A stretch of DNA of 64,000 bases from an uncultured Spirochaetales bacterium (GTDB taxonomy: Bacteria > Spirochaetota > Spirochaetia > Sphaerochaetales > Sphaerochaetaceae), in contig CADAJJ010000009.1 of NCBI GenBank assembly GCA_902788205.1, positions 119 to 64,118 on the forward strand, in the 5' to 3' direction. Under the pieces are notes generated by a model. It saw only the letters and a list, made by a program, of their open reading frames with translations, made no database searches and was not told the DNA's origin. Position numbers and translations under genes: made by a program. Positions within the stretch are counted from its first letter, which is position 1, and every line of letters starts with the position of its first letter. Positions 1 to 64,000 of the stretch are shown here, piece by piece.

Positions 1-1
1 C

Positions 2-559
2 GTGTATGGGCTTTTGCGCCAAGGAGGTCGCGCCAAGGAATATGAAACAGCCATTATGTGGCTGTGCGACTGTGGACTCGCACGCAAGGTCAGCCGCATC
101 AGCGCGCCTAAACTTCCTCTCAAGGCGTACGAAGACCTCAAGGCCTTCAAACTGTATTTCCTTGATGTCGGACTCCTCTCCCGCCTGTCAGGTCTCACTC
201 CGATGACTCTGCTTGCAAAGAACGCCCTATTCTCAGAGTTCAAAGGAGCACTCACAGAGCAGTACGTCCAGCAGGAGCTTACAGCAAATGGCGTTCAGAA
301 CATCTATTACTACACAAATGAGCGTAGTACGTTGGAAATTGATTTGATTCTCGGACTTGACGCCAGCATCATCCCCATTGAAGTCAAGGCAGAAGAGAAC
401 TTACGGGCAAAGAGCCTTAAAAGCTTCCAGGAAAAGTACGAGTGCCCCCTTGCAATCAGGACTTCAATGAGCGATTACCGCAAAGAATCGTGGCTCACCA
501 ACTTGCCATTATATGCGGTCTCCGCCCTCACCGGTCCAGACGGCATCGCCTTATCGTGA
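2..559 (+). CDS. AAA+ ATPase, C-terminal DUF4143-like part (5' end outside window)
   Basis: Frame is open from the window edge to TGA 557-559. KLYFLDVGLL and EIDLIL..IPIEVKA resemble the C-terminal part of a common AAA/DUF4143 ATP-binding protein family. Confidence 0.6.
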   Translation: MYGLLRQGGRAKEYETAIMWLCDCGLARKVSRISAPKLPLKAYEDLKAFKLYFLDVGLLSRLSGLTPMTLLAKNALFSEFKGALTEQYVQQELTANGVQNIYYYTNERSTLEIDLILGLDASIIPIEVKAEENLRAKSLKSFQEKYECPLAIRTSMSDYRKESWLTNLPLYAVSALTGPDGIALS

Positions 560-595
560 TCCAATCCTTTTGAAAAGAAAATCCCGACCAAAATC

Positions 596-1909
596 TTATT
601 CCAGCAGTTCGTCCATGCAGATACCGTCGATATCCTCCGGCATCGCAAGACCCAGCACCTTCGCGAACGTAGGAGCCTCGTCGACAATCGGTCTTCTCGC
701 GAGCGTCACCCCGCTCTTGAAGGCGGGACCTTTCGCCAAGAAGAAGGGCTGTGGTCCTTTGTCCGGCAGGTACCCGTGCGTTGCCCGCCCGAGACGAAAG
801 TCGGAGTTGTCCAATGGAACCACCAAGGGACGATGGATTCCACTGGCAAGGCTGGAGTAGCCGTCACTCTCCAGCACGAAACTGAAGGGACCGGCAAGGT
901 GGTATGTTTCCTCGGCTTCTCGGGCGGTGAACACCTGCCCGATTCCGTAAACCCCCTCGTCGCGTAACTGGTAGAGCAGCTCGCCCACCACCGGTTCGTC
1001 CCTCTTGTCCTTCACGTACACAAGGCTGCTGAAGGCGTTGGAAAGATTCCAAGCTCTCCAATCGCGCACTACTCCGGTCTTCTCGTCTACGTCAATGAAT
1101 CCTCGTTCCCGAAGCAACGCATTGATGTTGACCGCGCGGACGATATTCATCTGCCCATGGTCGGACAACAATACGATATTGGTGTCCTCCAGGTGCCCGA
1201 TCTCGGCCAACGTCTGCATGATCTGGCCGATCCATTGGTCACAGCGTTGCACGTATTCGGTCACCAGCGGACTGAACATGCCGCTCTGGTGTCTTGCCCC
1301 GTCGACCGACCCTCCATGGAGGAAGACAACTTCTGCTCCATCACGGAGCACATCGCAAGTACAGGCCGTAATGAAATCGTCGAGATACGGTTGCTGGACA
1401 AACGCCTTACGTCCTCCATGCTCCCATCCCGCAGGCAACAGATAGCTGTTCTTGCGAAGGATCCGGCACATCCGTTCATCGCTTCCGGTTCTCCCGAATC
1501 CACCTTCCAGCGTCTCACCCGGCTGGATCCAATACTCGTCAATCAAATCATCGATAGCCGGATGGCAACCGGTCACCGGCCAGAATACGGCTCCCGTCTT
1601 GTATCCAGCGTCATGAGCGACCTGGAAAATATCGGTGCGCTTGATATCCTTCTGGAACCAGTACCATGGATACTCGCCAGATTCGGTATGGAATGGCTGG
1701 TTGTTGGTGATGCCGTGCTTGTCCGGATAACAACCGGTGACGATGGAAGCATGCACCGGATAGGTAATCGTCGGATACACGGACCTGATGGTCCTCACTT
1801 CGCTGTACTGGTTGCCGAAATACCGGCGAAAATTCGGCAACGTCTTCAAATACGCAACATCCTCGCCCACCATTGCGTCGAGCGAACACACAATCAATCG
1901 GGTACGCAC
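596..1909 (-). CDS. Type I phosphodiesterase / nucleotide pyrophosphatase (alkaline-phosphatase superfamily), cytoplasmic
   Basis: 437-aa ORF with a GTG start just after GGAAGGAG. CSLDAM metal-site and YPTITYPVHASIVTGCYPDKHGI nucleophile-Thr motifs are typical of NPP enzymes. No signal peptide. Confidence 0.75.
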   Translation of the reverse strand: MRTRLIVCSLDAMVGEDVAYLKTLPNFRRYFGNQYSEVRTIRSVYPTITYPVHASIVTGCYPDKHGITNNQPFHTESGEYPWYWFQKDIKRTDIFQVAHDAGYKTGAVFWPVTGCHPAIDDLIDEYWIQPGETLEGGFGRTGSDERMCRILRKNSYLLPAGWEHGGRKAFVQQPYLDDFITACTCDVLRDGAEVVFLHGGSVDGARHQSGMFSPLVTEYVQRCDQWIGQIMQTLAEIGHLEDTNIVLLSDHGQMNIVRAVNINALLRERGFIDVDEKTGVVRDWRAWNLSNAFSSLVYVKDKRDEPVVGELLYQLRDEGVYGIGQVFTAREAEETYHLAGPFSFVLESDGYSSLASGIHRPLVVPLDNSDFRLGRATHGYLPDKGPQPFFLAKGPAFKSGVTLARRPIVDEAPTFAKVLGLAMPEDIDGICMDELLE

Positions 1910-2048
1910 AATCTTCTCCTTCCCTCATACGATAGCAGAAGGCCGGGAAGACTCCCAGCCTGTGCAAATGCATGAGTTGCCATTTGGTGGAAACATTGGA
2001 GAGCTTCCGCTTTCAACGCCTGCCGCAGGCTCCCGCCATCCCAAATGC

Positions 2049-3710
2049 CTACATGGAAATCTCTCCGTCTTTGGAAACCTTGTTGAAGACCATCAGGGAG
2101 ACAACCGTGAAAATCATCAGAATGGTGGAAAGCGCGCAGGCTCTGCCATCCGCTCCCTTGCTGACCATGCTGTAAATGGCGACGTTCAAGGTCTGGGTCT
2201 TGAAGGAATAAAGCAGAATGGACGAGGACAACTCGGTAATCAGAGTAACCCAGCTCATGATGGCTCCGGAAAAGATTCCATTGACCATCATCGGAATGGT
2301 TACCTTGACCAATGTCTTGACCTTCCCCGCTCCGAGAGACTCGGCTGCTTCGTCGATGGAAAGGGGAATCTGTCCAAGAATGGCGACGGAACTACGAATG
2401 GTGTACGGGATACGCCTGATACACATGGAAATCACCATGATTGCCGCAGTTCCAACAAGAGGCATGACTTTGTTGTTGAATGCCAGAATCAACGAAATAC
2501 CCACCACGGAACCTGGAATAATATAGGGGATCATCGAAAGGCTGTCGATGATGGAGTTGATGGCGTTTCTTCTCCTGACCACCAAATAGGAGATAAGAAT
2601 CGCTATGAGAATAATCAATACTAAAGCCGAACCACAAATACGGATTGTGTTCCAGATGACATTACTCATGTTACTGAAAACCTGCTGGTAACTCTTCAAA
2701 GAGAATCCCGGAACAAACACAATGCCTGCGGAGGACGTCCTTCTAAAAGACAGATAAACCAGATAGACCTGTGGCAACAGGGAAATTGCGACAATACCGT
2801 ATGCATATAAATGGATAAAGAAACTGAATACAGGAGTCGGTTTACGAACCTGGATCGAGTGCATCGCATTGATGGTAAACGTGTTCCGGTTTGCCAGATA
2901 CCTCTGGACAAGGAAGAAGAACAACGTGATCAAAATGGCGATGACACTAATTGCGGCCGCAAAGTTCTGGTTCGTCCCGACCTCACCGACATACTCGTTA
3001 TAAATGATGACAGGGAACGTCATATACCCTTCTCCTATCATCAGTGGCGTACCAAAGTCGGCAAGAGCACGCATGAACACCATCAAAGCCGCAGCCAAGA
3101 TAGAAGGCATGCACAGAGGAAGAACCACACGGAAAAACCGTTTCATGCCAGAGCATCCCATATTGGCGGAAGCTTCCAACAACGAGTTGTCCAAATTCTT
3201 CAATGCACCCGAAACATAGAGAAAGACCAGCGGGAACAACTTTGTGGATAGAACCAGAAGAATCCCGGAGAATCCATAAATCGAAGGAATATGGATCCCA
3301 AAATGGTCTGCGAAAAACTTTGTGAGGACTCCCGCCCTACCCAGCAAGAGAATCCATGCGTAGGCTCCGATAAATGGCGCGCTCATACAACTGAGAATAA
3401 TCAGCATCTGCAAAGTTTTTTTGCCATGCATCTCGTACATGTTGTAGAAGTATGCAAGAGGAATGCCGATAAGTAGCGAGACGATGGCAGTACTGATGGC
3501 AACCTTGAAAGAATTGGCCAATGTGCTCGAGTAGTAAGCCTGCGAGAAAAACTGGACAAAATATTTGAGGGTGAAAGTTCCGGTCTTTGCATCCACAACC
3601 GAACGCGACATCACCTTGTACAACGGATACACCATGAAAAGCAGATAAAGGACAAGGATGACCAGACTGGCAAGAACCCAGAAATCCCATTGAGTATGGC
3701 GTCGTTTCAT
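2049..3710 (-). CDS. ABC transporter permease, fused two-module type
   Basis: Very hydrophobic ~553-aa product with two tandem permease modules. I prefer ATG 3710 (AGGAGG 5 nt upstream, overlapping the upstream TAG) over GTG 3716. Confidence 0.8.
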   Translation of the reverse strand: MKRRHTQWDFWVLASLVILVLYLLFMVYPLYKVMSRSVVDAKTGTFTLKYFVQFFSQAYYSSTLANSFKVAISTAIVSLLIGIPLAYFYNMYEMHGKKTLQMLIILSCMSAPFIGAYAWILLLGRAGVLTKFFADHFGIHIPSIYGFSGILLVLSTKLFPLVFLYVSGALKNLDNSLLEASANMGCSGMKRFFRVVLPLCMPSILAAALMVFMRALADFGTPLMIGEGYMTFPVIIYNEYVGEVGTNQNFAAAISVIAILITLFFFLVQRYLANRNTFTINAMHSIQVRKPTPVFSFFIHLYAYGIVAISLLPQVYLVYLSFRRTSSAGIVFVPGFSLKSYQQVFSNMSNVIWNTIRICGSALVLIILIAILISYLVVRRRNAINSIIDSLSMIPYIIPGSVVGISLILAFNNKVMPLVGTAAIMVISMCIRRIPYTIRSSVAILGQIPLSIDEAAESLGAGKVKTLVKVTIPMMVNGIFSGAIMSWVTLITELSSSILLYSFKTQTLNVAIYSMVSKGADGRACALSTILMIFTVVSLMVFNKVSKDGEISM

Positions 3711-3719
3711 GCTCACCTC

Positions 3720-4817
3720 CTAAGCAATCAGCGAACGAAGGCCGTCGCTTGTGAACACGTTTATCTTTTCTGTCTTCAAAGCCAGTGATATTTCCGTTCC
3801 GGGATTCAGGATTTCCTGAATCATGGATTCCTGAATGATTTGGACACGATTCCCATCTTCCAATTCCACGATGTAATGGGTATTGAGCCCTAAGAATGTA
3901 CTATAGACAATCTTTGCATGGAGGGATGGCCTATCCTGTGGAGCGTTCTTCTCTTCAATGACAAATTCCTCGGGACGAATGGAAACAACAACCTCCTGGC
4001 CTTCCTGCACATCCTTGAGATTCGTCATTTTTTCAGTGAATCCTCCAGGAAACACCAAAGAAGGAATATCGCCTGCCAAAGAGATATGGGCTTTTAGTAT
4101 GTTGGTTCGACCAATAAACGTGGAAACAAACTGGTTGCCAGGCCGTTGATACAGCTGTTTCGGCGTGCCGATTTGCTGGATGGCCCCCTGACTCATTACG
4201 GCAATTCGGTCACTAACCGCCATCGCCTCTTCCTGATCATGGGTTACATACACAGTAGTAATTCCCAGACGATTCTGGATTTCTTTGATAACATCCCGCA
4301 TCTCAACCCGAAGTTTGGCATCAAGATTCGAGAGAGGTTCGTCCATCAACAGGACATCCGGCTCGATGGCGAGGGCGCGAGCCAAAGCGATGCGTTGCTG
4401 CTGGCCACCAGAAAGTTTTTCCGGCATCCTGTCTGCATACACATCGATTTTCATAAGTTTCATGAATTTGTCTGCCTGCTCGCGAATGGCTTCCTTTGGC
4501 ATCTTTCTATTTTGAAGCCCAAATTCAACATTCTTACGAACATTCAAATGAGGGAAAATGGCATAGTTCTGGAATACCATACCGATATTGCGCTTTGCTG
4601 GGTCAAGTTCATTAATCCGCTTGTCACCAAAGAAGAAGTCTCCACCTTCGATACTATTGAACCCTGCAATCATTCGTAACAAAGTTGTTTTCCCACACCC
4701 GGAAGGCCCAAGCAACGTGAAGAATTCCCCTGGCTTGATGCTCAACGACAAATCGGGAATCGCAACGAATTCCCCATATTTTTTTACTGCATGTGAAATA
4801 GTAATCCCAACACTCAT
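3720..4817 (-). CDS. ABC transporter ATP-binding protein (PotA/FbpC-like)
   Basis: Walker A GPSGCGKTT, signature LSGGQQQR, Walker B LLMDEP, with a C-terminal regulatory-type extension. GGAGG RBS. Confidence 0.9.
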   Translation of the reverse strand: MSVGITISHAVKKYGEFVAIPDLSLSIKPGEFFTLLGPSGCGKTTLLRMIAGFNSIEGGDFFFGDKRINELDPAKRNIGMVFQNYAIFPHLNVRKNVEFGLQNRKMPKEAIREQADKFMKLMKIDVYADRMPEKLSGGQQQRIALARALAIEPDVLLMDEPLSNLDAKLRVEMRDVIKEIQNRLGITTVYVTHDQEEAMAVSDRIAVMSQGAIQQIGTPKQLYQRPGNQFVSTFIGRTNILKAHISLAGDIPSLVFPGGFTEKMTNLKDVQEGQEVVVSIRPEEFVIEEKNAPQDRPSLHAKIVYSTFLGLNTHYIVELEDGNRVQIIQESMIQEILNPGTEISLALKTEKINVFTSDGLRSLIA

Positions 4818-4849
4818 AATAGCCTCCGCGGTTGAAGGAAAAGAGCGGC

Positions 4850-4872
4850 TGGCTTTGGACTCTCCAAAGCCA
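4850..4872 (-). promoter_or_regulatory. Intercistronic stem-loop between the SBP and ATPase cistrons (possible attenuator or mRNA stabiliser)
   Basis: Perfect 9-bp stem TGGCTTTGG/CCAAAGCCA with a 5-nt loop. On the coding (minus) strand a CTCTTTTCC run follows a few nt later. Confidence 0.45.
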
Positions 4873-4894
4873 CCGACTCGAAAGATGCAATAGG

Positions 4895-5938
4895 TTATTT
4901 ATTGCCGTATTTTGCCCAATACTCATTCCATTTCGCACAGATTTCTGCCTTGTGGGATGCAAAGGCCTCGGTATCGGCAACTTTCACATTGATGGTGTCC
5001 AAGTCGACCATATTGGGGCTGCCACCCACAAGCTTGTGGGTTGTGACTGGACGGGCACCGCTATCCAAGTAACATTGCTGGCCAGCATCGCTCGTCAAGA
5101 AATCCATGAACAATTTCGCATTCTCCAGATTCTTGGCACCTTTGATGATTGCGGAACCAAAACCGACAGAAGTGACACCTTCGTCCCAGAAAACCATGTG
5201 GGCACCAGAGGAGCCGCCGTCGAGCAACTGGACTACGAGCGGCTCATACGAAACACCAACCACGTACTCACCAGCAAACGTCGCCTTCGCAGGGGTCGAG
5301 GAGGAACTGACAATCACCAACCCATTCTGCATCAGCTTGGCGATATAATCCCATGCTTCCTGGCTTTCCCATCCGCCAAAATCAGTCAACATGCATTGCA
5401 GGTTATTCCAAGCAGACGAACTTGCCGTCGGGTTGGCACTTGCAATCTTGCCTTTAAGCTTCGGATCAAGCAGGGATTTCCATCCTGTAACCTTCACCCC
5501 AAGGTCAGCCTCAAGTTTGTCGTTAACGACCAAACACGGAATCTGTGAGTCATGGAACGTGACCTTCCCGGTAGTGTTATGGAAACCTTCCTGCATATCC
5601 TTGTCATTGACGCTGACATAGGACTCGAGATAATCGCCATAGGTAGCGATATCCGCATACTGGAGACCGCCATACATGGCATCAGCCTGCGGATTGGCGG
5701 CCTCAGCCTGGATTCTTGCCTTGCAGTCACCAGCACCACCATACGTGTAATAGACCTTGATGTCTGGATACTGCTTGTTGAATGCAGCAATCGTCATGTC
5801 ATACTGGGCATCGGCAACCGTCGTGTACAGAATCAAATCTCCAGACGCTTTCCTCGCTCCCGATTCCTTGGCTCCCTGCGCAAACACACTCGCTGTTGCA
5901 AGTGCTGCCATAAGCATCAAACTTACCGCTCTTCTCAT
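4895..5938 (-). CDS. ABC transporter periplasmic substrate-binding protein
   Basis: Signal peptide MRRAVSLMLMAALATASVFAQG and AAGGAG RBS. Size and composition fit a type II periplasmic binding protein. First cistron of the transporter block. Confidence 0.8.
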   Translation of the reverse strand: MRRAVSLMLMAALATASVFAQGAKESGARKASGDLILYTTVADAQYDMTIAAFNKQYPDIKVYYTYGGAGDCKARIQAEAANPQADAMYGGLQYADIATYGDYLESYVSVNDKDMQEGFHNTTGKVTFHDSQIPCLVVNDKLEADLGVKVTGWKSLLDPKLKGKIASANPTASSSAWNNLQCMLTDFGGWESQEAWDYIAKLMQNGLVIVSSSSTPAKATFAGEYVVGVSYEPLVVQLLDGGSSGAHMVFWDEGVTSVGFGSAIIKGAKNLENAKLFMDFLTSDAGQQCYLDSGARPVTTHKLVGGSPNMVDLDTINVKVADTEAFASHKAEICAKWNEYWAKYGNK

Positions 5939-5964
5939 GTTTCTCTCCTTTTTTCGCCTTACGG

Positions 5965-6885
5965 CTATTCTTTTCTCTGTAAAAACTGGTCAACTTCTTC
6001 TTGATGGGGAATTCCGGCACGACCACCAATCCTCGTACATTTGATGGCTGCCACCGCGGATGCAAAACGAATCGCATCCGCGGTTTTCGCGCCATGGAGG
6101 AATGCATGGAGAAAAGCGCCATGAAACACATCGCCGGCACCAGTCGTATCTACTGCGGCAACAGGAAAGGCAGGAAATGAGACGACTTTGCCATCCATAT
6201 ATGCCAACACGCCTTTTTCTCCCAATGTGCACATGACAATGTGTGGCCCAAGTGCCGCAAAGAACTCGAGAGCTTCTTCGTAAGTCCGTTTCCCACTCAC
6301 CTGCAACGGGTATTTTTTGTTCATGATCAAAGAGTCAACACGACTGACAAGTTCCAAGTTCTTCCGGTTGTCCGGCTGCATGGAACATCCATCAAGCGAA
6401 ACAAAGCACCCATGCGCCTTTCCGCGTCTGGCTGCTTCCATGGCATTCTGCCAGTTGGTGCCGTCGAGATGTACAACCTTGCTGTCCGCAATGACATCGT
6501 CCAATGCATCAGTCCATACGACTGGCGGATTTGTGTCTCGCTCGGGGAACTTGGTACGTGACCCATTACGGGGATTCACCATCACGAATGATTCCAATCC
6601 ATGACAATCCTGACGTCTCTGCATGAACTCTGTGGAAACACCATCGTTTTCGAACAACCGGATTGCCTCGTCGGAAATCGCATCAAATCCCACGTTTCCG
6701 AGAAATGCTGTCCGCGAGCCAAGACGTGATAAGGCGACTAATGCGGTAGCCACAGCGCCGCCGCCTTGTATGGAGATGGATGTAATATGCGTTGATCCAT
6801 CCTCTGCAGGATAGTTTTCGACCTGGCAGATCCTATCCACACAACTATGGCCGACTCCCACCACGTCCCATCGTTTCATAGGCAT
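5965..6885 (-). CDS. PfkB-family sugar/sugar-phosphate kinase
   Basis: Ribokinase-family motifs VGVGHSCVD..GGG and DTTGAGDVFHGAF. Alternative ATG at 6879 forms an ATGA overlap with the upstream stop. Confidence 0.85.
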   Translation of the reverse strand: MPMKRWDVVGVGHSCVDRICQVENYPAEDGSTHITSISIQGGGAVATALVALSRLGSRTAFLGNVGFDAISDEAIRLFENDGVSTEFMQRRQDCHGLESFVMVNPRNGSRTKFPERDTNPPVVWTDALDDVIADSKVVHLDGTNWQNAMEAARRGKAHGCFVSLDGCSMQPDNRKNLELVSRVDSLIMNKKYPLQVSGKRTYEEALEFFAALGPHIVMCTLGEKGVLAYMDGKVVSFPAFPVAAVDTTGAGDVFHGAFLHAFLHGAKTADAIRFASAVAAIKCTRIGGRAGIPHQEEVDQFLQRKE

Positions 6886-7820
6886 CCCTTCTGCACGAGG
6901 GCTTTCGCCTTTTCTGCAATATGGTCGCTGGTGATTCCATACGCATGCAAAAGTTCTTCCGTTGCTCCCGACTGACCGAAGCGGTCATGGACAGAGACAA
7001 AGTCGAACTGTACAGGCTTACCAACCAAAACACGAGCAACAGCGTCGGTCAGGCCACCCATGTCGTTGGCTTCTTCGCATACCAGCACTCTTCCCTGGCA
7101 AGCCATACTCTCCTTGAGGATTTCTTCTTCATCCAATGGCTTGATCGTATGGATATTCAATAAGGTCGATTCGACACCTTCTGCTGCAAGCTCCTTGGCC
7201 GCTTGGACAGCAAGCGGAGTCATCATCCCGGTTGCAATGATGCAGACATCTTTTCCAGAACGGAGTTTCTGCGCTTTACCAATCAAGATCTCATCGTACT
7301 GGGTTGTGACAGCTTCGACAGGCTCACGCGAAGTGCGGAGGTACATCGGACCTTTGTACCCATACATCAGATGCGCAAGTTTCCTTGCCTGCTCGCTATC
7401 ACATGGAGAAAGCACCACCATATTGGGAAGCGCACGCATGATCGCGATATCCTCGATGCACTGATGGGACCCCCCATCTCCCGCCGCAGTGATACCTCCA
7501 TGACTGCCAATAATCTTCACATTGATGGAGGAATAGGCTACTGCATTGCGAATCAGCTCAAATCCACGCCCGGCAGAAAAGACTGCCATGCTTCCGCAAA
7601 AAGGCACAAGCCCAGAACGGGCAAGTCCTGCGGAAAACCCAATCATGTTCTGCTCCGCGATCCCAACATCTATGAAACGGTCGGGATAGGCTTTCTCAAA
7701 GGCATAGCTACCAGTAGTCTTCGCCAAATCAGCATCGACAACCACCACATCCGGATGAGTGGCGGCAACTTCAATCAACCCCTGATAGAACCCAAAGCGA
7801 GAGGCAAGTTTCTCAGCCAT
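6876..7820 (-). CDS. Transketolase, C-terminal (pyrimidine-binding) subunit of a split enzyme
   Basis: GIAEQNMIGFSAGLA motif; 314 aa corresponds to the C-terminal half of a transketolase. The start overlaps the upstream stop (ATGGCTGA). Confidence 0.9.
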   Translation of the reverse strand: MAEKLASRFGFYQGLIEVAATHPDVVVVDADLAKTTGSYAFEKAYPDRFIDVGIAEQNMIGFSAGLARSGLVPFCGSMAVFSAGRGFELIRNAVAYSSINVKIIGSHGGITAAGDGGSHQCIEDIAIMRALPNMVVLSPCDSEQARKLAHLMYGYKGPMYLRTSREPVEAVTTQYDEILIGKAQKLRSGKDVCIIATGMMTPLAVQAAKELAAEGVESTLLNIHTIKPLDEEEILKESMACQGRVLVCEEANDMGGLTDAVARVLVGKPVQFDFVSVHDRFGQSGATEELLHAYGITSDHIAEKAKALVQKGCL

Positions 7821-8625
7821 TCATCCTACCCCCCAGTTCCGCATATGCGCGATCAATTTGTTCCCCTTTCGGGATACCGCCATGCCAAGCAACCTCATGT
7901 TCCATAAACGAAACCCCCTTCCCTTTGACGGTATGGGCAATAATCACATGAGGTTTCCCTTCGTACTGTTTGTCCAACGCAGAAACAATGGCTTCAAAGT
8001 CATGCCCATCGATTTCATCGACAGCCAATCCAAACGCTTCCAGTTTCGCATGGAGGTTCTCCAGTTTCATCAGTTCTTCCGTAGGCTTGGAAAGTTGAAG
8101 ACCGTTACGGTCGATAATGATGGTCAGATTGTCCAACTTGAAATTTGCGGAAGACATGAAAGCCTCCCAGCAAATGCCTTCATCCAGCTCGCCGTCTCCA
8201 GTCAGGACATATACCTTTGCATCTGCATGCTGGTATCTGAGCCCATAAGCCAATCCGCCGGCAACAGACAACCCTTGACCAAGAGAACCTGTAGTACAAT
8301 CCAATCCAGGGCATTTCGCAGTGTCAGGATGTCCTTGAAACAAACTTCCCAATCTTCGGAGCCGGTGCAGTTCCTTCTTGTCCACATATCCCTTGTCGGC
8401 AAGAATCGCATAGAGTGCCGGGGCTGCATGTCCTTTGCTCAACACAAACCTGTCACGCCGCGGATCGTTAGGATCTGGAAACAGCCTCATCTGATGGTAA
8501 TACAGTGCAACAAGAATGTCTGTTGCAGAGAAAGAGCCACCAAGATGTCCAGAGCCTGCTTCAAGCACCATGGCAAGTACGTCTTTGCGTATCTGACGAG
8601 CTTTCTCCGCAAGATTGGTTTCCAT
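7813..8625 (-). CDS. Transketolase, N-terminal (TPP-binding) subunit of a split enzyme
   Basis: GSGHLGGSFS and GDGELDEGICWEA motifs. ATG 8625 follows GAGGAG; the longer ORF to 8679 would overlap the aldolase gene. Confidence 0.85.
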   Translation of the reverse strand: METNLAEKARQIRKDVLAMVLEAGSGHLGGSFSATDILVALYYHQMRLFPDPNDPRRDRFVLSKGHAAPALYAILADKGYVDKKELHRLRRLGSLFQGHPDTAKCPGLDCTTGSLGQGLSVAGGLAYGLRYQHADAKVYVLTGDGELDEGICWEAFMSSANFKLDNLTIIIDRNGLQLSKPTEELMKLENLHAKLEAFGLAVDEIDGHDFEAIVSALDKQYEGKPHVIIAHTVKGKGVSFMEHEVAWHGGIPKGEQIDRAYAELGGRMNG

Positions 8626-8633
8626 ACAACTCC

Positions 8634-9500
8634 TCACGCCTTTCCGAGGCAACCAAACAGGGTCATTTTCTTGATACACATCGCCTTGGTGGCATCAAGC
8701 CCCCCCGCAAGCAACGCTCTCGGAGCGAATCCTTTGCTGGTAAGGTCCCTGCCTTCCTCGATGTACTTCCTCACGGCCTCGGTAAAGGCCATCTGGCACT
8801 CTGTGTTGACATTGATCTTGCCCACCCCCAGGCTGATTGCCTTACGGATCTGGTCATCCGGGATACAGGACCCTCCATGCAGAACCAGCGGCATGTCTCC
8901 CGTCCTCCGCTTGATCTCCCCAAGCAACGAGAAGTTCAGGCCTTTCCAGTCAGCAGGATATTTTCCGTGGATGTTACCGATGCCGGCAGCCAAAAAATCA
9001 ATACCCAAAGAAGCCATCTGCTCGCACTGAGCCGGGTCGGCACATTCCCCCATGCTGATCTTGCCGTCCTCCTCGCCACCGATGCCACCGACTTCCGCTT
9101 CGACAGAAATGCCCTTGGCATGTGCCAGCCTGACCACCTCTTTGGTCTTCGCAATATTCTCTTCTATCGGGTAAGAGGATCCGTCAAACATGACCGAACT
9201 GAACCCTTGCTCGATTGCGGCTAACGCCTCCTCATATTTGCCATGGTCCACATGCAACGCTACCGGAACGTTGATGTCCAGGTAATGCATGAAATCCTGC
9301 ACCATGTCGGTGATTGTCCGGTACCCACCCATGTATTTGGCCGTCCCTCCAGAAACTCCGAGAATGATAGGTGTGTGGGTTTCCTGGGCCGCCAGCAGGA
9401 AAGCCCGCACGCTCTCCATATTGTTCAAATTGAAATGACCTACCGCATAGCGGCCCCGTTCCGCTTCCTGGAGCATCTCTTTCGCCGATACCAGATACAT
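8634..9500 (-). CDS. Class II fructose/tagatose-bisphosphate aldolase family protein
   Basis: 288 aa with GHFNLNN, HVDHG and GGEEDG motifs of the FbaA/GatY/KbaY family. Substrate cannot be assigned from sequence. Confidence 0.85.
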   Translation of the reverse strand: MYLVSAKEMLQEAERGRYAVGHFNLNNMESVRAFLLAAQETHTPIILGVSGGTAKYMGGYRTITDMVQDFMHYLDINVPVALHVDHGKYEEALAAIEQGFSSVMFDGSSYPIEENIAKTKEVVRLAHAKGISVEAEVGGIGGEEDGKISMGECADPAQCEQMASLGIDFLAAGIGNIHGKYPADWKGLNFSLLGEIKRRTGDMPLVLHGGSCIPDDQIRKAISLGVGKINVNTECQMAFTEAVRKYIEEGRDLTSKGFAPRALLAGGLDATKAMCIKKMTLFGCLGKA

Positions 9501-9570
9501 GTTCGTATTTCTCCTCTTGTGGTCAGGGTACGGGCAGTTTCAGGATTTGTAAAGGAAAATTTTATCAATT

Positions 9571-9615
9571 TTATGCTCATTTAATGTATAAAATTTCCAA
9601 TATTATGCTCATTTA
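9571..9615. promoter_or_regulatory. Perfect 13-bp direct repeat TTATGCTCATTTA x2 (candidate DeoR operator)
   Basis: Copies at 9571-9583 and 9603-9615 (32-bp period) lie in the divergent aldolase/DeoR intergenic region. The repeat itself is certain; its function is inferred. Confidence 0.5.
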
Positions 9616-9648
9616 TTCGGTTTATACCCGTTTTCTGCCCATTTCCCA

Positions 9649-9677
9649 TTGACCCTAATGTCAACTTCTTCCATACT
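9649..9677 (+). promoter_or_regulatory. Candidate promoter TTGACC-17-CATACT for the DeoR gene (possibly leaderless)
   Basis: The -10 element ends 6 nt before ATG 9684, and no Shine-Dalgarno sequence is visible upstream of the ATG. Confidence 0.3.
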
Positions 9678-9683
9678 GCAGAC

Positions 9684-10466
9684 ATGGCCCAACGAACTGT
9701 AATCGAAGAACGGAGGAAAAAGATCGCCACCTTCGTCAGCCAACAGGAAAAGGTGGACATTCACACCCTCGCCAAACTCACCAACGCAACCGAATACACC
9801 ATTCGTCGGGATCTTGCCTTTCTCGAGCAGGAAAACCTCATCACCAGGACTCATGGAGGGGCAAAACGGACGGAAAACCAGAAACTCGTCTGGCAAATCA
9901 CTTCGGTAACTGAACGGCTTCAGAAGAATCGCGAGCAAAAGACGCGAATAGCCCAGTTTGCCGCATCACTGGTCGATGATAATGATTCCATCATGATTGA
10001 CGGTGGCAGCACCACCCAGCTTATGGCTTACAATCTGAAGGAAAAAAGGGATCTTCTCGCTGTCACGAACTCTCCAGATATTGCAAAAATCTTGCTCGAT
10101 ACAGACGATGCAAAAGTGGTGCAACTAGGTGGCGAAATGCAACGAAACACTTTTACGGTCTCAGGGCCCGAGGCGGAAGAACACCTTGCACACTTCTTTG
10201 TAGACAAAAGCATCATCGGTGTTTCCGGTGCCGACCTCGACCATGGTTGTTATGCAGCCATTCCAAGCGAAGCAAGCCTGAAAAGACTGATGCTCAGACA
10301 ATCACGGGAACGCATTGTCCTGATGGACAGCTCAAAATTTGGAAGAAAAGCTTTTTCGCTCGCGTTCCCCTTCAACATGGTGGACATCCTAGTCACTGAC
10401 ACGGAAGCTCCTTCCGACCTCATCATCAAACTTAAGGAAATGAACGTGAAGGTCTACACAGTCTAA
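9684..10466 (+). CDS. DeoR/GlpR-family transcriptional regulator
   Basis: N-terminal HTH (HTLAKLTNATEYTIRRDLAFLEQENLITRTHGGA) plus a DeoR C-terminal sugar-phosphate-sensor-like domain. Confidence 0.9.
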   Translation: MAQRTVIEERRKKIATFVSQQEKVDIHTLAKLTNATEYTIRRDLAFLEQENLITRTHGGAKRTENQKLVWQITSVTERLQKNREQKTRIAQFAASLVDDNDSIMIDGGSTTQLMAYNLKEKRDLLAVTNSPDIAKILLDTDDAKVVQLGGEMQRNTFTVSGPEAEEHLAHFFVDKSIIGVSGADLDHGCYAAIPSEASLKRLMLRQSRERIVLMDSSKFGRKAFSLAFPFNMVDILVTDTEAPSDLIIKLKEMNVKVYTV

Positions 10467-10653
10467 ACTCCATATCGAGACGTATCCGTTTCCCGTCCTG
10501 CTTGTATCCCCAGGCAGGAGGAAGCATCCGCGTTCGGGAACTGTGCGTACGTGCATCGTCACAAAACCCAATCCATTTTATTTGTGCTTCAACACAATTG
10601 TTTTTCCTGTTTTCTCCATTAGACTTAGAGACAAGCACAGGGAAGGTTCGCAG

Positions 10654-11478
10654 ATGGTTACGTGTACATGGCTCGTCGAAAACGGACAATCGGAGTTGCT
10701 TTCCACGCATATCGTGCATGGCTTATCCTGTTTCATCCACAGTGAGGAAGGAGCCTTGCTTTTCGACTGCGGTCCTGACGCGACGCTTCTGTACAACGCG
10801 CCGCTGATGGGAATCGACCTTTGTACGGTCAGGACCGTCGTACTCAGCCACAGCCACTATGACCATGCCGGCGGCTTCCCTTTCCTTGTCGGGAAGGCGC
10901 CAGTCCAAAGGCTCTATACGGGTCCTCATTTCTTTGAACCCAAATATGCGAAAAACGGCGAAGTGCTCACCTATCTTGGCTGTGGTTTCGATACAGCCTT
11001 CCTTCGAAAAAAGGATATCCTCGTGGAGGAGGTCCCGCTTCGGGTGGAGATCGCCAAAGGACTCTGGGTAGTCGGAGGGTTCCAGTCATCCCATCCCTAC
11101 GAGCAGATCCCCTCCCGCTTTGTCAAACAAACGGGAAAAGGAATCGTCCCCGACCGGTTCGAGGACGAGGTGTGCCTGGTCGTCGACCACAAAGACTCGC
11201 TCAGCATGCTGGTAGGCTGCTCCCATGTCGGAGTGGCGAGCATGGTAGCCCGGGTCGAGCAGCTTTTTGGCAGCCCGGTGACCAAGCTGTATGGGGGTTT
11301 CCACCTCGGCTCCTCCGACGACAAGACGATTGCCTCCACCTTGTCTGAACTAGCCTCCTGCCAGGTGCAGACGCTCGGCATGTGCCACTGTTCAGGTTCC
11401 CATGCAGTCGACATGGCCTGTAACGGACATCAATTTGCCATCAGCGTCGTCCATACCGGAGACACGGTGGTCCTATGA
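10654..11478 (+). CDS. MBL-fold metallo-hydrolase
   Basis: HGLSCFI..LLFDCGPD..LSHSHYDHAGG metallo-beta-lactamase motif. ATG 10654 follows GGAAGG. The stop overlaps the next start (ATGA). Confidence 0.8.
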   Translation: MVTCTWLVENGQSELLSTHIVHGLSCFIHSEEGALLFDCGPDATLLYNAPLMGIDLCTVRTVVLSHSHYDHAGGFPFLVGKAPVQRLYTGPHFFEPKYAKNGEVLTYLGCGFDTAFLRKKDILVEEVPLRVEIAKGLWVVGGFQSSHPYEQIPSRFVKQTGKGIVPDRFEDEVCLVVDHKDSLSMLVGCSHVGVASMVARVEQLFGSPVTKLYGGFHLGSSDDKTIASTLSELASCQVQTLGMCHCSGSHAVDMACNGHQFAISVVHTGDTVVL

Positions 11479-12569
11479 GAAGCGAACTCTCCCGCATCGC
11501 CCAAGACATCGTGGATGCCACCAGCATCTTCGTCCGCACACGCACGATCAACATCATGGATACCGAGGGCATCATCATCGCCTCCTCCGACCACAGCAGG
11601 ATCGGAACCTGGCATGCGGGAGCCGCCGAAGCCATCAAAACCGGCAAAACCGTCGAAATCAAGCCGGAAGAAGTCTCCCGCTATGCAGGAGCCAAACAGG
11701 GAATCAACTCACCGGTCGTCCAGGACGGAGCCATTGTCGGGGTAGTCGGCATCTACGGCGTCCCGGACGAGGTACGGGACACCGCAGCCCTGCTGTCCGT
11801 CTGTGTCGGTCTGTATTTGAAACAGGCGGATCGGACAGAACGGAAAGGCCAGCGAAGGGAAAACCGGAGAATCCTGTACGAATTGCTCCTCTCCGGCGGC
11901 GAGGCCTCCCGCATCAATCAGCTCTGGTCGATGCTGGGCAAGGAACTTCACTTCCCCTACACGCCCATTTTGATCGTCATGGCCGACCTCTCCGACCGGG
12001 ACGCCGACAGCTTCAGCCACCGTCTCGCCGACCATCACCTGATGGACTCCAGACTCGACCTTGTCGTCGAATGCACCGATGGCTATCTGCTTCTGCAACA
12101 GAAAGCTTCTTCGTCCATTCAGCAACTTGTCAGCCTGCCTGGAGTATCCAAGGTCATCAAAGGCAGGCCGGTGGATTCGCACGGTATGGCAGAGACCGCC
12201 GTCAGGGAGATACAGATGCTTGCCACGGCAAGCCCGAACCGGACTGCCGACATGGAAAACCCTGACGACCTCTACCTGCTCAACTTTCTTCCTGACGGGG
12301 CGCCCGTTGTCTCCCAGGCAGCCCAGCGGTATGCCTCGCGATTGGAGACGATGGCGGGAGCATGGGTTCCGGAGACCGTGCAAGCCTACCTGCAGGACGA
12401 TGGCAACCAGCAGGCGCTGACGAAGCACCTGGGAATCCATAAGAACACCAGTCTCTACCGGATGCACCGGATCTGGAAGGAGCTGGGACTGGAAGACGCG
12501 CGGATGGAGAGCCGGATGTTCTTCCTACGCTACGCCTGGTACCTGCATAACGCTCATGCTCCGGCATGA
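11475..12569 (+). CDS. CdaR/PucR-family (sugar-diacid type) transcriptional regulator
   Basis: N-terminal diacid-recognition-like region (INIMDTEGIIIASSD..GINSPV..GAIVGVVGI) and a C-terminal PucR-type HTH (LTKHLGIHKNTSLYRMHRI). Confidence 0.8.
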   Translation: MRSELSRIAQDIVDATSIFVRTRTINIMDTEGIIIASSDHSRIGTWHAGAAEAIKTGKTVEIKPEEVSRYAGAKQGINSPVVQDGAIVGVVGIYGVPDEVRDTAALLSVCVGLYLKQADRTERKGQRRENRRILYELLLSGGEASRINQLWSMLGKELHFPYTPILIVMADLSDRDADSFSHRLADHHLMDSRLDLVVECTDGYLLLQQKASSSIQQLVSLPGVSKVIKGRPVDSHGMAETAVREIQMLATASPNRTADMENPDDLYLLNFLPDGAPVVSQAAQRYASRLETMAGAWVPETVQAYLQDDGNQQALTKHLGIHKNTSLYRMHRIWKELGLEDARMESRMFFLRYAWYLHNAHAPA

Positions 12570-12618
12570 GCAGAGATAGAGAAGGGATAGACAGTTAGAA
12601 CAAAAAGGAGGTTCTTGT

Positions 12619-13962
12619 ATGTCTGGCTTGTACATGTTTACCGTCATCATCCTGGCGGTCGTGCTGATGATCGTCGCCATCAGCAAATGGAAGATCAACC
12701 CGTTCATCACGATGATCATCATCGCGGTTCTGGTCGGTCTTGCCTGTGGAATGGACACGGAAACCGTCATCAACAAGGTGAAGGGCGGATTCGGAAGCAT
12801 TCTCGCCTCCATCGGTATCGTCATCCTCTGCGGCACCATCATCGGCACCATCCTGGAGAAGACCGGAGCGGCGCTGACCATGGCCAACACGATTCTCAAG
12901 GCGGTCGGCAAAAAGCGTGCCGTACTGACCATGGCGATTACTGGCTACATCACCGGCATTCCGGTCTTCTGCGACAGCGGTTTCGTCATCCTCTCCCCCA
13001 TCAGCCGCTCGCTGGCAGCCCAAAGCGGAACCTCGCTCGCCGTCATGGCGACCGCGCTTTCCGCCGGCCTGTATGCGACCCACTGTCTTGTCCCGCCCAC
13101 TCCCGGCCCGATCGCCATGGCAGGAACTTTGGGCGCCGACCTCGGCCTGACAATCGGTATCGGACTCATCATCTCCATCCCCGCCACATTGGCCGGCCTG
13201 TGGTATGCAAAGCATATTTCCAGCAAGATCGACATTCCTGCTAATCCTGAATACACCGTGGAGGAACTGACGGAAAAATACGGGAAGCTTCCGGGAGCGC
13301 TGCACTCGTTCAGCCCGATCCTGCTTCCCATCATCCTGATCGCGTTGAAGTCGGTCAGCGACTTTCCTTCCCACCCGTTTGGAGACGGTGGCCTGCATGC
13401 GTTCTGTTCCTTCATCGGCAACCCCGTCATCGCCCTGATGCTGGGGGTCGGGCTGGCCGTCACGCTGGTGCCCGCCACCAGCAAGGGACAGGTTCCCGAC
13501 TGGGTGGGCGAAGGGATCCTGAACTCCGCCTCGATTCTCGCCATCACCGGTGCCGGCGGCTCTTTCGGGGAAATCCTGAAATCGCTGCCAATCGCCGACG
13601 TGCTCCAGAACTCGCTGCTCTCGCTGAACATCGGCGTCCTGATTCCCTTCATCATCGCCGCGTTGCTGAAGACCGCCATGGGCGCCTCCACCGTCGCCAT
13701 GATCGTGACCAGCGCCATGGTCGCCCCGATGTTGGAAGTGATGGGCATGACCAGCCCGATCGCCAGGGTGCTCGTCATCATGGCCATCGGCGCCGGTTCC
13801 ATGACCGTCAGCCACGCCAACGACTCCTACTTCTGGGTCGTCTCCCAGTTCTCCGACATGAAGACCGAACAGGCATACAAGTGCCAGACCGGTGTGACCG
13901 GAGTGATGGGCGTCGTCACCATCCTTGTCGTGTTCATCCTCTCCCTGTTCGTCAGAGGGTAA
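12619..13962 (+). CDS. GntP-family anion:H+ symporter (gluconate/glycerate-type permease)
   Basis: 447-aa polytopic protein with GntP-like segments (ITGIPVFCDSGFVILSPI, AMGASTVAMI). AAGGAGG RBS. Confidence 0.85.
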   Translation: MSGLYMFTVIILAVVLMIVAISKWKINPFITMIIIAVLVGLACGMDTETVINKVKGGFGSILASIGIVILCGTIIGTILEKTGAALTMANTILKAVGKKRAVLTMAITGYITGIPVFCDSGFVILSPISRSLAAQSGTSLAVMATALSAGLYATHCLVPPTPGPIAMAGTLGADLGLTIGIGLIISIPATLAGLWYAKHISSKIDIPANPEYTVEELTEKYGKLPGALHSFSPILLPIILIALKSVSDFPSHPFGDGGLHAFCSFIGNPVIALMLGVGLAVTLVPATSKGQVPDWVGEGILNSASILAITGAGGSFGEILKSLPIADVLQNSLLSLNIGVLIPFIIAALLKTAMGASTVAMIVTSAMVAPMLEVMGMTSPIARVLVIMAIGAGSMTVSHANDSYFWVVSQFSDMKTEQAYKCQTGVTGVMGVVTILVVFILSLFVRG

Positions 13963-13985
13963 CCACCCAAGGGAGGACACATATC

Positions 13986-14013
13986 GCACGCTCTGCCTGA
14001 CGGCGGAGCGTGC
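13986..14013. terminator. Hairpin between convergent GntP and MATE genes
   Basis: 8-bp stem GCACGCTC/GAGCGTGC with a 12-nt loop; weak T-run. Position between convergent stops suggests a bidirectional terminator. Confidence 0.4.
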
Positions 14014-14019
14014 TTCACA

Positions 14020-15375
14020 TCACTGGATTCGCTTGAGGATTTTCGGGAATCGATAGGCGAAAATCAGCGAGCAAAGGACGGCGCACAGTCCATCCGCTAT
14101 CGCCTCCCCCATGAAGACGCCTTTCGGCCCCAACAACCGGGAAAGCAAGATGACCAGAGGAATCAGCAGGATTACTTTTCGCAGCAATGCGATAAAGAGG
14201 GAAATACCTGCCTGCCCAAGCGCCACAAAGGTCTGCTGGCAGGCTCTCTGCAAACCGAAAATCAAGAAGCCGGAAAGAAAGAGCGGCATCCATTTCCCTA
14301 CGGTGGCGACCAGCTCAGGATCGCTGGTGAAAACCCGGGCAACGGATTCCGGAGCGAGAACCATCACTCCGGTCAGGACGCAGGTGAAGGAGCACATGAC
14401 GCAGAGCACCACCCGAAATGCGTCCCGCACCCTGCCGGCATTCCTGTGCCCGTAGTTGTAGCTGATCACCGGGTTGGCTCCTTGGGAGAAGCCGGCCAAA
14501 GGAATCGAAGTGAACTGCATGGCACTTTGCATGATCGCCAACGCACTGACATAGATATCCCCGTAGCGTACCAGCTCCCGGTTGAGGACGAAACCCACCA
14601 GACTCTCGGTACAGGCCATGACGAACGGGGAAATCCCCAGGGAAAAGATCCGCCAGACCAAGGCACCGTCGAAACGCATCCGGCTCGGAAGCAGACGCAG
14701 GCTGGCCTTCGGGCTGGCCAGCAGAACCAGAATCAGAGCCGCACTGGCAGCCTGGCTGGACACAGTCGCGATCGCCGCACCCCGTACACCCAGCCCGAAG
14801 CCAAACAGGAAAAGGGGATCGAGGAGGATGTTCAGGATGGCGCCGAGGACGACGGAGAGCATGGCGGCTTTGGGTTTGCCCTGAACGTTGAGAAACGGAT
14901 TGAGGGCCACCGTCACCATGACAAACGGCGTACCAAGCAGGTAGCAGGAAAAGTACTCCTCCGCGAAGGGAAGCGTCTCTTCCGACGCCCCGCAAAGACA
15001 AAGCAGGGATTGCAGGTTCGTGCCGATTCCCGCAACCAGCACTACCGAAAAGAAAGCCAGCATCGCGCTACCGGTTCCCAGAATCCTCTCCGCCTTCTCC
15101 TTTTGTCCCGCGCCCATGGCAATCGAGGCAAGAGGCGCTCCCCCGCCTCCGACAATCATGGGGAAAGCGGAGACCAAGGTGACCAGCGTCGTGCAGATGC
15201 CGACTCCCGCGAGGGCACGGGAGCCGATTCCGGGAATATGGCCGATATACATTCGGTCGACGATACTGTACAGCAGGTTGACCAGCTGGGCCACCACGGC
15301 AGGAAACGCCATCCCAAGGATCAAAGGCAGGACGGGTTCGGTCAAAAAACGTCTATCCAGGGAATCTTGAGGCAT
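14020..15375 (-). CDS. MATE-family efflux transporter
   Basis: 12-TM-like hydrophobic product with a MATE N-terminal pattern (LPLILGMAFPAVVAQLVNLLYSIVDRMYIGH). ATG 15375 (MPQDS) is preferred over the longer ORF. Confidence 0.8.
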   Translation of the reverse strand: MPQDSLDRRFLTEPVLPLILGMAFPAVVAQLVNLLYSIVDRMYIGHIPGIGSRALAGVGICTTLVTLVSAFPMIVGGGGAPLASIAMGAGQKEKAERILGTGSAMLAFFSVVLVAGIGTNLQSLLCLCGASEETLPFAEEYFSCYLLGTPFVMVTVALNPFLNVQGKPKAAMLSVVLGAILNILLDPLFLFGFGLGVRGAAIATVSSQAASAALILVLLASPKASLRLLPSRMRFDGALVWRIFSLGISPFVMACTESLVGFVLNRELVRYGDIYVSALAIMQSAMQFTSIPLAGFSQGANPVISYNYGHRNAGRVRDAFRVVLCVMCSFTCVLTGVMVLAPESVARVFTSDPELVATVGKWMPLFLSGFLIFGLQRACQQTFVALGQAGISLFIALLRKVILLIPLVILLSRLLGPKGVFMGEAIADGLCAVLCSLIFAYRFPKILKRIQ

Positions 15376-15454
15376 GGCATGATTATAGGACCAAGCGGAT
15401 TTCTTTGTCTCCTCATGATTGGAGAAAAGCGATATAGTAGGTGCAGGTGATGCC

Positions 15455-16009
15455 ATGAGGAATCTGCTGTCAAACAAACAATCCGCCGCCATCAATCTGT
15501 TCGAAGCCTTCCAGGAAGCGCTGGGAGACCTGCACGAGCGGGACTCCTATCTTTTTTCCAAACCGAAAACCAAAGGTGCCATCAGCCACAAGCTGGCCAT
15601 GTACATGGAAGCGCATCTGCGAGCCAAGCAACTCTCCTACGAGGGCTTCTCGTTCGACGTGATGCTGAACCACACCGACATCCTGCTCCACGACCGGGCC
15701 GGAAAGGTGCTTGTCTCCATCATGGTCTTCCATGACTACATACCTAAGGGCGAAATCGAGCTTTTGAAGCGGACCATGGTCGAGGGAGCGGTACTGACAT
15801 TGGCTGTCGCCTTTCTCTCAGGAAAAGACTACCTGCTGATCTACCGGGTCGGCAAAGAGACGATCGACTACTACCACTACAACTTGGCGGAGAATCTTTC
15901 CAGCCTGAAGATGTCGAAGAACCGGATGGAACGGTATGACAAGGAGCAGCTATCCCTGCTCAAGACTCCGCGGAAGCGACGGATACAGAAAACTCCCTCC
16001 ACCACCTAA
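15455..16009 (+). CDS. Hypothetical protein (184 aa)
   Basis: ORF divergent from the MATE gene. It has no motif I recognise, a weak RBS and a basic C-terminal tail. Confidence 0.45.
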   Translation: MRNLLSNKQSAAINLFEAFQEALGDLHERDSYLFSKPKTKGAISHKLAMYMEAHLRAKQLSYEGFSFDVMLNHTDILLHDRAGKVLVSIMVFHDYIPKGEIELLKRTMVEGAVLTLAVAFLSGKDYLLIYRVGKETIDYYHYNLAENLSSLKMSKNRMERYDKEQLSLLKTPRKRRIQKTPSTT

Positions 16010-16169
16010 CCTACTATCTTTCATCGCTTGCGGTGGCCAGCAAGGCCGAGAAGAGGTCGGTTTTGTCTCCACAGGACGGCACCTTTTCCGAGGTGCCTCG
16101 TTTCTTTCTTGCATTTTTCGCTGAATAGGCTGACTCTTTTCCCTGTTTATACATACAATACAGTTTTCT

Positions 16170-16192
16170 GCATAAAAATTAATTTTTTATGC
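16170..16192. promoter_or_regulatory. AT-rich palindrome GCATAAAAA-TTAAT-TTTTTATGC upstream of the cstA promoter
   Basis: Perfect 9-bp inverted arms with a 5-nt spacer, ending 20 bp upstream of the -35 hexamer. This is an activator-type position. Confidence 0.35.
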
Positions 16193-16211
16193 TAAAAGTT
16201 TCGTTTTTCGA

Positions 16212-16241
16212 TTGACACACACTATTTGTTTTCTCTATATT
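16212..16241 (+). promoter_or_regulatory. Candidate sigma70-type promoter TTGACA-18-TATATT for cstA
   Basis: Consensus -35 at 16212-16217 and -10 at 16236-16241, about 85 nt upstream of the ATG. Confidence 0.5.
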
Positions 16242-16326
16242 TGCTCGCATTACGCTACAGGCAGTTGTTTTGATGGGGAAAGAAAAACAGGCCTGGGCAG
16301 ATTGTTCCGCATACAGGAGGCAAGTT

Positions 16327-18006
16327 ATGAACGGAATGGCAATCATGATCGTTGCTATCGTCGCAGTAATCGCCGGGTATGCGTTCTATGGCAAGTTCTT
16401 GGAGAAGACCTGGGGTATCGACGACAAACGTCCTACTCCCGCTGTCGCTCTCAAGGACGGACAGGATTACATGCCGACCAAACGGCAGGTCGTCTTCGGC
16501 CACCAGTTCGCATCAATCGCCGGTGCCGGTCCGATCAATGGACCGATTCAAGCCGCGGTATTCGGTTGGGTACCGGTACTGCTATGGTGTCTGATTGGCG
16601 GCATTTTCATTGGAGCCGTCCAAGACTATAGCGCAATGTACGCTTCGGTGCACAACAAGGGCAAATCGATTGGCTTCATTATCGAGAAATACGTCGGCAA
16701 GACCGGCAAGCGGCTTTTCCTGCTGTTCTGCTACCTCTTTTCCATCCTTGTCGTCGCGGCATTCGCCGACATCTGCGCCAAGAGCTTCGGCACTTCGGCT
16801 GGTTTCACCGCCGCAGTCAACCATTCCAACGGGCAGGTGGCGACCACCTCGGTGCTCTTCATCGCCGCGGCAGTCTTCCTTGGACTGCTGTTCAAGAAAC
16901 TGCCGAACCTGAGCACCGCGAAGAACACGGTCATCTCCCTGGTGCTGCTCGTCGCGTGTATCGCACTGGGCTATGTCCTGCCGATGAACGTCAGTGTCGA
17001 GAGCTGGAGGAACCTGGTCTTCTTCTACATCCTGATCGCCAGCGTCGCCCCGGTCTGGATCCTGCTCCAGCCCCGCGACTACCTGAACAGTTATCTTTTG
17101 GTCATCATGATTCTGGCCGCGGTGCTCGGCATCCTCGTCGCCCGCCCGGTGATGAACCTGCCGGCCTTCACCGGCTTCACCGCCTCAACCGGCAGCCTGT
17201 TCCCGATCCTCTTCGTGACGGTCGCCTGTGGCGCTGTCAGCGGATTCCATTCGCTGGTCTCCTCCGAGACGGCCAGCAAGCAGGTCGCCAAAGAAAGCGA
17301 CATGCTCCCGGTTTCCTACGGCGCCATGTTGCTCGAGGTGGTGCTCGGTGTCATCAGCCTTGTCGCTGCCGGCTCCGTCGCCTCTGCGAGCGGCGCGCTT
17401 CCCAAGGGGACCCCGCAGGTCATCTTCGCTGGTGCTGTCGCGGGTTTCCTGCAGAAGATCGGTCTGCCGAACGACCTTTCCTTCGAACTAATCTCGCTGG
17501 CCGTCAGCGCCTTTGCCCTGACCAGCCTCGACTCGGTCGCCCGTGTCGGCCGCCTTTCCTGGCAGGAGCTCTTCACTGACAGCGACCATCCGGAGAAAGG
17601 ACCGGTCGCGACCGTCCTGAGCAACAAATGGGTCGCCACCATCCTTGTCCTGATTCCGGGCTATATGCTCTCGCTGGGTGGGTATGGTTCCATTTGGGCC
17701 TTGTTCGGCTCTTCCAACCAGCTTTTGTCCGTACTTGCGCTTAGTGCGGCCGCGGTGTTCCTTCGCCGCAGCGGACGGAAGTACAAGATGATGCTGTTGC
17801 CGATGTTCTTCATGCTGGCGGTCACCCTGACCGCGCTGGCACAGACGGTGGTCAAGAACTTCCGCACGATCGCGGCCAAAGGCCCGTCCCTTGCCCCGGT
17901 CATGCAGAACACGCTGGCCATCCTCTTGATTGGCTTGGCAATCGTCGTAGCCGTCTCCTGCTTCAAGAAGATCTTCTCCAAGCAGGCAGAACCTATTGTA
18001 GGTTAA
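16327..18006 (+). CDS. cstA: Carbon starvation protein A (peptide/pyruvate transporter family)
   Basis: FGHQFASIAGAGPINGPI CstA signature in a polytopic product. ATG 16327 follows AGGAGG. Confidence 0.85.
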   Translation: MNGMAIMIVAIVAVIAGYAFYGKFLEKTWGIDDKRPTPAVALKDGQDYMPTKRQVVFGHQFASIAGAGPINGPIQAAVFGWVPVLLWCLIGGIFIGAVQDYSAMYASVHNKGKSIGFIIEKYVGKTGKRLFLLFCYLFSILVVAAFADICAKSFGTSAGFTAAVNHSNGQVATTSVLFIAAAVFLGLLFKKLPNLSTAKNTVISLVLLVACIALGYVLPMNVSVESWRNLVFFYILIASVAPVWILLQPRDYLNSYLLVIMILAAVLGILVARPVMNLPAFTGFTASTGSLFPILFVTVACGAVSGFHSLVSSETASKQVAKESDMLPVSYGAMLLEVVLGVISLVAAGSVASASGALPKGTPQVIFAGAVAGFLQKIGLPNDLSFELISLAVSAFALTSLDSVARVGRLSWQELFTDSDHPEKGPVATVLSNKWVATILVLIPGYMLSLGGYGSIWALFGSSNQLLSVLALSAAAVFLRRSGRKYKMMLLPMFFMLAVTLTALAQTVVKNFRTIAAKGPSLAPVMQNTLAILLIGLAIVVAVSCFKKIFSKQAEPIVG

Positions 18007-18012
18007 TTTCCC

Positions 18013-18046
18013 AGCACCAGCCGGTTTCCCCCGGCTGGTGCTTTCT
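18013..18046 (+). terminator. Rho-independent terminator after cstA
   Basis: 12-bp GC-rich stem AGCACCAGCCGG/CCGGCTGGTGCT with a 6-nt loop, followed by TTCT. Confidence 0.7.
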
Positions 18047-18088
18047 CCCTTCTAGACTTTTTCCTTATAAGCGATTAGTTTCCAAAGC

Positions 18089-19477
18089 ATGACGAAGGAC
18101 CTTACCCAAGGCAGCCCGATGCGGCTGATCCTCGCATTCATGTTTCCCGTGCTGGTGGGCTACCTGTTCCAACAGTTCTATACCGTGACCGACACCATCA
18201 TTGTCGCCAAATGCCTCGGGGTCCAAGCCCTGGCGGCGGTAGGGGCAACCGGGTCGGTCAACTTCCTGATCATCGGTTTCTGCATGGGACTGACCAGCGG
18301 CTTCTCCATTCCAGTCAGTCAACGATTTGGCGCAAAGGACGAGTCGGGACTGCGCCAATACCTCTACAACATCATTCCTCTCTGCCTGCTCTTCGCCGCG
18401 GTCTTCACCACGCTGACCACCATCTTCTGCCAACAGATCTTCCAGGCCATGCTGACCCCGGAGGACATCATCGACGGAGCAGTTGCCTACATGCGCATAC
18501 TCTTCTTGGGCATCCCTTTCACCATCCTCTACAACATGGTCTCCGCCATTCTCCGCGCCCTCGGCGACAGCAAGACGCCGGTCTATTTCCTCCTGCTTTC
18601 CTCGGTGCTGAACATCTTCCTTGACCTTTTCCTCATCCTGGTAATCCCCATGGGGGTCGCGGGAGCCTCGCTGGCGACGGTAATCAGCCAGGCGATTGCC
18701 GGATTCATCAGCCTGTTCTACATGATCGGCCACTACCCGATCCTTCGCATGCAGCCTTCGGAACGGAAGGTGCAGATGTCCAAGTGGAGCGTGCTGCTGT
18801 ACAACGGGGTCCCGATGGGGTTGCAGTACTCGATCACCGCCATTGGCAGCGTCATCCTGCAGACCTCGGTCAACACGCTGGGCTCCGAGGCTGTGGCCTG
18901 CGTCACTGCCGGCAACCGCATCGGCATGTTCTTCTGCTGCCCGTACGACGCCATGGGAACCACGATGGCCACCTACGGCGGGCAGAATACCGGAGCGGGC
19001 GACATTCCCCGTCTCAGGAAAGGTCTTCTTTCCTGCTGCTTCATCGGTCTCTGCTACTCGGTGGTCGCTTTCGTGGTGCTTTTCCTCTTCGGCGGCAAGC
19101 TCAGCACGCTCTTCGTCGACCCCAGCCAAGAGGCCTTGATCCGCAACGCGCACTTGTTCCTGACCATCCAGAGTTCCTTCTATTTCCCGCTCGCCCTGGT
19201 CAATATCATCAGATTCATGATCCAAGGCATGGGCTTCGGGGTCTTCGCCATTCTCTCCGGAGTCTTCGAGATGGTGGCAAGGGCCTTTGACGGTATCGTC
19301 CTGGTCCCCCTCTGGGGCTATGTGGCTGCATGCTTCGCAAGCCCGTTCGCCTGGATTTTGGCCGACTGCTTCCTGATTCCCGCCGTCCTGCACTGTTTCC
19401 GCAGGCTTCAGAAGATGTTGGAAACGCACGCGGCGAGAACAGGAGAGCAACCTCCTATGCTTTCACCGAGACCCTGA
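18089..19477 (+). CDS. MATE-family efflux transporter
   Basis: 462 aa with the MATE N-terminal pattern (GSPMRLILAFMFPVLVGYLFQQFYTVTDTIIV). The 3' end overlaps the convergent nitroreductase gene by 23 nt. Confidence 0.85.
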   Translation: MTKDLTQGSPMRLILAFMFPVLVGYLFQQFYTVTDTIIVAKCLGVQALAAVGATGSVNFLIIGFCMGLTSGFSIPVSQRFGAKDESGLRQYLYNIIPLCLLFAAVFTTLTTIFCQQIFQAMLTPEDIIDGAVAYMRILFLGIPFTILYNMVSAILRALGDSKTPVYFLLLSSVLNIFLDLFLILVIPMGVAGASLATVISQAIAGFISLFYMIGHYPILRMQPSERKVQMSKWSVLLYNGVPMGLQYSITAIGSVILQTSVNTLGSEAVACVTAGNRIGMFFCCPYDAMGTTMATYGGQNTGAGDIPRLRKGLLSCCFIGLCYSVVAFVVLFLFGGKLSTLFVDPSQEALIRNAHLFLTIQSSFYFPLALVNIIRFMIQGMGFGVFAILSGVFEMVARAFDGIVLVPLWGYVAACFASPFAWILADCFLIPAVLHCFRRLQKMLETHAARTGEQPPMLSPRP

Positions 19478-20027
19478 GGGCAATGTCCTCGGCAGGTTTC
19501 GCGTCGGGCAAGGCGACGATGCCTCCAAACGGCATCTGGGCGACCAGCTGGTAGTTTTCCGGCACCTTGAAGAGTTCCTTTACCTTCTGGTCGATGACAG
19601 GGTTATAGTGCTGCAGGTTGGCGCCGATGTCCATGTCGCGCAACGCCGACCAGATGGAAAGCTGGAGCATGCCGTTCGCCTGCTGGGCCCAGATGGGGAA
19701 GTTGGCGGCATAGAGGGGAAATTGCTTCTGCATTCCCTCCACCACCGCCATGTCGATGAAATACAGGATGGTTCCCGCGCCGTTCTTGAACCCATTGACC
19801 TTTTCCCGGGGAACCTTGCCCCCGAACACTTCGTAGATGGTATCCCAGAGCCTGTCCTGCTGGGCTCCCAGGGCAACCACCACCCGGGCGCTCTTCATGT
19901 TGAAGGCATCCGGCACTAGCGCCGTAGCCTGCTCCACCATGGAGACCACCTGTTCTTGGGGGACGGGGAGATGCTTGTCGATCTGATAGATGCTTCTGCG
20001 CTTCTCAAGGGAATCAATGATACTCAT
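19455..20027 (-). CDS. Nitroreductase-family protein
   Basis: N-terminal RRSIYQ motif and nitroreductase-like length. ATG 20027 lies 6 nt after AAGGAG. Confidence 0.8.
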   Translation of the reverse strand: MSIIDSLEKRRSIYQIDKHLPVPQEQVVSMVEQATALVPDAFNMKSARVVVALGAQQDRLWDTIYEVFGGKVPREKVNGFKNGAGTILYFIDMAVVEGMQKQFPLYAANFPIWAQQANGMLQLSIWSALRDMDIGANLQHYNPVIDQKVKELFKVPENYQLVAQMPFGGIVALPDAKPAEDIALRVSVKA

Positions 20028-20086
20028 ATGCTGCTCCTTCACGCCCCATGGTCGGACGACTTCGCCGGCAAGTCAAGAAGGCAGGG

Positions 20087-20794
20087 TCAGAAACCACCCA
20101 GCTTTCCCACCACCCGTTTCTGGGCATCTTCGCAGCCGTTCCATGGCTTGTCGAAGTTCTCTGCCTTGAACTTCTGGGTCTGCCAGAGGACGTCATCCTG
20201 CAACCGTTCCAGGTTCCGCAGTTCCACCTCGGTAAGGTCGGTCACGAAACGCTTGCGGTTCTCGGCGTCGAGAGCCTCTTTGCTCCACACAAGGAGCATC
20301 TGGTAATGGGGGAGGCAGAAGCCCTTGCCCTCCTGCAACGCTTTCTGGAAATCGGGATCATGGCCATAGAGGAAGGCTGTCGTGTAGGTATAGCGGATAT
20401 CGTGTTCCTCCTCCTGCCGGCAGACCAGACACTGGGGTTGGCGCTTCTCGACCGCCTGCTGGAAAGCGGCGACCGCCTTGTCGACTTTTCGTCCCGCCTT
20501 GGCGTCAAGAATCCCTTTCATCGCCTTTTCCAGGCTCTCGCGGGTCTCGTGCAGGTAGGTGTCGCTCATCAGCGCCATTCCCTGGACCTTCCCTGCCGCG
20601 AGCAATTGCTGTACATGGTCATGGCAGAACCATGATTGGTTGACCTTGACCCGCGTCTCAGGGTTCATGACCGATGGGCCGAGGTAGAACTTGACCGACC
20701 GGGTCTCGGCTTGCTTCTTCAGGCTGCAGAGGAAACACTCCCCTCCGGACTTGATGGCGTCCCACACGGCAATGGTATCCAGCTGAACGCGCAT
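20087..20794 (-). CDS. Cys/His-rich protein with duplicated CxxC...FCxxH module (DUF6062-like)
   Basis: CFLC-x33-FCHDHVQQLL and CLVC-x34-FCLPHYQMLL form an internal repeat. I prefer the start at MRVQLDT (20794) over 20839. Confidence 0.6.
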   Translation of the reverse strand: MRVQLDTIAVWDAIKSGGECFLCSLKKQAETRSVKFYLGPSVMNPETRVKVNQSWFCHDHVQQLLAAGKVQGMALMSDTYLHETRESLEKAMKGILDAKAGRKVDKAVAAFQQAVEKRQPQCLVCRQEEEHDIRYTYTTAFLYGHDPDFQKALQEGKGFCLPHYQMLLVWSKEALDAENRKRFVTDLTEVELRNLERLQDDVLWQTQKFKAENFDKPWNGCEDAQKRVVGKLGGF

Positions 20795-20835
20795 GGTACG
20801 TACCCCCTTTGGGCAAGTATCGCACTCTTTCCCGG

Positions 20836-20867
20836 ACAAAGCAAAGGGGACCGTGGTGCGGTCCCCC
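20836..20867 (-). terminator. Rho-independent terminator after the second transketolase pair
   Basis: On the minus strand, GGGGACCG-CACCA-CGGTCCCC is followed by TTTGCTTTG. Confidence 0.6.
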
Positions 20868-20893
20868 CAAGGAAATCTTGTCTGGTTCTCTGT

Positions 20894-21841
20894 TCAGCGT
20901 TTCGCCAGTGCTTCGCCCACCTCGGCGATATGCTCTGGAGTGAAACCGAACGCCTTTGTCAGATAGTCCAGGTTGCCGACCTCGCCGAAGCGTTCGCCGA
21001 CATTGACAAAATCCATCTTGACCGGGTTGGTCTTGGCAAGGTATCCGGCAACCATCTCGCCCACGCCGCCGGCATAGCGGCCGTTCTCACAGACCAGGAC
21101 GTGCCCGGTCCGCTTGGCCACCTTGTCGATCAAGGCAGTGTCCAGCGGACGGATTGTGTGCAGGTCGACCAACGTCGCCTTGATTCCCTTTTGGGCAAGC
21201 AGCTCGACCGCTTTGGTCGCCGCGTCCACCATCACCTGGCCGGTCGCGACAATCGCCAAGTCACCGCCATCGGCGAGCTCGATGCCCTTGCCCAGCTCGA
21301 CCTTGGTGCCGAGCGGATAGCGGTGGGCGATGGTCTTGCGCGGGAAGCGGGTATAGCTGGCCTTTCCGCTGTCATAGACCTGCAGGGTCAGCTCGTACAG
21401 GCTCTGCGCGTCGCTGGGCTCGATCACGATCATGCCCGGAATCTGGCGCATCAGGGCGATGTCCTCGAACGGCATATGGGTGCCGCCGTTATAGGTGGCG
21501 TTGACACCGGGATCGGAGCCGAGCAGATGCACGCAGCGTTTGGCGTAACCGACACTGAGGAACGCCTGGTCATACGCCCTGCGGCTGGCGAAGACGCCAA
21601 AACTGTGGGCGAACGGGGTCAGGCCGGCCGAAGAAAGACCTGCGGCGACAGCGACCATGTTGCCCTCGGCGATACCGCAGTTGTAGAAGCGGTCTGGATA
21701 GAGCTTCTGGAAAGATCCAGCCCCGATGCAGGAGGAAAGGTCCGCATCAAGGTAGACGACATCCTCATGGATGGCGGCCAAGTCGTTGATCGCCGCCATC
21801 ATCACGTCTCTCATGAATTTGAAATCTTTGGTGTCTCTCAT
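20894..21841 (-). CDS. Transketolase, C-terminal subunit (second split pair)
   Basis: GIAEGNMVAVAAGLS motif; 315 aa. ATGA overlap with the upstream cistron at 21838-21841. Confidence 0.9.
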   Translation of the reverse strand: MRDTKDFKFMRDVMMAAINDLAAIHEDVVYLDADLSSCIGAGSFQKLYPDRFYNCGIAEGNMVAVAAGLSSAGLTPFAHSFGVFASRRAYDQAFLSVGYAKRCVHLLGSDPGVNATYNGGTHMPFEDIALMRQIPGMIVIEPSDAQSLYELTLQVYDSGKASYTRFPRKTIAHRYPLGTKVELGKGIELADGGDLAIVATGQVMVDAATKAVELLAQKGIKATLVDLHTIRPLDTALIDKVAKRTGHVLVCENGRYAGGVGEMVAGYLAKTNPVKMDFVNVGERFGEVGNLDYLTKAFGFTPEHIAEVGEALAKR

Positions 21842-22677
21842 GCCTGCACCCCCTCGCGCTCGTACAGCTCCTTGACGGCTTCCTTCGCCTGCTCAAGGTT
21901 GAATGCCATGCTGTGGTTCTTTTCGGTCTTCTCGCCCGGGATGAAGCCATGGGATTTCTGCGTGTCCATGATGATCATGTGGGGACGTCCCGGTGTCTTC
22001 TTGGCCCTCTGCACGGCATCATCGATCATTTCGAAGTTATGGCCGCAGATTCTCTGCACGTGCCACCCGAAACCCTGCCAGCGGGTCTCGATTCCATCCA
22101 TGCAGATGATGTCCTCGGTCCTGCCATCCAGTTGCAGGCGGTTGAAATCGGTAAAGGCGATCAGGTTGTCCAGCTTCCACATGGCAGCCGTCTCGGCAGC
22201 CTCCCAGATTTCGCCCTCCTGGCTCTCGCCGTCGCCGATGACGGCGAACGTGCGGCTCTGGTCGAAATGGCGGATCTTCTGTCCGAGCGCGATGCCAACG
22301 GCGGCGCTGAAGCCCTGTCCAAGCGACCCGCCGGTAAAGTCGACGCCCGGAGTCTTGGTCATGTCGCAATGGCTGGGCAGCTTGGTGCCGCCTTGGTTGA
22401 GCGTCATCAGCATCTCGACGGGGAAGTATCCTTTGCTGGCCAGAGTAGCATAGACCGCCGGGCCGGCGTGGCCCTTGGAGCAGACAAAGCGGTCGCGGTC
22501 CTCCTTCTGAGGGTTCTTCGGGTCGACATGCATCTCATGATAGTACAGATAGGTCAGCATCTCGACGATCGACATGCTTCCTCCGATATGTCCGGAACCA
22601 AAATTCCCAATCTCCTCGATTGTCAGTTTCCGGATCTCCAACGCTTTCAGTTTCAAAGTCTGGAGATCTTCCAGCAT
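21838..22677 (-). CDS. Transketolase, N-terminal TPP-binding subunit (second split pair)
   Basis: GSGHIGGSMS and GDGESQEGEIWEA motifs; 279 aa. Confidence 0.9.
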   Translation of the reverse strand: MLEDLQTLKLKALEIRKLTIEEIGNFGSGHIGGSMSIVEMLTYLYYHEMHVDPKNPQKEDRDRFVCSKGHAGPAVYATLASKGYFPVEMLMTLNQGGTKLPSHCDMTKTPGVDFTGGSLGQGFSAAVGIALGQKIRHFDQSRTFAVIGDGESQEGEIWEAAETAAMWKLDNLIAFTDFNRLQLDGRTEDIICMDGIETRWQGFGWHVQRICGHNFEMIDDAVQRAKKTPGRPHMIIMDTQKSHGFIPGEKTEKNHSMAFNLEQAKEAVKELYEREGVQA

Positions 22678-22690
22678 ACGTTGTTCCTCC

Positions 22691-23326
22691 CTATGTTCTC
22701 AGGGCATCGCACCGGGCCTGGTCCAGGCCCCGTACCGCAATTCCCTTCTGTGTTGCTTGCCATGCGATGACCGTCATCTGGCAGCACCTCTCGAGCACGT
22801 CGATTTTCTCGAAGGCCTCAAGCAGGCTCCTGCCCAAGCAGGTCACGCCATGATTCTCCATCACCAGTACATCGGAACGCAAGGACTTTTCCGCTACTTT
22901 CCGCGCCAGCTCCTCCGTTCCCATCCTCGCATACGGCACGATGGCGACCTCTCCCAGTTGCCACCAGGCCTCGGCGGTCAGTCGGGTGTCAACCGGGCAC
23001 TCCTCCAAGGCGCTGAAGGCAGAGACATAGATTGGATGGGCGTGCACGATGGCCCGCACATCCGGCCTGGCCATATAGATCAGGCGGTGCATCCCGGTCT
23101 CGATGGAAAGCTTCCATGAGGATAGGTTCTCCCCCTCCATCGTCACCTGGGCGATCTGGTCGCCCGAAAGTGAACTCTTGTCCAGCCCGCTCGGAGTGAT
23201 CAGAAAGCTGTTCCCGTCCACCCGTACGCTGACATTCCCACCCAAACTGGTGGTCAGGCCGCGCCGATACAGACGCGCCATTGTCTCGGCCACCTTTGAG
23301 CGCGCTTGCGCCAATGCATCTTCCAT
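22691..23326 (-). CDS. Class II aldolase/adducin-domain protein (FucA/AraD-like)
   Basis: RRGLTTSLGGNVSVR, HAHPIY and MENHGVTCLG motifs. The start at MEDALAQ (23326) fits family N-termini. Confidence 0.8.
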   Translation of the reverse strand: MEDALAQARSKVAETMARLYRRGLTTSLGGNVSVRVDGNSFLITPSGLDKSSLSGDQIAQVTMEGENLSSWKLSIETGMHRLIYMARPDVRAIVHAHPIYVSAFSALEECPVDTRLTAEAWWQLGEVAIVPYARMGTEELARKVAEKSLRSDVLVMENHGVTCLGRSLLEAFEKIDVLERCCQMTVIAWQATQKGIAVRGLDQARCDALRT

Positions 23327-23333
23327 AGTACGG

Positions 23334-23342
23334 AGTATACCA
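23334..23342 (-). promoter_or_regulatory. Extended -10 element TGgTATACT 7 nt upstream of the aldolase ATG (possibly leaderless)
   Basis: No SD sequence lies before ATG 23326, and no good -35 was found. Weak call. Confidence 0.25.
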
Positions 23343-23430
23343 TAGGAAACTGTGAACGTGCATCGTAAGGGAATCTTTTCCCAAACGAGACAAATCGCTA
23401 CAATGTCCATGGTTCTAAGGAGAGGCAATC

Positions 23431-25203
23431 ATGCGAATGTCCAAACTGTTTTCCAAGACCCTTCGCGAGGCACCCAGCGGCGCAGACTCCAAGGGATATG
23501 AGTATCTTCTGCGGGCGGGATTCATCAATCAGATGGGAGCCGGGCTCTTCAGCCTGCTTCCTCTCGGCTTCCGTTCCAACACGAAGATCGAGACGATCAT
23601 CCGTGAGGAAATGGATGCCATCGGAGCCCAGGAAATGCAGATGCCGGTAGTCAACACCGCAGACATCTGGAAGAAGACGGGACGTTTCTACTCGATCGAC
23701 AAGGAGATGACCCGCTTCCAGGACCGTGTCGGACGCGACATGGTGCTTGCCATGACCCATGAAGAGGCAGTCACCGACGCCGCGTTGGACGAGCTTGATT
23801 CCTACAAGAAACTTCCTGTCCTGGTCTACCAGATCCAGACCAAGTGGAGGGACGACCCCCGTCCGCGCGCAGGCCTGATCCGCGTACGCGAGTTCACCAT
23901 GCTCGACTCCTACAGTTTCGACAAGGACCAAGAGGGCCTGGACAAGGTCTATGGTGACCACTACAAGGCCTATTTCCGCATCTACGGTCGTTGTGGGCTC
24001 CCCGTCATCGCTGTCGGCGCCGACAGTGGCATGATGGGCGGCAAGATCAGCCACGAGTACATGTACCTCTCTCCGATTGGCGAAGACACGATCATCCACT
24101 GCGACGCGTGCGGCTACACCGCCAACCGCCAGGTCGCCAAGTTCCAGAAGGAGTACCTGCCCGAGGAGCCGAAGCCACTGGAAAAGGTCAAGACTCCCGA
24201 CTGCAAGACAATCGAGGAGCTGTGCGCATTTCTGAAGATTGATGCGAAACGGACTGCCAAGGCGGTCTTCATGGTCGGCGCCTTCATCAACGACAAGAAC
24301 GGCAAGGAAGAGGACAAGCTGATTGTCGCGATCATCCGTGGCGACATGGATGTCGAGGAAAGCAAGCTGCAGAACGCCGTGAAGGCCAACAGCCTGCGTC
24401 CCGCCAGAGAGGAAGAAATCCTTGCTGGCGGTATGGTTCCTGGCTTCGGCAGTCCGATCGGCGCCAAGGAAGGAGTCGTCAAGGTCATCGACGACAGCGT
24501 CGCCAAGAGCAACAACTTCGTCGCGGGTGCCAACGAGGAAGGCTACCACTATCTGAATACCAACTACGGCCGTGATTATGACGGCTTGGTAGCCGACATC
24601 GCCAGCGCGCAGGAAGGGTATCTCTGCCCGAAGTGCGGAAAGCCGATGCACTCCGACAAGGGTATCGAGGCCGGCAACATCTTCCAGCTGGGAACCCGCT
24701 ACTCCGAGGCCATGAATCTGGCCTTCCAGGATGAGAGCGGTGTCCGCAAGCCGGTCATCATGGGCTCCTATGGCATCGGTGTCGGCCGTCTGCTCGCCTG
24801 TCTGGCCGAGGAATACCACGACGACAAGGGCCTGAAGCTCCCCATCACCGTCGCCCCCTACCAGGTCGAGCTGGTCAGTCTTGTCAAAGATCCGGAAGTC
24901 GGCGAGAAACTCTACGACGAGCTCACCAAGAGCGGCATCGAGGTGCTCTACGACGACCGCAAGGAGACGGCGGGAGTCAAGTTCGCTGACGCGGACCTGA
25001 TCGGCATCCCGGTACGCATCACCGTCGGCAACCGCTCCCTGAAGGAGGGCAAGGCCGAAGTCAAGACCAGAGACAACCTGGACGAGACGATGATGTTCGA
25101 CCTGGACAACCTGACCGGCGAGGTCAAGGACCTGGTCGCCAAGATGACCAAGAGGGTCTACGACAAGATCCAGGACAAAACCTGGATCAAGAACGTGAAT
25201 TGA
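23431..25203 (+). CDS. proS: Proline--tRNA ligase (bacterial type with editing insertion)
   Basis: 590 aa with class II aaRS motifs and an N-terminal MRMSKLFSKTLREAP pattern typical of ProRS. AAGGAGAGG RBS. Confidence 0.95.
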   Translation: MRMSKLFSKTLREAPSGADSKGYEYLLRAGFINQMGAGLFSLLPLGFRSNTKIETIIREEMDAIGAQEMQMPVVNTADIWKKTGRFYSIDKEMTRFQDRVGRDMVLAMTHEEAVTDAALDELDSYKKLPVLVYQIQTKWRDDPRPRAGLIRVREFTMLDSYSFDKDQEGLDKVYGDHYKAYFRIYGRCGLPVIAVGADSGMMGGKISHEYMYLSPIGEDTIIHCDACGYTANRQVAKFQKEYLPEEPKPLEKVKTPDCKTIEELCAFLKIDAKRTAKAVFMVGAFINDKNGKEEDKLIVAIIRGDMDVEESKLQNAVKANSLRPAREEEILAGGMVPGFGSPIGAKEGVVKVIDDSVAKSNNFVAGANEEGYHYLNTNYGRDYDGLVADIASAQEGYLCPKCGKPMHSDKGIEAGNIFQLGTRYSEAMNLAFQDESGVRKPVIMGSYGIGVGRLLACLAEEYHDDKGLKLPITVAPYQVELVSLVKDPEVGEKLYDELTKSGIEVLYDDRKETAGVKFADADLIGIPVRITVGNRSLKEGKAEVKTRDNLDETMMFDLDNLTGEVKDLVAKMTKRVYDKIQDKTWIKNVN

Positions 25204-25224
25204 CCGTTTCCCACCACCATGAAG

Positions 25225-25256
25225 GACGCCGGAGCAACCCTCCGGCGTCTTTCTTG
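25225..25256. terminator. Bidirectional terminator between proS and the Fic gene
   Basis: 9-bp stem GACGCCGGA/TCCGGCGTC with a 7-nt loop, followed by TTTCTT. Confidence 0.65.
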
Positions 25257-25260
25257 TATC

Positions 25261-26523
25261 CTACGCTCTCAAGGTTGCCAGGATAGAGGAGAATTCCTTG
25301 CTGCGGGCATACCCGACAAGTCGCTTGTTGAGGGGCACGGGTTCCAGCAGGCCTTTCCTTACGAGTGTTTCCAGGTCGGAGCGGATGGTCTTCACGGAGA
25401 CGGCGAATCTCGTCACCAGTTCCTTGCTGGAAAAAAGAGCGGAAGGTTGTTCGGCATAGAGACGTATGAGTTCTGCCTGCCTTTCATTCAACCCGGGTAT
25501 CCGGTATTCCAAGCATGCATTCGTTTCCTGGGCCTTTCGCTCCAGATAGTCCTGGAATGCTTCAAGCGCCTGCCAGAGTACTTGCAGGTGATACTGGATG
25601 AAATATCCTACATCAAGCTCATCGTTCTCGGTCGCGAGAAATGCTTTCTCGTACATGCTCTTGCTCCGATAGATGATACGGGAGATGGAGAGGTATTGCG
25701 TCATCCAATATCCTTGTTTCAGCATGTACCAATAGAAAAGCGCGCGTGCGGTCCGCCCGTTTCCATCTACGAAGGGATGGAGATAGGAAACCATGAAATG
25801 AACGAGGATGGCCTTGATGATGGGATGCATGAAAGGGCCGGAATCCGAATTGATGAAGGTCCCGAGCTGGGCGACCGCTTCGGGAATCATGGAACAGGGG
25901 GGAGGTTCATGGAAGATTTCCCCACTGATTCCATCCACCACATGAATTGTGTTGTCTGTCCGGAACCTGCCTTCATCCCGAGGGTCATCCAAGGTCTTCT
26001 CGGTAATCCGTTTATGGATTTCAAGCAACAACTCCGGGGAAAAATCCTCATGGGTATGGGATACGAGGAAGCGGATGGTCTGGTAATTGTTCACAATCAT
26101 CTGCTGGCTTGTATCTTTTGGTTTTGCCTGTCGGAGCAACATCTCCTTGGCGACGACTCTCGTGGTGGCTGCGCCCTCCATCCGACTCGATGCGATTGCT
26201 TCTTCCATGAGGGAAGTTGCGAGATACTTTTGCGGGCTCTGGAAAGAAAGCGTATCGAATCCATGGAGGATTTCCTGCATGCGCCGTGTTTCCTTGTAGG
26301 TGAAGGTACCGGAACAAAAGGAACACTTCACGCTCCCGATCTTCCTTGACAGTTTCACCGCATTCCAGAAATCCGCCGCATCCAGACCTTCCGGCACATG
26401 GTATTTGACCTTGTCCCAATACAGATACTCGTCGTTGATCTTGTCAATCACCGATGCATATGCGGGGTCTGAGAGAATCTGCACTGCAGATTGCCCTGCT
26501 GCGCGAGGAGGTTTTTCCATCAT
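25261..26523 (-). CDS. Fic-family protein (AMPylase type) with C-terminal winged-HTH-like region
   Basis: Fic motif HPFVDGNGRTARAL. The N-terminal segment carries SSRMEG, matching the (S/T)xxxE(G/N) auto-inhibition motif. Confidence 0.9.
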   Translation of the reverse strand: MMEKPPRAAGQSAVQILSDPAYASVIDKINDEYLYWDKVKYHVPEGLDAADFWNAVKLSRKIGSVKCSFCSGTFTYKETRRMQEILHGFDTLSFQSPQKYLATSLMEEAIASSRMEGAATTRVVAKEMLLRQAKPKDTSQQMIVNNYQTIRFLVSHTHEDFSPELLLEIHKRITEKTLDDPRDEGRFRTDNTIHVVDGISGEIFHEPPPCSMIPEAVAQLGTFINSDSGPFMHPIIKAILVHFMVSYLHPFVDGNGRTARALFYWYMLKQGYWMTQYLSISRIIYRSKSMYEKAFLATENDELDVGYFIQYHLQVLWQALEAFQDYLERKAQETNACLEYRIPGLNERQAELIRLYAEQPSALFSSKELVTRFAVSVKTIRSDLETLVRKGLLEPVPLNKRLVGYARSKEFSSILATLRA

Positions 26524-26566
26524 GTGGGCATGATACCATTACATCTCCGAGCAGGCAATCAAATTA

Positions 26567-26600
26567 GGGGAAATTTCCTCTAATTTCCTCTAATTTCCCC
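26567..26600. repeat. Three tandem 10-mers (aAATTTCCTC/TAATTTCCTC/TAATTTCCCC) framed by the inverted repeat GGGGAAATT...AATTTCCCC
   Basis: Seen directly, 44-77 bp upstream of the Fic start codon. Possible operator. Confidence 0.5.
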
Positions 26601-26607
26601 ATAAGAA

Positions 26608-26632
26608 AGCCGTCCCGAAAACCGAGACGGCT
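26608..26632 (-). terminator. Terminator-like hairpin after the 5'-nucleotidase gene
   Basis: On the minus strand, AGCCGTC..GACGGCT stem followed by TTCTTAT. Confidence 0.5.
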
Positions 26633-26651
26633 CATGTGCATGTTCCTGCTC

Positions 26652-28301
26652 TCAGAGAATCGTGATGCGTCCTTGAGGTTCCGCGTATTCGGCGGTGACC
26701 TCGTTGCCAAGTTTCTCGATCACGTAGGTCATCAGCACCTGGTTGTCCAGCATGCCTTCGTTGATCAACAGCTCGTCGTTCTGGAACATCGTGAAGCCGT
26801 CACCAGCGTCCTTGAGCATGTAGTTGTGGCTGGCCAGCTTGTAGGTGGCATCAGGGTCGATCGGCGTCCACTGACCCGCTTTTTCCACCACGACATCCTT
26901 GACCCTGCGCTCGCCCTTGACGGCGACGAACATGTTCTTGCCGTCCAGCTCGACCGAGGTCGGGATGCTGGTGTCGATGGTGTACTTCAAGCCGGAAACC
27001 TGCAGGAACCCGCCACACTCTCCGGTGGCGTTCTTGCCGTCACTGGTGTGCTTCTGGGTGGAGCGGCTTGCCAGTTCCAGAGCGTCAAGAATCTGCTGCC
27101 CGGTGGCCTTGACCATGGTCAGCGTGTTGCCGTACGGATGGACTTTGATCAGGTCTCCATAGGTGATCGGTCCCTTCTTCAGGGGAGCGCGGATGCCGCC
27201 ACCATTGACGAAGGCGATATCAGCGTCGGCAACCGTGCGGTAGGCATCAGCGCACAGGTCGCCAAGGTTGGTCTCACGGGTACGGACCAGACGCACGCCG
27301 TTCGTATCGGCAATCGTCAGGTCGACATCGGTCTTGCCGATGACCTCCGCAAGGCTCTCCTTGTACTTCGCCTCGATCGAGTCGACGAACGCTGCGATAT
27401 CGGGATCCTTGTCAGGATATGTTCCGATCAATCCCGTCTCCATCACCCCATCCGGTCCGATCAGGAGCATGCCGATATTGGCGAACTTCGTCCCGGTCGA
27501 GGAAAGCAGGACTTTCCCGCCATCCTTGGCGGCGACCACTTCGCAGGGAATGACACTGTGGGAATGGCCGTCAAGCACCACATCGATACCGGTCGTATTG
27601 GCAATCAGGTCGGTGGAGCGGAACGGGGCGGAAGACTCGTCAGTACCCAGGTGGGCAAGCACGACGACATACTGGGCCCCCTCGGAACGGGCCTTGTCGA
27701 CATTCTCCTGGACGACGCTATAAAAAGCCTGAGGGTCGTCACCATAAAAATCGTAGGCGAACTCATTCCCTTCCTTGAAATAGGTCGGAGTGGACTTGGC
27801 GATGCTCTCCGGAGTGGAAACGCCAACGAAACCCACCTTGAGGGCGTCATAGGTCGCGACCTCGTAGGGCTTCACGTCTCCGAGCAGGTTTCCCTTGCTT
27901 CCCGTGTACTTGATATTACAGGCCAGATACTGGCAATCGGCCTTGCCGATCAGTTGGGAAAGACGGTCCATGCCATAGTCGAACTCATGGTTGCCGATGG
28001 CGGCATAGTCATATCCGACCTTGTTCATGATTTCCACCGGGTACTCGCCCTTGGAAATGGTTCCCATCGCCTCGCCTTGGATGGAATCGCCATTATCCAC
28101 CAAGACCACATACGGTGTTTTTTTCAACACCTCCTGTTTCAGGGCCACCAGCGACTCGTACCCGAGCGAGGAACGAATCGCGCAGTGCACATCGTTGGTG
28201 TACAGCACCACGACGCTGTTCTGCTTCTCGGTGATCGGCTGCGCGAACAGGGAACCAAGAGCGACAAGCAGTACCAGCAATACATTCCTGAATTTTTTCA
28301 T
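26652..28301 (-). CDS. Secreted bifunctional metallophosphatase / 5'-nucleotidase (UshA family)
   Basis: Signal peptide MKKFRNVLLVLLVALGSLFAQP and metallophosphatase motifs TNDVH, GDSIQGE, GNHEFD, followed by a C-terminal 5'-nucleotidase domain. Confidence 0.9.
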   Translation of the reverse strand: MKKFRNVLLVLLVALGSLFAQPITEKQNSVVVLYTNDVHCAIRSSLGYESLVALKQEVLKKTPYVVLVDNGDSIQGEAMGTISKGEYPVEIMNKVGYDYAAIGNHEFDYGMDRLSQLIGKADCQYLACNIKYTGSKGNLLGDVKPYEVATYDALKVGFVGVSTPESIAKSTPTYFKEGNEFAYDFYGDDPQAFYSVVQENVDKARSEGAQYVVVLAHLGTDESSAPFRSTDLIANTTGIDVVLDGHSHSVIPCEVVAAKDGGKVLLSSTGTKFANIGMLLIGPDGVMETGLIGTYPDKDPDIAAFVDSIEAKYKESLAEVIGKTDVDLTIADTNGVRLVRTRETNLGDLCADAYRTVADADIAFVNGGGIRAPLKKGPITYGDLIKVHPYGNTLTMVKATGQQILDALELASRSTQKHTSDGKNATGECGGFLQVSGLKYTIDTSIPTSVELDGKNMFVAVKGERRVKDVVVEKAGQWTPIDPDATYKLASHNYMLKDAGDGFTMFQNDELLINEGMLDNQVLMTYVIEKLGNEVTAEYAEPQGRITIL

Positions 28302-28378
28302 CAGTTACCTCCCTTTGTGGTAAAGCTGTTCTTAGAATAACAAAGATATAGCCATGGCACAATGGGAGGAGTTGATGG

Positions 28379-28783
28379 CTATGCCAGTTGATGCTCTTTC
28401 ACAAACTCATCGAACAGGTCGGCGGCAAGCTCGACCGTCTGCAGACAGCGTACCCCGGGGACGAAGTATTTCGGTTTCAATGCCGAGCAGTCCACTGCTC
28501 CCTCCCGCTTGCGGAAGGCATCCACGTAGTCCGCGCAAAGCTCCTTGAAGCCGGCCGTCTCATGGGCTTTCGTTCCGATGAACAGCTTCCCCAAGGCGGC
28601 GATCGCGGCGGACAGGGCACCACAGGTGAGACCACAGCCCATGCCTCCGCCAAAGCCACCGGCAAGTTTCATCTCCTCTTCGCCGAGAGCAAGATGGTAT
28701 TCGTCGTTGATGGCGTGGATCAACGTCTCTGCGCAGTTGTAGTTTTTCTCCAGATAATAGGCTCCGACTCGGTCCTTCAACAT
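28379..28783 (-). CDS. C_GCAxxG_C_C-family redox-type small protein
   Basis: 134 aa with NCAETL...GGMGCGLTCGALSAA...C..C Cys pattern characteristic of that family. Confidence 0.75.
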   Translation of the reverse strand: MLKDRVGAYYLEKNYNCAETLIHAINDEYHLALGEEEMKLAGGFGGGMGCGLTCGALSAAIAALGKLFIGTKAHETAGFKELCADYVDAFRKREGAVDCSALKPKYFVPGVRCLQTVELAADLFDEFVKEHQLA

Positions 28784-28837
28784 TCCGTTCTCCTACCGCT
28801 AGTATACCGAAAAAAAGCGGATTTGGAGAGGTCTTGA

Positions 28838-29722
28838 TCAGTTCTGGGCCGGATCCGCCATCAGTTTCAGCAACTCATCCCGCTTGAAGTCCAGGTATTC
28901 GCCCCAGAGCTTGTCGTCCAGGAAGGGGTTGCGCGAAGGATCTTTCTGAAGCCGCTCCATCCTACCCAGCGTGTCGTTGTTGATGCAGTGGTTGGCAAGG
29001 AAGAGCTCCACCTTCTCGTCCCTCACCTTTCTCAAGGAATCCAGATACGTCTGACGCATGGCGTGCTTCACGTCGCCGATATCGTCCAGATAGGCTTTCT
29101 GCAAGGTATTGAATCCGAAGCCACCGTAGTAGCCGGCACGCTTGACGCCTTCGTTCCCCTTCACGTCGAAGAAGGTGGCGATGACACCGGCAGTGTGGCC
29201 GGGACAAAGACGGAAGAAGAAATCCATTCCTCCAAAATCGATGTGTTCCTTGTCGTCGATCGCATGGTCGACCACAAAGAGCTCGTCGGCCAGGTTGCCT
29301 GTATCTTGGATTGCCGAAAATTCCGGGTGATGCTGGAAATCCTCAGCATCCGGTCTCCCCAGATAGAGTTTGGTTCCGAACATCCGTCTGAAAAAGAGGG
29401 CTCCGCCAATATGGTCCAGATGTCCATGGGAAAGAATGATCCATCGCACGTTGGCGGGGTTGAAGCCGGCCTCCCAAATGGCGTTGACCAACATCGCTGT
29501 CGCACCGCAGTTGCCGGCATCAATCAGCAATAATCCGTTTCCCGTATCAATCAAATGCACGCAGACCCAGCTGTCACCCACGTACCAGACGTTTCCGTAC
29601 ATCTGGAACGGGTGGACATAGCGTCGCTCCTGATTGGAAAAATATGTTGGCACCATCGGATTGGAGAACCAGCGTTTCCGTTCCTGCTCATACCGGTCAT
29701 AAGCGATTCTCAGTTTCGACAT
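28838..29722 (-). CDS. MBL-fold metallo-hydrolase
   Basis: ILSHGHLDHIGG motif; 294 aa. The start overlaps the upstream gene by 13 nt. Confidence 0.8.
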   Translation of the reverse strand: MSKLRIAYDRYEQERKRWFSNPMVPTYFSNQERRYVHPFQMYGNVWYVGDSWVCVHLIDTGNGLLLIDAGNCGATAMLVNAIWEAGFNPANVRWIILSHGHLDHIGGALFFRRMFGTKLYLGRPDAEDFQHHPEFSAIQDTGNLADELFVVDHAIDDKEHIDFGGMDFFFRLCPGHTAGVIATFFDVKGNEGVKRAGYYGGFGFNTLQKAYLDDIGDVKHAMRQTYLDSLRKVRDEKVELFLANHCINNDTLGRMERLQKDPSRNPFLDDKLWGEYLDFKRDELLKLMADPAQN

Positions 29723-30630
29723 GTTTCCTCCTCTCCTTGTCGCAGGTATGTGTCGAAGAATGCCAGGACTGCCTTTCTTGTCGCGTCTTGGACGAACTCG
29801 TGCGTACCGTGGCCCGCACCACGGACGATATACAGCTCGCTGGGAATTCCTTTCTTCTGGAGCGCTTCGTAGAAGTGTTCGCTCTGGGAAACGGGAACCA
29901 GCGGGTCAAGATCCCCATGGAAGATGGCGACTGGACACATCTTCCGGGAGATGAAGCCGATCGGGCTGGCCGCTTTCGCCATCTTGGCGATATAGGCTGC
30001 ATCCCCTCCGATCATCAGTCCTTCGCGGGTCCTGGTAGGATCATCCCCGTGATAGACGTTGGCCATATGTATGGACCAAAGGTCCACCGGACCGTAGAAA
30101 TCCACCGCCGCCTGGACATGGTCGCTGAACGAGCTCCATTCACTGCTCCGGTATTGGTCGTCGTTCAGGGCGCAGAACGAGGAAAGATGTCCGCCGGCAG
30201 AGCGTCCGATCGTTCCCACCCGGTCCGGGTCGAGGTGATAGCTGTCGGCGTTTGCCCGAAGGAACCGGATCGCCGTCTTCACATCCTCGACCTGCGCGGG
30301 GAAATGTCCCTTGCCGCTGTCGCGGTAGTCGACCACCGCCACCGCGTACCCAGCCTCCGCCAGATAGACGGACTCGGCAGCCTGGTACGTCCGGCAAGGC
30401 ACCGCGCGCCATCCATTCCCGTTGATCCAGACAATCACCGGCTGGCGGAAGCCACCCGCCTCATCATCCCGTCCGAGGACGAGCCGCATCTCGCTGTTGC
30501 CCGCCGCATACAGCAAGGTCATCTTCAGCTCGAGCGGATTTCCGTCCAGGTCAGCCACGTGGCCGAAGACCAGGTCATCCACCACGGTGATCTGGCGGCG
30601 CCTTGCACCCGGCTCAATCACATGCTTCAT
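29710..30630 (-). CDS. Alpha/beta-hydrolase (esterase/lipase type)
   Basis: Nucleophile elbow GRSAGGH plus later HGDLDPLVP and GAGHG motifs. The start overlaps tctA by 17 nt. Confidence 0.8.
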   Translation of the reverse strand: MKHVIEPGARRRQITVVDDLVFGHVADLDGNPLELKMTLLYAAGNSEMRLVLGRDDEAGGFRQPVIVWINGNGWRAVPCRTYQAAESVYLAEAGYAVAVVDYRDSGKGHFPAQVEDVKTAIRFLRANADSYHLDPDRVGTIGRSAGGHLSSFCALNDDQYRSSEWSSFSDHVQAAVDFYGPVDLWSIHMANVYHGDDPTRTREGLMIGGDAAYIAKMAKAASPIGFISRKMCPVAIFHGDLDPLVPVSQSEHFYEALQKKGIPSELYIVRGAGHGTHEFVQDATRKAVLAFFDTYLRQGEEETCRN

Positions 30631-32122
30631 CCGCTACCTCTCGTCTTCTCTGAAAGAGCATGCGCAAAACCGGTGAGAAGATACAGCCGATGGCGACAAC
30701 TAGGAAGCAACAGGAAACCGGACGCGTGAAGAAGGTCGCGATGCCGTTATCGCTACTCTGGAAGCCCTTGAGCATGTTGCTCTCCAAAGTAGGCCCGAGG
30801 ATGAAGGCAAGCATCATAGGAGCCGATGGAAGCCCGGCGAACAGCATCAGTAGCCCGATGATGGCAAAGACAATCATCATGCCGCACTTGTACAACGAAC
30901 CGGACTCGACATAGGCGGAAACCAGGGAAATGACCAGGAGCGCCGGATACATGTAGTGGTAGGGGACCTTCAGGATATAGGGGAACCAGCGCTTGGATGC
31001 CATCTGGATCAGCAAGACGAGAATCGCATCGAAGGCCACCGCGGCGAACATCATGTAGACCAGGTTGCCGGAGTTCCGGAACACCATCGGACCCATCTCG
31101 AGACCCTGGATGGAAAGCGCCCCGATCAGCAAGGCGGTCGAGGTATCGCCCGGGATACCGAGGGAAACCATCGGAATCATGGCGCCACCGATGGCGGCGT
31201 TGTTGGAGACCTCGCTGGCCCAGATGCCGTCAGGCACCCCGGTACCGAACTCGCCCGCACGCTTGCTGTGGTTCTTGCAGGTCGAGTAGGCCACCAAGTT
31301 GGAAAGGCCGGCGCCCATACCCGGAAGGAAACCGATCACAAGACCAATCAGAAAGGAACGGATGATATTGACACCCTGTTCGAAGATTTCAAGCCAGTGC
31401 AAGCCGAATCCCTTCAGGGAGGAGTCATCCACGTCCGGCAACTTGTCAAAGCCACGTCCGTACTCCAAAGCGATACGGGAAATGCCGAAGATGGAAATCA
31501 GGACCACCGTCAGGGAAAGCCCGCTCATCAGGTACATGTTCCCGAAGACGAAGCGTTCCTGAGCATCGATCGGACTGAAACCGACCGAAGCGAACAACAG
31601 GCCGATACAGGCTGAGGTCAAACCCTTGCACATATCGCCCTTGCTGATGGCGATGACCATCGTGATGGCGACCATGCAGAGGGAAAAATACTCCCACGGA
31701 CCGAGCTTGAAGGCAATCGCGGCAATCGACTGGGCCAGGAGGGCGCCAAGGATCGCCGAGAAGAACGTCCCGATGAAACTGGCAACCATGCCGATGGCCA
31801 AAGCATGGCTCGCCTGTCCCTTCTTTGCCATCGGATACCCATCGAAGACGGTGGCCACCGACGAGGGAGAACCAGGAATGCCGAGCAGGACGCTGCCGAT
31901 GAAAGCCCCGGAACAGCCGCCGACCCAGAGCGAAATCAGGAACATGACGCCGGGACCGAGGGCCATATGATAGGTAAGAGGCATGAACAGCATCATCGCC
32001 AGCGACCCCGAGAGACCCGGGATGGCGCCGAAGATGATGCCAATGATGGTGCCTGCAAGCGTCAGGACCAGGTTGTAGCCATTGAAAAGGTTGGAAAAGA
32101 CAAAGGGAAGATACTGTTCCAT
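30614..32122 (-). CDS. tctA: Tripartite tricarboxylate transporter, large permease
   Basis: 502-aa polytopic TctA-type product, adjacent to TctB- and TctC-like genes. Confidence 0.9.
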   Translation of the reverse strand: MEQYLPFVFSNLFNGYNLVLTLAGTIIGIIFGAIPGLSGSLAMMLFMPLTYHMALGPGVMFLISLWVGGCSGAFIGSVLLGIPGSPSSVATVFDGYPMAKKGQASHALAIGMVASFIGTFFSAILGALLAQSIAAIAFKLGPWEYFSLCMVAITMVIAISKGDMCKGLTSACIGLLFASVGFSPIDAQERFVFGNMYLMSGLSLTVVLISIFGISRIALEYGRGFDKLPDVDDSSLKGFGLHWLEIFEQGVNIIRSFLIGLVIGFLPGMGAGLSNLVAYSTCKNHSKRAGEFGTGVPDGIWASEVSNNAAIGGAMIPMVSLGIPGDTSTALLIGALSIQGLEMGPMVFRNSGNLVYMMFAAVAFDAILVLLIQMASKRWFPYILKVPYHYMYPALLVISLVSAYVESGSLYKCGMMIVFAIIGLLMLFAGLPSAPMMLAFILGPTLESNMLKGFQSSDNGIATFFTRPVSCCFLVVAIGCIFSPVLRMLFQRRREVADEACD

Positions 32123-32134
32123 AGCGCATGCTCC

Positions 32135-32599
32135 TTACATCCAAACCGGATCTGGCATCGGAAGCGAAAAGGCCTTCGTGTACAAGAAGTAGACGAAGAG
32201 CGTGAACAACACGCTGAAAAGGATCCGGCCCTTGGTGGCAGACTTCCAACCCTTGGAAAAGAGCGTGGAAAGCACATAGCAGACAATCGGGGTCATGATG
32301 AGGAAACCCAGGTATTTCATCAGGAACACGTAGGCGGAAAGCACCAGGAACACGATGCCGACCCTGACCCATCCCTCTTTGACGAGGAACAGTTTCTGCT
32401 CCTTTTTGCTGAAGGTGCTCTGCAAAAAGATGCCGAGGCCACAGACGACGAAACCGAACGCGGCAAGTCCCGGCATGGCCTTAGGCCCGGGATATTCGAT
32501 CGTAAACGGTACCGGATAGTCACGGATCATGGCGAAAACCACGATGCCAAGGATCACGGTCACGATACCGACCATTTGGTCACGTTTCACTTGGAACAT
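32135..32599 (-). CDS. tctB: Tripartite tricarboxylate transporter, small subunit
   Basis: 154-aa protein with four TM-like segments. ATG 32599 follows GAGAGGAGG. Confidence 0.75.
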   Translation of the reverse strand: MFQVKRDQMVGIVTVILGIVVFAMIRDYPVPFTIEYPGPKAMPGLAAFGFVVCGLGIFLQSTFSKKEQKLFLVKEGWVRVGIVFLVLSAYVFLMKYLGFLIMTPIVCYVLSTLFSKGWKSATKGRILFSVLFTLFVYFLYTKAFSLPMPDPVWM

Positions 32600-32661
32600 G
32601 GGAATCCTCCTCTCTTGCGAGCGAAGGGACTCCGCACGGAAGCCCCTTCGCCGCATGGCAG

Positions 32662-33669
32662 TTATTTTCTCAAGCCGAGATCGACGACGACCGAGTTCAA
32701 GGAAGCCTGGGTATCCTGTACCCGCTTCAAGCCATCCTCGTAGGAAAGGAAAACCATGCCGAAACCCTTCGGATCAAGATCGCCGCTGACTTTTGGATTG
32801 GCATAGGCATTGGCGTACAGGTCGTGCAAGGCACGGGCCAGGTCGTCGCTCATCGACTTCGGGCCAAGGAACAGGTTGATATTGCCCCAGGCGAACTTGT
32901 AGCCGAGTTCGGGGAAACTCTCCAGGTCGGGGAAGACCGGGCAGCGGCCGCCCTCCTCATCACGGGCGACAACAGCCAGGGCACGGACTTTGCCTGCCTC
33001 CACATACTGCTTTGCCTGGTTCGGGTTGACGAAGCATGCGTCGATGGTCTTGCCGACGACAGCAGCCATCTTCTCGGTATCGGTTCCGGCCTCGACGGTC
33101 CTCACCTGGATGCCGGCAGCCTTGGAGAACAAGCCGGTGATGATGTGGGCGGTACCGCCAGTCTCCACACCGAACTTCAGGGAACCGGGAGCTGCCTTTG
33201 CGGCGGCGACCAAGTCGTCGACCGTCTGATACGGCGAGCTCATATCGACAACCAGCGTGTAGCTTGCGGGATCCTTCTGCAGGCTGACGGCAATCACCTT
33301 GTAGTCGTTTGCAGCGGAGCGTTTGAAGACACCACTTGCCGTCTTGATCAGCATGGTGGTGTGGAACTGGAGAATCGTGGACCCATCGCCCTTGGCGTTG
33401 GCGACTTTCTCGAGGGCGACCGCACCACCCCCATCGGTGTTGTTGACGATGGTCACATGGAAACCGCCATCGCTGGCGACCTGGGCCCCGAGCGTACGGG
33501 CCATCACGTCCGTGCCGCCTCCCGTCTTGGCGGGAACCTGCACCTCCATGCTCTTGGGAAGAAGGACGCCACCGTTCTGGGCGGCGCTTTCAGCTTGTCC
33601 GGTGGCAAACAGCGAGGCGGCCATCGCCATGGTCAATGCGGTCAATGCGACCCGTTTCATCAGTCTCAT
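32662..33669 (-). CDS. tctC: Tripartite tricarboxylate transporter substrate-binding protein (Bug/TctC family)
   Basis: Signal peptide MRLMKRVALTALTMAMAASLFA and Bug-family length. AAGGAG RBS. Confidence 0.85.
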   Translation of the reverse strand: MRLMKRVALTALTMAMAASLFATGQAESAAQNGGVLLPKSMEVQVPAKTGGGTDVMARTLGAQVASDGGFHVTIVNNTDGGGAVALEKVANAKGDGSTILQFHTTMLIKTASGVFKRSAANDYKVIAVSLQKDPASYTLVVDMSSPYQTVDDLVAAAKAAPGSLKFGVETGGTAHIITGLFSKAAGIQVRTVEAGTDTEKMAAVVGKTIDACFVNPNQAKQYVEAGKVRALAVVARDEEGGRCPVFPDLESFPELGYKFAWGNINLFLGPKSMSDDLARALHDLYANAYANPKVSGDLDPKGFGMVFLSYEDGLKRVQDTQASLNSVVVDLGLRK

Positions 33670-33751
33670 ACCAAACACTCCTTTTTGGTTTGTCCAAACT
33701 ATGGTTTTCATGGTAAAGGCCCTTTGTAATCTGTCTACTTTTAGTTTATTC

Positions 33752-33768
33752 TATTTTGTCTTAAAATA
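33752..33768. promoter_or_regulatory. Candidate LysR box TATTTT-GTCTT-AAAATA (T-N11-A type palindrome)
   Basis: Perfect 6-bp inverted arms in the 120-bp divergent LysR/tctC intergenic region. Confidence 0.4.
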
Positions 33769-33789
33769 ATTAAGAGAAAAGGAGGGCTT

Positions 33790-34707
33790 ATGGACCTGCA
33801 TCTGCTCGAAAACATAACGATGATCGCCCAGCAGGGAACCATCTCGAAGGCCGCGGAGAAGCTCTATATCACCCAGTCGGCCCTCAACCAGCAATTGCTG
33901 AGACTCGAGGAGGACGTGGGGACTCCCCTCTTCGACCGGGGAGGCCACCGCATGACGCCTACCTACGCCGGACGCGTCTATCTGGAATCTGCGCGGAAGA
34001 TGCTCGAGCTAAAGAAGAAAACCTACCACATCATCCGTGACATCGCCGATGGCAAGCGGGGCGAGATCCATATCGCCTATACTCCGGAACGTGGTGCGGA
34101 CCAGTTCGCCAAGACCTACCCGGTCTTTCACGCGAAGTACCCCGATGTCACCTTTGTCATCCATGAGGAACGGGTCAAGGAGATGGAGAAGCACCTGGCT
34201 GACGGCACGGTCGATATCGCCCACATCTCCATCCGCCAACCCCAGCCCGCCTTCGACTATGAGTGGATCGACAGCGAGCAGATGGTGCTGGCAGTCCCAC
34301 GCGGCAACCCGTTGGCAGAAAAAGCCGACGAGGCGAAAGGACCGGGGCTGCCGCTGCTCGACCCCGCTTGGCTCGCGGGAGAGAAAATCGTCTTGAACTC
34401 CCAAGAGACGCTGATGCGGGACATGGTGGACGACCTCTACCGGCAGGCAGGGCTCAAGCCGGACGTGCTCTTCGAGACATCATCCAGCAAGACCATCATC
34501 AGCGTGGTGGAAAACGGTATCGCCGTGGGTTTCGTACCCCAATCCTATGTGGTTCCCTCCCAGAAGGTGGTGTTCTTCACCGCCGGACACCGGTACGAGT
34601 GGATGCTGACAGTCGCCCACCGGAGGGACTACTACCTCTCCAATGCCGAGCGGGAGTTTATCCGGACCTTCAAGGAACTCTATCAGTCCACCCATCAAAA
34701 CCGTTAG
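33790..34707 (+). CDS. LysR-family transcriptional regulator
   Basis: N-terminal HTH (QQGTISKAAEKLYITQSALNQQLLRLEEDVG) plus a LysR substrate-binding domain. Confidence 0.9.
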   Translation: MDLHLLENITMIAQQGTISKAAEKLYITQSALNQQLLRLEEDVGTPLFDRGGHRMTPTYAGRVYLESARKMLELKKKTYHIIRDIADGKRGEIHIAYTPERGADQFAKTYPVFHAKYPDVTFVIHEERVKEMEKHLADGTVDIAHISIRQPQPAFDYEWIDSEQMVLAVPRGNPLAEKADEAKGPGLPLLDPAWLAGEKIVLNSQETLMRDMVDDLYRQAGLKPDVLFETSSSKTIISVVENGIAVGFVPQSYVVPSQKVVFFTAGHRYEWMLTVAHRRDYYLSNAEREFIRTFKELYQSTHQNR

Positions 34708-35981
34708 TCGGCGACGAGGTTGAGGTAGATCGAGGAGCTGTACCAACCGGCGGTCAAGCTGTTGGCGTCGTCAATGTCCTCGAAGCTGAAGTCAAGGTCC
34801 CCCTCGAGCCGGTACAGGGCAAAGTATCCGTTGTTGGATTTGTCCGTCACCGCGCAGGGAACGACGAGGTAGTCGGCATTGTCGCCTTTGAACACATGGG
34901 TCACCTGCGTCGAGGCATAGTCGGCATAGCTGGCGAAGGTGGTCGACGAGGCGGCCGCATTCCCCTTGTAGGTTATGGTGAAGGGAATCGAATTGTAGGC
35001 GTTCTCGTACGTCGTTCCCACCTTCCTGAGCTTGAAGACGCTCTCCGTGTTGGTGATCGTGTTGGGCTGGGCAGAAATATAGAGCTTGTAGGGAGTCAGG
35101 CTTGTGGCCGCCGGCTTGCTCCGGTAGACCGTGTAGTTGGTCGCCTGGATATCGGCGATCTTCACCCCATTGTTCGCCGCGCTTGCCGTGAGGGAAGCGA
35201 TATCCAGTTGCTTGGCAGCGTCGGTGGCGTTCACGAAGAAGCTGAAATTGGAGCCCTTGTCGGGTTTCTCGCCTCCGACATACCCCCACAGGGTCATATC
35301 GAAGCTCTGGGTCTGGGGAGAGACGGAGGGGTCGGTCGTGGTCATGGTGATGTGCAGGTCGCTCCGGTAATCATGGTACTCTGCCAGATCTTCGTCGGTC
35401 CCCTCGAGGATGATGATGAAATCGGCCCAACGGTCATTCGCTTGGTCCGACGCGGTCCGGTCGCTCGGCTGCATGACAAACGAATAGGACTGGCCGGGAT
35501 TGGTGGTCACGTAGAACGATGAGGAGGAATTGCCGTACTTGGTGGCATCGCTGGTCATGGTGGTGTCGTTCTTGTTTGCACCACTCCCGCTGGTGCTGCG
35601 ACGGCCGTTGACGGCAATCTTATACTTCTTGTACTTGCTATGGTCGGTCTGGGAGGTGAACTGAAAGTCCCCCGAGAAGGTGACCGTCGTGGTCCCTGAG
35701 ACTCCGAGGGCGCCGAAGACGCCGATCATCGTGTCGTCATAATACCCCATCGAGTCATTGTACGCGGTCCTTCCGTTGTTCGGAGTCGTGGTGCCAACCC
35801 ATGCCAAGTTGGTGGAAAAGTCATGGTATTTGTACTCGGGGTCGGTCAAATCGATGCTGCTTGCTGTCTGGGACATGAACTCGACCCAGAACTCATGCTC
35901 TGCAAAAAGGGGCGCGAGAAGGAGCCAGGAGAACAGCGACAACAGGATGGAACACTTGCGGAACATGCGATGCCTCCTCAT
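34704..35981 (-). CDS. Secreted 425-aa protein, largest member of the C-terminal 'aGxYxSSIxLxL' family (gene 4 of 4)
   Basis: Signal peptide MRRHRMFRKCSILLSLFSWLLLAPLFA/EH and S/T/N/Y-rich composition. It ends in TAGWYSSSIYLNLVAD. ATGA overlap with the upstream stop. Confidence 0.7.
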   Translation of the reverse strand: MRRHRMFRKCSILLSLFSWLLLAPLFAEHEFWVEFMSQTASSIDLTDPEYKYHDFSTNLAWVGTTTPNNGRTAYNDSMGYYDDTMIGVFGALGVSGTTTVTFSGDFQFTSQTDHSKYKKYKIAVNGRRSTSGSGANKNDTTMTSDATKYGNSSSSFYVTTNPGQSYSFVMQPSDRTASDQANDRWADFIIILEGTDEDLAEYHDYRSDLHITMTTTDPSVSPQTQSFDMTLWGYVGGEKPDKGSNFSFFVNATDAAKQLDIASLTASAANNGVKIADIQATNYTVYRSKPAATSLTPYKLYISAQPNTITNTESVFKLRKVGTTYENAYNSIPFTITYKGNAAASSTTFASYADYASTQVTHVFKGDNADYLVVPCAVTDKSNNGYFALYRLEGDLDFSFEDIDDANSLTAGWYSSSIYLNLVAD

Positions 35982-36541
35982 TCCCCGTTGGTCAGGGTGA
36001 ACAGGATCGAACCGGTATAATAGCCCGATCCGTACGATGACGCGTCTTTCTGGTACAGGCGAAAATAGATGGGATTGTCCGTGTAGGTCATGATCCGGTC
36101 CGTGCTGCCCAGCGTGTAGACGCCCCCGCTGCCAAGATTCCAATCGGCGTCGGAGCCGGTATTGTTGATATAGGCGATCTTGGTCGAAGAAGGTGACTCG
36201 GCATTTGTCGGGTATTGGATACCGATCTGGTAGGAGATGGCGGACTGGGAGTCCGAACTCTTCACCATCGGCTTGGTGGTCACCTTGACGTTGACCAAGG
36301 CGTTGGTCATCAGCGTCCAGGTACCGATCTGCAGGCCGACAATCTGGTCCTTCGGTGCCACGCTGCTGTCCGTCAGGTCAAAAGAGGACGCCGCCGCGGT
36401 CCGGCCGATGATCAGTGTCGTCTTCGGGTCAAGGAAACCATACAAGTCGACACTCTCGTTCCCGTAGACATTGACGGCACCAAGGCTCCTGGAGGCCAAA
36501 AGCACCATCATCCATACGCGTATGCAAGAAAGGTACTTCAT
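35978..36541 (-). CDS. Secreted 187-aa family member (gene 3 of 4)
   Basis: Signal peptide MKYLSCIRVWMMVLLASRSLG/AV; ends in GSGYYTGSILFTLTNGE. ATGA overlaps at both ends (36538-36541, 35978-35981). Confidence 0.75.
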   Translation of the reverse strand: MKYLSCIRVWMMVLLASRSLGAVNVYGNESVDLYGFLDPKTTLIIGRTAAASSFDLTDSSVAPKDQIVGLQIGTWTLMTNALVNVKVTTKPMVKSSDSQSAISYQIGIQYPTNAESPSSTKIAYINNTGSDADWNLGSGGVYTLGSTDRIMTYTDNPIYFRLYQKDASSYGSGYYTGSILFTLTNGE

Positions 36542-37250
36542 TTGGTTGCCACACTGAGGATGATCGTCCCGCTGTAGTTCTGGGCTGGCAGACCGGCGGT
36601 TTGCATAGCGATATCGACCGAGCCTCCCCACTTCCAAGTGCAGGAGTCCCCGCCGCCTTTCACGGTATAGTCGAGAGCCCAGACCTTGGTATCCTCCAAA
36701 GAGGAGAAATCCAGGTTGCCGGATTTGGTCTCTGTGACTGTCTCGCTGACAATCTTTTCCTTGTCGGACGAGAAGACGGTGGTGTTGCCCTCCACCGAGT
36801 GGGAGAGCGTCGCCCCCCTTTCCGGGTATAGACGGTATTCTCCCGGGTAAACGTGACGGAACCAGGCACGTAGGTTTCGGCATCCTCGCCCACCAGCGGG
36901 GAGATGGAAAGACTGAAATGCAGATGCAACGATGAGCTTTCGGAGTTGCCGAGGGTACCCGTTGCGGACCAGGTAAGCAACGTTCCCTTCACCTCGTCCA
37001 TGGTACCCAGGTTGGCGATGGAGTAGGTGCTCCCGTTGCTTGCCGCCACGCTTCCCTGCCAATAGGCGCCGAAGCTGTCGAGCGCGCTGATCTTCTCGGC
37101 GATGTAGCCGGTGAAGGAGAGTGTGTCCGACCCACGCTTGTTGCTGCCTTCAATCTCATAGCTTTGGGTGGAGACAATGGGGTCGGCACACAATGGGGAC
37201 GCAACGAACACCAACGCGAGGACGAGAGAATGGAAAAGAAGGTGTTTCAT
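36538..37250 (-). pseudogene. Frameshifted family member (gene 2 of 4); ~237 aa if one G is added to the G6 run at 36813-36818
   Basis: The N-terminal frame (MKHLLFHSLVLALVFVASPLCADP...YTRKGG) turns Arg-rich after the G6 tract. The +1 frame continues ATLSHSVEGNTT...PAQNYSGTIILSVATK to a stop at 36538. Confidence 0.7.
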
Positions 37251-37786
37251 GTGGCACTCTCCGTAATCTGGACCGTCGAGACGTAGGTGCCTGCGCAGGC
37301 TGCCGAGCTATCCCCTACCCGCACATAGAAGGTACAGACTTGGCTGCCGGACTGCTCCCGGTTGAAATAAATGGGAATCGCATCGCTCTCCCTCCCTTCT
37401 GGTAATGTCGTCGTAGCGTCACCACGGGAAGTCTTGTAGCCGATGATCAGGGTGTAGTCGATAGCATCGAGCACTGTCCCGCTATCGGTATCGTACTGCT
37501 CAAGCGGAGTGTAGGAGAAATGGAAATTGTGCGTCTTGGTCTCGTTCATGAAGGCGACCATATGGGCGACTTCCTGTGTGGAATTCTTCAGCTCGACCGC
37601 CGCCTCGGTGAGCACGGAGGCACCGGAGACATCCATGATCCTCCACTCGGACAGTCCTTTCTGCTGGTAGTTCCAGCCAAGCGAGATGGCGGTATTGTCC
37701 AATGCCCCTAGTGCCGGCAAAGGCAAGGCCAGCAGGAGAAGCCATCCCAGACATCGAACAGAAAACAGGTGCAAGCGTATGCTCAT
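37247..37786 (-). CDS. Secreted 179-aa family member (gene 1 of 4)
   Basis: Signal peptide MSIRLHLFSVRCLGWLLLLALPLPALG/AL; ends in CAGTYVSTVQITESAT. GGAG RBS 5 nt before the ATG. Confidence 0.75.
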   Translation of the reverse strand: MSIRLHLFSVRCLGWLLLLALPLPALGALDNTAISLGWNYQQKGLSEWRIMDVSGASVLTEAAVELKNSTQEVAHMVAFMNETKTHNFHFSYTPLEQYDTDSGTVLDAIDYTLIIGYKTSRGDATTTLPEGRESDAIPIYFNREQSGSQVCTFYVRVGDSSAACAGTYVSTVQITESAT

Positions 37787-37827
37787 CTCAACTCCAAATG
37801 GGCACTCGTATCTCGTATCCCAGCTCC

Positions 37828-37855
37828 AATATAGAAAAATGCACGAGTGTTACAA
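37828..37855 (-). promoter_or_regulatory. Candidate promoter TTGTAA-16-TATATT for the four-gene operon
   Basis: Minus-strand hexamers at 37855-37850 and 37833-37828, about 40 nt upstream of ATG 37786. The leader carries a tandem heptamer ATACGAG x2 (37805-37818). Confidence 0.35.
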
Positions 37856-38149
37856 GACATATGTCATAACATTTGCAAAAATCTCAATACTTCCGAAAAG
37901 AGAAAACGAAAGCGTCTTCTAAAAAACTATATAACTCACGTAATAATTGGAATTACATTTCAAATTCTTCATCATTTCTCCATGAGACAACTTATTCCAT
38001 AGGTTACGATTTATCCCATAGATAAATACATATATTTGTAATGATTCTGAATAATAAAAAGAGATAAAAAGCAATAATCATGTCACTCTTGACATAAAAA
38101 TACTCACAACTCCACCGAGAAATCCCCAGTCAGTGGTGTCGGCCGCCGG

Positions 38150-38341
38150 CAGCTTGCCTTGCGCCAAGACAAGCAGAATCTGTCGGCCCCCATGGTCGCC
38201 ATCCTCAGCTATATCGACCCAATCACTACCCTTATGCTCGGCGCACTGGTCTTACAAGAGCCCATGACCGCCACCCAATGCATCGGAGCAGTCATCGTCC
38301 TTGGTTCGACACTGGCTGGAAAACTTACCGAGGCCGTCTGA
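38150..38341 (+). pseudogene. 3' remnant of an EamA/DMT-family transporter gene
   Basis: Only the last ~60 codons are present (SAPMVAILSYIDPITTLMLGALVLQEPMTATQCIGAVIVLGS). The frame is closed by TGA at 38090-38092, and there is no upstream TM region. Confidence 0.55.
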
Positions 38342-38888
38342 TATAGCCGTCCTGAGAAGTAAACTGCAGGCCTTGGAGCTTTTGCGTCCGGGTATCCTGG
38401 AAGATCGCGTCGAACAGACGCTGTCCGGTGGAGGTCTTGACCATCTTCTGACGTACCGCACGGATCTCCTCCTCCGGCGCGCCATCCTCATAGAGGTTCA
38501 CGAGAAAGTCCGCCTCGACAAGGATCTGCCAAGAGAGCGTGGAGATATGGGTATAGGTATGGTGGTGGGCAATCAGGAAGCGGACCTGCTCGATCTCATC
38601 CTGACTGAAGCAGCCCACCGACCGCATGACCTTCTCGGCCTCGTCGGGACCGTACAGCTCTTGATGCTTCCCGTTGTTGCCGCCGTGCTCGCGCTCGCTG
38701 ACGTGGATGCCGACGTCATGGAGGATTGCAGCTTCCTCAAGGACGGCCACGTCATGGGCGGGAAGGCCCTCGAGAGTCCCGATTGTCGCGGCGAAGTCGT
38801 GCACTTTCACGAAGTGCTCGATCCTGCGCGCGTCGCCCCTGTCGTAGACGACCATCGCTTCCATCAGTCTCGCCAAACGAATATCCAT
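38325..38888 (-). CDS. HD-domain phosphohydrolase
   Basis: HFVKVHDFA...ILHDVGIH...HHHTY metal-binding pattern. I prefer the start at MDIRLARL (38888). Confidence 0.8.
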   Translation of the reverse strand: MDIRLARLMEAMVVYDRGDARRIEHFVKVHDFAATIGTLEGLPAHDVAVLEEAAILHDVGIHVSEREHGGNNGKHQELYGPDEAEKVMRSVGCFSQDEIEQVRFLIAHHHTYTHISTLSWQILVEADFLVNLYEDGAPEEEIRAVRQKMVKTSTGQRLFDAIFQDTRTQKLQGLQFTSQDGYIRRPR

Positions 38889-38943
38889 GGCTCGGTTGTA
38901 CCACATTCCACGAGTGAGCTGCATGCGTTTTTCTCGAAAAACG

Positions 38944-39213
38944 TGGATACTGCCCATCTATCATCGCACCAGTATCCGGAAATTCAGGGCAGAGCCTGTC
39001 AGCAAGGCACTCGTCACCAAACCGCTCAGGGCCGCCAAGGCCCCGCTGGTGATCGTCCCCTGCGAGAAGGCCAAGGAAAGAATCGACAAGGTCGCGCAGG
39101 TGCTTGGACCGCAGGAACTCAGACCTCTTGCCCCGCCCGCCATCGGCTATCCCGCCGAGAGCCATCTTTCCCAAGACTGCTTCGACATGGGGCGCATCCA
39201 CTTCTACTCGTAC
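38944..39213 (+). pseudogene. Nitroreductase-like gene remnant (internally deleted)
   Basis: The plus-strand frame carries HRTSIRKFRAEPVS, APLVIVPCEKAKE and AIGYPAE motifs within only ~90 codons. It has no RBS, and its tail runs into the lnt 3' end. Confidence 0.35.
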
Positions 39214-40865
39214 ATCTCCTCGTCCAAAGCATCGAACAGGTGGCCCCAACGTTTCCAGCACCTGCGACGCTCGCGCCAGACCAGGAAAAAGGACCGTCCG
39301 TAGCCGGCCAATGCGCAGACGGCGAGGACAAGCAGGAGCTTGCCGAAGAAATCGGGCAGCAAGGTATAGAAGGTCGTCCCTTCCTTCTGTCCGAGGGGCA
39401 CTTCGTACAGACGCCACCCCTTGGTGAACGGCTCCATGGTCTGATGGGGCCTGCCGGTCACGTCCACCATCGTGGTCATGCCGCTGTTGGTACCGCGGAT
39501 CAGCGGACGGCGGTTCTCGATGGCCCGGAAAACTGCCTGGCTCATGTGCTGCATCTCGGCGCACACGCTCCCCGACCAGCTGTCGTTGGTCAGGTTGACC
39601 AGCATGTCGGCTCCGTTCTTGACAAAACCGGCCGACAGGTAGCCGAAGATATCCTCGAAGCAGATCGGGGTGGAGAAATCGATTCCGTCATACCGGAAGA
39701 CAGTCGCCTCGGTCCCCGGCTCCCACCATTTGTAGTCGTTGGCAACAAGCAGGTTGTAGAGCCTGGGGAACTGCTTCTCGTAGGGAAAGTACTCGGTGAA
39801 GGGAACCAGGTGCTGCTTGCGGTAGGTGCCAAGGATCCGTCCCTGGCCGAAAAGGATGACGGTGTTGTAGGTCTTCCAGTTCCAAGTCCCGTCGCGGAGA
39901 ACTGCAGGTAGCGTCTCGTCCTTGACCAACCCCTCGGGATTGCCAGTGATCAGAGGAACGCCAAGCGTCTTGCCGAAGTTGACGAAGTCGTCGACCAGGG
40001 CACGGGTCCGCCAGTCGGTCGGATGGGCAAGGTGCCAGCTGACGCTGGGCACGAAGGCGGTCTCGCTCCAGAGAACCATGTCGGGCTTGGGATTTCCCGC
40101 CATCGCCTCCAGGCTGAATCCACGCAGTGTCTCGTAGTTCTCCTTGTAGGTCTCGTACCCGCCCTTCCAGCTGTCGGCGGAATGCTGGACGGCCGCGATA
40201 CGGACTACCCGCTTCGGTACCTTGGCATCGTAATAGGCGATTGAGGCGAAACCAAAGAGCAACGAAGCGAAAACCACTGCAAGATACAGGCCGATATCGA
40301 CCCGGCAGCCGCTCCATTCCTTGTGTTTCTGGGCAAGGAATGCCTGCGGCAGGATCATCAGGAAGCAGATGACCCACACGCCTCCGATCGAGGCAATCTG
40401 GATCAGCGGACGGTACGCCCAGATGGCGGTGGCCATGTTCCCGTACGGATAGGCGAGGAAGCCCTGCTGGGTCAGGTATTCGTAGGCCACGAACACCAAC
40501 GACTGGACAAGATAACCACGCTTCTCCCCCACCGTTCCCGCCAGCTTCAGCGCGAGGAACAGCAGCACGTACTGGAAGGATTCCAGCGTCGGAGCGAGCA
40601 GGATCGCCAGCGGGTGGAAGGTCTTCAGCCAGTAATTGTAGACCAGGTAGAAGCCAAAGCCGTAAGCCATCCCCTCGAACCAGACCGTCTTCCAGGTTGC
40701 CCGGTTGATTACCCGGAACACCGGAATCCAGGCAAAAAAGGCGAGGAAACCCCATCCTTGGACGTTCAGGAAATTGGGGAAAGCCAGAGCATAGACGAAC
40801 GCGCTCGCAGCCAGTACCAGCATTTCCAGGAAACAGGACAGCATGGACTTCAGGAAGTGTCGCAT
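39204..40865 (-). CDS. lnt: Apolipoprotein N-acyltransferase
   Basis: N-terminal multi-TM region plus a CN-hydrolase domain with an E/K/C triad context (LWSETAF, YRKQHLVPFTEY, TPICFED). Start 40865 is preferred because ATG 40895 lies inside a terminator hairpin. Confidence 0.85.
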   Translation of the reverse strand: MRHFLKSMLSCFLEMLVLAASAFVYALAFPNFLNVQGWGFLAFFAWIPVFRVINRATWKTVWFEGMAYGFGFYLVYNYWLKTFHPLAILLAPTLESFQYVLLFLALKLAGTVGEKRGYLVQSLVFVAYEYLTQQGFLAYPYGNMATAIWAYRPLIQIASIGGVWVICFLMILPQAFLAQKHKEWSGCRVDIGLYLAVVFASLLFGFASIAYYDAKVPKRVVRIAAVQHSADSWKGGYETYKENYETLRGFSLEAMAGNPKPDMVLWSETAFVPSVSWHLAHPTDWRTRALVDDFVNFGKTLGVPLITGNPEGLVKDETLPAVLRDGTWNWKTYNTVILFGQGRILGTYRKQHLVPFTEYFPYEKQFPRLYNLLVANDYKWWEPGTEATVFRYDGIDFSTPICFEDIFGYLSAGFVKNGADMLVNLTNDSWSGSVCAEMQHMSQAVFRAIENRRPLIRGTNSGMTTMVDVTGRPHQTMEPFTKGWRLYEVPLGQKEGTTFYTLLPDFFGKLLLVLAVCALAGYGRSFFLVWRERRRCWKRWGHLFDALDEEMYE

Positions 40866-40871
40866 TTTTCC

Positions 40872-40911
40872 AGTATACAAAACAACCAGGACCATACACA
40901 GCTGGTCCTGG
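40872..40911 (-). terminator. Hairpin plus U-tract between the ankyrin gene and lnt
   Basis: On the minus strand, CCAGGACCA-gctgtgta-TGGTCCTGG is followed by TTGTTTTGTAT, ending 6 nt before the lnt ATG. Confidence 0.55.
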
Positions 40912-40935
40912 ATGCAAAATTGTGAAGTTGAACGC

Positions 40936-41448
40936 TCAGTTGGCCCCGAGCTTCTTCAATTCCTTGACGATATAGGTACGCTGCTGGCTCTTGGCATATT
41001 CAAGAACCGAGTGTCCCTGGTAGTCCCTGGCGTTGATGTCCGCGCCCTTCTTGATCAGCTCGCTGACAATCCTGGTCTCCGGGTTGGTGTTGACCGCCAT
41101 GATCAACGGGGTCTCGCCAAGGTAGTTGCGGGCGTTCAGGTCGGCGCCGGCGGCGAGCAGCGTATCGATGATCTTCGGACTGGAGGATTTGTTCGCCGCC
41201 AAATGCAAGGCGTTGGAGCGGTACTTGGGCTCCGTCTCGAAAATGTCGGCGCCAGCTTCCAGCAAGGCCTTCAGCACGCTGACGTTCGGATTGTACTGGG
41301 CGGCAAGCATGACAGGGGTCATGCCCCATTCGTTCTGGGCATGTACGTCGGCACCCTCTTTCAGCAGTGCCTTGATCTCAGAACCCTTGGTCGCGGAAAC
41401 AACCTTCTTCAACAATTCCTTGTTCAGACTCTCAACACTCTTAGCCAT
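40936..41448 (-). CDS. Ankyrin-repeat protein (about 4 repeats, no signal peptide)
   Basis: Repeated G-x-TPLM-x-A / LL-x-AGAD units (GMTPVMLAA, GETPLIMAV). ATG 41448 follows AAGGAGAG. Confidence 0.85.
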   Translation of the reverse strand: MAKSVESLNKELLKKVVSATKGSEIKALLKEGADVHAQNEWGMTPVMLAAQYNPNVSVLKALLEAGADIFETEPKYRSNALHLAANKSSSPKIIDTLLAAGADLNARNYLGETPLIMAVNTNPETRIVSELIKKGADINARDYQGHSVLEYAKSQQRTYIVKELKKLGAN

Positions 41449-41532
41449 CTTTCTCTCTCCTTGCTCCCGGAAGGGGCCAATTCCAGTATACAAATAAATT
41501 GGGAAAAATAGTACTTTTTCTTCCCCACAACT

Positions 41533-42174
41533 TCATCGGGAATCGCGGAAAACCTGAATCGGATCGATCCGGAGCCTGACCAGACAGTAGAGGTAGGCGA
41601 CCAGCAATCCGCCCAAATGGGTCAGATGGCTGATTCCTCCACGGACCCCGAAGACCTCGCTGTACAGCTCGATGGCCGTGTAGACCACGACCAACACCGG
41701 AGCCCGTACCGGCAACAGGCCGAAGACAAAGATCCGGGCGTAAGGATAGAAGACCGCGAAGAGCAGCAACACCCCGTAAATCGCCCCCGATGCGCCCACA
41801 AGGATCACGTTCCACCCCATCAGCACATAGACCAGGAAAGAGAAAATCCCGCTGCCGAGGCCGACGGCCAAGTAGAAGAGCAGGAACTCGTTCGAGCCCA
41901 GCTTGTACTCTACCGCCCGTCCGAAGATGTAGAGGGAAAGCATGTTGAAGAAGATGTGGGACACTCCTCCATGGACGAACATGTAGGTGAAGAGCTGCCA
42001 GACCCACCCATGGAGCACAAAGCCGGGAATCATGGCAAGGTAGTATTCCAAGCGGGGCATTGCCGCGCAAAGCACAAAGACCGCCAAGTTGGCGACAATC
42101 AGTTTCTCGGTCATGCCCGTCTGGGTGTAGCGAAGGGTCCTCATGGACCTTGGAGTATTTCGGAACCAGTTCAT
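41533..42174 (-). CDS. Rhomboid-family intramembrane serine protease
   Basis: HIFFNMLSLYIFG, GASGAIYG (catalytic Ser) and HLTHLGG (catalytic His) motifs. Confidence 0.85.
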   Translation of the reverse strand: MNWFRNTPRSMRTLRYTQTGMTEKLIVANLAVFVLCAAMPRLEYYLAMIPGFVLHGWVWQLFTYMFVHGGVSHIFFNMLSLYIFGRAVEYKLGSNEFLLFYLAVGLGSGIFSFLVYVLMGWNVILVGASGAIYGVLLLFAVFYPYARIFVFGLLPVRAPVLVVVYTAIELYSEVFGVRGGISHLTHLGGLLVAYLYCLVRLRIDPIQVFRDSR

Positions 42175-42209
42175 GTCCTAAAGGTAGGCACCACCCCGAG
42201 AAAGGTCAA

Positions 42210-43196
42210 TCAGGAACGGACCCGGTAAGGAGATTCCTCCCCACGGCTGAAGGCGAGAGCGGCGTCGAAGTTGCTCTGGATCTCGGCCCGGAGATCGCCT
42301 TCTGTGTAGAAGGCGATATGGGGAGAGAGCAGCACCTGCTCCATCGCCTGCAGCTTCCGGTACTCCGGATAGGGAATCGTTTCGCCCCTGTGGTCAAAGT
42401 AGTAGAGTCCGTCCTCCTCTTCCTGTACGTCCAGCAGGGCAAAGCCAGGACGGCCGTCCTGCAAGGAGGCAATCAGCGCGCTGGTGTCGACCAGCTGGCC
42501 CCGGGCGGTATTGACCAGGACGGAGTCTTGCTTCATCAGTCCCAGGCGGCGGGCATCCAGCAGGTGGAAGGTCTCAGGATGGGAAGAGAGGTGGAGCGTC
42601 ACCACGTCGCTGGCAGCCAACAGCTTGTCGAGCGCCAGGTATGTGGCAAGCTTGTCCGCCTCCGGATTCGGCTTCCGGTTCCAATAGAACAGCTTGGAAC
42701 CGAAGCCGGAAAGGTGGCGAAGGACGGTCAATCCGATCCGTCCGGTGCCGACCACGCCGACAGAGACATCGCCCAGCGCCCGGCCGATGCGGCCACGGAG
42801 GGTGAAGTCCCCTTCCGCGCTCTTCTTCATGACCAAGGGCATCTTCCTCAGTCCCATCATCGCCAGCATGATCGCGTAGTCCGCCACTCCCTCGGGCGGG
42901 TAGGCGGCGTGATAGACGGCAAGTTCCAAGGCTTCAGCCGCCTTCAGGTCGACATGGTCGTACCCAATCGACCGGCAGATGATGGCGCGCACCCCCAAGC
43001 GGGCAAAAGTCTCAAGCAACGTCTTGTCCATCGTGCTGACGGTGAAGCTGATCGCGTCGTAGCCCGCCGCGAGGATGGCGTTCTGCAAGGAAGGCGCCTC
43101 GCTGCTGGAGCCGACCGACCATCCATACCGGATGGCGAGCTCCTCACAGATGGGTTTCTCGTCGTAGGCCCGCAGGCTGTAGAGGAACAATTTCAT
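42210..43196 (-). CDS. D-isomer-specific 2-hydroxyacid dehydrogenase (D-lactate dehydrogenase-like)
   Basis: NAD-binding VGVVGTGRIGLTV plus RGQLVD and SPHIAF catalytic motifs. The start at MKLFLYS (43196) matches family N-termini. Confidence 0.85.
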   Translation of the reverse strand: MKLFLYSLRAYDEKPICEELAIRYGWSVGSSSEAPSLQNAILAAGYDAISFTVSTMDKTLLETFARLGVRAIICRSIGYDHVDLKAAEALELAVYHAAYPPEGVADYAIMLAMMGLRKMPLVMKKSAEGDFTLRGRIGRALGDVSVGVVGTGRIGLTVLRHLSGFGSKLFYWNRKPNPEADKLATYLALDKLLAASDVVTLHLSSHPETFHLLDARRLGLMKQDSVLVNTARGQLVDTSALIASLQDGRPGFALLDVQEEEDGLYYFDHRGETIPYPEYRKLQAMEQVLLSPHIAFYTEGDLRAEIQSNFDAALAFSRGEESPYRVRS

Positions 43197-43269
43197 ACCA
43201 ACATGATACGGATATGCGAGCCCCGAGTGTGAAAAACTTTCCGTTTGTGCAATTTCTGCACACCCATTT

Positions 43270-43434
43270 TCATCCAAACAGGCATATCTTGCACACCTCC
43301 AGCCTGGCGTGGAGGCCCGATCCTCCCTCCAAACTTGGTCCACAACCCCCTTTTCCCCGGTTGTAGGTACCTTTCAAGGAAGTTGGCACGGCTCTTGCAT
43401 AGTATTTGTCAGAGCAAAGCAAAAGTTTTTTCAT
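43270..43434 (-). CDS. Unannotated 54-codon ORF with strong SD (speculative)
   Basis: AAAGGAGG-ttgttg-ATG, translating to MKKLLLCSDKYYARAVPTSLKGTYNRGKGGCGPSLEGGSGLHARLEVCKICLFG. No family recognised. Confidence 0.2.
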   Translation of the reverse strand: MKKLLLCSDKYYARAVPTSLKGTYNRGKGGCGPSLEGGSGLHARLEVCKICLFG

Positions 43435-43464
43435 CAACAACCTCCTTTAGAATGAAAATTCTGG

Positions 43465-43499
43465 CAAGCGCCGGTTCTCCCCCATAGGGCCGGCGCTTG
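43465..43499 (-). terminator. Terminator hairpin downstream of ggt
   Basis: Perfect 10-bp arms CAAGCGCCGG/CCGGCGCTTG with a 15-nt loop. Confidence 0.6.
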
Positions 43500-43527
43500 T
43501 TCTTGTGTATCCGGCCTCGCCCATCCC

Positions 43528-45126
43528 TCAATAGGCCGCGACCATTCCGTCCGCCCGTGGCTCGGTCGCTCCCATCAGGCTCCCGCCATAGCGCATGATG
43601 ATCTGGCCCCGACCCATCTCCCTGCCATGGGGGACGACCACGATGTCGTGTCCCCTTCCGCGAAGCCCTTCGATGATTTCGGAGCGGAAAGCCTTTTCCA
43701 CCTCCACCCGTCTGCCTCCAGTCCACTGCCAGCACGGGGCGTCCAACGCTTCCTGAGGGTTCATCGCGAAGTCGACCATATTGGTCACCACCTGCAGGTG
43801 CCCCTGCGGCTGCATGAATCCCCCCATCACCCCGAAGGGGCCCACCGGAATCCCGTTCTTGGTCAGGAAACCGGGAATGATTGTGTGGTAGGGCCTCTTG
43901 CCGGGGGCCATGCAGTTCTCCATGGCCGGATCAAGGGTGAAGTTGTGTCCACGGTTCTGCAGGGCGATGCCGGTATGGGGAACGACCAGGCCGCTGCCGA
44001 AGCCCATGTAGTTGGACTGGATGTAGCTGACCATGTTGCCCTCGCCGTCCGCCGTGCACAGGTAGATGGTATCCCCGCTGGCCGGATTGCCTGGCTTGGG
44101 ATCCAGGGCCTGTTGGCCGATCAGTCTTCTCCTTCGGGACATATAGTCGTCGCCAAGCAGCTCTTCCACCCGCACCTTCATGTACCGCGGATCGGCCACA
44201 TACCGCTTGGCGTCGCTGAAGGCAAGCTTCAACGCCTCGATCTGCCAGTGCAGGGTATCGACGGTATCCCGCTCCCCAAAGGGGAAACCGGAAAGCATCC
44301 GTAGAGCCATCAAGGCGACGATGCCATGGCCGTTGGGCGGAATTTCCCAGACCTTGCAGCCACGGTAATCCGCGGAAATCGGGTCGACCCACTGTGGATG
44401 GTATGCCGCCAGGTCCTCGTAGCGGAGGTACCCGCCGCTTTCCCGGGAGAAGGCATCGATGCGCTTGGCGAGTTCACCCCGGTAGAACGACTCGCCATTG
44501 CTTTCGGCGATCATGGATAAGGAACGTGCGTGGTCAGGAAGCCTGACAACACTTCCCGCCCGGGGCGCTCCACTCTCCGTGGCGAAGGTCTCGAACCAGA
44601 ACTGGAAACAGGGGTCGGTCAACGTTCTCTGGAATTCGTCAAAGGATTCCTTCCAGAGCTGGCTGGTCACCGGCTGTAAGGGATATCCATTCCTGGCGTA
44701 ATCGATCGCACCGGAGAAAAGTTCCTGGAAAGGCAGGTGGCCGAAGCGGGAGGAGATGGCGGCCCAAGCGCCCGGAGCACCTGGTACCGTGACCGGAATC
44801 CAGCCCCGTTTGGGAATCGTCCCCCATGCGCGGATCCTTTCCATGTCGAGCGCCATCGGTGCCGGTCCGCTGGCATTCAGTCCGTGGAGCTTGTGGTCCG
44901 TGGCGCTGTAGATGATCGCGAAAGCGTCGCTGCCCAATCCGTTGCTCGTCGGCTCCAGGACTGTCATGCAAGCGGCGGTGGCGACCGCCGCGTCCATGGC
45001 GTTCCCGCCTTTGCGCAACACTTCCAGCCCTGCCTGGGCTGCCAAGGGCTGCGAGGTGCAGACCATCCCGTTCATGCCGAAAACCACATTTCTCCGAGAA
45101 GGGTACCGATAGGTGCATACGTCCAT
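43528..45126 (-). CDS. ggt: Gamma-glutamyltransferase-family protein (no signal peptide)
   Basis: N-terminal MVCTSQPLAAQAGLEVLRKGGNAMDAAVA and nucleophile region GDTIYLCTADGEGNMVSYIQSNYMGFGSG. ATG 45126 follows GAGGAA. Confidence 0.85.
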   Translation of the reverse strand: MDVCTYRYPSRRNVVFGMNGMVCTSQPLAAQAGLEVLRKGGNAMDAAVATAACMTVLEPTSNGLGSDAFAIIYSATDHKLHGLNASGPAPMALDMERIRAWGTIPKRGWIPVTVPGAPGAWAAISSRFGHLPFQELFSGAIDYARNGYPLQPVTSQLWKESFDEFQRTLTDPCFQFWFETFATESGAPRAGSVVRLPDHARSLSMIAESNGESFYRGELAKRIDAFSRESGGYLRYEDLAAYHPQWVDPISADYRGCKVWEIPPNGHGIVALMALRMLSGFPFGERDTVDTLHWQIEALKLAFSDAKRYVADPRYMKVRVEELLGDDYMSRRRRLIGQQALDPKPGNPASGDTIYLCTADGEGNMVSYIQSNYMGFGSGLVVPHTGIALQNRGHNFTLDPAMENCMAPGKRPYHTIIPGFLTKNGIPVGPFGVMGGFMQPQGHLQVVTNMVDFAMNPQEALDAPCWQWTGGRRVEVEKAFRSEIIEGLRGRGHDIVVVPHGREMGRGQIIMRYGGSLMGATEPRADGMVAAY

Positions 45127-45130
45127 ATTC

Positions 45131-45949
45131 CTATTCCTCGAACAGATATTTCCGGATTGCCTTTGCGACTCCGTCATTCGTGTTGGTATCGGTCACGAAG
45201 CGGGCCACCTGCTTCACGGCATCGAGCCCGTTGCCCATGGCCACCCCATAGCCGGACGCCTTGAGCATCCCGATATCGTTGTCATAGTCCCCGAAAGCCA
45301 TCACCTGGCCTGGGGCAATATGGTAGTAGTCGGAAAGAATCCGGACCACATTGGCCTTGTCGACTCCTTTCTTGACCGTCTCGATCACGAAGGGCGAGGA
45401 ATTGTAGACAGAAATCCGGTCCCCCATCTCCTTTCGGACCACATCGCGGAGCATCGTGGCCTTTTCGGGGTCCAACGTCTTGGGGATGCACTTGTACAGG
45501 GGGTGGCGGGTCCGCTTCCATTCACCGAGTGTTTCCTCCAGGTCGACCGCATGTCCGCCGAAGCCGTACAGGGAGGCTTGGATGTCGTAAAGGCGGCCGC
45601 CCTTCTCCGCATACCACTCGTCCAGGTCGAAAAGCACACATTCGACGCCATGGCGGTGGGAGATGCGGACTACCTCGAGGGCGAGGTCGTAGTCCATGAG
45701 CTCCTGGTGGATCGGCTTGCCGTCAACCTCGACGTAGCTGCCGTTGAAGGCGCAGATCGCCACCGGGGCGGGAATCTGGGAGGCGATGGTGGCAATCCCG
45801 CTACGCATCCTCCCGCTGACCAACGCGAAGGGGATGTGCTTCTCGTTCACCAGCTTGGCAATCCATTTCCTGTTTTCCTCGGAAACCAACGACTTCTCAT
45901 AGGCGAGCGTCCCGTCGACGTCGCTCAGCACCAGACGGCAATCAATCAT
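45131..45949 (-). CDS. Cof-type HAD-IIB phosphatase
   Basis: LSDVDGTL (DxD) and GDYDNDIGML motifs; 272 aa. Confidence 0.85.
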   Translation of the reverse strand: MIDCRLVLSDVDGTLAYEKSLVSEENRKWIAKLVNEKHIPFALVSGRMRSGIATIASQIPAPVAICAFNGSYVEVDGKPIHQELMDYDLALEVVRISHRHGVECVLFDLDEWYAEKGGRLYDIQASLYGFGGHAVDLEETLGEWKRTRHPLYKCIPKTLDPEKATMLRDVVRKEMGDRISVYNSSPFVIETVKKGVDKANVVRILSDYYHIAPGQVMAFGDYDNDIGMLKASGYGVAMGNGLDAVKQVARFVTDTNTNDGVAKAIRKYLFEE

Positions 45950-45994
45950 ACGGGCATCTTACCATCCCCGCATGCTTTCTGCTAGGATGGAGGC

Positions 45995-46603
45995 ATGGCG
46001 AACATCAACAGCAGAAGGGACAAGGCCGACCGTTACACCCAGCGGGCCCACCGTGAGGGATATCCGGCACGAAGCGTCTACAAGCTCGAGGAACTCCAGG
46101 AGAAATTCCACCTGATCCACCAGGGCAACCACGTGCTGGACGTCGGGGCGGCGCCCGGTTCCTGGACGTTGTTCTGCGACCGTGTGCTGCTCAAGGGCAA
46201 CGGGTCGATCGTCTCCGTAGACTTGAATCCCCTGAACATCTCCCCCATTCCGCCGACAGTCACCTCCTTCGTCGGAGATGCCTTCAGCAAGGAAATCAGG
46301 GCAAAGCTGGTCGAGCTCGGTCCCTATGACGCCATTATCAGCGACGCGGCTCCGATGACAACGGGCAACCGGAGCGTGGACACCAGCCGCAGCGAGTGGC
46401 TCGCCGAACAGGTAGTCTACCTCTCCGCCGAGCAGCTCAAGCCGCACGGGAACATGGTCCTGAAGATCTTCCAAGGGGGCGGGCAGGTGGAAATCATCCA
46501 GAAAATGCGCGAGCTCTTCGCAAAGGTGAAGCCTTTCAAGCCACAGGCCTGCCGGGAGGATTCCTTCGAGATCTACCTTGTGGGACTGGACAAGAAGGAA
46601 TGA
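45995..46603 (+). CDS. rlmE: 23S rRNA (uridine-2'-O)-methyltransferase RlmE/FtsJ
   Basis: YRARSVYKL-type N-terminus (GYPARSVYKLEEL), SAM motif VLDVGAAPGSWT; 202 aa. Confidence 0.9.
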   Translation: MANINSRRDKADRYTQRAHREGYPARSVYKLEELQEKFHLIHQGNHVLDVGAAPGSWTLFCDRVLLKGNGSIVSVDLNPLNISPIPPTVTSFVGDAFSKEIRAKLVELGPYDAIISDAAPMTTGNRSVDTSRSEWLAEQVVYLSAEQLKPHGNMVLKIFQGGGQVEIIQKMRELFAKVKPFKPQACREDSFEIYLVGLDKKE

Positions 46604-46614
46604 CTGGAAATGAC

Positions 46615-46640
46615 AAAGGCCGCCCTCTCGAGCGGTCTTT
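46615..46640. terminator. Bidirectional terminator between rlmE and the MscS-type gene
   Basis: AAAGGCCGC-cctctcga-GCGGTCTTT (9 pairs including one G-U), with A and T runs on the two sides. Confidence 0.55.
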
Positions 46641-46661
46641 GCAGTATTCGTGCGAATCTCT

Positions 46662-47537
46662 TCACGCCTTGTCCTGCGAGACGATATGGACGTCGAGCTG
46701 GTCGAACGGCACATCAACTCCTGCCTTGGTAAGAGCGTCATACCACTCTCCCTGGAATCTCCAAAGGACTTTCCAGTAGTCGGAAGGCTTGACCCACGGG
46801 CGGACGATGAAATTGATCTCGCTGTCACCCAATGAACCGACTTCCACCGTCGGAGCCGGCGTCGGAAGCACCTCAGGATAGCTCAAGACCAAGTCGGAAA
46901 GAATCTTCTTCGCCTTGGAGATGTCGCTGCCATAGGCGGCAGAAGCGGTCATGTCGACTCGTCTCTTGTCCATGGCGGAATAGTTGACCACCGGGTTGCC
47001 CCACACGAGCTTGTTGCTCATGGTGATGCGCTTGTTGTCCGGGGTAAGCAGCTCGACACGGTTCATATCCATGTCGGTGACGGTACCGCTGAAGGAACCG
47101 CTCTCGATATAGTCGCCGATATTGAACGGATGGTTGATGATGATCATCAGGCCGCTGAAGAAGTTGCCAATCGTCTCCTGCAACGCGAAGCCCAAGACGA
47201 CACCAGTGACTCCGATGCCGGCGAGCAACGGCTTCATGTCCAGGCCAAGATGGCTGACAAACCAGATACCGATGCAGACAAAGCAGAGCCATCGTACCAG
47301 CTTGCGCAGGAAGTTGCCAAGCAGACCCATGCGATTGTTCCGGTTCAGCGCCCTCCCAATCAGCATGTCGAGCCATTTGACCAGGCAGTACATGACCAAA
47401 ACACCAATCAGACCTGAAAGCAACTTGGCACAGATGGTAGACCAGTTCAGCTTGGAGAAGGACATCACCCCATTCATCAGTTGCTGGGAGAAGCTCTCCA
47501 CCTCATCAGGAGAGACTTCGGCATCAAAGAACATCAT
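46662..47537 (-). CDS. Small-conductance mechanosensitive channel (MscS family)
   Basis: TM helices followed by the MscS beta-domain motif PFNIGDYIESGSFSGTVTDMDMNRVEL. The start at MMFFDA (47537) lies downstream of the htpG terminator. Confidence 0.85.
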   Translation of the reverse strand: MMFFDAEVSPDEVESFSQQLMNGVMSFSKLNWSTICAKLLSGLIGVLVMYCLVKWLDMLIGRALNRNNRMGLLGNFLRKLVRWLCFVCIGIWFVSHLGLDMKPLLAGIGVTGVVLGFALQETIGNFFSGLMIIINHPFNIGDYIESGSFSGTVTDMDMNRVELLTPDNKRITMSNKLVWGNPVVNYSAMDKRRVDMTASAAYGSDISKAKKILSDLVLSYPEVLPTPAPTVEVGSLGDSEINFIVRPWVKPSDYWKVLWRFQGEWYDALTKAGVDVPFDQLDVHIVSQDKA

Positions 47538-47613
47538 TCGTAATTCCTCTTTCGTTGTTGTGCAGGTTCTTTCCTCGAACCCGCCATTGAAAGTATCAGG
47601 CAGACAGCGGAAA

Positions 47614-47637
47614 GGCAAGGGGCGTCCACCCCTTGCC
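47614..47637 (-). terminator. Rho-independent terminator after htpG
   Basis: Perfect 9-bp stem GGCAAGGGG/CCCCTTGCC with a 6-nt loop; TTTCC follows on the minus strand. Confidence 0.6.
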
Positions 47638-47654
47638 TTCCGATATCAAGGCTG

Positions 47655-49532
47655 TTACCTGGAAAGCAGCTCGTGAAGGCGTCTGGTGAAGGCCACCGGA
47701 TCCTTCGGCATCACTCCCTGGGCAAGCAACGCCTGGTCCAGAAGCACACCACACCAGGTGTCGACCAGTTTCTGGTCGCTCTCCGACCCGATCTTCTTGA
47801 TCATCGGGTCGTCCGCGTTGATCTCGAGAATCGGCTTGGACTCCACCACTGGCTGGCCCATCTGCTTCAGGATCTGCTGCATCTGGACCGTGGGGGCGGA
47901 ATCGTCGACGACGATGACGGCAGGAGTATCGGTAAGGCGGCTGGAGACCACGACATCCTTGACCTGGTCCTTCAGGCTGGCCTTGATTTTCTCGACCACG
48001 CCCTTGCCCGCCTCTTCCTTCTGCTTGGACGCCTCGTCCTTCAGGTCATCCATGCTGCCGCTCTTGTTGATCGCCTTGAGCGGGAGACTCTGGTAGGAGC
48101 CAATCGAACTGGCGACGAACTCGTCGATCTCCTCGTCCAGGACCAGCACCTCGTAGCCCTTCTTGGTATAGGCCTCGATCAGCGGACTGGCCTTCAGGGT
48201 CTCTTCCTTGCCGCCGGAGATGTAATAGATGCTCTTCTGGTCCTTGGGCATGCGGCTCTTGTAGTCCTTCAAGCTGACGTAGCCGTCCACCTTCGAACTC
48301 TTGAAGCGTACCAGCTCCATCAACTCGTCACGATTCTCCCAGTCGCTGTACAGACCCTCCTTCAACGGGCGGTTGTACTGTTTGATGAACTCGATATACT
48401 TCTCCGGTTCCTGCTCGCTGATCCGCTTGAACTCGGCAAGCAGCTTCTTCACGGAATTGCTGCGGATCGAGCTCATGATCCTGTTCTGCTGCAGGATCTC
48501 ACGGCTGACGTTCAGCGGGAGGTCCTCGCTGTCGATGATGCCACGCACGAAGCGCAGATAGGTGGGAAGCAACTGCTTGTCGTCATCGGTGATGAAGACA
48601 CGCTTCACGTACAAACGGACACCCGGCTTGTAATCGGCATAATACATGTCGAACGGCGCCGTCTTGGGCACATAGAACAAGGTGGTGTACTCGATCGAAC
48701 CTTCCGCCTTGGTGTGCAGGTAGAACATCGCGTCATCCGTATCATGGAACGTGTTCTTGTAGAAGTTCTGGTAGTCTTCCGGTTTCAGCTCGCTCTTCGA
48801 ACGCTTCCACAGCGCCTGGCAGCTGTTGATCTGCTCCACTTTATGGGTGACCACTTTCTTCGCGTTGCCATCCTTGTCCTTTTCCTTGTCGTCATAGGTG
48901 ACATCGTCGTAGGCAAGGAAAATCGGGAAGGAAATGTTGTCGCTGTACTTCTTGACCAGCTGTTCCAGTTCCCAGCGGTTGGCATAGTCCCCGCCATCCT
49001 CGTTCAGATACAGGGTGATCGTGGTTCCCTGCCCATCACGTTCCGCCGGGTCGATCGAATAGGACCCTTTGCCGTCACTGGACCACTTGTATGCCTGCTT
49101 CTCTCCCGCCTTGCGGCTGACTACCTCGATCCGGTCGGCGACCATGAAGGCCGAGTAGAACCCGACACCGAATTGGCCGATCAGGTTGGAATCCTTCTTC
49201 TGCTCGTCGGTCAGCGAGGCGAGGAATCGCTTGGTGCCCGAAGAGGCGATCGTGCCGAGGTTGGTGTTCAGGTCGTCCTCGTTCATGCCGATACCATTAT
49301 CCGTAATGACAAGGGTGCGCTTGTCACCCTCGGTGAAACTGATATCGATCCGGGGATCGAACGCCAGACCTTTCAGCTTCTCGTCGGTGAGCGTCAGATA
49401 CTTGAGTTTGTCGAGCGCGTCGCTCGCGTTGGAAATCAACTCCCTGAGGAAAATCTCCTTATTCGAATAAAGAGAATGAATAATCAAATGCAGCAGGTCG
49501 TTGACCTCTGTCTTGAATTGCATTTCTGCCAT
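47655..49532 (-). CDS. htpG: Molecular chaperone HtpG (Hsp90)
   Basis: 625 aa; N-terminal HSLYSNKEIFLRELISNASDALDK and GQFGVGFYS GHKL-ATPase motifs. Confidence 0.95.
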   Translation of the reverse strand: MAEMQFKTEVNDLLHLIIHSLYSNKEIFLRELISNASDALDKLKYLTLTDEKLKGLAFDPRIDISFTEGDKRTLVITDNGIGMNEDDLNTNLGTIASSGTKRFLASLTDEQKKDSNLIGQFGVGFYSAFMVADRIEVVSRKAGEKQAYKWSSDGKGSYSIDPAERDGQGTTITLYLNEDGGDYANRWELEQLVKKYSDNISFPIFLAYDDVTYDDKEKDKDGNAKKVVTHKVEQINSCQALWKRSKSELKPEDYQNFYKNTFHDTDDAMFYLHTKAEGSIEYTTLFYVPKTAPFDMYYADYKPGVRLYVKRVFITDDDKQLLPTYLRFVRGIIDSEDLPLNVSREILQQNRIMSSIRSNSVKKLLAEFKRISEQEPEKYIEFIKQYNRPLKEGLYSDWENRDELMELVRFKSSKVDGYVSLKDYKSRMPKDQKSIYYISGGKEETLKASPLIEAYTKKGYEVLVLDEEIDEFVASSIGSYQSLPLKAINKSGSMDDLKDEASKQKEEAGKGVVEKIKASLKDQVKDVVVSSRLTDTPAVIVVDDSAPTVQMQQILKQMGQPVVESKPILEINADDPMIKKIGSESDQKLVDTWCGVLLDQALLAQGVMPKDPVAFTRRLHELLSR

Positions 49533-49620
49533 GAAAATACCTCCGACTCGTGCCTAAGATAGACATGAATTTGCAAAACGGCAACTTCCAAAGAGCCGGC
49601 CGCAAGGGTATGCTAAGGAC

Positions 49621-50742
49621 ATGCTGTTACACCAACCTTCAGACATCCGCACCATCAACCGTCTCCGCGTCCTCAACCTGATCCGCTCGCAACGTGGTCT
49701 TTCCCGTGCCGACATCTCCAAGGAGCTGGGGCTCAACAAGCCCTCCTGCTCGGAGATTGTCAACGACCTTATCGGAGAAGGCCTCGTCACCGAGGGGGAG
49801 AAGACCGAGACGGCAAGCGGCCGCCGGCCCACCCCGCTGATGATCGCCAAGAACGGACATCTGGTCGTCGGGATCTCGATCGGGCTTCGACTCTGTTCGA
49901 TCGCCATCAGCGACCTGGAAGGAAACGTGCTCGGCTACAAGCAGGTCCCCACTCCCCAACATCCAACTCCGAAGGAGCTCTGCATCCTGCTCCTGAAGGA
50001 TTTCCTCCACATGTATCACGGAGGCGAAAAGAAGCTTGCCGGCTGCGTGGTCAGCCTGAGCGGCCGGATTTCCGAAAACAACACCTCCGTGGAGGAGCTA
50101 TCCGAATGGGGATGGAAGGATGTCCATCTCACACTTCCCTTCACCAACAACATGGGCTGCATCTGCTCGTTGGTCGACGAAACCGAGGCTATGGTCAGCG
50201 CCGAGCGCCTTTTGGCAAAAGAACGCCCCGACTCCTTCCTCTATGTCAATTGGGGCGAGCATATCGGAGCCACTTCGGTCCGTGGCAGCCAGGAGGACAG
50301 GAGCGACCTCGGCCACGCGCGGATCGCCAATGAGGGCTCCTGCGTCTGCGGAGGGACCGGCTGTCTGGAAACAGTCAGCGCCGGCTGGGCGGTCGAGAGG
50401 AACTTCGGAGGGAAGTCGTTGCGGGAACTTGCCCAAGCAAGACCGGCCGGCTTCGACAGGGCCATGGATACCGCAGCCCTCGCCCTTGGCATGGAAATCG
50501 CCCAAGCCGTGGCCATCACCGGACAGAAGAAGGTCGTCCTTTCCGGCAACATCCCCACGCTGCTACCTTCCCTGGTGGAGCGGGTCACGCTCGCCATGCG
50601 GAGCTCCCTGCCCCCGTTCCTGCAGGAAGCGGAAATCGTCCGATCCCCGCTCGGTGATAAGGCGAGGCAGATGGGCCCGGTCGCCGTTGCTCTCGACCGC
50701 TACATTTTCCGGCAATCCCTGCTGGCACGGTTCCGGACATAA
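49621..50742 (+). CDS. ROK-family transcriptional regulator (NagC/XylR type)
   Basis: N-terminal HTH (LSRADISKELGLNKPSCSEIVNDL) plus the ROK zinc motif CVCGGTGCLE. Confidence 0.85.
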   Translation: MLLHQPSDIRTINRLRVLNLIRSQRGLSRADISKELGLNKPSCSEIVNDLIGEGLVTEGEKTETASGRRPTPLMIAKNGHLVVGISIGLRLCSIAISDLEGNVLGYKQVPTPQHPTPKELCILLLKDFLHMYHGGEKKLAGCVVSLSGRISENNTSVEELSEWGWKDVHLTLPFTNNMGCICSLVDETEAMVSAERLLAKERPDSFLYVNWGEHIGATSVRGSQEDRSDLGHARIANEGSCVCGGTGCLETVSAGWAVERNFGGKSLRELAQARPAGFDRAMDTAALALGMEIAQAVAITGQKKVVLSGNIPTLLPSLVERVTLAMRSSLPPFLQEAEIVRSPLGDKARQMGPVAVALDRYIFRQSLLARFRT

Positions 50743-50810
50743 GAAAACCGCTACTCCCCACGAAGAGAATAGCGGCAACCTCCTAGGCTTAAGTGCTGGA
50801 AAAATCACTT

Positions 50811-50860
50811 AGGCAAAACGAAAAAACAACGACGGTATTTATTATTTCACGTTTTTGCCT
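50811..50860 (-). other. Long-loop inverted repeat downstream of the two-gene secreted-protein locus
   Basis: AGGCAAAACG ... CGTTTTTGCCT (10 bp with one bulge, 29-nt loop). Atypical for an intrinsic terminator. Confidence 0.3.
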
Positions 50861-50898
50861 TCTGTCAAATGGATTTTTTCCTATCTTCTTTTGTGCAC

Positions 50899-51423
50899 TC
50901 ACGTGGCGTTCATGTTCACCACCACGGAACCATTGTAGGAACCGGCGGCCAACTTTTGGCCTTCCCCTTTCTTGACCGTGATGCTGAGCATCCCGAAATT
51001 GACGCTGTTCTGGTAACCGGCGGGAACATCGAGCACGAACGAGTCCCCGTCCACTGAAATATTGTCGCCCTCGCTGGTAAGCGAGATGGAAGTGTCCACC
51101 ACGTTGTCGTCATCGTGTTTCAGCGGGGAAACGTCGAAGGAGACCCGGGCGCTCTTGGCGTTCATCAGGTTCCCCGAGCAGCTCAAGAGCAGCGTGTGGG
51201 TGATTTCCCAGGCATCCTGGTCGACGGGAAAATCGAAGACCAGGTTGATGTCATTGCCTTTCTCGGTGATTCCAGACTCATCGGTGAAAGCGATGGAGAT
51301 ATCGTCCTCGGCGATGGTGCCGTTCAGGCGGGCGGTCACCGCATCCGGAAGATCGGAGCTGGTCACCGCCGCATGCAGGGCAAGGGGAATCAGCAACATC
51401 GGCACAATCAGAAGTTTTCTCAT
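50899..51423 (-). CDS. Secreted 174-aa member of the same C-terminal-motif family (locus 2, gene 2)
   Basis: Signal peptide MRKLLIVPMLLIPLALHA/AV; ends in LAAGSYNGSVVVNMNAT. The AAGGAGG RBS overlaps the upstream stop. Confidence 0.75.
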   Translation of the reverse strand: MRKLLIVPMLLIPLALHAAVTSSDLPDAVTARLNGTIAEDDISIAFTDESGITEKGNDINLVFDFPVDQDAWEITHTLLLSCSGNLMNAKSARVSFDVSPLKHDDDNVVDTSISLTSEGDNISVDGDSFVLDVPAGYQNSVNFGMLSITVKKGEGQKLAAGSYNGSVVVNMNAT

Positions 51424-51433
51424 AGCGCCCTCC

Positions 51434-52012
51434 TTAGTTCCTTGTCTCGATCGACAGGGTCACTGACGAGACGTAGTGTCCGGCGGGAGCCGTCGCGACG
51501 TCGTTCTGGTTGGCGGTCACATGAATCGTGTAGTCGTATTGGGTCTTGCCAAGGACAGTATCCAAAGAGAACAGGGAATAGATGGACTCGGTACCGTAGT
51601 CCCTTCTGACGACGGTATTGACCTCGTCGCTGGCAGCGTTGCTGTTGGTCATCATGCGGCTGGTTTCCGGATAGATTTCCTTGCCGTCGACCTGCAGGCT
51701 GGCAACCGCGATCGAAGAGGGGTTGGCGACATTCTGCTGGACGAATGGAGTGACGACCGCATAGACCGTCAGGCTTGCCTTCTTGTTCGTCTCAATCGTG
51801 TAGGGAAGATCGACGCCGTCAACGCCGAGCGCGTCATCCACCGAATAGGTGTCGCGCAGCGCAGTCTTGGTATCGTTCAGAAAACCGTGCAGCAAATAGC
51901 CGGAAACTGACGCGTCGAGATACAGATACGGCGTACCCGACAGTACCGTCTCAGCCGTGGCCGGCAAAAGGGAAAGCAGCCCGATGATCCCAAGGCATGC
52001 CAATCGTTTCAT
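51434..52012 (-). CDS. Secreted 192-aa member of the same family (locus 2, gene 1)
   Basis: Signal peptide MKRLACLGIIGLLSLLPATA/ET; ends in APAGHYVSSVTLSIETRN. AGGAG RBS 7 nt before ATG 52012. Confidence 0.75.
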   Translation of the reverse strand: MKRLACLGIIGLLSLLPATAETVLSGTPYLYLDASVSGYLLHGFLNDTKTALRDTYSVDDALGVDGVDLPYTIETNKKASLTVYAVVTPFVQQNVANPSSIAVASLQVDGKEIYPETSRMMTNSNAASDEVNTVVRRDYGTESIYSLFSLDTVLGKTQYDYTIHVTANQNDVATAPAGHYVSSVTLSIETRN

Positions 52013-52044
52013 GTGCAAGCTCCTATGTCCAAAGTTCCTGTTCA

Positions 52045-52073
52045 AATATATGCACAACCCATCTTTGTGTCAA
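52045..52073 (-). promoter_or_regulatory. Near-consensus promoter TTGACA-17-TATATT for locus 2
   Basis: Minus-strand -35 at 52073-52068 and -10 at 52050-52045, about 33 nt upstream of the ATG. Confidence 0.55.
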
Positions 52074-52332
52074 TGAGCAACTATTGAGTATAAAAGAAAT
52101 AACTACCTACGAAAAAGAACGAAAAACGGGAACATCACCCATCAAACTCTTGCCATACCTTGTGATACACCTATTTTATCAGCCGTTTTCCAGGGAACAC
52201 CTCGGTATAAATATGTCTTTTTTGCAAACATATTCACGACACTTCGTACATTTTGTAAGAAGATACCTATGCAAGACCAAGCGTTTGATGGTATGATGGA
52301 CAGAGTTGAGAAACCCTTGAGGGAGGGGCCGC

Positions 52333-53067
52333 ATGTTTAGTCCTTTGAGTACAGAGACCAAATCCACCACCATCGCCAACAAGCTGGAAGAGATGATCCT
52401 TTCCAAACAGTTCAAGGCTGGCGAGCTTTTGCCCAGCCAGAAGGAACTGGCGCTCCAGTTCAACGCTTCTTCCCGCTCGGTGCGCGAGGCGTTCAAGAAT
52501 CTGGAGGCCAAGGGGCTGATCCAGGTCAGCCAGGGCCGCAAGGCGGTGGTCAAGAGCAACAACCTCGACCAGTTCGTCGAATCCTTGTCCATTTCCATGA
52601 TCAGCAAACAGGCGCCGGACAAGAAGCTGATCAGCGATCTGCTCCAGGTCCGTACCACCATCGAGGTTTCCGCGAGCCGTGAGCTCTCCAGAGACCCGAA
52701 CCGCATGTCGGTCGTCCGTCAGCTGGCCAAGTGCACCAGCCGCCTTCAGGAACTGCTGCCTCTGCTCGAGGACGGGATGAACGCCGAGGCGCTCCAGCAG
52801 TTCAAGCAGGCCGACTTCGACTTCCACTCCACGCTGATCAAGTCGAACGACAACATGATCCTCAACTCCATCTATGAGAATCTGGCCCCGCAGCTCTATT
52901 CTGTTTTGGACAAGACCACCGAGACTTTCACCGAGATGAAGAAGAAGGTCAACGAGTACAACTATCTGGTCGAGGCCGAAGAGCACGGACAGACCGACCT
53001 CGCCGTAGCCCTTACGCTGGTCAACCTGACCAACATCAAGGACAAGATCGAGAAACTCGACCTGTAA
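52333..53067 (+). CDS. GntR-family (FadR/FCD subfamily) transcriptional regulator
   Basis: N-terminal wHTH (LPSQKELALQFNASSRSVREAFKNLEAKGLIQV) plus an all-helical FCD-like C-terminal domain. Confidence 0.9.
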   Translation: MFSPLSTETKSTTIANKLEEMILSKQFKAGELLPSQKELALQFNASSRSVREAFKNLEAKGLIQVSQGRKAVVKSNNLDQFVESLSISMISKQAPDKKLISDLLQVRTTIEVSASRELSRDPNRMSVVRQLAKCTSRLQELLPLLEDGMNAEALQQFKQADFDFHSTLIKSNDNMILNSIYENLAPQLYSVLDKTTETFTEMKKKVNEYNYLVEAEEHGQTDLAVALTLVNLTNIKDKIEKLDL

Positions 53068-53095
53068 CGGAAAGGACGAAACACCCGTACACCTG

Positions 53096-53130
53096 TGGCG
53101 CCAGCGATGGCGCCATTCTTGTCTGTTTTT
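53096..53130 (+). terminator. Rho-independent terminator after the GntR gene
   Basis: TGGCGCC-agcgat-GGCGCCA followed by TTCTTGTCTGTTTTT. Confidence 0.7.
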
Positions 53131-53185
53131 GTCCATTACAAAGAGGAATTTCAGAGGTAAGCTAAAGGTAACTGGAGGAAAAGCG

Positions 53186-53779
53186 ATGAAGAGGTGTTCC
53201 ATCATCATGCATTCCATCGGCGGAAATTGTTACATTCTGGGTTCCTACTTCCAGGAATTGCTCAAGGACCGTGGTGTCGACGCGCGGCTGTACCGGGTCA
53301 AGGACGACGACCTGCATATCTGGGCGGAACGGCTGGACACGACCAACGAGTACTACGAGGAAATCCTTGCCCTGCCCGAGGCTGGTCTGGAGACGCTCCA
53401 CAAAAGCGACATGGTCATCCTCGGTTGTCCGACCCGTTTCGGAAACGTGACGGCGGAAATGAAGGCGTTTCTTGACACCTCGTTCGAGATGGGAGAAAGC
53501 CAGCAGCTTGCCGGCAAGCTGTTCGCCTGTTTCACCAGCTGTCTGCATTCGACCAACGAAGGAATCCACGCGCTTGACAACATGGTCTATTGGGCCCAGT
53601 CCCAAGGGATGATCCACATCCCGTTCGGAATCCATGTCAGTCCCAGCAACCTGGAGAACCAGCCCGCCAGCGGCATTGTCCATCTCGGTGGTCTGGATGG
53701 CGTGTTCCGCCCCAGCCAGCAGCTTGGAGAGCTGATGAGCTGTTACGCGGATACGCTCGCATCCTACCTGCAGGAATAA
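53186..53779 (+). CDS. Flavodoxin-like NAD(P)H:quinone oxidoreductase (WrbA-like)
   Basis: GCPTRFGNVTAEMKAFLD motif. ATG 53186 follows GGAGG. The stop directly abuts the convergent downstream stop. Confidence 0.75.
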   Translation: MKRCSIIMHSIGGNCYILGSYFQELLKDRGVDARLYRVKDDDLHIWAERLDTTNEYYEEILALPEAGLETLHKSDMVILGCPTRFGNVTAEMKAFLDTSFEMGESQQLAGKLFACFTSCLHSTNEGIHALDNMVYWAQSQGMIHIPFGIHVSPSNLENQPASGIVHLGGLDGVFRPSQQLGELMSCYADTLASYLQE

Positions 53780-54685
53780 TCAGCTCCGTCCGACCAACAC
53801 TTTGACACGTTCCCGCAAGCGCCAGAACCAGCCCTTGCTGAAGCGCTTCTTGTAGTCGCTGGCAGCTTCGGCGATGGTGACGTTCTGCCCCTCCTGGCGT
53901 TTCATCTCGTCCCAGTGGCGGACAATCCACATGTAGAGGTCCCCTTCTGTCTTGCCCGGAAACTTGGAGAGGATGTGCTCTTTGCGGATTTCCTCGACAA
54001 TCGGCTCATAGACGTGCTGGTACCAGCTTCTCGCTGCGTCGGCGAAGCTGATCTCCCCTTCCACGCCCTGGTTGATGAAGTACTTGTGGACCTGGATATG
54101 GTTGACCAGCTCGGCGTAAAAGCCAGGGGAGTTGCTGGTGATCCTGTCCATCGGCAGGAAGGTGTCGGCCTTGTACTGGGAGATGAACCGGTTCCGTTCG
54201 TAGGCGCAGACCTCGGCCTGCAGTTCCTTCAGGGTCATGCCGGGCTTCAGCTTGATCTCGCTGTCCAGCTCGACCACCTCGGCGTCGATATAGTCGATAC
54301 CCATCATCTTCGCCACCGAGACACGGTGGTTCCCGTCACGCACGAAATAGTTGTCTCCCACCTTGTAGACGGAAATCGGGGGAAGGATCACGTCCTCCCG
54401 GTTCAGCTCGTCAATCGAACGCCAACGGGCACGCAACATCTCCTTCTTCGGATAGAAAGCAAGGGAAAAGTCATGGTAGCGGCCCTCGCTGCCGATGATG
54501 TTCTTGACGGGGATGGTCTGCATGCCCCGATAGGTCTCCCCTTTGGGTTTGATCAGCCGGGTCACGTCATACAACGAGAGCAGGTTGGTATTTTTCCAGC
54601 GGAGGCCGGACAGGAGCGCCTGCATCTGGCCACGCCGTTTCGCCTTTTCAAAATCGTCGTTGGCCAAGTTGAAAAACTGGTTCAC
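53780..54685 (-). CDS. ParB/Srx-like domain protein with a long C-terminal helical region (DUF4032-like)
   Basis: VRDGNHRVSVAK (DGxHR ParB-nuclease-type motif). The GTG start forms a GTGA overlap with the upstream stop, preceded by GGAGGG. Confidence 0.65.
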   Translation of the reverse strand: MNQFFNLANDDFEKAKRRGQMQALLSGLRWKNTNLLSLYDVTRLIKPKGETYRGMQTIPVKNIIGSEGRYHDFSLAFYPKKEMLRARWRSIDELNREDVILPPISVYKVGDNYFVRDGNHRVSVAKMMGIDYIDAEVVELDSEIKLKPGMTLKELQAEVCAYERNRFISQYKADTFLPMDRITSNSPGFYAELVNHIQVHKYFINQGVEGEISFADAARSWYQHVYEPIVEEIRKEHILSKFPGKTEGDLYMWIVRHWDEMKRQEGQNVTIAEAASDYKKRFSKGWFWRLRERVKVLVGRS

Positions 54686-55365
54686 CGTTTCCCTCCAAGC
54701 TTGTCATCCTCGAGCAAGTATTTCTGATAGACATTGATCACCCTTGTCTGTTCAAATGTCGCGGCCCGAGGGGCATTGAAATCAGTCAAATGGATATGGC
54801 CATGCAAAAGGTACGCAGGTTTGAACTTGTGCATGAAATCGAGAAGGGCATGAAACCCTTCGTGGCAGGGGTCGGATTCGTCGTTGATCCCGAAGGGAGC
54901 GGCGTGGGTGACCAGAATGTCGATATAGCGACCGTGGACCAGTTTGTTCCAGTAGAGCCTGGGAAGCATGCGGAATATCCTCCACCGCATTTCCCGCTCC
55001 GTGTACTGGTGTCTGCCAAGGTTGTACCGCTTGCATCCCCCGAGTCCTCCGATGATCAGGTCGTGTTTCTTGTCGTAGAAGATCTTCCCCTCCAGGCACT
55101 CCCCGTCATACTCGGGAAGCAACGTCACGGGCGCATACCCAGGAAGGAGCGAGCGTCCGTCATTGACGAACTGGCTTAGCCGCTCGAGATTGTGGTTGCC
55201 GAAGACAAAGACGAGCTCCTTGTTCAAGGTGGAGATGATGTACTCATAGTATTTCAAGGGGAGGTCGCCGGCCGAGATGACGAGGTCGACATCCTTGTAT
55301 TCCTGCTTGATGTACTTGGAATAGACGAGGGGATCCACCTGGTCGGAAATACAAAGGATTTTCAT
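54682..55365 (-). CDS. Metallophosphoesterase
   Basis: ISDQ..., AGDL and FGNHN calcineurin-like phosphoesterase motifs; 227 aa. Confidence 0.8.
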   Translation of the reverse strand: MKILCISDQVDPLVYSKYIKQEYKDVDLVISAGDLPLKYYEYIISTLNKELVFVFGNHNLERLSQFVNDGRSLLPGYAPVTLLPEYDGECLEGKIFYDKKHDLIIGGLGGCKRYNLGRHQYTEREMRWRIFRMLPRLYWNKLVHGRYIDILVTHAAPFGINDESDPCHEGFHALLDFMHKFKPAYLLHGHIHLTDFNAPRAATFEQTRVINVYQKYLLEDDKLGGKR

Positions 55366-55368
55366 TTC

Positions 55369-55818
55369 TCACCCCCCAAAACCAGCAAGCTCCTTGCAAT
55401 CCCAACCTGGGGCAAGCGTCTTATCCCACAACTGGGTTTCCTCCAGCCTGGCAGGAGGAACGCTGAGCACTGAGAAAAGCGCCCATCCGTCGCTCTCCAC
55501 CGCCTGCCAGCATCCAGCGGGGACGATGGAGATTGCCTTCTTTCCCTCGGACGCCAACCCAAGGTCGTAGTGGCGCCATCCACCATCGGGCAGCAACACC
55601 AACTGGCGGGCATCACTGCCCTCAAGATAGCACCATGTCTGTTCGGAGGAAAGCCGGTGCAGCACTTGACGGCAAGAATCCGTCACCAAGACGTAGCTGG
55701 TAGTGCCGAGCAGGGATGAGCCAGAACGGTGCGTATAGACCTTCACTCCCATCCCCCCCTCCTTGAGCGGCTCAAGACCGAGCCGGTCGATCAGGCGCGT
55801 GATTGTCACATCGGCCAT
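55369..55818 (-). CDS. Cupin-superfamily protein (DUF985-like)
   Basis: 149 aa; LGLEPLKEGG N-terminal pattern and beta-rich sequence. The start overlaps the punA stop by 13 nt. Confidence 0.6.
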   Translation of the reverse strand: MADVTITRLIDRLGLEPLKEGGMGVKVYTHRSGSSLLGTTSYVLVTDSCRQVLHRLSSEQTWCYLEGSDARQLVLLPDGGWRHYDLGLASEGKKAISIVPAGCWQAVESDGWALFSVLSVPPARLEETQLWDKTLAPGWDCKELAGFGG

Positions 55819-56636
55819 CCGTGGACAATTTCCTTCACCAAGAGCTGGAAGCTTTTCTTCACCCGCTCGCCGGTCTCCAGCACTTCCTGATGGTTCAAGG
55901 GTTGGTCGAGGATACCGGCCGCCATGTTGGTCAGACAGGAGATGCCCAAGGTGCGCATCTGCATGTGGCTTGCGGCAATTGCCTCGGGAACGGTAGACAT
56001 ACCCACCGCATCGGCTCCAAGCAAGCGTGCCACGCGTACCTCGGCGGGGGTCTCGAAGTTCGGTCCGGTAAACAACTGGTATACTCCTTCATGGAGGGGA
56101 ATCCCGAGCTTTTCCGCACACTGTCTGGCATAGGCGCGAAGGTGCTTGTCGTAGGCATTGGACATGTCGAAAAAGCGCTCCCCCAGCTCATCAGGATTGG
56201 GTCCACGCAACGGACTATCGGGAATCAGCTTGATCTGGTCCTTGATCAGCATCAGGTCCCCTGGCTTCCATCCGGTGTTCACGCATCCCGCCGCATTGGT
56301 CAGCAGCAGATTGTTGATGCCAAGCATTTTCATGGTCTGGATCGGATAGACGACCTGGTCCATGCCATAGCCCTCGTAAAAGTGAAAACGCCCCTGCATG
56401 CAGGCGACACGCCGTCCTTGCAGTTTCCCGAATACGAACTGGCCTTTGTGGCCAGGCACGGTGGAAATAGGGAAATGGGGAATGGTCCGGTACGGAATAA
56501 CCACCGCGTCATCAATCTCATCCCCAAGTTCGCCAAGCCCGCTGCCCAGGACGATACCAATCTCAACCGGCTGGTCACCAATACGCGCACGGATAGCCTC
56601 GGCGGAAGCCTTCAGCTTAGTCATCAATTGTTCCAT
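55806..56636 (-). CDS. punA: Purine nucleoside phosphorylase (trimeric PunA type)
   Basis: GRFHFYEGY, TNAAG and VGMSTVPE motifs. ATG 56636 (MEQLMTKL) follows GAGGA; the ORF could extend to GTG 56654. Confidence 0.9.
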   Translation of the reverse strand: MEQLMTKLKASAEAIRARIGDQPVEIGIVLGSGLGELGDEIDDAVVIPYRTIPHFPISTVPGHKGQFVFGKLQGRRVACMQGRFHFYEGYGMDQVVYPIQTMKMLGINNLLLTNAAGCVNTGWKPGDLMLIKDQIKLIPDSPLRGPNPDELGERFFDMSNAYDKHLRAYARQCAEKLGIPLHEGVYQLFTGPNFETPAEVRVARLLGADAVGMSTVPEAIAASHMQMRTLGISCLTNMAAGILDQPLNHQEVLETGERVKKSFQLLVKEIVHGWPM

Positions 56637-56654
56637 AGCAAAATCCTCGCCCAC

Positions 56655-56663
56655 ATCATACCA
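56655..56663 (-). promoter_or_regulatory. Extended -10 element TGgTATGAT upstream of punA
   Basis: Lies 18 nt upstream of ATG 56636; the -35 is poor (TATCTG). Confidence 0.3.
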
Positions 56664-56694
56664 TAGACAGGGAAAAACAGATATCCAAAGACAG

Positions 56695-56720
56695 AAAAAG
56701 GGACGTCACCGTCCCCTTTT
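56695..56720 (-). terminator. Terminator downstream of the HMA-domain gene
   Basis: On the minus strand, GGGACG-gtga-CGTCCC is followed by TTTTTCTG. Confidence 0.6.
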
Positions 56721-56997
56721 CCTGTAGCCATGCTCGTCCATTTGCTTACACCGTGTACCCTTATGGGAGTGGTGTGTAATCATATCAAAGAACGATAACT
56801 AAGCCCAACACATAGTCGCGTCCATTCAAACGTTGACGGGCGGCCGACGCCTGCTCTTCATATCTGTGATGTACCTGTTCTTGCAGTGTACATCAGTTTT
56901 TCACAACAAGTTAGGGATTTTTTGATCCGTTTGTTCTTTTCCGTACTTCTATTTCCGTTATGCCAAGATGTTTGATTTGGCAGAACAATGTAGCGGA

Positions 56998-57372
56998 TTA
57001 CGCCTTTTGCTGTTCGCAACCCGTCATCTGGTATCCGGCTTCCCAGACAGCCTTGCGGAAAGCCTGCTCATGCTGGGGCTGCTTGGTCCGGACATCGGCG
57101 CTACGTTTGCCAAGGTCGACCCTGGCCCAGACACCGTCCATCCTGTTCAGCGCGTTCTCGACGTGGCGCTTGCAGTTCGAGCAGGTCATGCCTTCGATGG
57201 ACAAGACGTAATGGTAGGGATAGTGGGCGGAATCCTGGTCGTCAACCTTGAGACGCTTGACCCGGTCCTTTTCTCCACAGCAACCCCCACCATAGAGCAT
57301 CTTTCTCACCGTGCCCCGAACGGCAAACAGCACCACCAGCAATAGAACGAGAAGCACAACCGCGGTTCCCAT
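56998..57372 (-). CDS. Membrane-anchored heavy-metal-associated (HMA) domain protein
   Basis: TM helix followed by a GGGCCG Cys cluster and then the HMA motif GMTCSNC. GGAG RBS before ATG 57372. Confidence 0.75.
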   Translation of the reverse strand: MGTAVVLLVLLLVVLFAVRGTVRKMLYGGGCCGEKDRVKRLKVDDQDSAHYPYHYVLSIEGMTCSNCKRHVENALNRMDGVWARVDLGKRSADVRTKQPQHEQAFRKAVWEAGYQMTGCEQQKA

Positions 57373-57410
57373 AGGCAACTCCAATGGTTAGAAAAGCCTA
57401 ACCTACTGCA

Positions 57411-57439
57411 AAGATACGTATTCCTTTCCGTTTCGTCAA
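57411..57439 (-). promoter_or_regulatory. Candidate promoter TTGACG-17-TATCTT for the HMA gene
   Basis: Minus-strand hexamers at 57439-57434 and 57416-57411. Confidence 0.45.
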
Positions 57440-57446
57440 TCGACAC

Positions 57447-60400
57447 TCATCGTTGCCTGAGCTTGCCGGGATTCACTCCTGTCGCCTTCTTGAAGACGCG
57501 GCAGAAATAGGCCTGGTCCTGGAAGCCGGAACGGCTGGCGACCTCGCCCACCGTCAAGGTGGTCTGGCGCAACAGCTTCTTGGCGATGTCGATGCGGAGC
57601 CTGGTCAGATAGTCCCATGGGGAAAGACCAAGGTCCTTGCGGAAGATTCTGGTCAGGTAATCCTCGCTGACGTTGATCGCCTCGGCAAGTTGCCAGCGGC
57701 TGATCGCCTCGGTGGCATGATCATTCAGGAAGACGACCCCTCGCTTGACCAGCACCCCGGTCAGTGGGGCGAGCATCTCCGCCCCGCTGATGATTTCCTG
57801 CAAACGATGCAGGAAATCGTCGCTCTGGGCGATACAGGTGTTGGCGATTGAAAGGCCTGGAACCGAGGAAAGGGCCTCGACCTCCCCGTCGCTGAATTTC
57901 TCCTGCAAGACCAAAATCGGCACCTGGCTCCTGCGCCTGATGGCGGAAACCAGATCCTTGTCGATCCGGTCCATCACGCAAAGGGCCGGCTTCGCCTTGG
58001 TCTCGAGGCTCTCGAACGAGGCGATATCCTGGAACTGGTGGAAATCGCTGGGAATGGCAAGTTTCTCCAATCCGGAAGGCAAAGCCCCGAGCACGGCGAT
58101 CGCCTGGCCGTCTGCCATGGAATCTCCCTCCTTCAACGCGTCAAGAATCGTCTTGCACCCCGAAGGATAGTGCAGGCAAAGCACCGGAAGCTTGTCGGCC
58201 GAAGGCTGTTTCTCCAGCAGATGGATGGCAAGCAGGTATTCGTAGGAATGCTTGTCCGCATCAATCTCCACTGCCGCGCATTCCCCGACCATCGGCAGGA
58301 CCGCGCCAAAATCCTTCACGTTGACAAAGCGCTCCCCTTTGAGCAGGCCGGGAAGCTTGTCCCCATCCTCTCCCAGATACCAGACCCCCCCTTTACGATG
58401 AGGGGCGACCATCGGCGAAGTTGCCCGCAACGTCGGCCAGGGAAACAAGATGGTGACGGTGTGCTCGTGCAAGCTCAGCGACCCCGCTTGGTTCAGGCAG
58501 AGACGCTCGACCAGGCCCATGGCGAGCTCCCCCTTCCACTCGTCCGGGTTCCACGTGCCATCGGTGGTTCCCACCGTCATTTCCATACCATCCAGGGTAG
58601 CCCGATAGCTTTTTGCCATCACCTTGCCTGGCATGCACTCTTCCAGCGTATCCAGCATCCGCTTTGTCGTCTCCTCGTCGACGAAGACCGGCGGCAAGGA
58701 ATCATAGCTGGTCAGCAGGTAGTTCATCTCGTCCACATCCACGTGGGTCAGCGTCAGCTCGAACAGGTGCATGATCTTGCGCATTTTGCGCTTCTGCTCC
58801 GGGTCGGTGGCGCTTTGGATCAGCTCGAAGAAAGGCCCGCTGATGTTGTCGTTGACATTGGCAAGGAACTCGCCACGTAGCCGCTCGCTCCGTTCCGCGT
58901 TGTCCTTCGCCGTACGTGCCTCCTCAAACAGGAGAGTTCCCTTGACCGCCGAGGAAAGCGCGGTGCGCAACTCCTCAAGGAAAACCCCTTCGCACCGGTT
59001 GGCCTCAACCTTCAATACCGCATAGCCGAGCGGCTGGTTCTCCATGAAAAGCGGCTCGACGATATAGGTGCCTTTGGAAAGGGTGGCCCCCATCGCCTCG
59101 GGAAGCACCCGTTCCGATGGAAAGTGTTCCTGCTGGTCGTAGAGGACGCCACGCTCGAAACCGCCGATGAACAGGCTGTCGGAGTTGTCGCGGAGCACCA
59201 GGTACATGCCAGGGACACCCAAGGCCGGCAGCGTCCGCTGGCAAATAGGCATGATTTCCCCTAAGGAACGACTGCAGAGCAGGCGGTTCTTCAACATGTT
59301 CAACTGCTCGCTGCGCTGCTGGTTCTCGTACCGGTCCTCGTTGTCCAGGCGGACCTTGGCCCGCAGGAGCGCCACCTCGAGCGTACGGACAGTCTTGGAA
59401 TCCTGATAGAGCTGGTCATAGAGGGAAATCGATTCCTCGACGAACAGGCTATCTCCCTCATGATCCTTCAAGTAAGTGTACAGCACATCCTCGGCATCCT
59501 CTCCCGCCTGCAGGTCCTTCACCAAGCGGTCGACCAGCTCTCGGGGGAACCGCTCCCCTAGCCACGACTGAAAAGCGGGCAGGTTGCGGGCAAGACGTCC
59601 GGCATCTTCCCCAAAGGGATGCTGGCATCCGCAGGAGTGGCGGATGACCAAGGGCATGGGGAGCACGACATGCTGTTTCTCCACCGGAGCGCCATCCATC
59701 AGGCGGGTGATATCCTCCGTCGCATACGTGCAGATTGCTTCGACCGGCATATGGACGGTGGTCAAGGGGCAACGGAGGAACAGGCTCTCGGCGGTGTCGT
59801 TGAAGCCCACCATGTGGACATCCTGAGGAATACGGTACCCACGTTCCTCAAGCACCTTTCCCGCCTCGAAGCTCATCATGTCGCTCGAAGAGACCAGCGT
59901 GTCGAAATCCTTGCCCGGGACCAGATGGCGGGCATCCAGCAGCTCCAGGATCGCCTGCTTTCCCTCGGACCAGGAATGGGGCGAGGAGACCAGACGCTCC
60001 TCAAAGGAGATGCCGTTGTCCTTCAAACATTGGACAAAGCCGTCGTAGCGCTCCTGCGCCCCCGGATGGTTCTGGGGTCCGCGGATGAAAGCGATATGCT
60101 TCGCCCCGTGGACCTTGATGCAGTGCTCCACTCCCCCCATGACCCCATGATAGGAATCAAACCCCACATAGGGGTGGCCTGGCACTTCAAGGCCGAACGT
60201 GACAAACGGGACATCGAAAGACCGGTGGAAGGAAACCACCTCGGCAAGGGGTACGAAACCTCCAAGGGTCGAGCTCCAGCTGATCAAGCCCTGGATGTTG
60301 GTGGACGAGGCAAGCGGATAGACGATCTGGCGCAGATACTCGTAGTTCTCCGGACTTGAAAGCCTTCCCCCAGGGAAGACCAACAACGTATCCCCTTGGC

Positions 60401-60488
60401 TCTGGGCGATTGCGGCAATCTGCCGCCACACCCTTCGGGAGAGTCCGGCGTGAATCGATGCCAAGACCAGTCCAATTTTCCTATCCAT
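57447..60488 (-). CDS. 1013-aa hybrid regulator: LacI-type periplasmic-binding-fold sensor domain + long middle region + receiver-like segment + C-terminal AraC HTH
   Basis: The N-terminus resembles PBP type I sugar-binding cores (HIAFIRGPQNHPGAQERYDGF...VGFNDT). The C-terminus has AraC twin-HTH motifs (EDYLTRIFRKDLGLSPWDYL...GFQDQAYFCRVFKK). ATG 60488 is preferred. Confidence 0.8.
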   Translation of the reverse strand: MDRKIGLVLASIHAGLSRRVWRQIAAIAQSQGDTLLVFPGGRLSSPENYEYLRQIVYPLASSTNIQGLISWSSTLGGFVPLAEVVSFHRSFDVPFVTFGLEVPGHPYVGFDSYHGVMGGVEHCIKVHGAKHIAFIRGPQNHPGAQERYDGFVQCLKDNGISFEERLVSSPHSWSEGKQAILELLDARHLVPGKDFDTLVSSSDMMSFEAGKVLEERGYRIPQDVHMVGFNDTAESLFLRCPLTTVHMPVEAICTYATEDITRLMDGAPVEKQHVVLPMPLVIRHSCGCQHPFGEDAGRLARNLPAFQSWLGERFPRELVDRLVKDLQAGEDAEDVLYTYLKDHEGDSLFVEESISLYDQLYQDSKTVRTLEVALLRAKVRLDNEDRYENQQRSEQLNMLKNRLLCSRSLGEIMPICQRTLPALGVPGMYLVLRDNSDSLFIGGFERGVLYDQQEHFPSERVLPEAMGATLSKGTYIVEPLFMENQPLGYAVLKVEANRCEGVFLEELRTALSSAVKGTLLFEEARTAKDNAERSERLRGEFLANVNDNISGPFFELIQSATDPEQKRKMRKIMHLFELTLTHVDVDEMNYLLTSYDSLPPVFVDEETTKRMLDTLEECMPGKVMAKSYRATLDGMEMTVGTTDGTWNPDEWKGELAMGLVERLCLNQAGSLSLHEHTVTILFPWPTLRATSPMVAPHRKGGVWYLGEDGDKLPGLLKGERFVNVKDFGAVLPMVGECAAVEIDADKHSYEYLLAIHLLEKQPSADKLPVLCLHYPSGCKTILDALKEGDSMADGQAIAVLGALPSGLEKLAIPSDFHQFQDIASFESLETKAKPALCVMDRIDKDLVSAIRRRSQVPILVLQEKFSDGEVEALSSVPGLSIANTCIAQSDDFLHRLQEIISGAEMLAPLTGVLVKRGVVFLNDHATEAISRWQLAEAINVSEDYLTRIFRKDLGLSPWDYLTRLRIDIAKKLLRQTTLTVGEVASRSGFQDQAYFCRVFKKATGVNPGKLRQR

Positions 60489-60638
60489 GCACAAACCCCT
60501 TAAATCCAAAATGAGTACGGTTTTATCCAGTTTATCACAAGAGGCGGTTCCTACAAAAGATTCGCCAGGGGAGAACCGATTCAAACAAGGTGTGTAAATC
60601 CAGGGGAATCCGCCTTCATCTCCGAAGCGGACGAAAAG

Positions 60639-60669
60639 GGATAACTTGTTCCATCAGAAATGGTTATCC
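60639..60669. promoter_or_regulatory. Inverted repeat GGATAAC-N17-GTTATCC in the regulator/uxaB intergenic region
   Basis: Perfect 7-bp arms. Further TTATCC copies lie at 60523-60528 and 60687-60692. Confidence 0.4.
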
Positions 60670-60817
60670 ATAATCATAAGTGTTTTTTATCCAAAAGAAG
60701 GCGCACGCACGCCCATGGCTTGGTTTTGACAATGAAATATTGTTTCAAAAAATGTACGCTTCGTGTATACTTTTACTGCTTCCAAAGAAAATTACGCACA
60801 TAGTGTTTTGAGGAGAA

Positions 60818-62305
60818 ATGCATATGAAAAACATTCTTGATGTTCAGAAACCCGTTGACCGTCCCGTCCGCGTCCTGCAGTACGGAGAGGGCAACTTCCT
60901 GAGGGCATTCGTCGATTGGCACTTCGACATTCTCAACGAAAAGACCGACTTCAATGGCAACATCGTCCTGGTACAGCCCCTTGCCCGAGGCATGGGTGAT
61001 TTCATCAACAACCAGAAAGGCCTGTATACCACCGTCCTTCGCGGCATGCAGGACGGCAAGCCGACGGTGGAGACCCGCATCATCACCAGCGTCAAGGAGT
61101 GCCTGAACCCGTATGACGCCGAGCAGTACCAGAAGTACATGGCCTACGCCGACCTGGACACGCTCCGCTTCGTGATCTCCAACACGACCGAAGCCGGCAT
61201 TTCCTACGCCGAGGGTTGCAAGCTGACCGACACGCCACCCGCATCCTATCCGGCCAAGGCCTGCCAGTTCCTGTACCGCCGCTACAAGCACTTCGGTGGC
61301 GACCCGAAGAAGGGCCTGGTCTTCATCCCGTGCGAGTTGATCGAGGCCAATGGCGACAACCTGAAACGAATCATCCTCCAGTACGCCGCCGAGTGGAAGC
61401 TCGAAGACTCCTTCGTGAAGTGGGTCGAGGATTCCTGTGACTTCTGCTGCACCCTCGTCGACCGCATCGTCCCGGGCTACCCGAAAGCCGAGGCAGAGGA
61501 AATCTGCGAGAAACTCGGATACAAGGACAACCTGCTCGACTCCGCCGAGATTTTCCACCTGTGGGTCATCGAGTGCCACAAGGCGCCGCATAGCTACGAG
61601 AACGAGCTGCCGTTCAACAAAGCCGGCCTGAAGGTGGTCTGGACCGAGGACCAGAGCTTCTACCGTACCCGCAAGGTCCGCATCCTGAACGGCACGCATA
61701 CCATGTTCGTCCCCTCCAGCTTCCTTGCAGGACAGGATATCGTCCGAAACTGCATCGAGGACCCGACCCTGATCAAGTTCATCCGCAAGGGCCTGTTCGA
61801 GGAAATCATTCCCTCGATGGATGGCGATACCAACATGCTGAAGGAGTACGCCGAGGACGTGCTCGCCCGCTTCGACAACCCGTTCGTCGACCATATGCTG
61901 CTCTCCATCACGCTGAACAGCACCAGCAAGTTCAAGACCCGTGACCTTCCCTCCGTGCTTGGCTATGAGCAGAAGTTCGGCAAGGCTCCGGCCGTGCTCT
62001 CCTTCTCCATCGCCGGCCTGATCGCTTTCTACAATGGCAAGGACGTCCACGACAGACAGATGACCGGCATGCGCGACGGCAAGCCCTACTCGATCCAGGA
62101 TGACGAAAGCGCCCTCCATTTCTTCGAGGACCTCTACAAGAAGACCAGCGACCCGAAGGCGCTTGCCCATGAGACGCTGGCCCACCCCGCCTTCTGGGGA
62201 CAGGACCTGACCAGGCTCGCCGGTCTGGAAGAAGCGGTTGCGTCGAGCCTTGACGCCATCCAGAAGAAAGGCATGAAGCAGGCGATTGCCGATTTGGTGA
62301 AGTAA
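60818..62305 (+). CDS. uxaB: Tagaturonate reductase (altronate oxidoreductase), mannitol dehydrogenase family
   Basis: VLQYGEGNFLRAFVDW N-terminal signature. GAGGAG RBS; ATG 60824 is an equally good start. Confidence 0.9.
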   Translation: MHMKNILDVQKPVDRPVRVLQYGEGNFLRAFVDWHFDILNEKTDFNGNIVLVQPLARGMGDFINNQKGLYTTVLRGMQDGKPTVETRIITSVKECLNPYDAEQYQKYMAYADLDTLRFVISNTTEAGISYAEGCKLTDTPPASYPAKACQFLYRRYKHFGGDPKKGLVFIPCELIEANGDNLKRIILQYAAEWKLEDSFVKWVEDSCDFCCTLVDRIVPGYPKAEAEEICEKLGYKDNLLDSAEIFHLWVIECHKAPHSYENELPFNKAGLKVVWTEDQSFYRTRKVRILNGTHTMFVPSSFLAGQDIVRNCIEDPTLIKFIRKGLFEEIIPSMDGDTNMLKEYAEDVLARFDNPFVDHMLLSITLNSTSKFKTRDLPSVLGYEQKFGKAPAVLSFSIAGLIAFYNGKDVHDRQMTGMRDGKPYSIQDDESALHFFEDLYKKTSDPKALAHETLAHPAFWGQDLTRLAGLEEAVASSLDAIQKKGMKQAIADLVK

Positions 62306-62308
62306 GCG

Positions 62309-63820
62309 ATGGCAAACAAACTCCTGAGAATTTCTCCTCTGGACAGCGTCGCTGTCGCCATCCAGCCGGTGGCCAAGGGCGAGACACTCAGCGTCGGTGG
62401 CGTGACCGTCACCGCGCTGGAGGATATTCCCGCCGGGCACAAGATCGCCCTCAAGGACATCCGCGAGGGAGAACCCGTCATCAAGTACGGATACCAGATT
62501 GGAGCTGCCAAACATGAGATCAGGCAGGGCGAGCATGTCCATACGGACAACCTGCACACCCTGCTCTCAGAGCAGGCCGCCTACACCTACCATCCGGAAA
62601 TCGCGGAAGGCTTCAAGGAGAAGGCGGCGAAGCTGGCCGACTCCTACAAGGGGAAAGTGCCCTCCATCAAGGCCTATGTCCGTTCCGACGGACGCATCGG
62701 CATCCGCAACGAGCTGTGGATCGTGCCCACCGTCGGATGTGTCAACCGTATCGGCATGAAGCTGGTCGACTGGGCGGAGAAGAACCTGAAGGTCGACGGC
62801 GTCCATATCTGGAGCCACCCCTACGGTTGCTCCCAGCTGGGCGAAGACCATCAGGCTACCCGCACCATCCTCGCCGACCTGGTCCACCATCCCAACGCCG
62901 GTGGCGTCCTGGTCCTTTCGCTGGGCTGCGAGAACAATACCCCCGCATCCTTCCGGGAGCTGGTCGGCAAAGTCGATGAGAACCGTGTGAAGTTCCTGGT
63001 CTGCCAGGACGTGGACGACGAGCTTGCTACGGGAAAGCGGTTGCTTGGCGAGATTGCCGGCGTCATGGCGAAAGACCAGCGTCAGGAAGTCCCGATGAGC
63101 AGGCTTACCGTGGGCTTCAAGTGCGGTGGATCCGACGGGCTTTCCGGCATTACCGCCAACCCGCTGGTAGGCCGTTTCTGCGACGCGCTTACCGCCATGG
63201 GCGGCACCGCCATCCTGACCGAGGTTCCGGAGATGTTCGGGGCCGAGCAGGTGCTGATGGACCGCGCCGATTCGAAGGACATCTTCGACAAGACGGTAGG
63301 CATGATCAACGGGTTCAAGGAATATTTCGTCAAGCATGGACAAGTGGTCTACGAGAACCCCTCCCCTGGCAACAAGGCCGGTGGCATCACCACGCTCGAA
63401 GACAAGAGCCTCGGTTGCGTGCAGAAGGGCGGACAGGCGGTGGTCAAGGGAGTGCTTGCCTATGGGGAGCGCGTCTCCACTCCAGGTCTGAACCTGCTTA
63501 CCGGGCCGGGCAACGACATCGTCAGCACTACTGCCCTGACAGCGGCGGGCTGCAACCTGATCCTGTTCACCACGGGACGCGGAACCCCGCTCGGAGCTCC
63601 GGTTCCGACCATGAAGGTCGCCACCAACACCCCGCTGGCAATCCATAAGGCCAACTGGATTGATTTCAATGCCGGCCGCCTGTTGGAGGAAGACGCGGAT
63701 GTGGTCACCAAAGACTTGCTGAAACTGGTTGAGGAGTGTGCCAACGGCACATATCGCACGAAGAACGAACAGAACGGATACGCGGAGATCTCTCTGTTCA
63801 AAGATGGAGTCATCCTATGA
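62309..63820 (+). CDS. uxaA: Altronate dehydratase
   Basis: N-terminal SAF domain ([10 protein letters not shown]...[12 protein letters not shown]) plus a C-terminal D-galactarate/altronate dehydratase domain; 503 aa. Confidence 0.95.
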
Positions 63821-64000
63821 AAAGATTTATGGACGACAAGGATTTCATGCTGAACAACGACACGGCGAAAACCTTGTTCTTTGAGTACGCCAAGGATATG
63901 CCGATTTTCGACTATCACTGCCACCTGATTCCCCAGCAGATCGCTGAGAACAAGCGCTTTTCCACCATCACCGACGCCTGGCTTGGCGGCGACCACTACA
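63817..64000 (+). CDS. uxaC: Glucuronate isomerase (5' part; continues beyond the window)
   Basis: My own translation gives [61 protein letters not shown], the classic UxaC N-terminus. ATGA overlap with the uxaA stop. Confidence 0.9.

What the first reader, a model, noticed from the sequence alone, without database searches (positions are those of the whole stretch)
34704..37786. Four-gene ATGA-coupled operon of secreted proteins that all end in one pilin-like C-terminal strand, with no assembly machinery
Four consecutive minus-strand ORFs encode 179 aa, ~237 aa (frameshifted), 187 aa and 425 aa. They are joined by three identical ATGA stop/start overlaps (37247-37250, 36538-36541, 35978-35981). 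Each product starts with a signal-peptide-like segment: LLLLALPLPALG/AL, VLALVFVASPLC/AD (possibly a lipobox), MMVLLASRSLG/AV and LLSLFSWLLLAPLFA/EH. All are S/T/N/G/Y-rich and poor in charged residues. All finish within 5 residues of the stop with the same motif: CAGTYVSTVQITESAT, PAQNYSGTIILSVATK, GSGYYTGSILFTLTNGE, TAGWYSSSIYLNLVAD. This can be written [AGQ]-x-Y-x-[GS]-[ST]-[IV]-x-[LIF]-x-[LIV]. That terminal aromatic/alternating-hydrophobic strand is what spore-coat-protein-U/Csu, DUF4402-type and classical fimbrial subunits end with. Three small subunits plus one tip-adhesin-sized protein also echoes a pilus operon. However, I see no usher-sized beta-barrel, PapD-like chaperone, sortase, secretin or ATPase anywhere in the window. 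The operon's 3' end overlaps the convergent LysR stop (TTAG, 34704-34707), so there is no room for a terminator. I could not place these proteins in any family I know. The locus is a candidate for an undescribed surface fibre, adhesin or envelope-layer system.
Basis: partly seen in the sequence, partly recalled or inferred. Interest (0 to 1): 0.8.

Follow-up and report, generated by a model that had tools for sequence, protein, structure and literature searches.

The report
Pilin-like adhesin cassette without assembly machinery
A gut-type spirochaete (Sphaerochaetaceae) carries a conserved four-gene cassette of secreted proteins that look like the subunits and tip adhesin of E. coli CFA/I-type fimbriae, yet no chaperone or usher to assemble them is encoded nearby, so it may build a fibre or adhesive complex in a new way.

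Summary
Four co-directional minus-strand genes (A 179 aa, B about 236 aa with a frameshift, C 187 aa, D 420 aa) are real. They are under purifying selection (dN/dS 0.06-0.23), have signal peptides and match no Pfam or NCBIfam family.

The same four-gene order recurs at 25-40% identity in unrelated metagenomic contigs, once as three tandem cassettes.

The shared C-terminal strand is not chance. A matrix built only from 12 class-5 (CFA/I, CS1) fimbrial subunits ranks A-D, plus two further window genes (50899-52012), as the top six of 250 ORF C-termini.

D is probably a remote relative of the CfaE/CblD tip adhesins. The support is a sub-threshold Pfam hit, a top Foldseek hit from a weak model, and collinear profile alignment far above shuffled controls. 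A, B and C resemble D's C-terminal domain.

No usher or chaperone is found in the window or in eight related loci.

- Only two ATGA junctions are real start/stop overlaps.
- B is not a lipoprotein.
- The B frameshift is a circulating natural allele.

Structure prediction failed, so donor-strand assembly and surface location remain inferred.

The parts
37828..37855 (-). Sigma-70-like promoter (TTGTAA, 16 nt spacer, TATATT) about 40 nt upstream of gene A
   Evidence: This is the only promoter-like site in 34300-38400. It lies in a roughly 330-bp upstream block conserved with L007 and L008, beyond which synteny breaks.
37856..37865 (.). Perfect 10-bp palindrome GACATATGTC abutting the -35 hexamer; a candidate operator
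   Evidence: Read directly from the sequence. It sits within a block that is invariant in the window, L007 and L008. Function is inferred only.
37247..37786 (-). Gene A: 179-aa secreted protein ending ...CAGTYVSTVQITESAT
   Evidence: ORF. Signal-peptide features. dN/dS 0.21-0.23 against L007/L008. No Pfam or NCBIfam hit. Class-5 terminal-strand matrix score 10.7 bits, rank 4 of 250. Resembles D's C-terminal domain: hhalign 24.2 against a shuffled null of 11.1 +/- 2.0. Annotated 'hypothetical protein' in Sphaerochaetaceae MAGs.
36538..37250 (-). Gene B: about 236-aa secreted protein, disrupted here by a frameshift; ends ...PAQNYSGTIILSVATK
   Evidence: Two overlapping frames. Intact 236-241-aa versions occur in L003, L005, L007, L008 and many public contigs. 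dN/dS of the repaired gene is 0.17. Matrix score 12.4 bits, rank 1 of 250. hhalign against D's C-terminal domain 28.6 against a null of 9.6 +/- 1.1.
36813..36818 (-). G6 homopolymer that frameshifts gene B (in-frame alleles have G4)
   Evidence: The exact truncated 196-aa product is on 47 contigs. One contig carries a downstream compensating indel that restores the C-terminus (P0092).
35978..36541 (-). Gene C: 187-aa secreted protein, the most conserved subunit; ends ...GSGYYTGSILFTLTNGE
   Evidence: ORF. Seven homologues at 31-40% identity. dN/dS 0.06-0.15. Matrix score 11.5 bits, rank 2. hhalign against D's C-terminal domain 24.3 against a null of 10.0 +/- 1.7.
35973..35979 (-). GAGGAGG Shine-Dalgarno for gene D, overlapping the stop codon of C
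   Evidence: Sequence. Gene callers start D at 35966 on six contigs.
34704..35966 (-). Gene D: 420-aa secreted two-domain protein (alternative start at 35981 gives 425 aa), a candidate CfaE/CblD-like tip adhesin. The N-terminal domain is about residues 23-231 and ends with an internal copy of the strand motif (DYRSDLHITMTTT) followed by a further conserved strand. The C-terminal domain is about residues 232-420 and ends ...TAGWYSSSIYLNLVAD.
   Evidence: ORF. Exhaustive search finds only seven relatives. Sub-threshold Pfam CblD hits in orthologues P0006 and P0009. Foldseek top hit 3f83, CfaE-CfaB, E = 2.1e-5, from a low-confidence model. hhalign against six class-5 tip adhesins: score 33.0 against a shuffled null of 12.9 +/- 2.1 and 17.6 for the reversed control. 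dN/dS 0.10-0.17.
51434..52012 (-). Gene E1: 192-aa secreted protein from a second locus with the same terminal strand (...APAGHYVSSVTLSIETRN)
   Evidence: No Pfam hit. Matrix score 6.5 bits, rank 5 of 250. 'Hypothetical protein' in Sphaerochaetaceae MAGs.
50899..51423 (-). Gene E2: 174-aa secreted protein, adjacent to E1, with the same terminal strand (...LAAGSYNGSVVVNMNAT)
   Evidence: No Pfam hit. Matrix score 5.8 bits, rank 6 of 250.

Best explanation
The locus is a self-contained, translationally coupled four-gene cassette from a Sphaerochaetaceae bacterium. It encodes Sec-exported, acidic, beta-rich envelope proteins of one previously undescribed superfamily.

D is a two-domain protein built like the tip adhesins of class-5 (CFA/I, CS1, cable-pilus) fimbriae. 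It has an N-terminal domain that appears complete, and a C-terminal pilin-like domain that stops 2-3 residues after a tyrosine-corner strand. A, B and C are single-domain paralogues of that C-terminal domain and end in the same way.

The most likely mechanism is as follows. After export each subunit has a beta-sandwich that lacks its last strand. The N-terminal strand of a neighbouring subunit supplies it (donor-strand complementation). The result is a short ordered heteromeric fibre or adhesive complex with D at the distal end.

No chaperone or usher is encoded with any copy of the cassette. Assembly is therefore either spontaneous, as in TasA, archaeal bundling pili and cannulae, or it uses unlinked and unrecognised factors.

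Shown: gene reality, conservation of the cassette, signal-peptide features, the terminal motif and its fixed distance from the C-terminus, similarity to class-5 subunits, and local absence of machinery.

Inferred: the incomplete fold, donor-strand polymerisation, subunit order and surface exposure.
For: 1. Real, constrained genes: dN/dS is 0.06-0.23, against 0.06-0.08 for a neighbouring housekeeping gene.

2. The cassette is a conserved unit. The same A-B-C-D order and sizes are found in L007 and L008 (90-92% identity) and in L009, L010, L012 and L013 (25-40% identity). L012 holds three tandem cassettes. The A/B and B/C 4-nt overlaps are conserved.

3. The terminal strand matches class-5 fimbrial subunits. 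A matrix from 12 gammaproteobacterial subunits ranks B, C, D, A, E1 and E2 as the top six of 250 ORF C-termini, at 12.4-5.8 bits. The next ORF scores 3.3 and the median is -10.9. The aromatic residue sits 11 or 12 residues from the C-terminus in 40 of 44 members.

4. D resembles CfaE/CblD:
- Pfam CblD gives E = 0.0021 and 0.058 at the start of the C-terminal domain.
- Foldseek hits 1 and 2 are CfaE-CfaB and CfaB-CfaB.
- hhalign is collinear over 289 columns with a score of 33.0. Forty column shuffles give 12.9 +/- 2.1 (maximum 17.3) and the reversed control gives 17.6.
- D's C-terminal domain against the CfaE pilin domain scores 32.5. The known-homologous pair, tip adhesin against major pilin, scores 32.9.

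5. A, B and C resemble D's C-terminal domain: scores of 24-29 against nulls of 10-11 +/- 1-2 and reversed controls of 10-12.

6. The motif also occurs inside D, at the end of its N-terminal domain, where a further conserved strand follows it. It is therefore a fold element and not a sorting tag.

7. Null alleles of B (47 contigs) and of D (E196*, 44 contigs) circulate. Loss variants of this kind are often seen for exposed structures.
Against: - No confident structure was obtained: pLDDT was 33.7 for C and 42.4 for D. The Foldseek result rests on a weak model with TM-scores of about 0.19.
- All links to class-5 fimbriae are below curated thresholds. Pfam CblD scores 17.8 bits against a cut-off of 25. 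Mature D against the tip adhesins gives only 15% hhalign probability.
- These lines of evidence are not fully independent, because all reflect the same sequence signal.
- A, B and C do not score above noise against class-5 major pilins.
- After signal-peptide removal, similarity among A, B and C themselves is weak; the best pair reaches 44% probability.
- A tyrosine-corner strand also occurs in complete Ig-like and FN3 folds.
- Known chaperone-usher subunits need a chaperone to fold, and none is seen here.
- No route across a spirochaete outer membrane is identified.
- Coupled, presumably equimolar expression does not suggest a long homopolymeric pilus.
Confidence: 0.45

Rival explanations
1. 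This is an ordinary chaperone-usher system with split loci. The cassette is a satellite subunit/adhesin operon, and its chaperone and usher are encoded elsewhere in the genome.
For: D resembles a class-5 tip adhesin, and the terminal strand is that of chaperone-usher subunits. Subunits of this kind normally need a chaperone. Only 64 kb of this genome and about 21 kb or less of each relative could be inspected.
Against: Profiles built from six class-5 ushers and six chaperones find nothing in any six-frame fragment of the window or of L001, L002, L007-L010, L012 and L013; the best E-values are 0.64 and 2.5 among 1134 fragments. The only window ORF over 700 aa is a regulator. The cassette keeps exactly four genes across roughly 25% identity and is tandemly triplicated with no machinery interspersed. 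From my own knowledge, not tested here: chaperone-usher pili have been reported in Proteobacteria, Cyanobacteria and Deinococcus-Thermus, but not in Spirochaetota.
Confidence: 0.17
2. The products do not polymerise. They form a complex of complete beta-sandwich proteins in the periplasm or on the surface, for example a substrate-binding or envelope-associated hetero-oligomer organised like the Gram-positive Csc/WxL clusters. The shared terminal motif is simply the last strand of a common, complete fold.
For: ATGA coupling suggests roughly equimolar subunits rather than one abundant major pilin. Several cassettes per genome, all products with Sec signals and a shared C-terminal element parallel the csc clusters (PMC1534035). 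No secretion or assembly machinery is present. A, B and C do not score against class-5 major pilins. The neighbours are transporters and sugar-acid metabolism genes.
Against: The polypeptides end at a tightly fixed 11-12 residues after the motif aromatic in 40 of 44 members, which suggests the free end matters. In D's N-terminal domain the same motif is followed by one more conserved strand, which is missing at every C-terminus. D aligns end to end with a donor-strand-dependent adhesin family. No WxL, DUF916 or LPxTG features are found.
Confidence: 0.25
3. The products are outer-membrane beta-barrels or porin-like proteins, and the terminal motif is a BAM targeting signal.
For: The composition is rich in S/T/N/G/Y and beta-strand. 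There is an alternating hydrophobic strand at the extreme C-terminus. The organism is diderm; an Lnt gene lies in the window.
Against: Only 2 of 44 members end in an aromatic residue; most end in D, N, E, K, T or P. The motif also occurs internally in D. The best structural and profile matches are soluble Ig-like pilins and adhesins. Proteins of 150-165 mature residues with a single motif are small for barrels.
Confidence: 0.05

Closest known systems
Class-5 / alpha (alternate chaperone-usher) fimbriae: CFA/I (cfaABCE), CS1 (cooBACD), CS19, Burkholderia cable pili (CblD)
   Same: Both have Sec-exported subunits of about 150-165 mature residues plus a two-domain tip adhesin of about 340-400 residues. 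The terminal strand [AT]-[AS]-G-x-Y-x-G-x-[VIL]-x-[VIL]-x-[VILFM]-[TS] lies close to the C-terminus in both. D aligns collinearly with CfaE, including the G-G-x-W, Y-T-x-N-I-T and F-x-L-[KR]-K motifs. Both are four-gene operons.
   Different: The cassette has no chaperone (CfaA/CooB) and no usher (CfaC/TcfC). All four genes encode subunit-like proteins. A, B and C are not detectably homologous to CS1-type major pilins. The tail after the strand is shorter and more fixed: 11-12 residues after the Tyr, against 12-18. The host is Spirochaetota rather than Proteobacteria. Similarity stays below every curated threshold.
Archaic (sigma) chaperone-usher pili: Csu, CupE, SCPU-domain proteins (PF05229)
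   Same: Several small subunits plus a two-domain tip protein, and a G-x-Y-x-[DG]-T-V-x-V terminal strand.
   Different: Only one of 32 family members gives a weak SCPU hit (E = 0.097, 13.5 bits against a cut-off of 22.4). There is no CsuC or CsuD equivalent.
Gram-positive Csc / WxL cell-surface clusters (cscA-D; PMC1534035)
   Same: Four-gene cassettes, several per genome, every product with a Sec signal peptide, and two or more products sharing a C-terminal element. The proteins are acidic and about 190-280 aa. Function is unknown but presumed to be a surface complex.
   Different: There are no Trp-x-Leu motifs, no D-x-R-G, no DUF916 protein with a membrane anchor, no LPxTG protein and no Pfam WxL hit. 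The host is diderm.
Chaperone-free donor-strand fibres: TasA, archaeal bundling pili (AbpA), Pyrodictium cannulae (CanA)
   Same: Secreted beta-sandwich subunits polymerise by strand donation with no dedicated chaperone or usher (abstracts listed). This is the mechanistic precedent for assembly without local machinery.
   Different: No sequence relationship was detected: no Peptidase_M73/TasA hit appears in Pfam. Those fibres are essentially homopolymers. Here there are four distinct subunits, including a two-domain one.

Membership tests
Class-5/alpha chaperone-usher fimbriae (CFA/I, CS1, Cbl) | Subunits carry a cleavable Sec signal peptide | tested here: met
   Each product has a single N-terminal hydrophobic segment (Kyte-Doolittle 1.6-2.4), 1-2 K/R before it, and small residues at -3/-1. 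No other hydrophobic segment is present. The feature is conserved in all homologues. No SignalP run was available.
Class-5/alpha chaperone-usher fimbriae (CFA/I, CS1, Cbl) | C-terminal strand A-G-x-Y-x-G-x-h-x-h-x-h-T within a few residues of the C-terminus | tested here: met
   A matrix from 12 class-5 subunits ranks the six window proteins 1-6 of 250 ORFs. The Tyr lies 10-13 residues from the end in 42 of 44 members.
Class-5/alpha chaperone-usher fimbriae (CFA/I, CS1, Cbl) | Two-domain tip adhesin of the CfaE/CblD family (PF07434) | tested here: inconclusive
   Pfam CblD scores 17.8 bits (E = 0.0021) in P0006 and 13 bits in P0009, against a cut-off of 25; window D itself gives no hit. hhalign gives 92% probability with signal peptides and 15% without. 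The score of 33.0 compares with a shuffled null of 12.9 +/- 2.1. The top Foldseek hit is CfaE-CfaB, but the model has pLDDT 42.
Class-5/alpha chaperone-usher fimbriae (CFA/I, CS1, Cbl) | Major pilin homologous to CS1-type pilins (CfaB/CooA) | tested here: not met
   hhalign of A, B, C, E1 and E2 against six major pilins scores 14-22, at noise level. hmmsearch E-values are 0.09 or higher.
Class-5/alpha chaperone-usher fimbriae (CFA/I, CS1, Cbl) | Dedicated periplasmic chaperone (CfaA/CooB type) in the operon | tested here: not met
   The chaperone profile's best E-value is 2.5 over 1134 six-frame fragments of the window and eight loci. B against the chaperone scores 13. No PapD hit appears in Pfam scans.
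Class-5/alpha chaperone-usher fimbriae (CFA/I, CS1, Cbl) | Outer-membrane usher (CfaC/TcfC type, about 850 aa) in the operon | tested here: not met
   The usher profile's best E-value is 0.64. The only window ORF over 700 aa is an AraC/periplasmic-binding regulator. The rest of the genome could not be searched.
Class-5/alpha chaperone-usher fimbriae (CFA/I, CS1, Cbl) | Incomplete Ig-like fold completed by a neighbour's N-terminal donor strand | not testable with these tools
   AlphaFold2 monomer models were low confidence: pLDDT 33.7 and 42.4. No multimer prediction was available.
Archaic chaperone-usher / SCPU (PF05229) and DUF4402 | Significant match to the SCPU or DUF4402 profile | tested here: not met
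   Of 32 members, one gives SCPU E = 0.097 and none hits DUF4402.
Csc / WxL surface clusters | Two W-x-L motifs (WxL domain), a DUF916 protein with a C-terminal membrane anchor, and a small LPxTG protein | tested here: not met
   No Pfam WxL or DUF916 hit in 32 members. No second hydrophobic segment. The terminal strand has F, I, V or L, never a conserved W. Family definition taken from PMC1534035.
Outer-membrane beta-barrel proteins | C-terminal beta-signal ending in an aromatic residue | tested here: not met
   Only 2 of 44 members end in F.

The most novel reading that the evidence does not exclude
Spirochaetes of the Sphaerochaetaceae, and other uncultured bacteria, build a heteromeric donor-strand-complemented fibre from CFA/I-like subunits and a CfaE-like tip adhesin without any chaperone or usher. 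This would be a self-assembling, four-subunit relative or evolutionary precursor of the alternate chaperone-usher fimbriae, in a phylum where such pili are unknown. It would be switched on and off by null alleles such as the G-tract frameshift in B.
Probability: 0.25. Interest if true: 0.85.

Novelty: new variant of a known kind. Interest (0 to 1): 0.68.

Why it matters
Chaperone-usher fimbriae are thought to depend on their chaperone and usher and to be largely confined to Proteobacteria and a few other phyla.

This cassette pairs a CfaE-like adhesin and pilin-like subunits with no such machinery, and it is conserved in a non-motile gut spirochaete lineage. It has also expanded into tandem arrays elsewhere. 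If it assembles, it would show either a machinery-free way to assemble this class of subunit or a new assembly and secretion partner.

It would also give a first candidate adhesin or fibre for Sphaerochaetaceae. All six proteins are currently annotated as 'hypothetical' and match no Pfam or NCBIfam model, so defining the family would annotate hundreds of metagenomic genes.

If the proteins prove to be complete, non-polymerising folds, the finding shrinks to a new family of secreted beta-sandwich proteins with a convergent terminal strand.

Tried and rejected
- Pfam and NCBIfam on the four proteins gave nothing significant. PHROGs gave nothing meaningful, and Rfam found nothing in the window or the leader.
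- Word-indexed homology searches found only D itself, two remote D-like proteins and seven C-like proteins. The exhaustive HMMER search found seven proteins; one was a spurious multi-repeat Calx-beta giant at E = 3.6e-4, which I discounted.
- The JGI metagenome scan found only one near-identical contig.
- Profile searches against PDB sequences gave no hits.
- AlphaFold2 gave pLDDT 33.7 for C (8-sequence alignment) and 42.4 for D (4-sequence alignment). C's model was not searched further. D's Foldseek result is used only as weak corroboration.
- Pairwise BLAST among A-D shows no significant similarity. hhalign among A, B and C after signal-peptide removal is weak, with a best probability of 44%.
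- The lipoprotein idea for B is rejected, because the Cys is not conserved.
- The sequencing-error explanation for the frameshift is rejected, because the same allele is on 47 contigs.
- The idea that B is a PapD-like chaperone is rejected. It does not match class-5 chaperones, and it ends in the subunit motif.
- The idea of a C-terminal sorting tag is rejected, because the motif recurs internally in D.
- Literature searches for the assemblies, or for spirochaete chaperone-usher systems, found nothing relevant.
- The taxonomy of the AT-rich loci (L009, L010, L012, L013) could not be determined.

Full report
**What is there.** Four co-directional ORFs lie on the minus strand between 34704 and 37786:
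- A: 37247-37786, 179 aa.
- B: 36538-37250, split over two frames.
- C: 35978-36541, 187 aa.
- D: 34704-35966, 420 aa, or 425 aa from the ATG at 35981.

GC3 is 0.66-0.77, like the neighbouring genes. Between the window and two relatives, dN/dS is 0.06-0.23, against 0.06-0.08 for the nearby 5'-nucleotidase gene. These are real genes under purifying selection.

A sigma-70-like promoter (TTGTAA, 16 nt, TATATT) lies at 37828-37855. It abuts a perfect palindrome, GACATATGTC (37856-37865), in a roughly 330-bp leader block conserved with L007 and L008. Synteny breaks upstream of that block. No Rfam family matches the window or the leader. D's stop codon overlaps the stop of the convergent LysR gene.

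- The A/B and B/C overlaps are genuine stop/start overlaps. They recur in distant relatives.
- The C/D junction is doubtful. Gene callers on six independent contigs start D at ATG 35966, behind GAGGAGG at 35973-35979. Distant orthologues also start D 10-14 nt after the stop of C.
- The B frameshift lies in a G-run (36813-36818). It is G6 in the window and in JGI contig L011, and G4 (in frame) in L003, L005 and L007.
- The exact 196-aa truncated product occurs on 47 public contigs, and intact 236-241-aa forms occur on many more. This is a circulating null allele, not an error.
- One contig (P0092) carries a second indel that restores the C-terminus.
- In the G6 allele, B terminates at 36660, which is 119 nt before C's start. 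The ATGA coupling to C is therefore lost. I infer that C expression may fall as well.
- D also has a common null allele, E196*, seen in L005. Its 195-aa product is on 44 contigs.
- The proposed lipobox in B is not conserved. L008 has Gly there and distant homologues have no Cys.
- All products have one N-terminal hydrophobic segment with K/R before it, no other membrane-like segment, and acidic mature parts.

**Organism and context.** Close relatives are annotated 'hypothetical protein' in MAGs named Sphaerochaetaceae, Spirochaetaceae or Spirochaetales bacterium.

The window neighbours are housekeeping or metabolic genes: LysR, TctCBA, a BD-FAE hydrolase, a metallo-beta-lactamase-fold protein, an HD-domain protein, Lnt, rhomboid, GGT, HtpG, ProRS, transketolase, MatE, CstA and sugar-acid enzymes. 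The only ORF over 700 aa is an AraC/periplasmic-binding regulator.

**The cassette is a conserved unit.** D is nearly an orphan. The word-indexed search of 5.8 billion proteins found only D itself. Exhaustive HMMER over 1.84 billion representatives found seven proteins.

Their contigs show the same four-gene order and sizes (about 190, 246, 186 and 403-412 aa) at 25-40% identity, in L009, L010 and L013. L012 carries three tandem cassettes filling a 12-kb contig. L009 and L013 add extra D-like paralogues and small family members. None of these genes has a Pfam domain.

**The terminal strand.** Every member ends in [G/Q]-x-[Y/F]-x-x-x-h-x-h-x-h. In 42 of 44 proteins the aromatic residue is 10-13 residues from the C-terminus, with 30 at 11 and 10 at 12. 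A strict regular expression finds it at 4 of 250 window ORF C-termini, against 0.35 expected.

That scan uncovered two more members in the window. E1 (51434-52012, 192 aa) and E2 (50899-51423, 174 aa) both have signal peptides and no Pfam hit.

The motif also occurs inside D proteins, at the end of the N-terminal domain (DYRSDLHITMTTT in the window). There it is followed by another conserved strand (...TQSFDMTLWGYV). It is therefore an element of the fold, not a sorting tag. The C-termini stop exactly where the N-terminal domain still has one more strand.

**Comparison with real fimbrial subunits.** Scanning 32 members against Pfam gave only sub-threshold hits. CblD, the 'pilus biogenesis initiator' family that includes CfaE, hit P0006 (E = 0.0021) and P0009 (E = 0.058) at the start of the C-terminal domain. 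SCPU gave one hit at E = 0.097.

A low-confidence AlphaFold model of D (pLDDT 42.4, mostly strands) was searched against the PDB. Its best hit was 3f83, the CfaE-CfaB fusion (E = 2.1e-5). The second was 3f84, CfaB-CfaB. TM-scores were poor.

I then fetched six class-5 operons: CFA/I, CS19, and operons from Serratia, E. fergusonii and two Pantoea plasmids. Their subunits end ...TAGNYSGVVSLVMTLGS (CfaB) and ...EAGQYMGNIKITFTPSSQTL (CfaE).

A position matrix built only from these 12 termini ranks B, C, D, A, E1 and E2 as the top six of 250 window ORF C-termini. Their scores are 12.4, 11.5, 10.8, 10.7, 6.5 and 5.8 bits. The next ORF scores 3.3 and the median is -10.9.

Profile-profile comparison of the D family with the six tip adhesins gave these results:

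| Comparison | hhalign result |
|---|---|
| D against tip adhesins, signal peptides included | 92% probability |
| Mature D against mature tip adhesins | score 33.0, 15% probability, collinear over 289 columns |
| Null: 40 column shuffles | 12.9 +/- 2.1, maximum 17.3 |
| Null: reversed profile | 17.6 |
| D's C-terminal domain against the CfaE pilin domain | 32.5 |
| Positive control: tip adhesin against major pilin | 32.9 |

A, B and C score 24.2, 28.6 and 24.3 against D's C-terminal domain. The shuffled nulls are 10-11 +/- 1-2 and the reversed controls 10-12. They do not score above noise against class-5 major pilins.

**Machinery.** Profiles of the six class-5 ushers and chaperones find nothing in any six-frame fragment of the window or of L001, L002, L007-L010, L012 and L013. 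Genome-wide absence could not be tested.

**Interpretation.** The best-supported reading is a new superfamily of Sec-exported, pilin-like beta-sandwich proteins organised as a four-gene cassette. It comprises three single-domain subunits and a CfaE/CblD-like two-domain adhesin.

By analogy with class-5 fimbriae, each C-terminus would end at the penultimate strand of an Ig-like fold. That would leave a groove for a neighbour's N-terminal strand. Tight translational coupling argues for a short, stoichiometric heteromer rather than a long homopolymer.

How it would fold without a chaperone and cross the outer membrane is unknown. Chaperone-free donor-strand fibres (TasA, archaeal bundling pili, cannulae) give a precedent for the first problem only.

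The rivals are an unlinked chaperone-usher pair, a non-polymerising complex organised like the Csc/WxL clusters (PMC1534035), and outer-membrane barrels, which I consider unlikely.

**Limits.**
- Both structure predictions failed.
- Every link to class-5 fimbriae is below curated thresholds, and the links share one underlying sequence signal.
- Column shuffling is a lenient null.
- No experimental or expression data exist.
- The taxonomy of the AT-rich relatives is unknown.

Noticed in passing
window 50899-52012 (minus strand): A second, two-gene locus (E1 192 aa, E2 174 aa) encodes secreted proteins with no Pfam hit that end in the same pilin-like strand. It lies between a ROK regulator (49621-50742) and a GntR-like gene (52333-53067). 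The window therefore holds six members of the superfamily.
   Followed up: partly
window 36813-36818; L011, L003, L005, L007: The G-tract in gene B is polymorphic: G6 is out of frame and G4 is in frame. The truncated product is on 47 contigs. One contig (P0092) has a compensating downstream indel that restores the C-terminal strand. This could be phase variation or lineage-specific loss; no G5 or G7 alleles were seen.
   Followed up: partly
L005 1013-2275 (equivalent to window about 35379-35381): A GAG-to-TAG nonsense allele (E196*) splits D at its domain boundary into 195-aa and 213-aa products. The 195-aa form is on 44 public contigs, so null alleles of D are common in natural populations.
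   Followed up: partly
window 36730-36770 region of B; P0077, P0084, P0087: A short A-rich stretch in B varies by indels between strains (SSDKEKIV, SSGKKKIV, SSGKNKKEIV, SSGNKEIV), suggesting a hypervariable loop.
   Followed up: no
window 29710-34707 compared with L001, L003, L006, L007: Structural polymorphism downstream of D. The window, L002 and L008 carry an intact LysR plus TctCBA and a BD-FAE hydrolase. L001, L003, L006 and L007 have only a 141-aa LysR C-terminal remnant joined directly to the metallo-beta-lactamase-fold and C_GCAxxG genes, that is, a deletion of about 5 kb.
   Followed up: partly
window 37787-38330 compared with L007 and L008, about 7620-8170: Upstream of the conserved 330-bp leader, the cassette's neighbours differ. 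The window has an HD-domain gene and Lnt. L007 and L008 have an ABC solute-binding protein and an AraC-type sensor. The cassette plus leader therefore sits at a rearrangement breakpoint.
   Followed up: no
P0005 (113 aa, from the exhaustive search): This protein looks like a chimera. It has an A-like signal peptide and N-terminus (ATSYSLSWTYSRLAETDWRIT) fused to a D-like C-terminal 85 residues. It may be an assembly artefact or a recombinant between family members.
   Followed up: no
L012 1-12017; L009 1-6439; L013 1-5499: In AT-rich metagenomic contigs (NCBI assembly GCA_024712465.1) the cassette is tandemly triplicated. It is accompanied by extra D-like paralogues (424-451 aa) and small C-like members, which suggests a rapidly diversifying multigene family. 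The source organism is unknown.
   Followed up: partly
window 34263-35522 (+), 36215-36577 (+) and many others: Long antisense ORFs with very high first-position GC (0.75-0.8) overlap real genes throughout the window. They are artefacts of GC3-rich coding on the opposite strand, not genes.
   Followed up: yes
window about 29366-29618 (+), antisense to the metallo-beta-lactamase-fold gene: An 84-aa antisense fragment, and its counterparts in L007 and L008, gave the best hmmsearch hit to the class-5 major-pilin profile (E = 0.0015-0.0016). This is probably chance, preserved because the sense gene is conserved.
   Followed up: no
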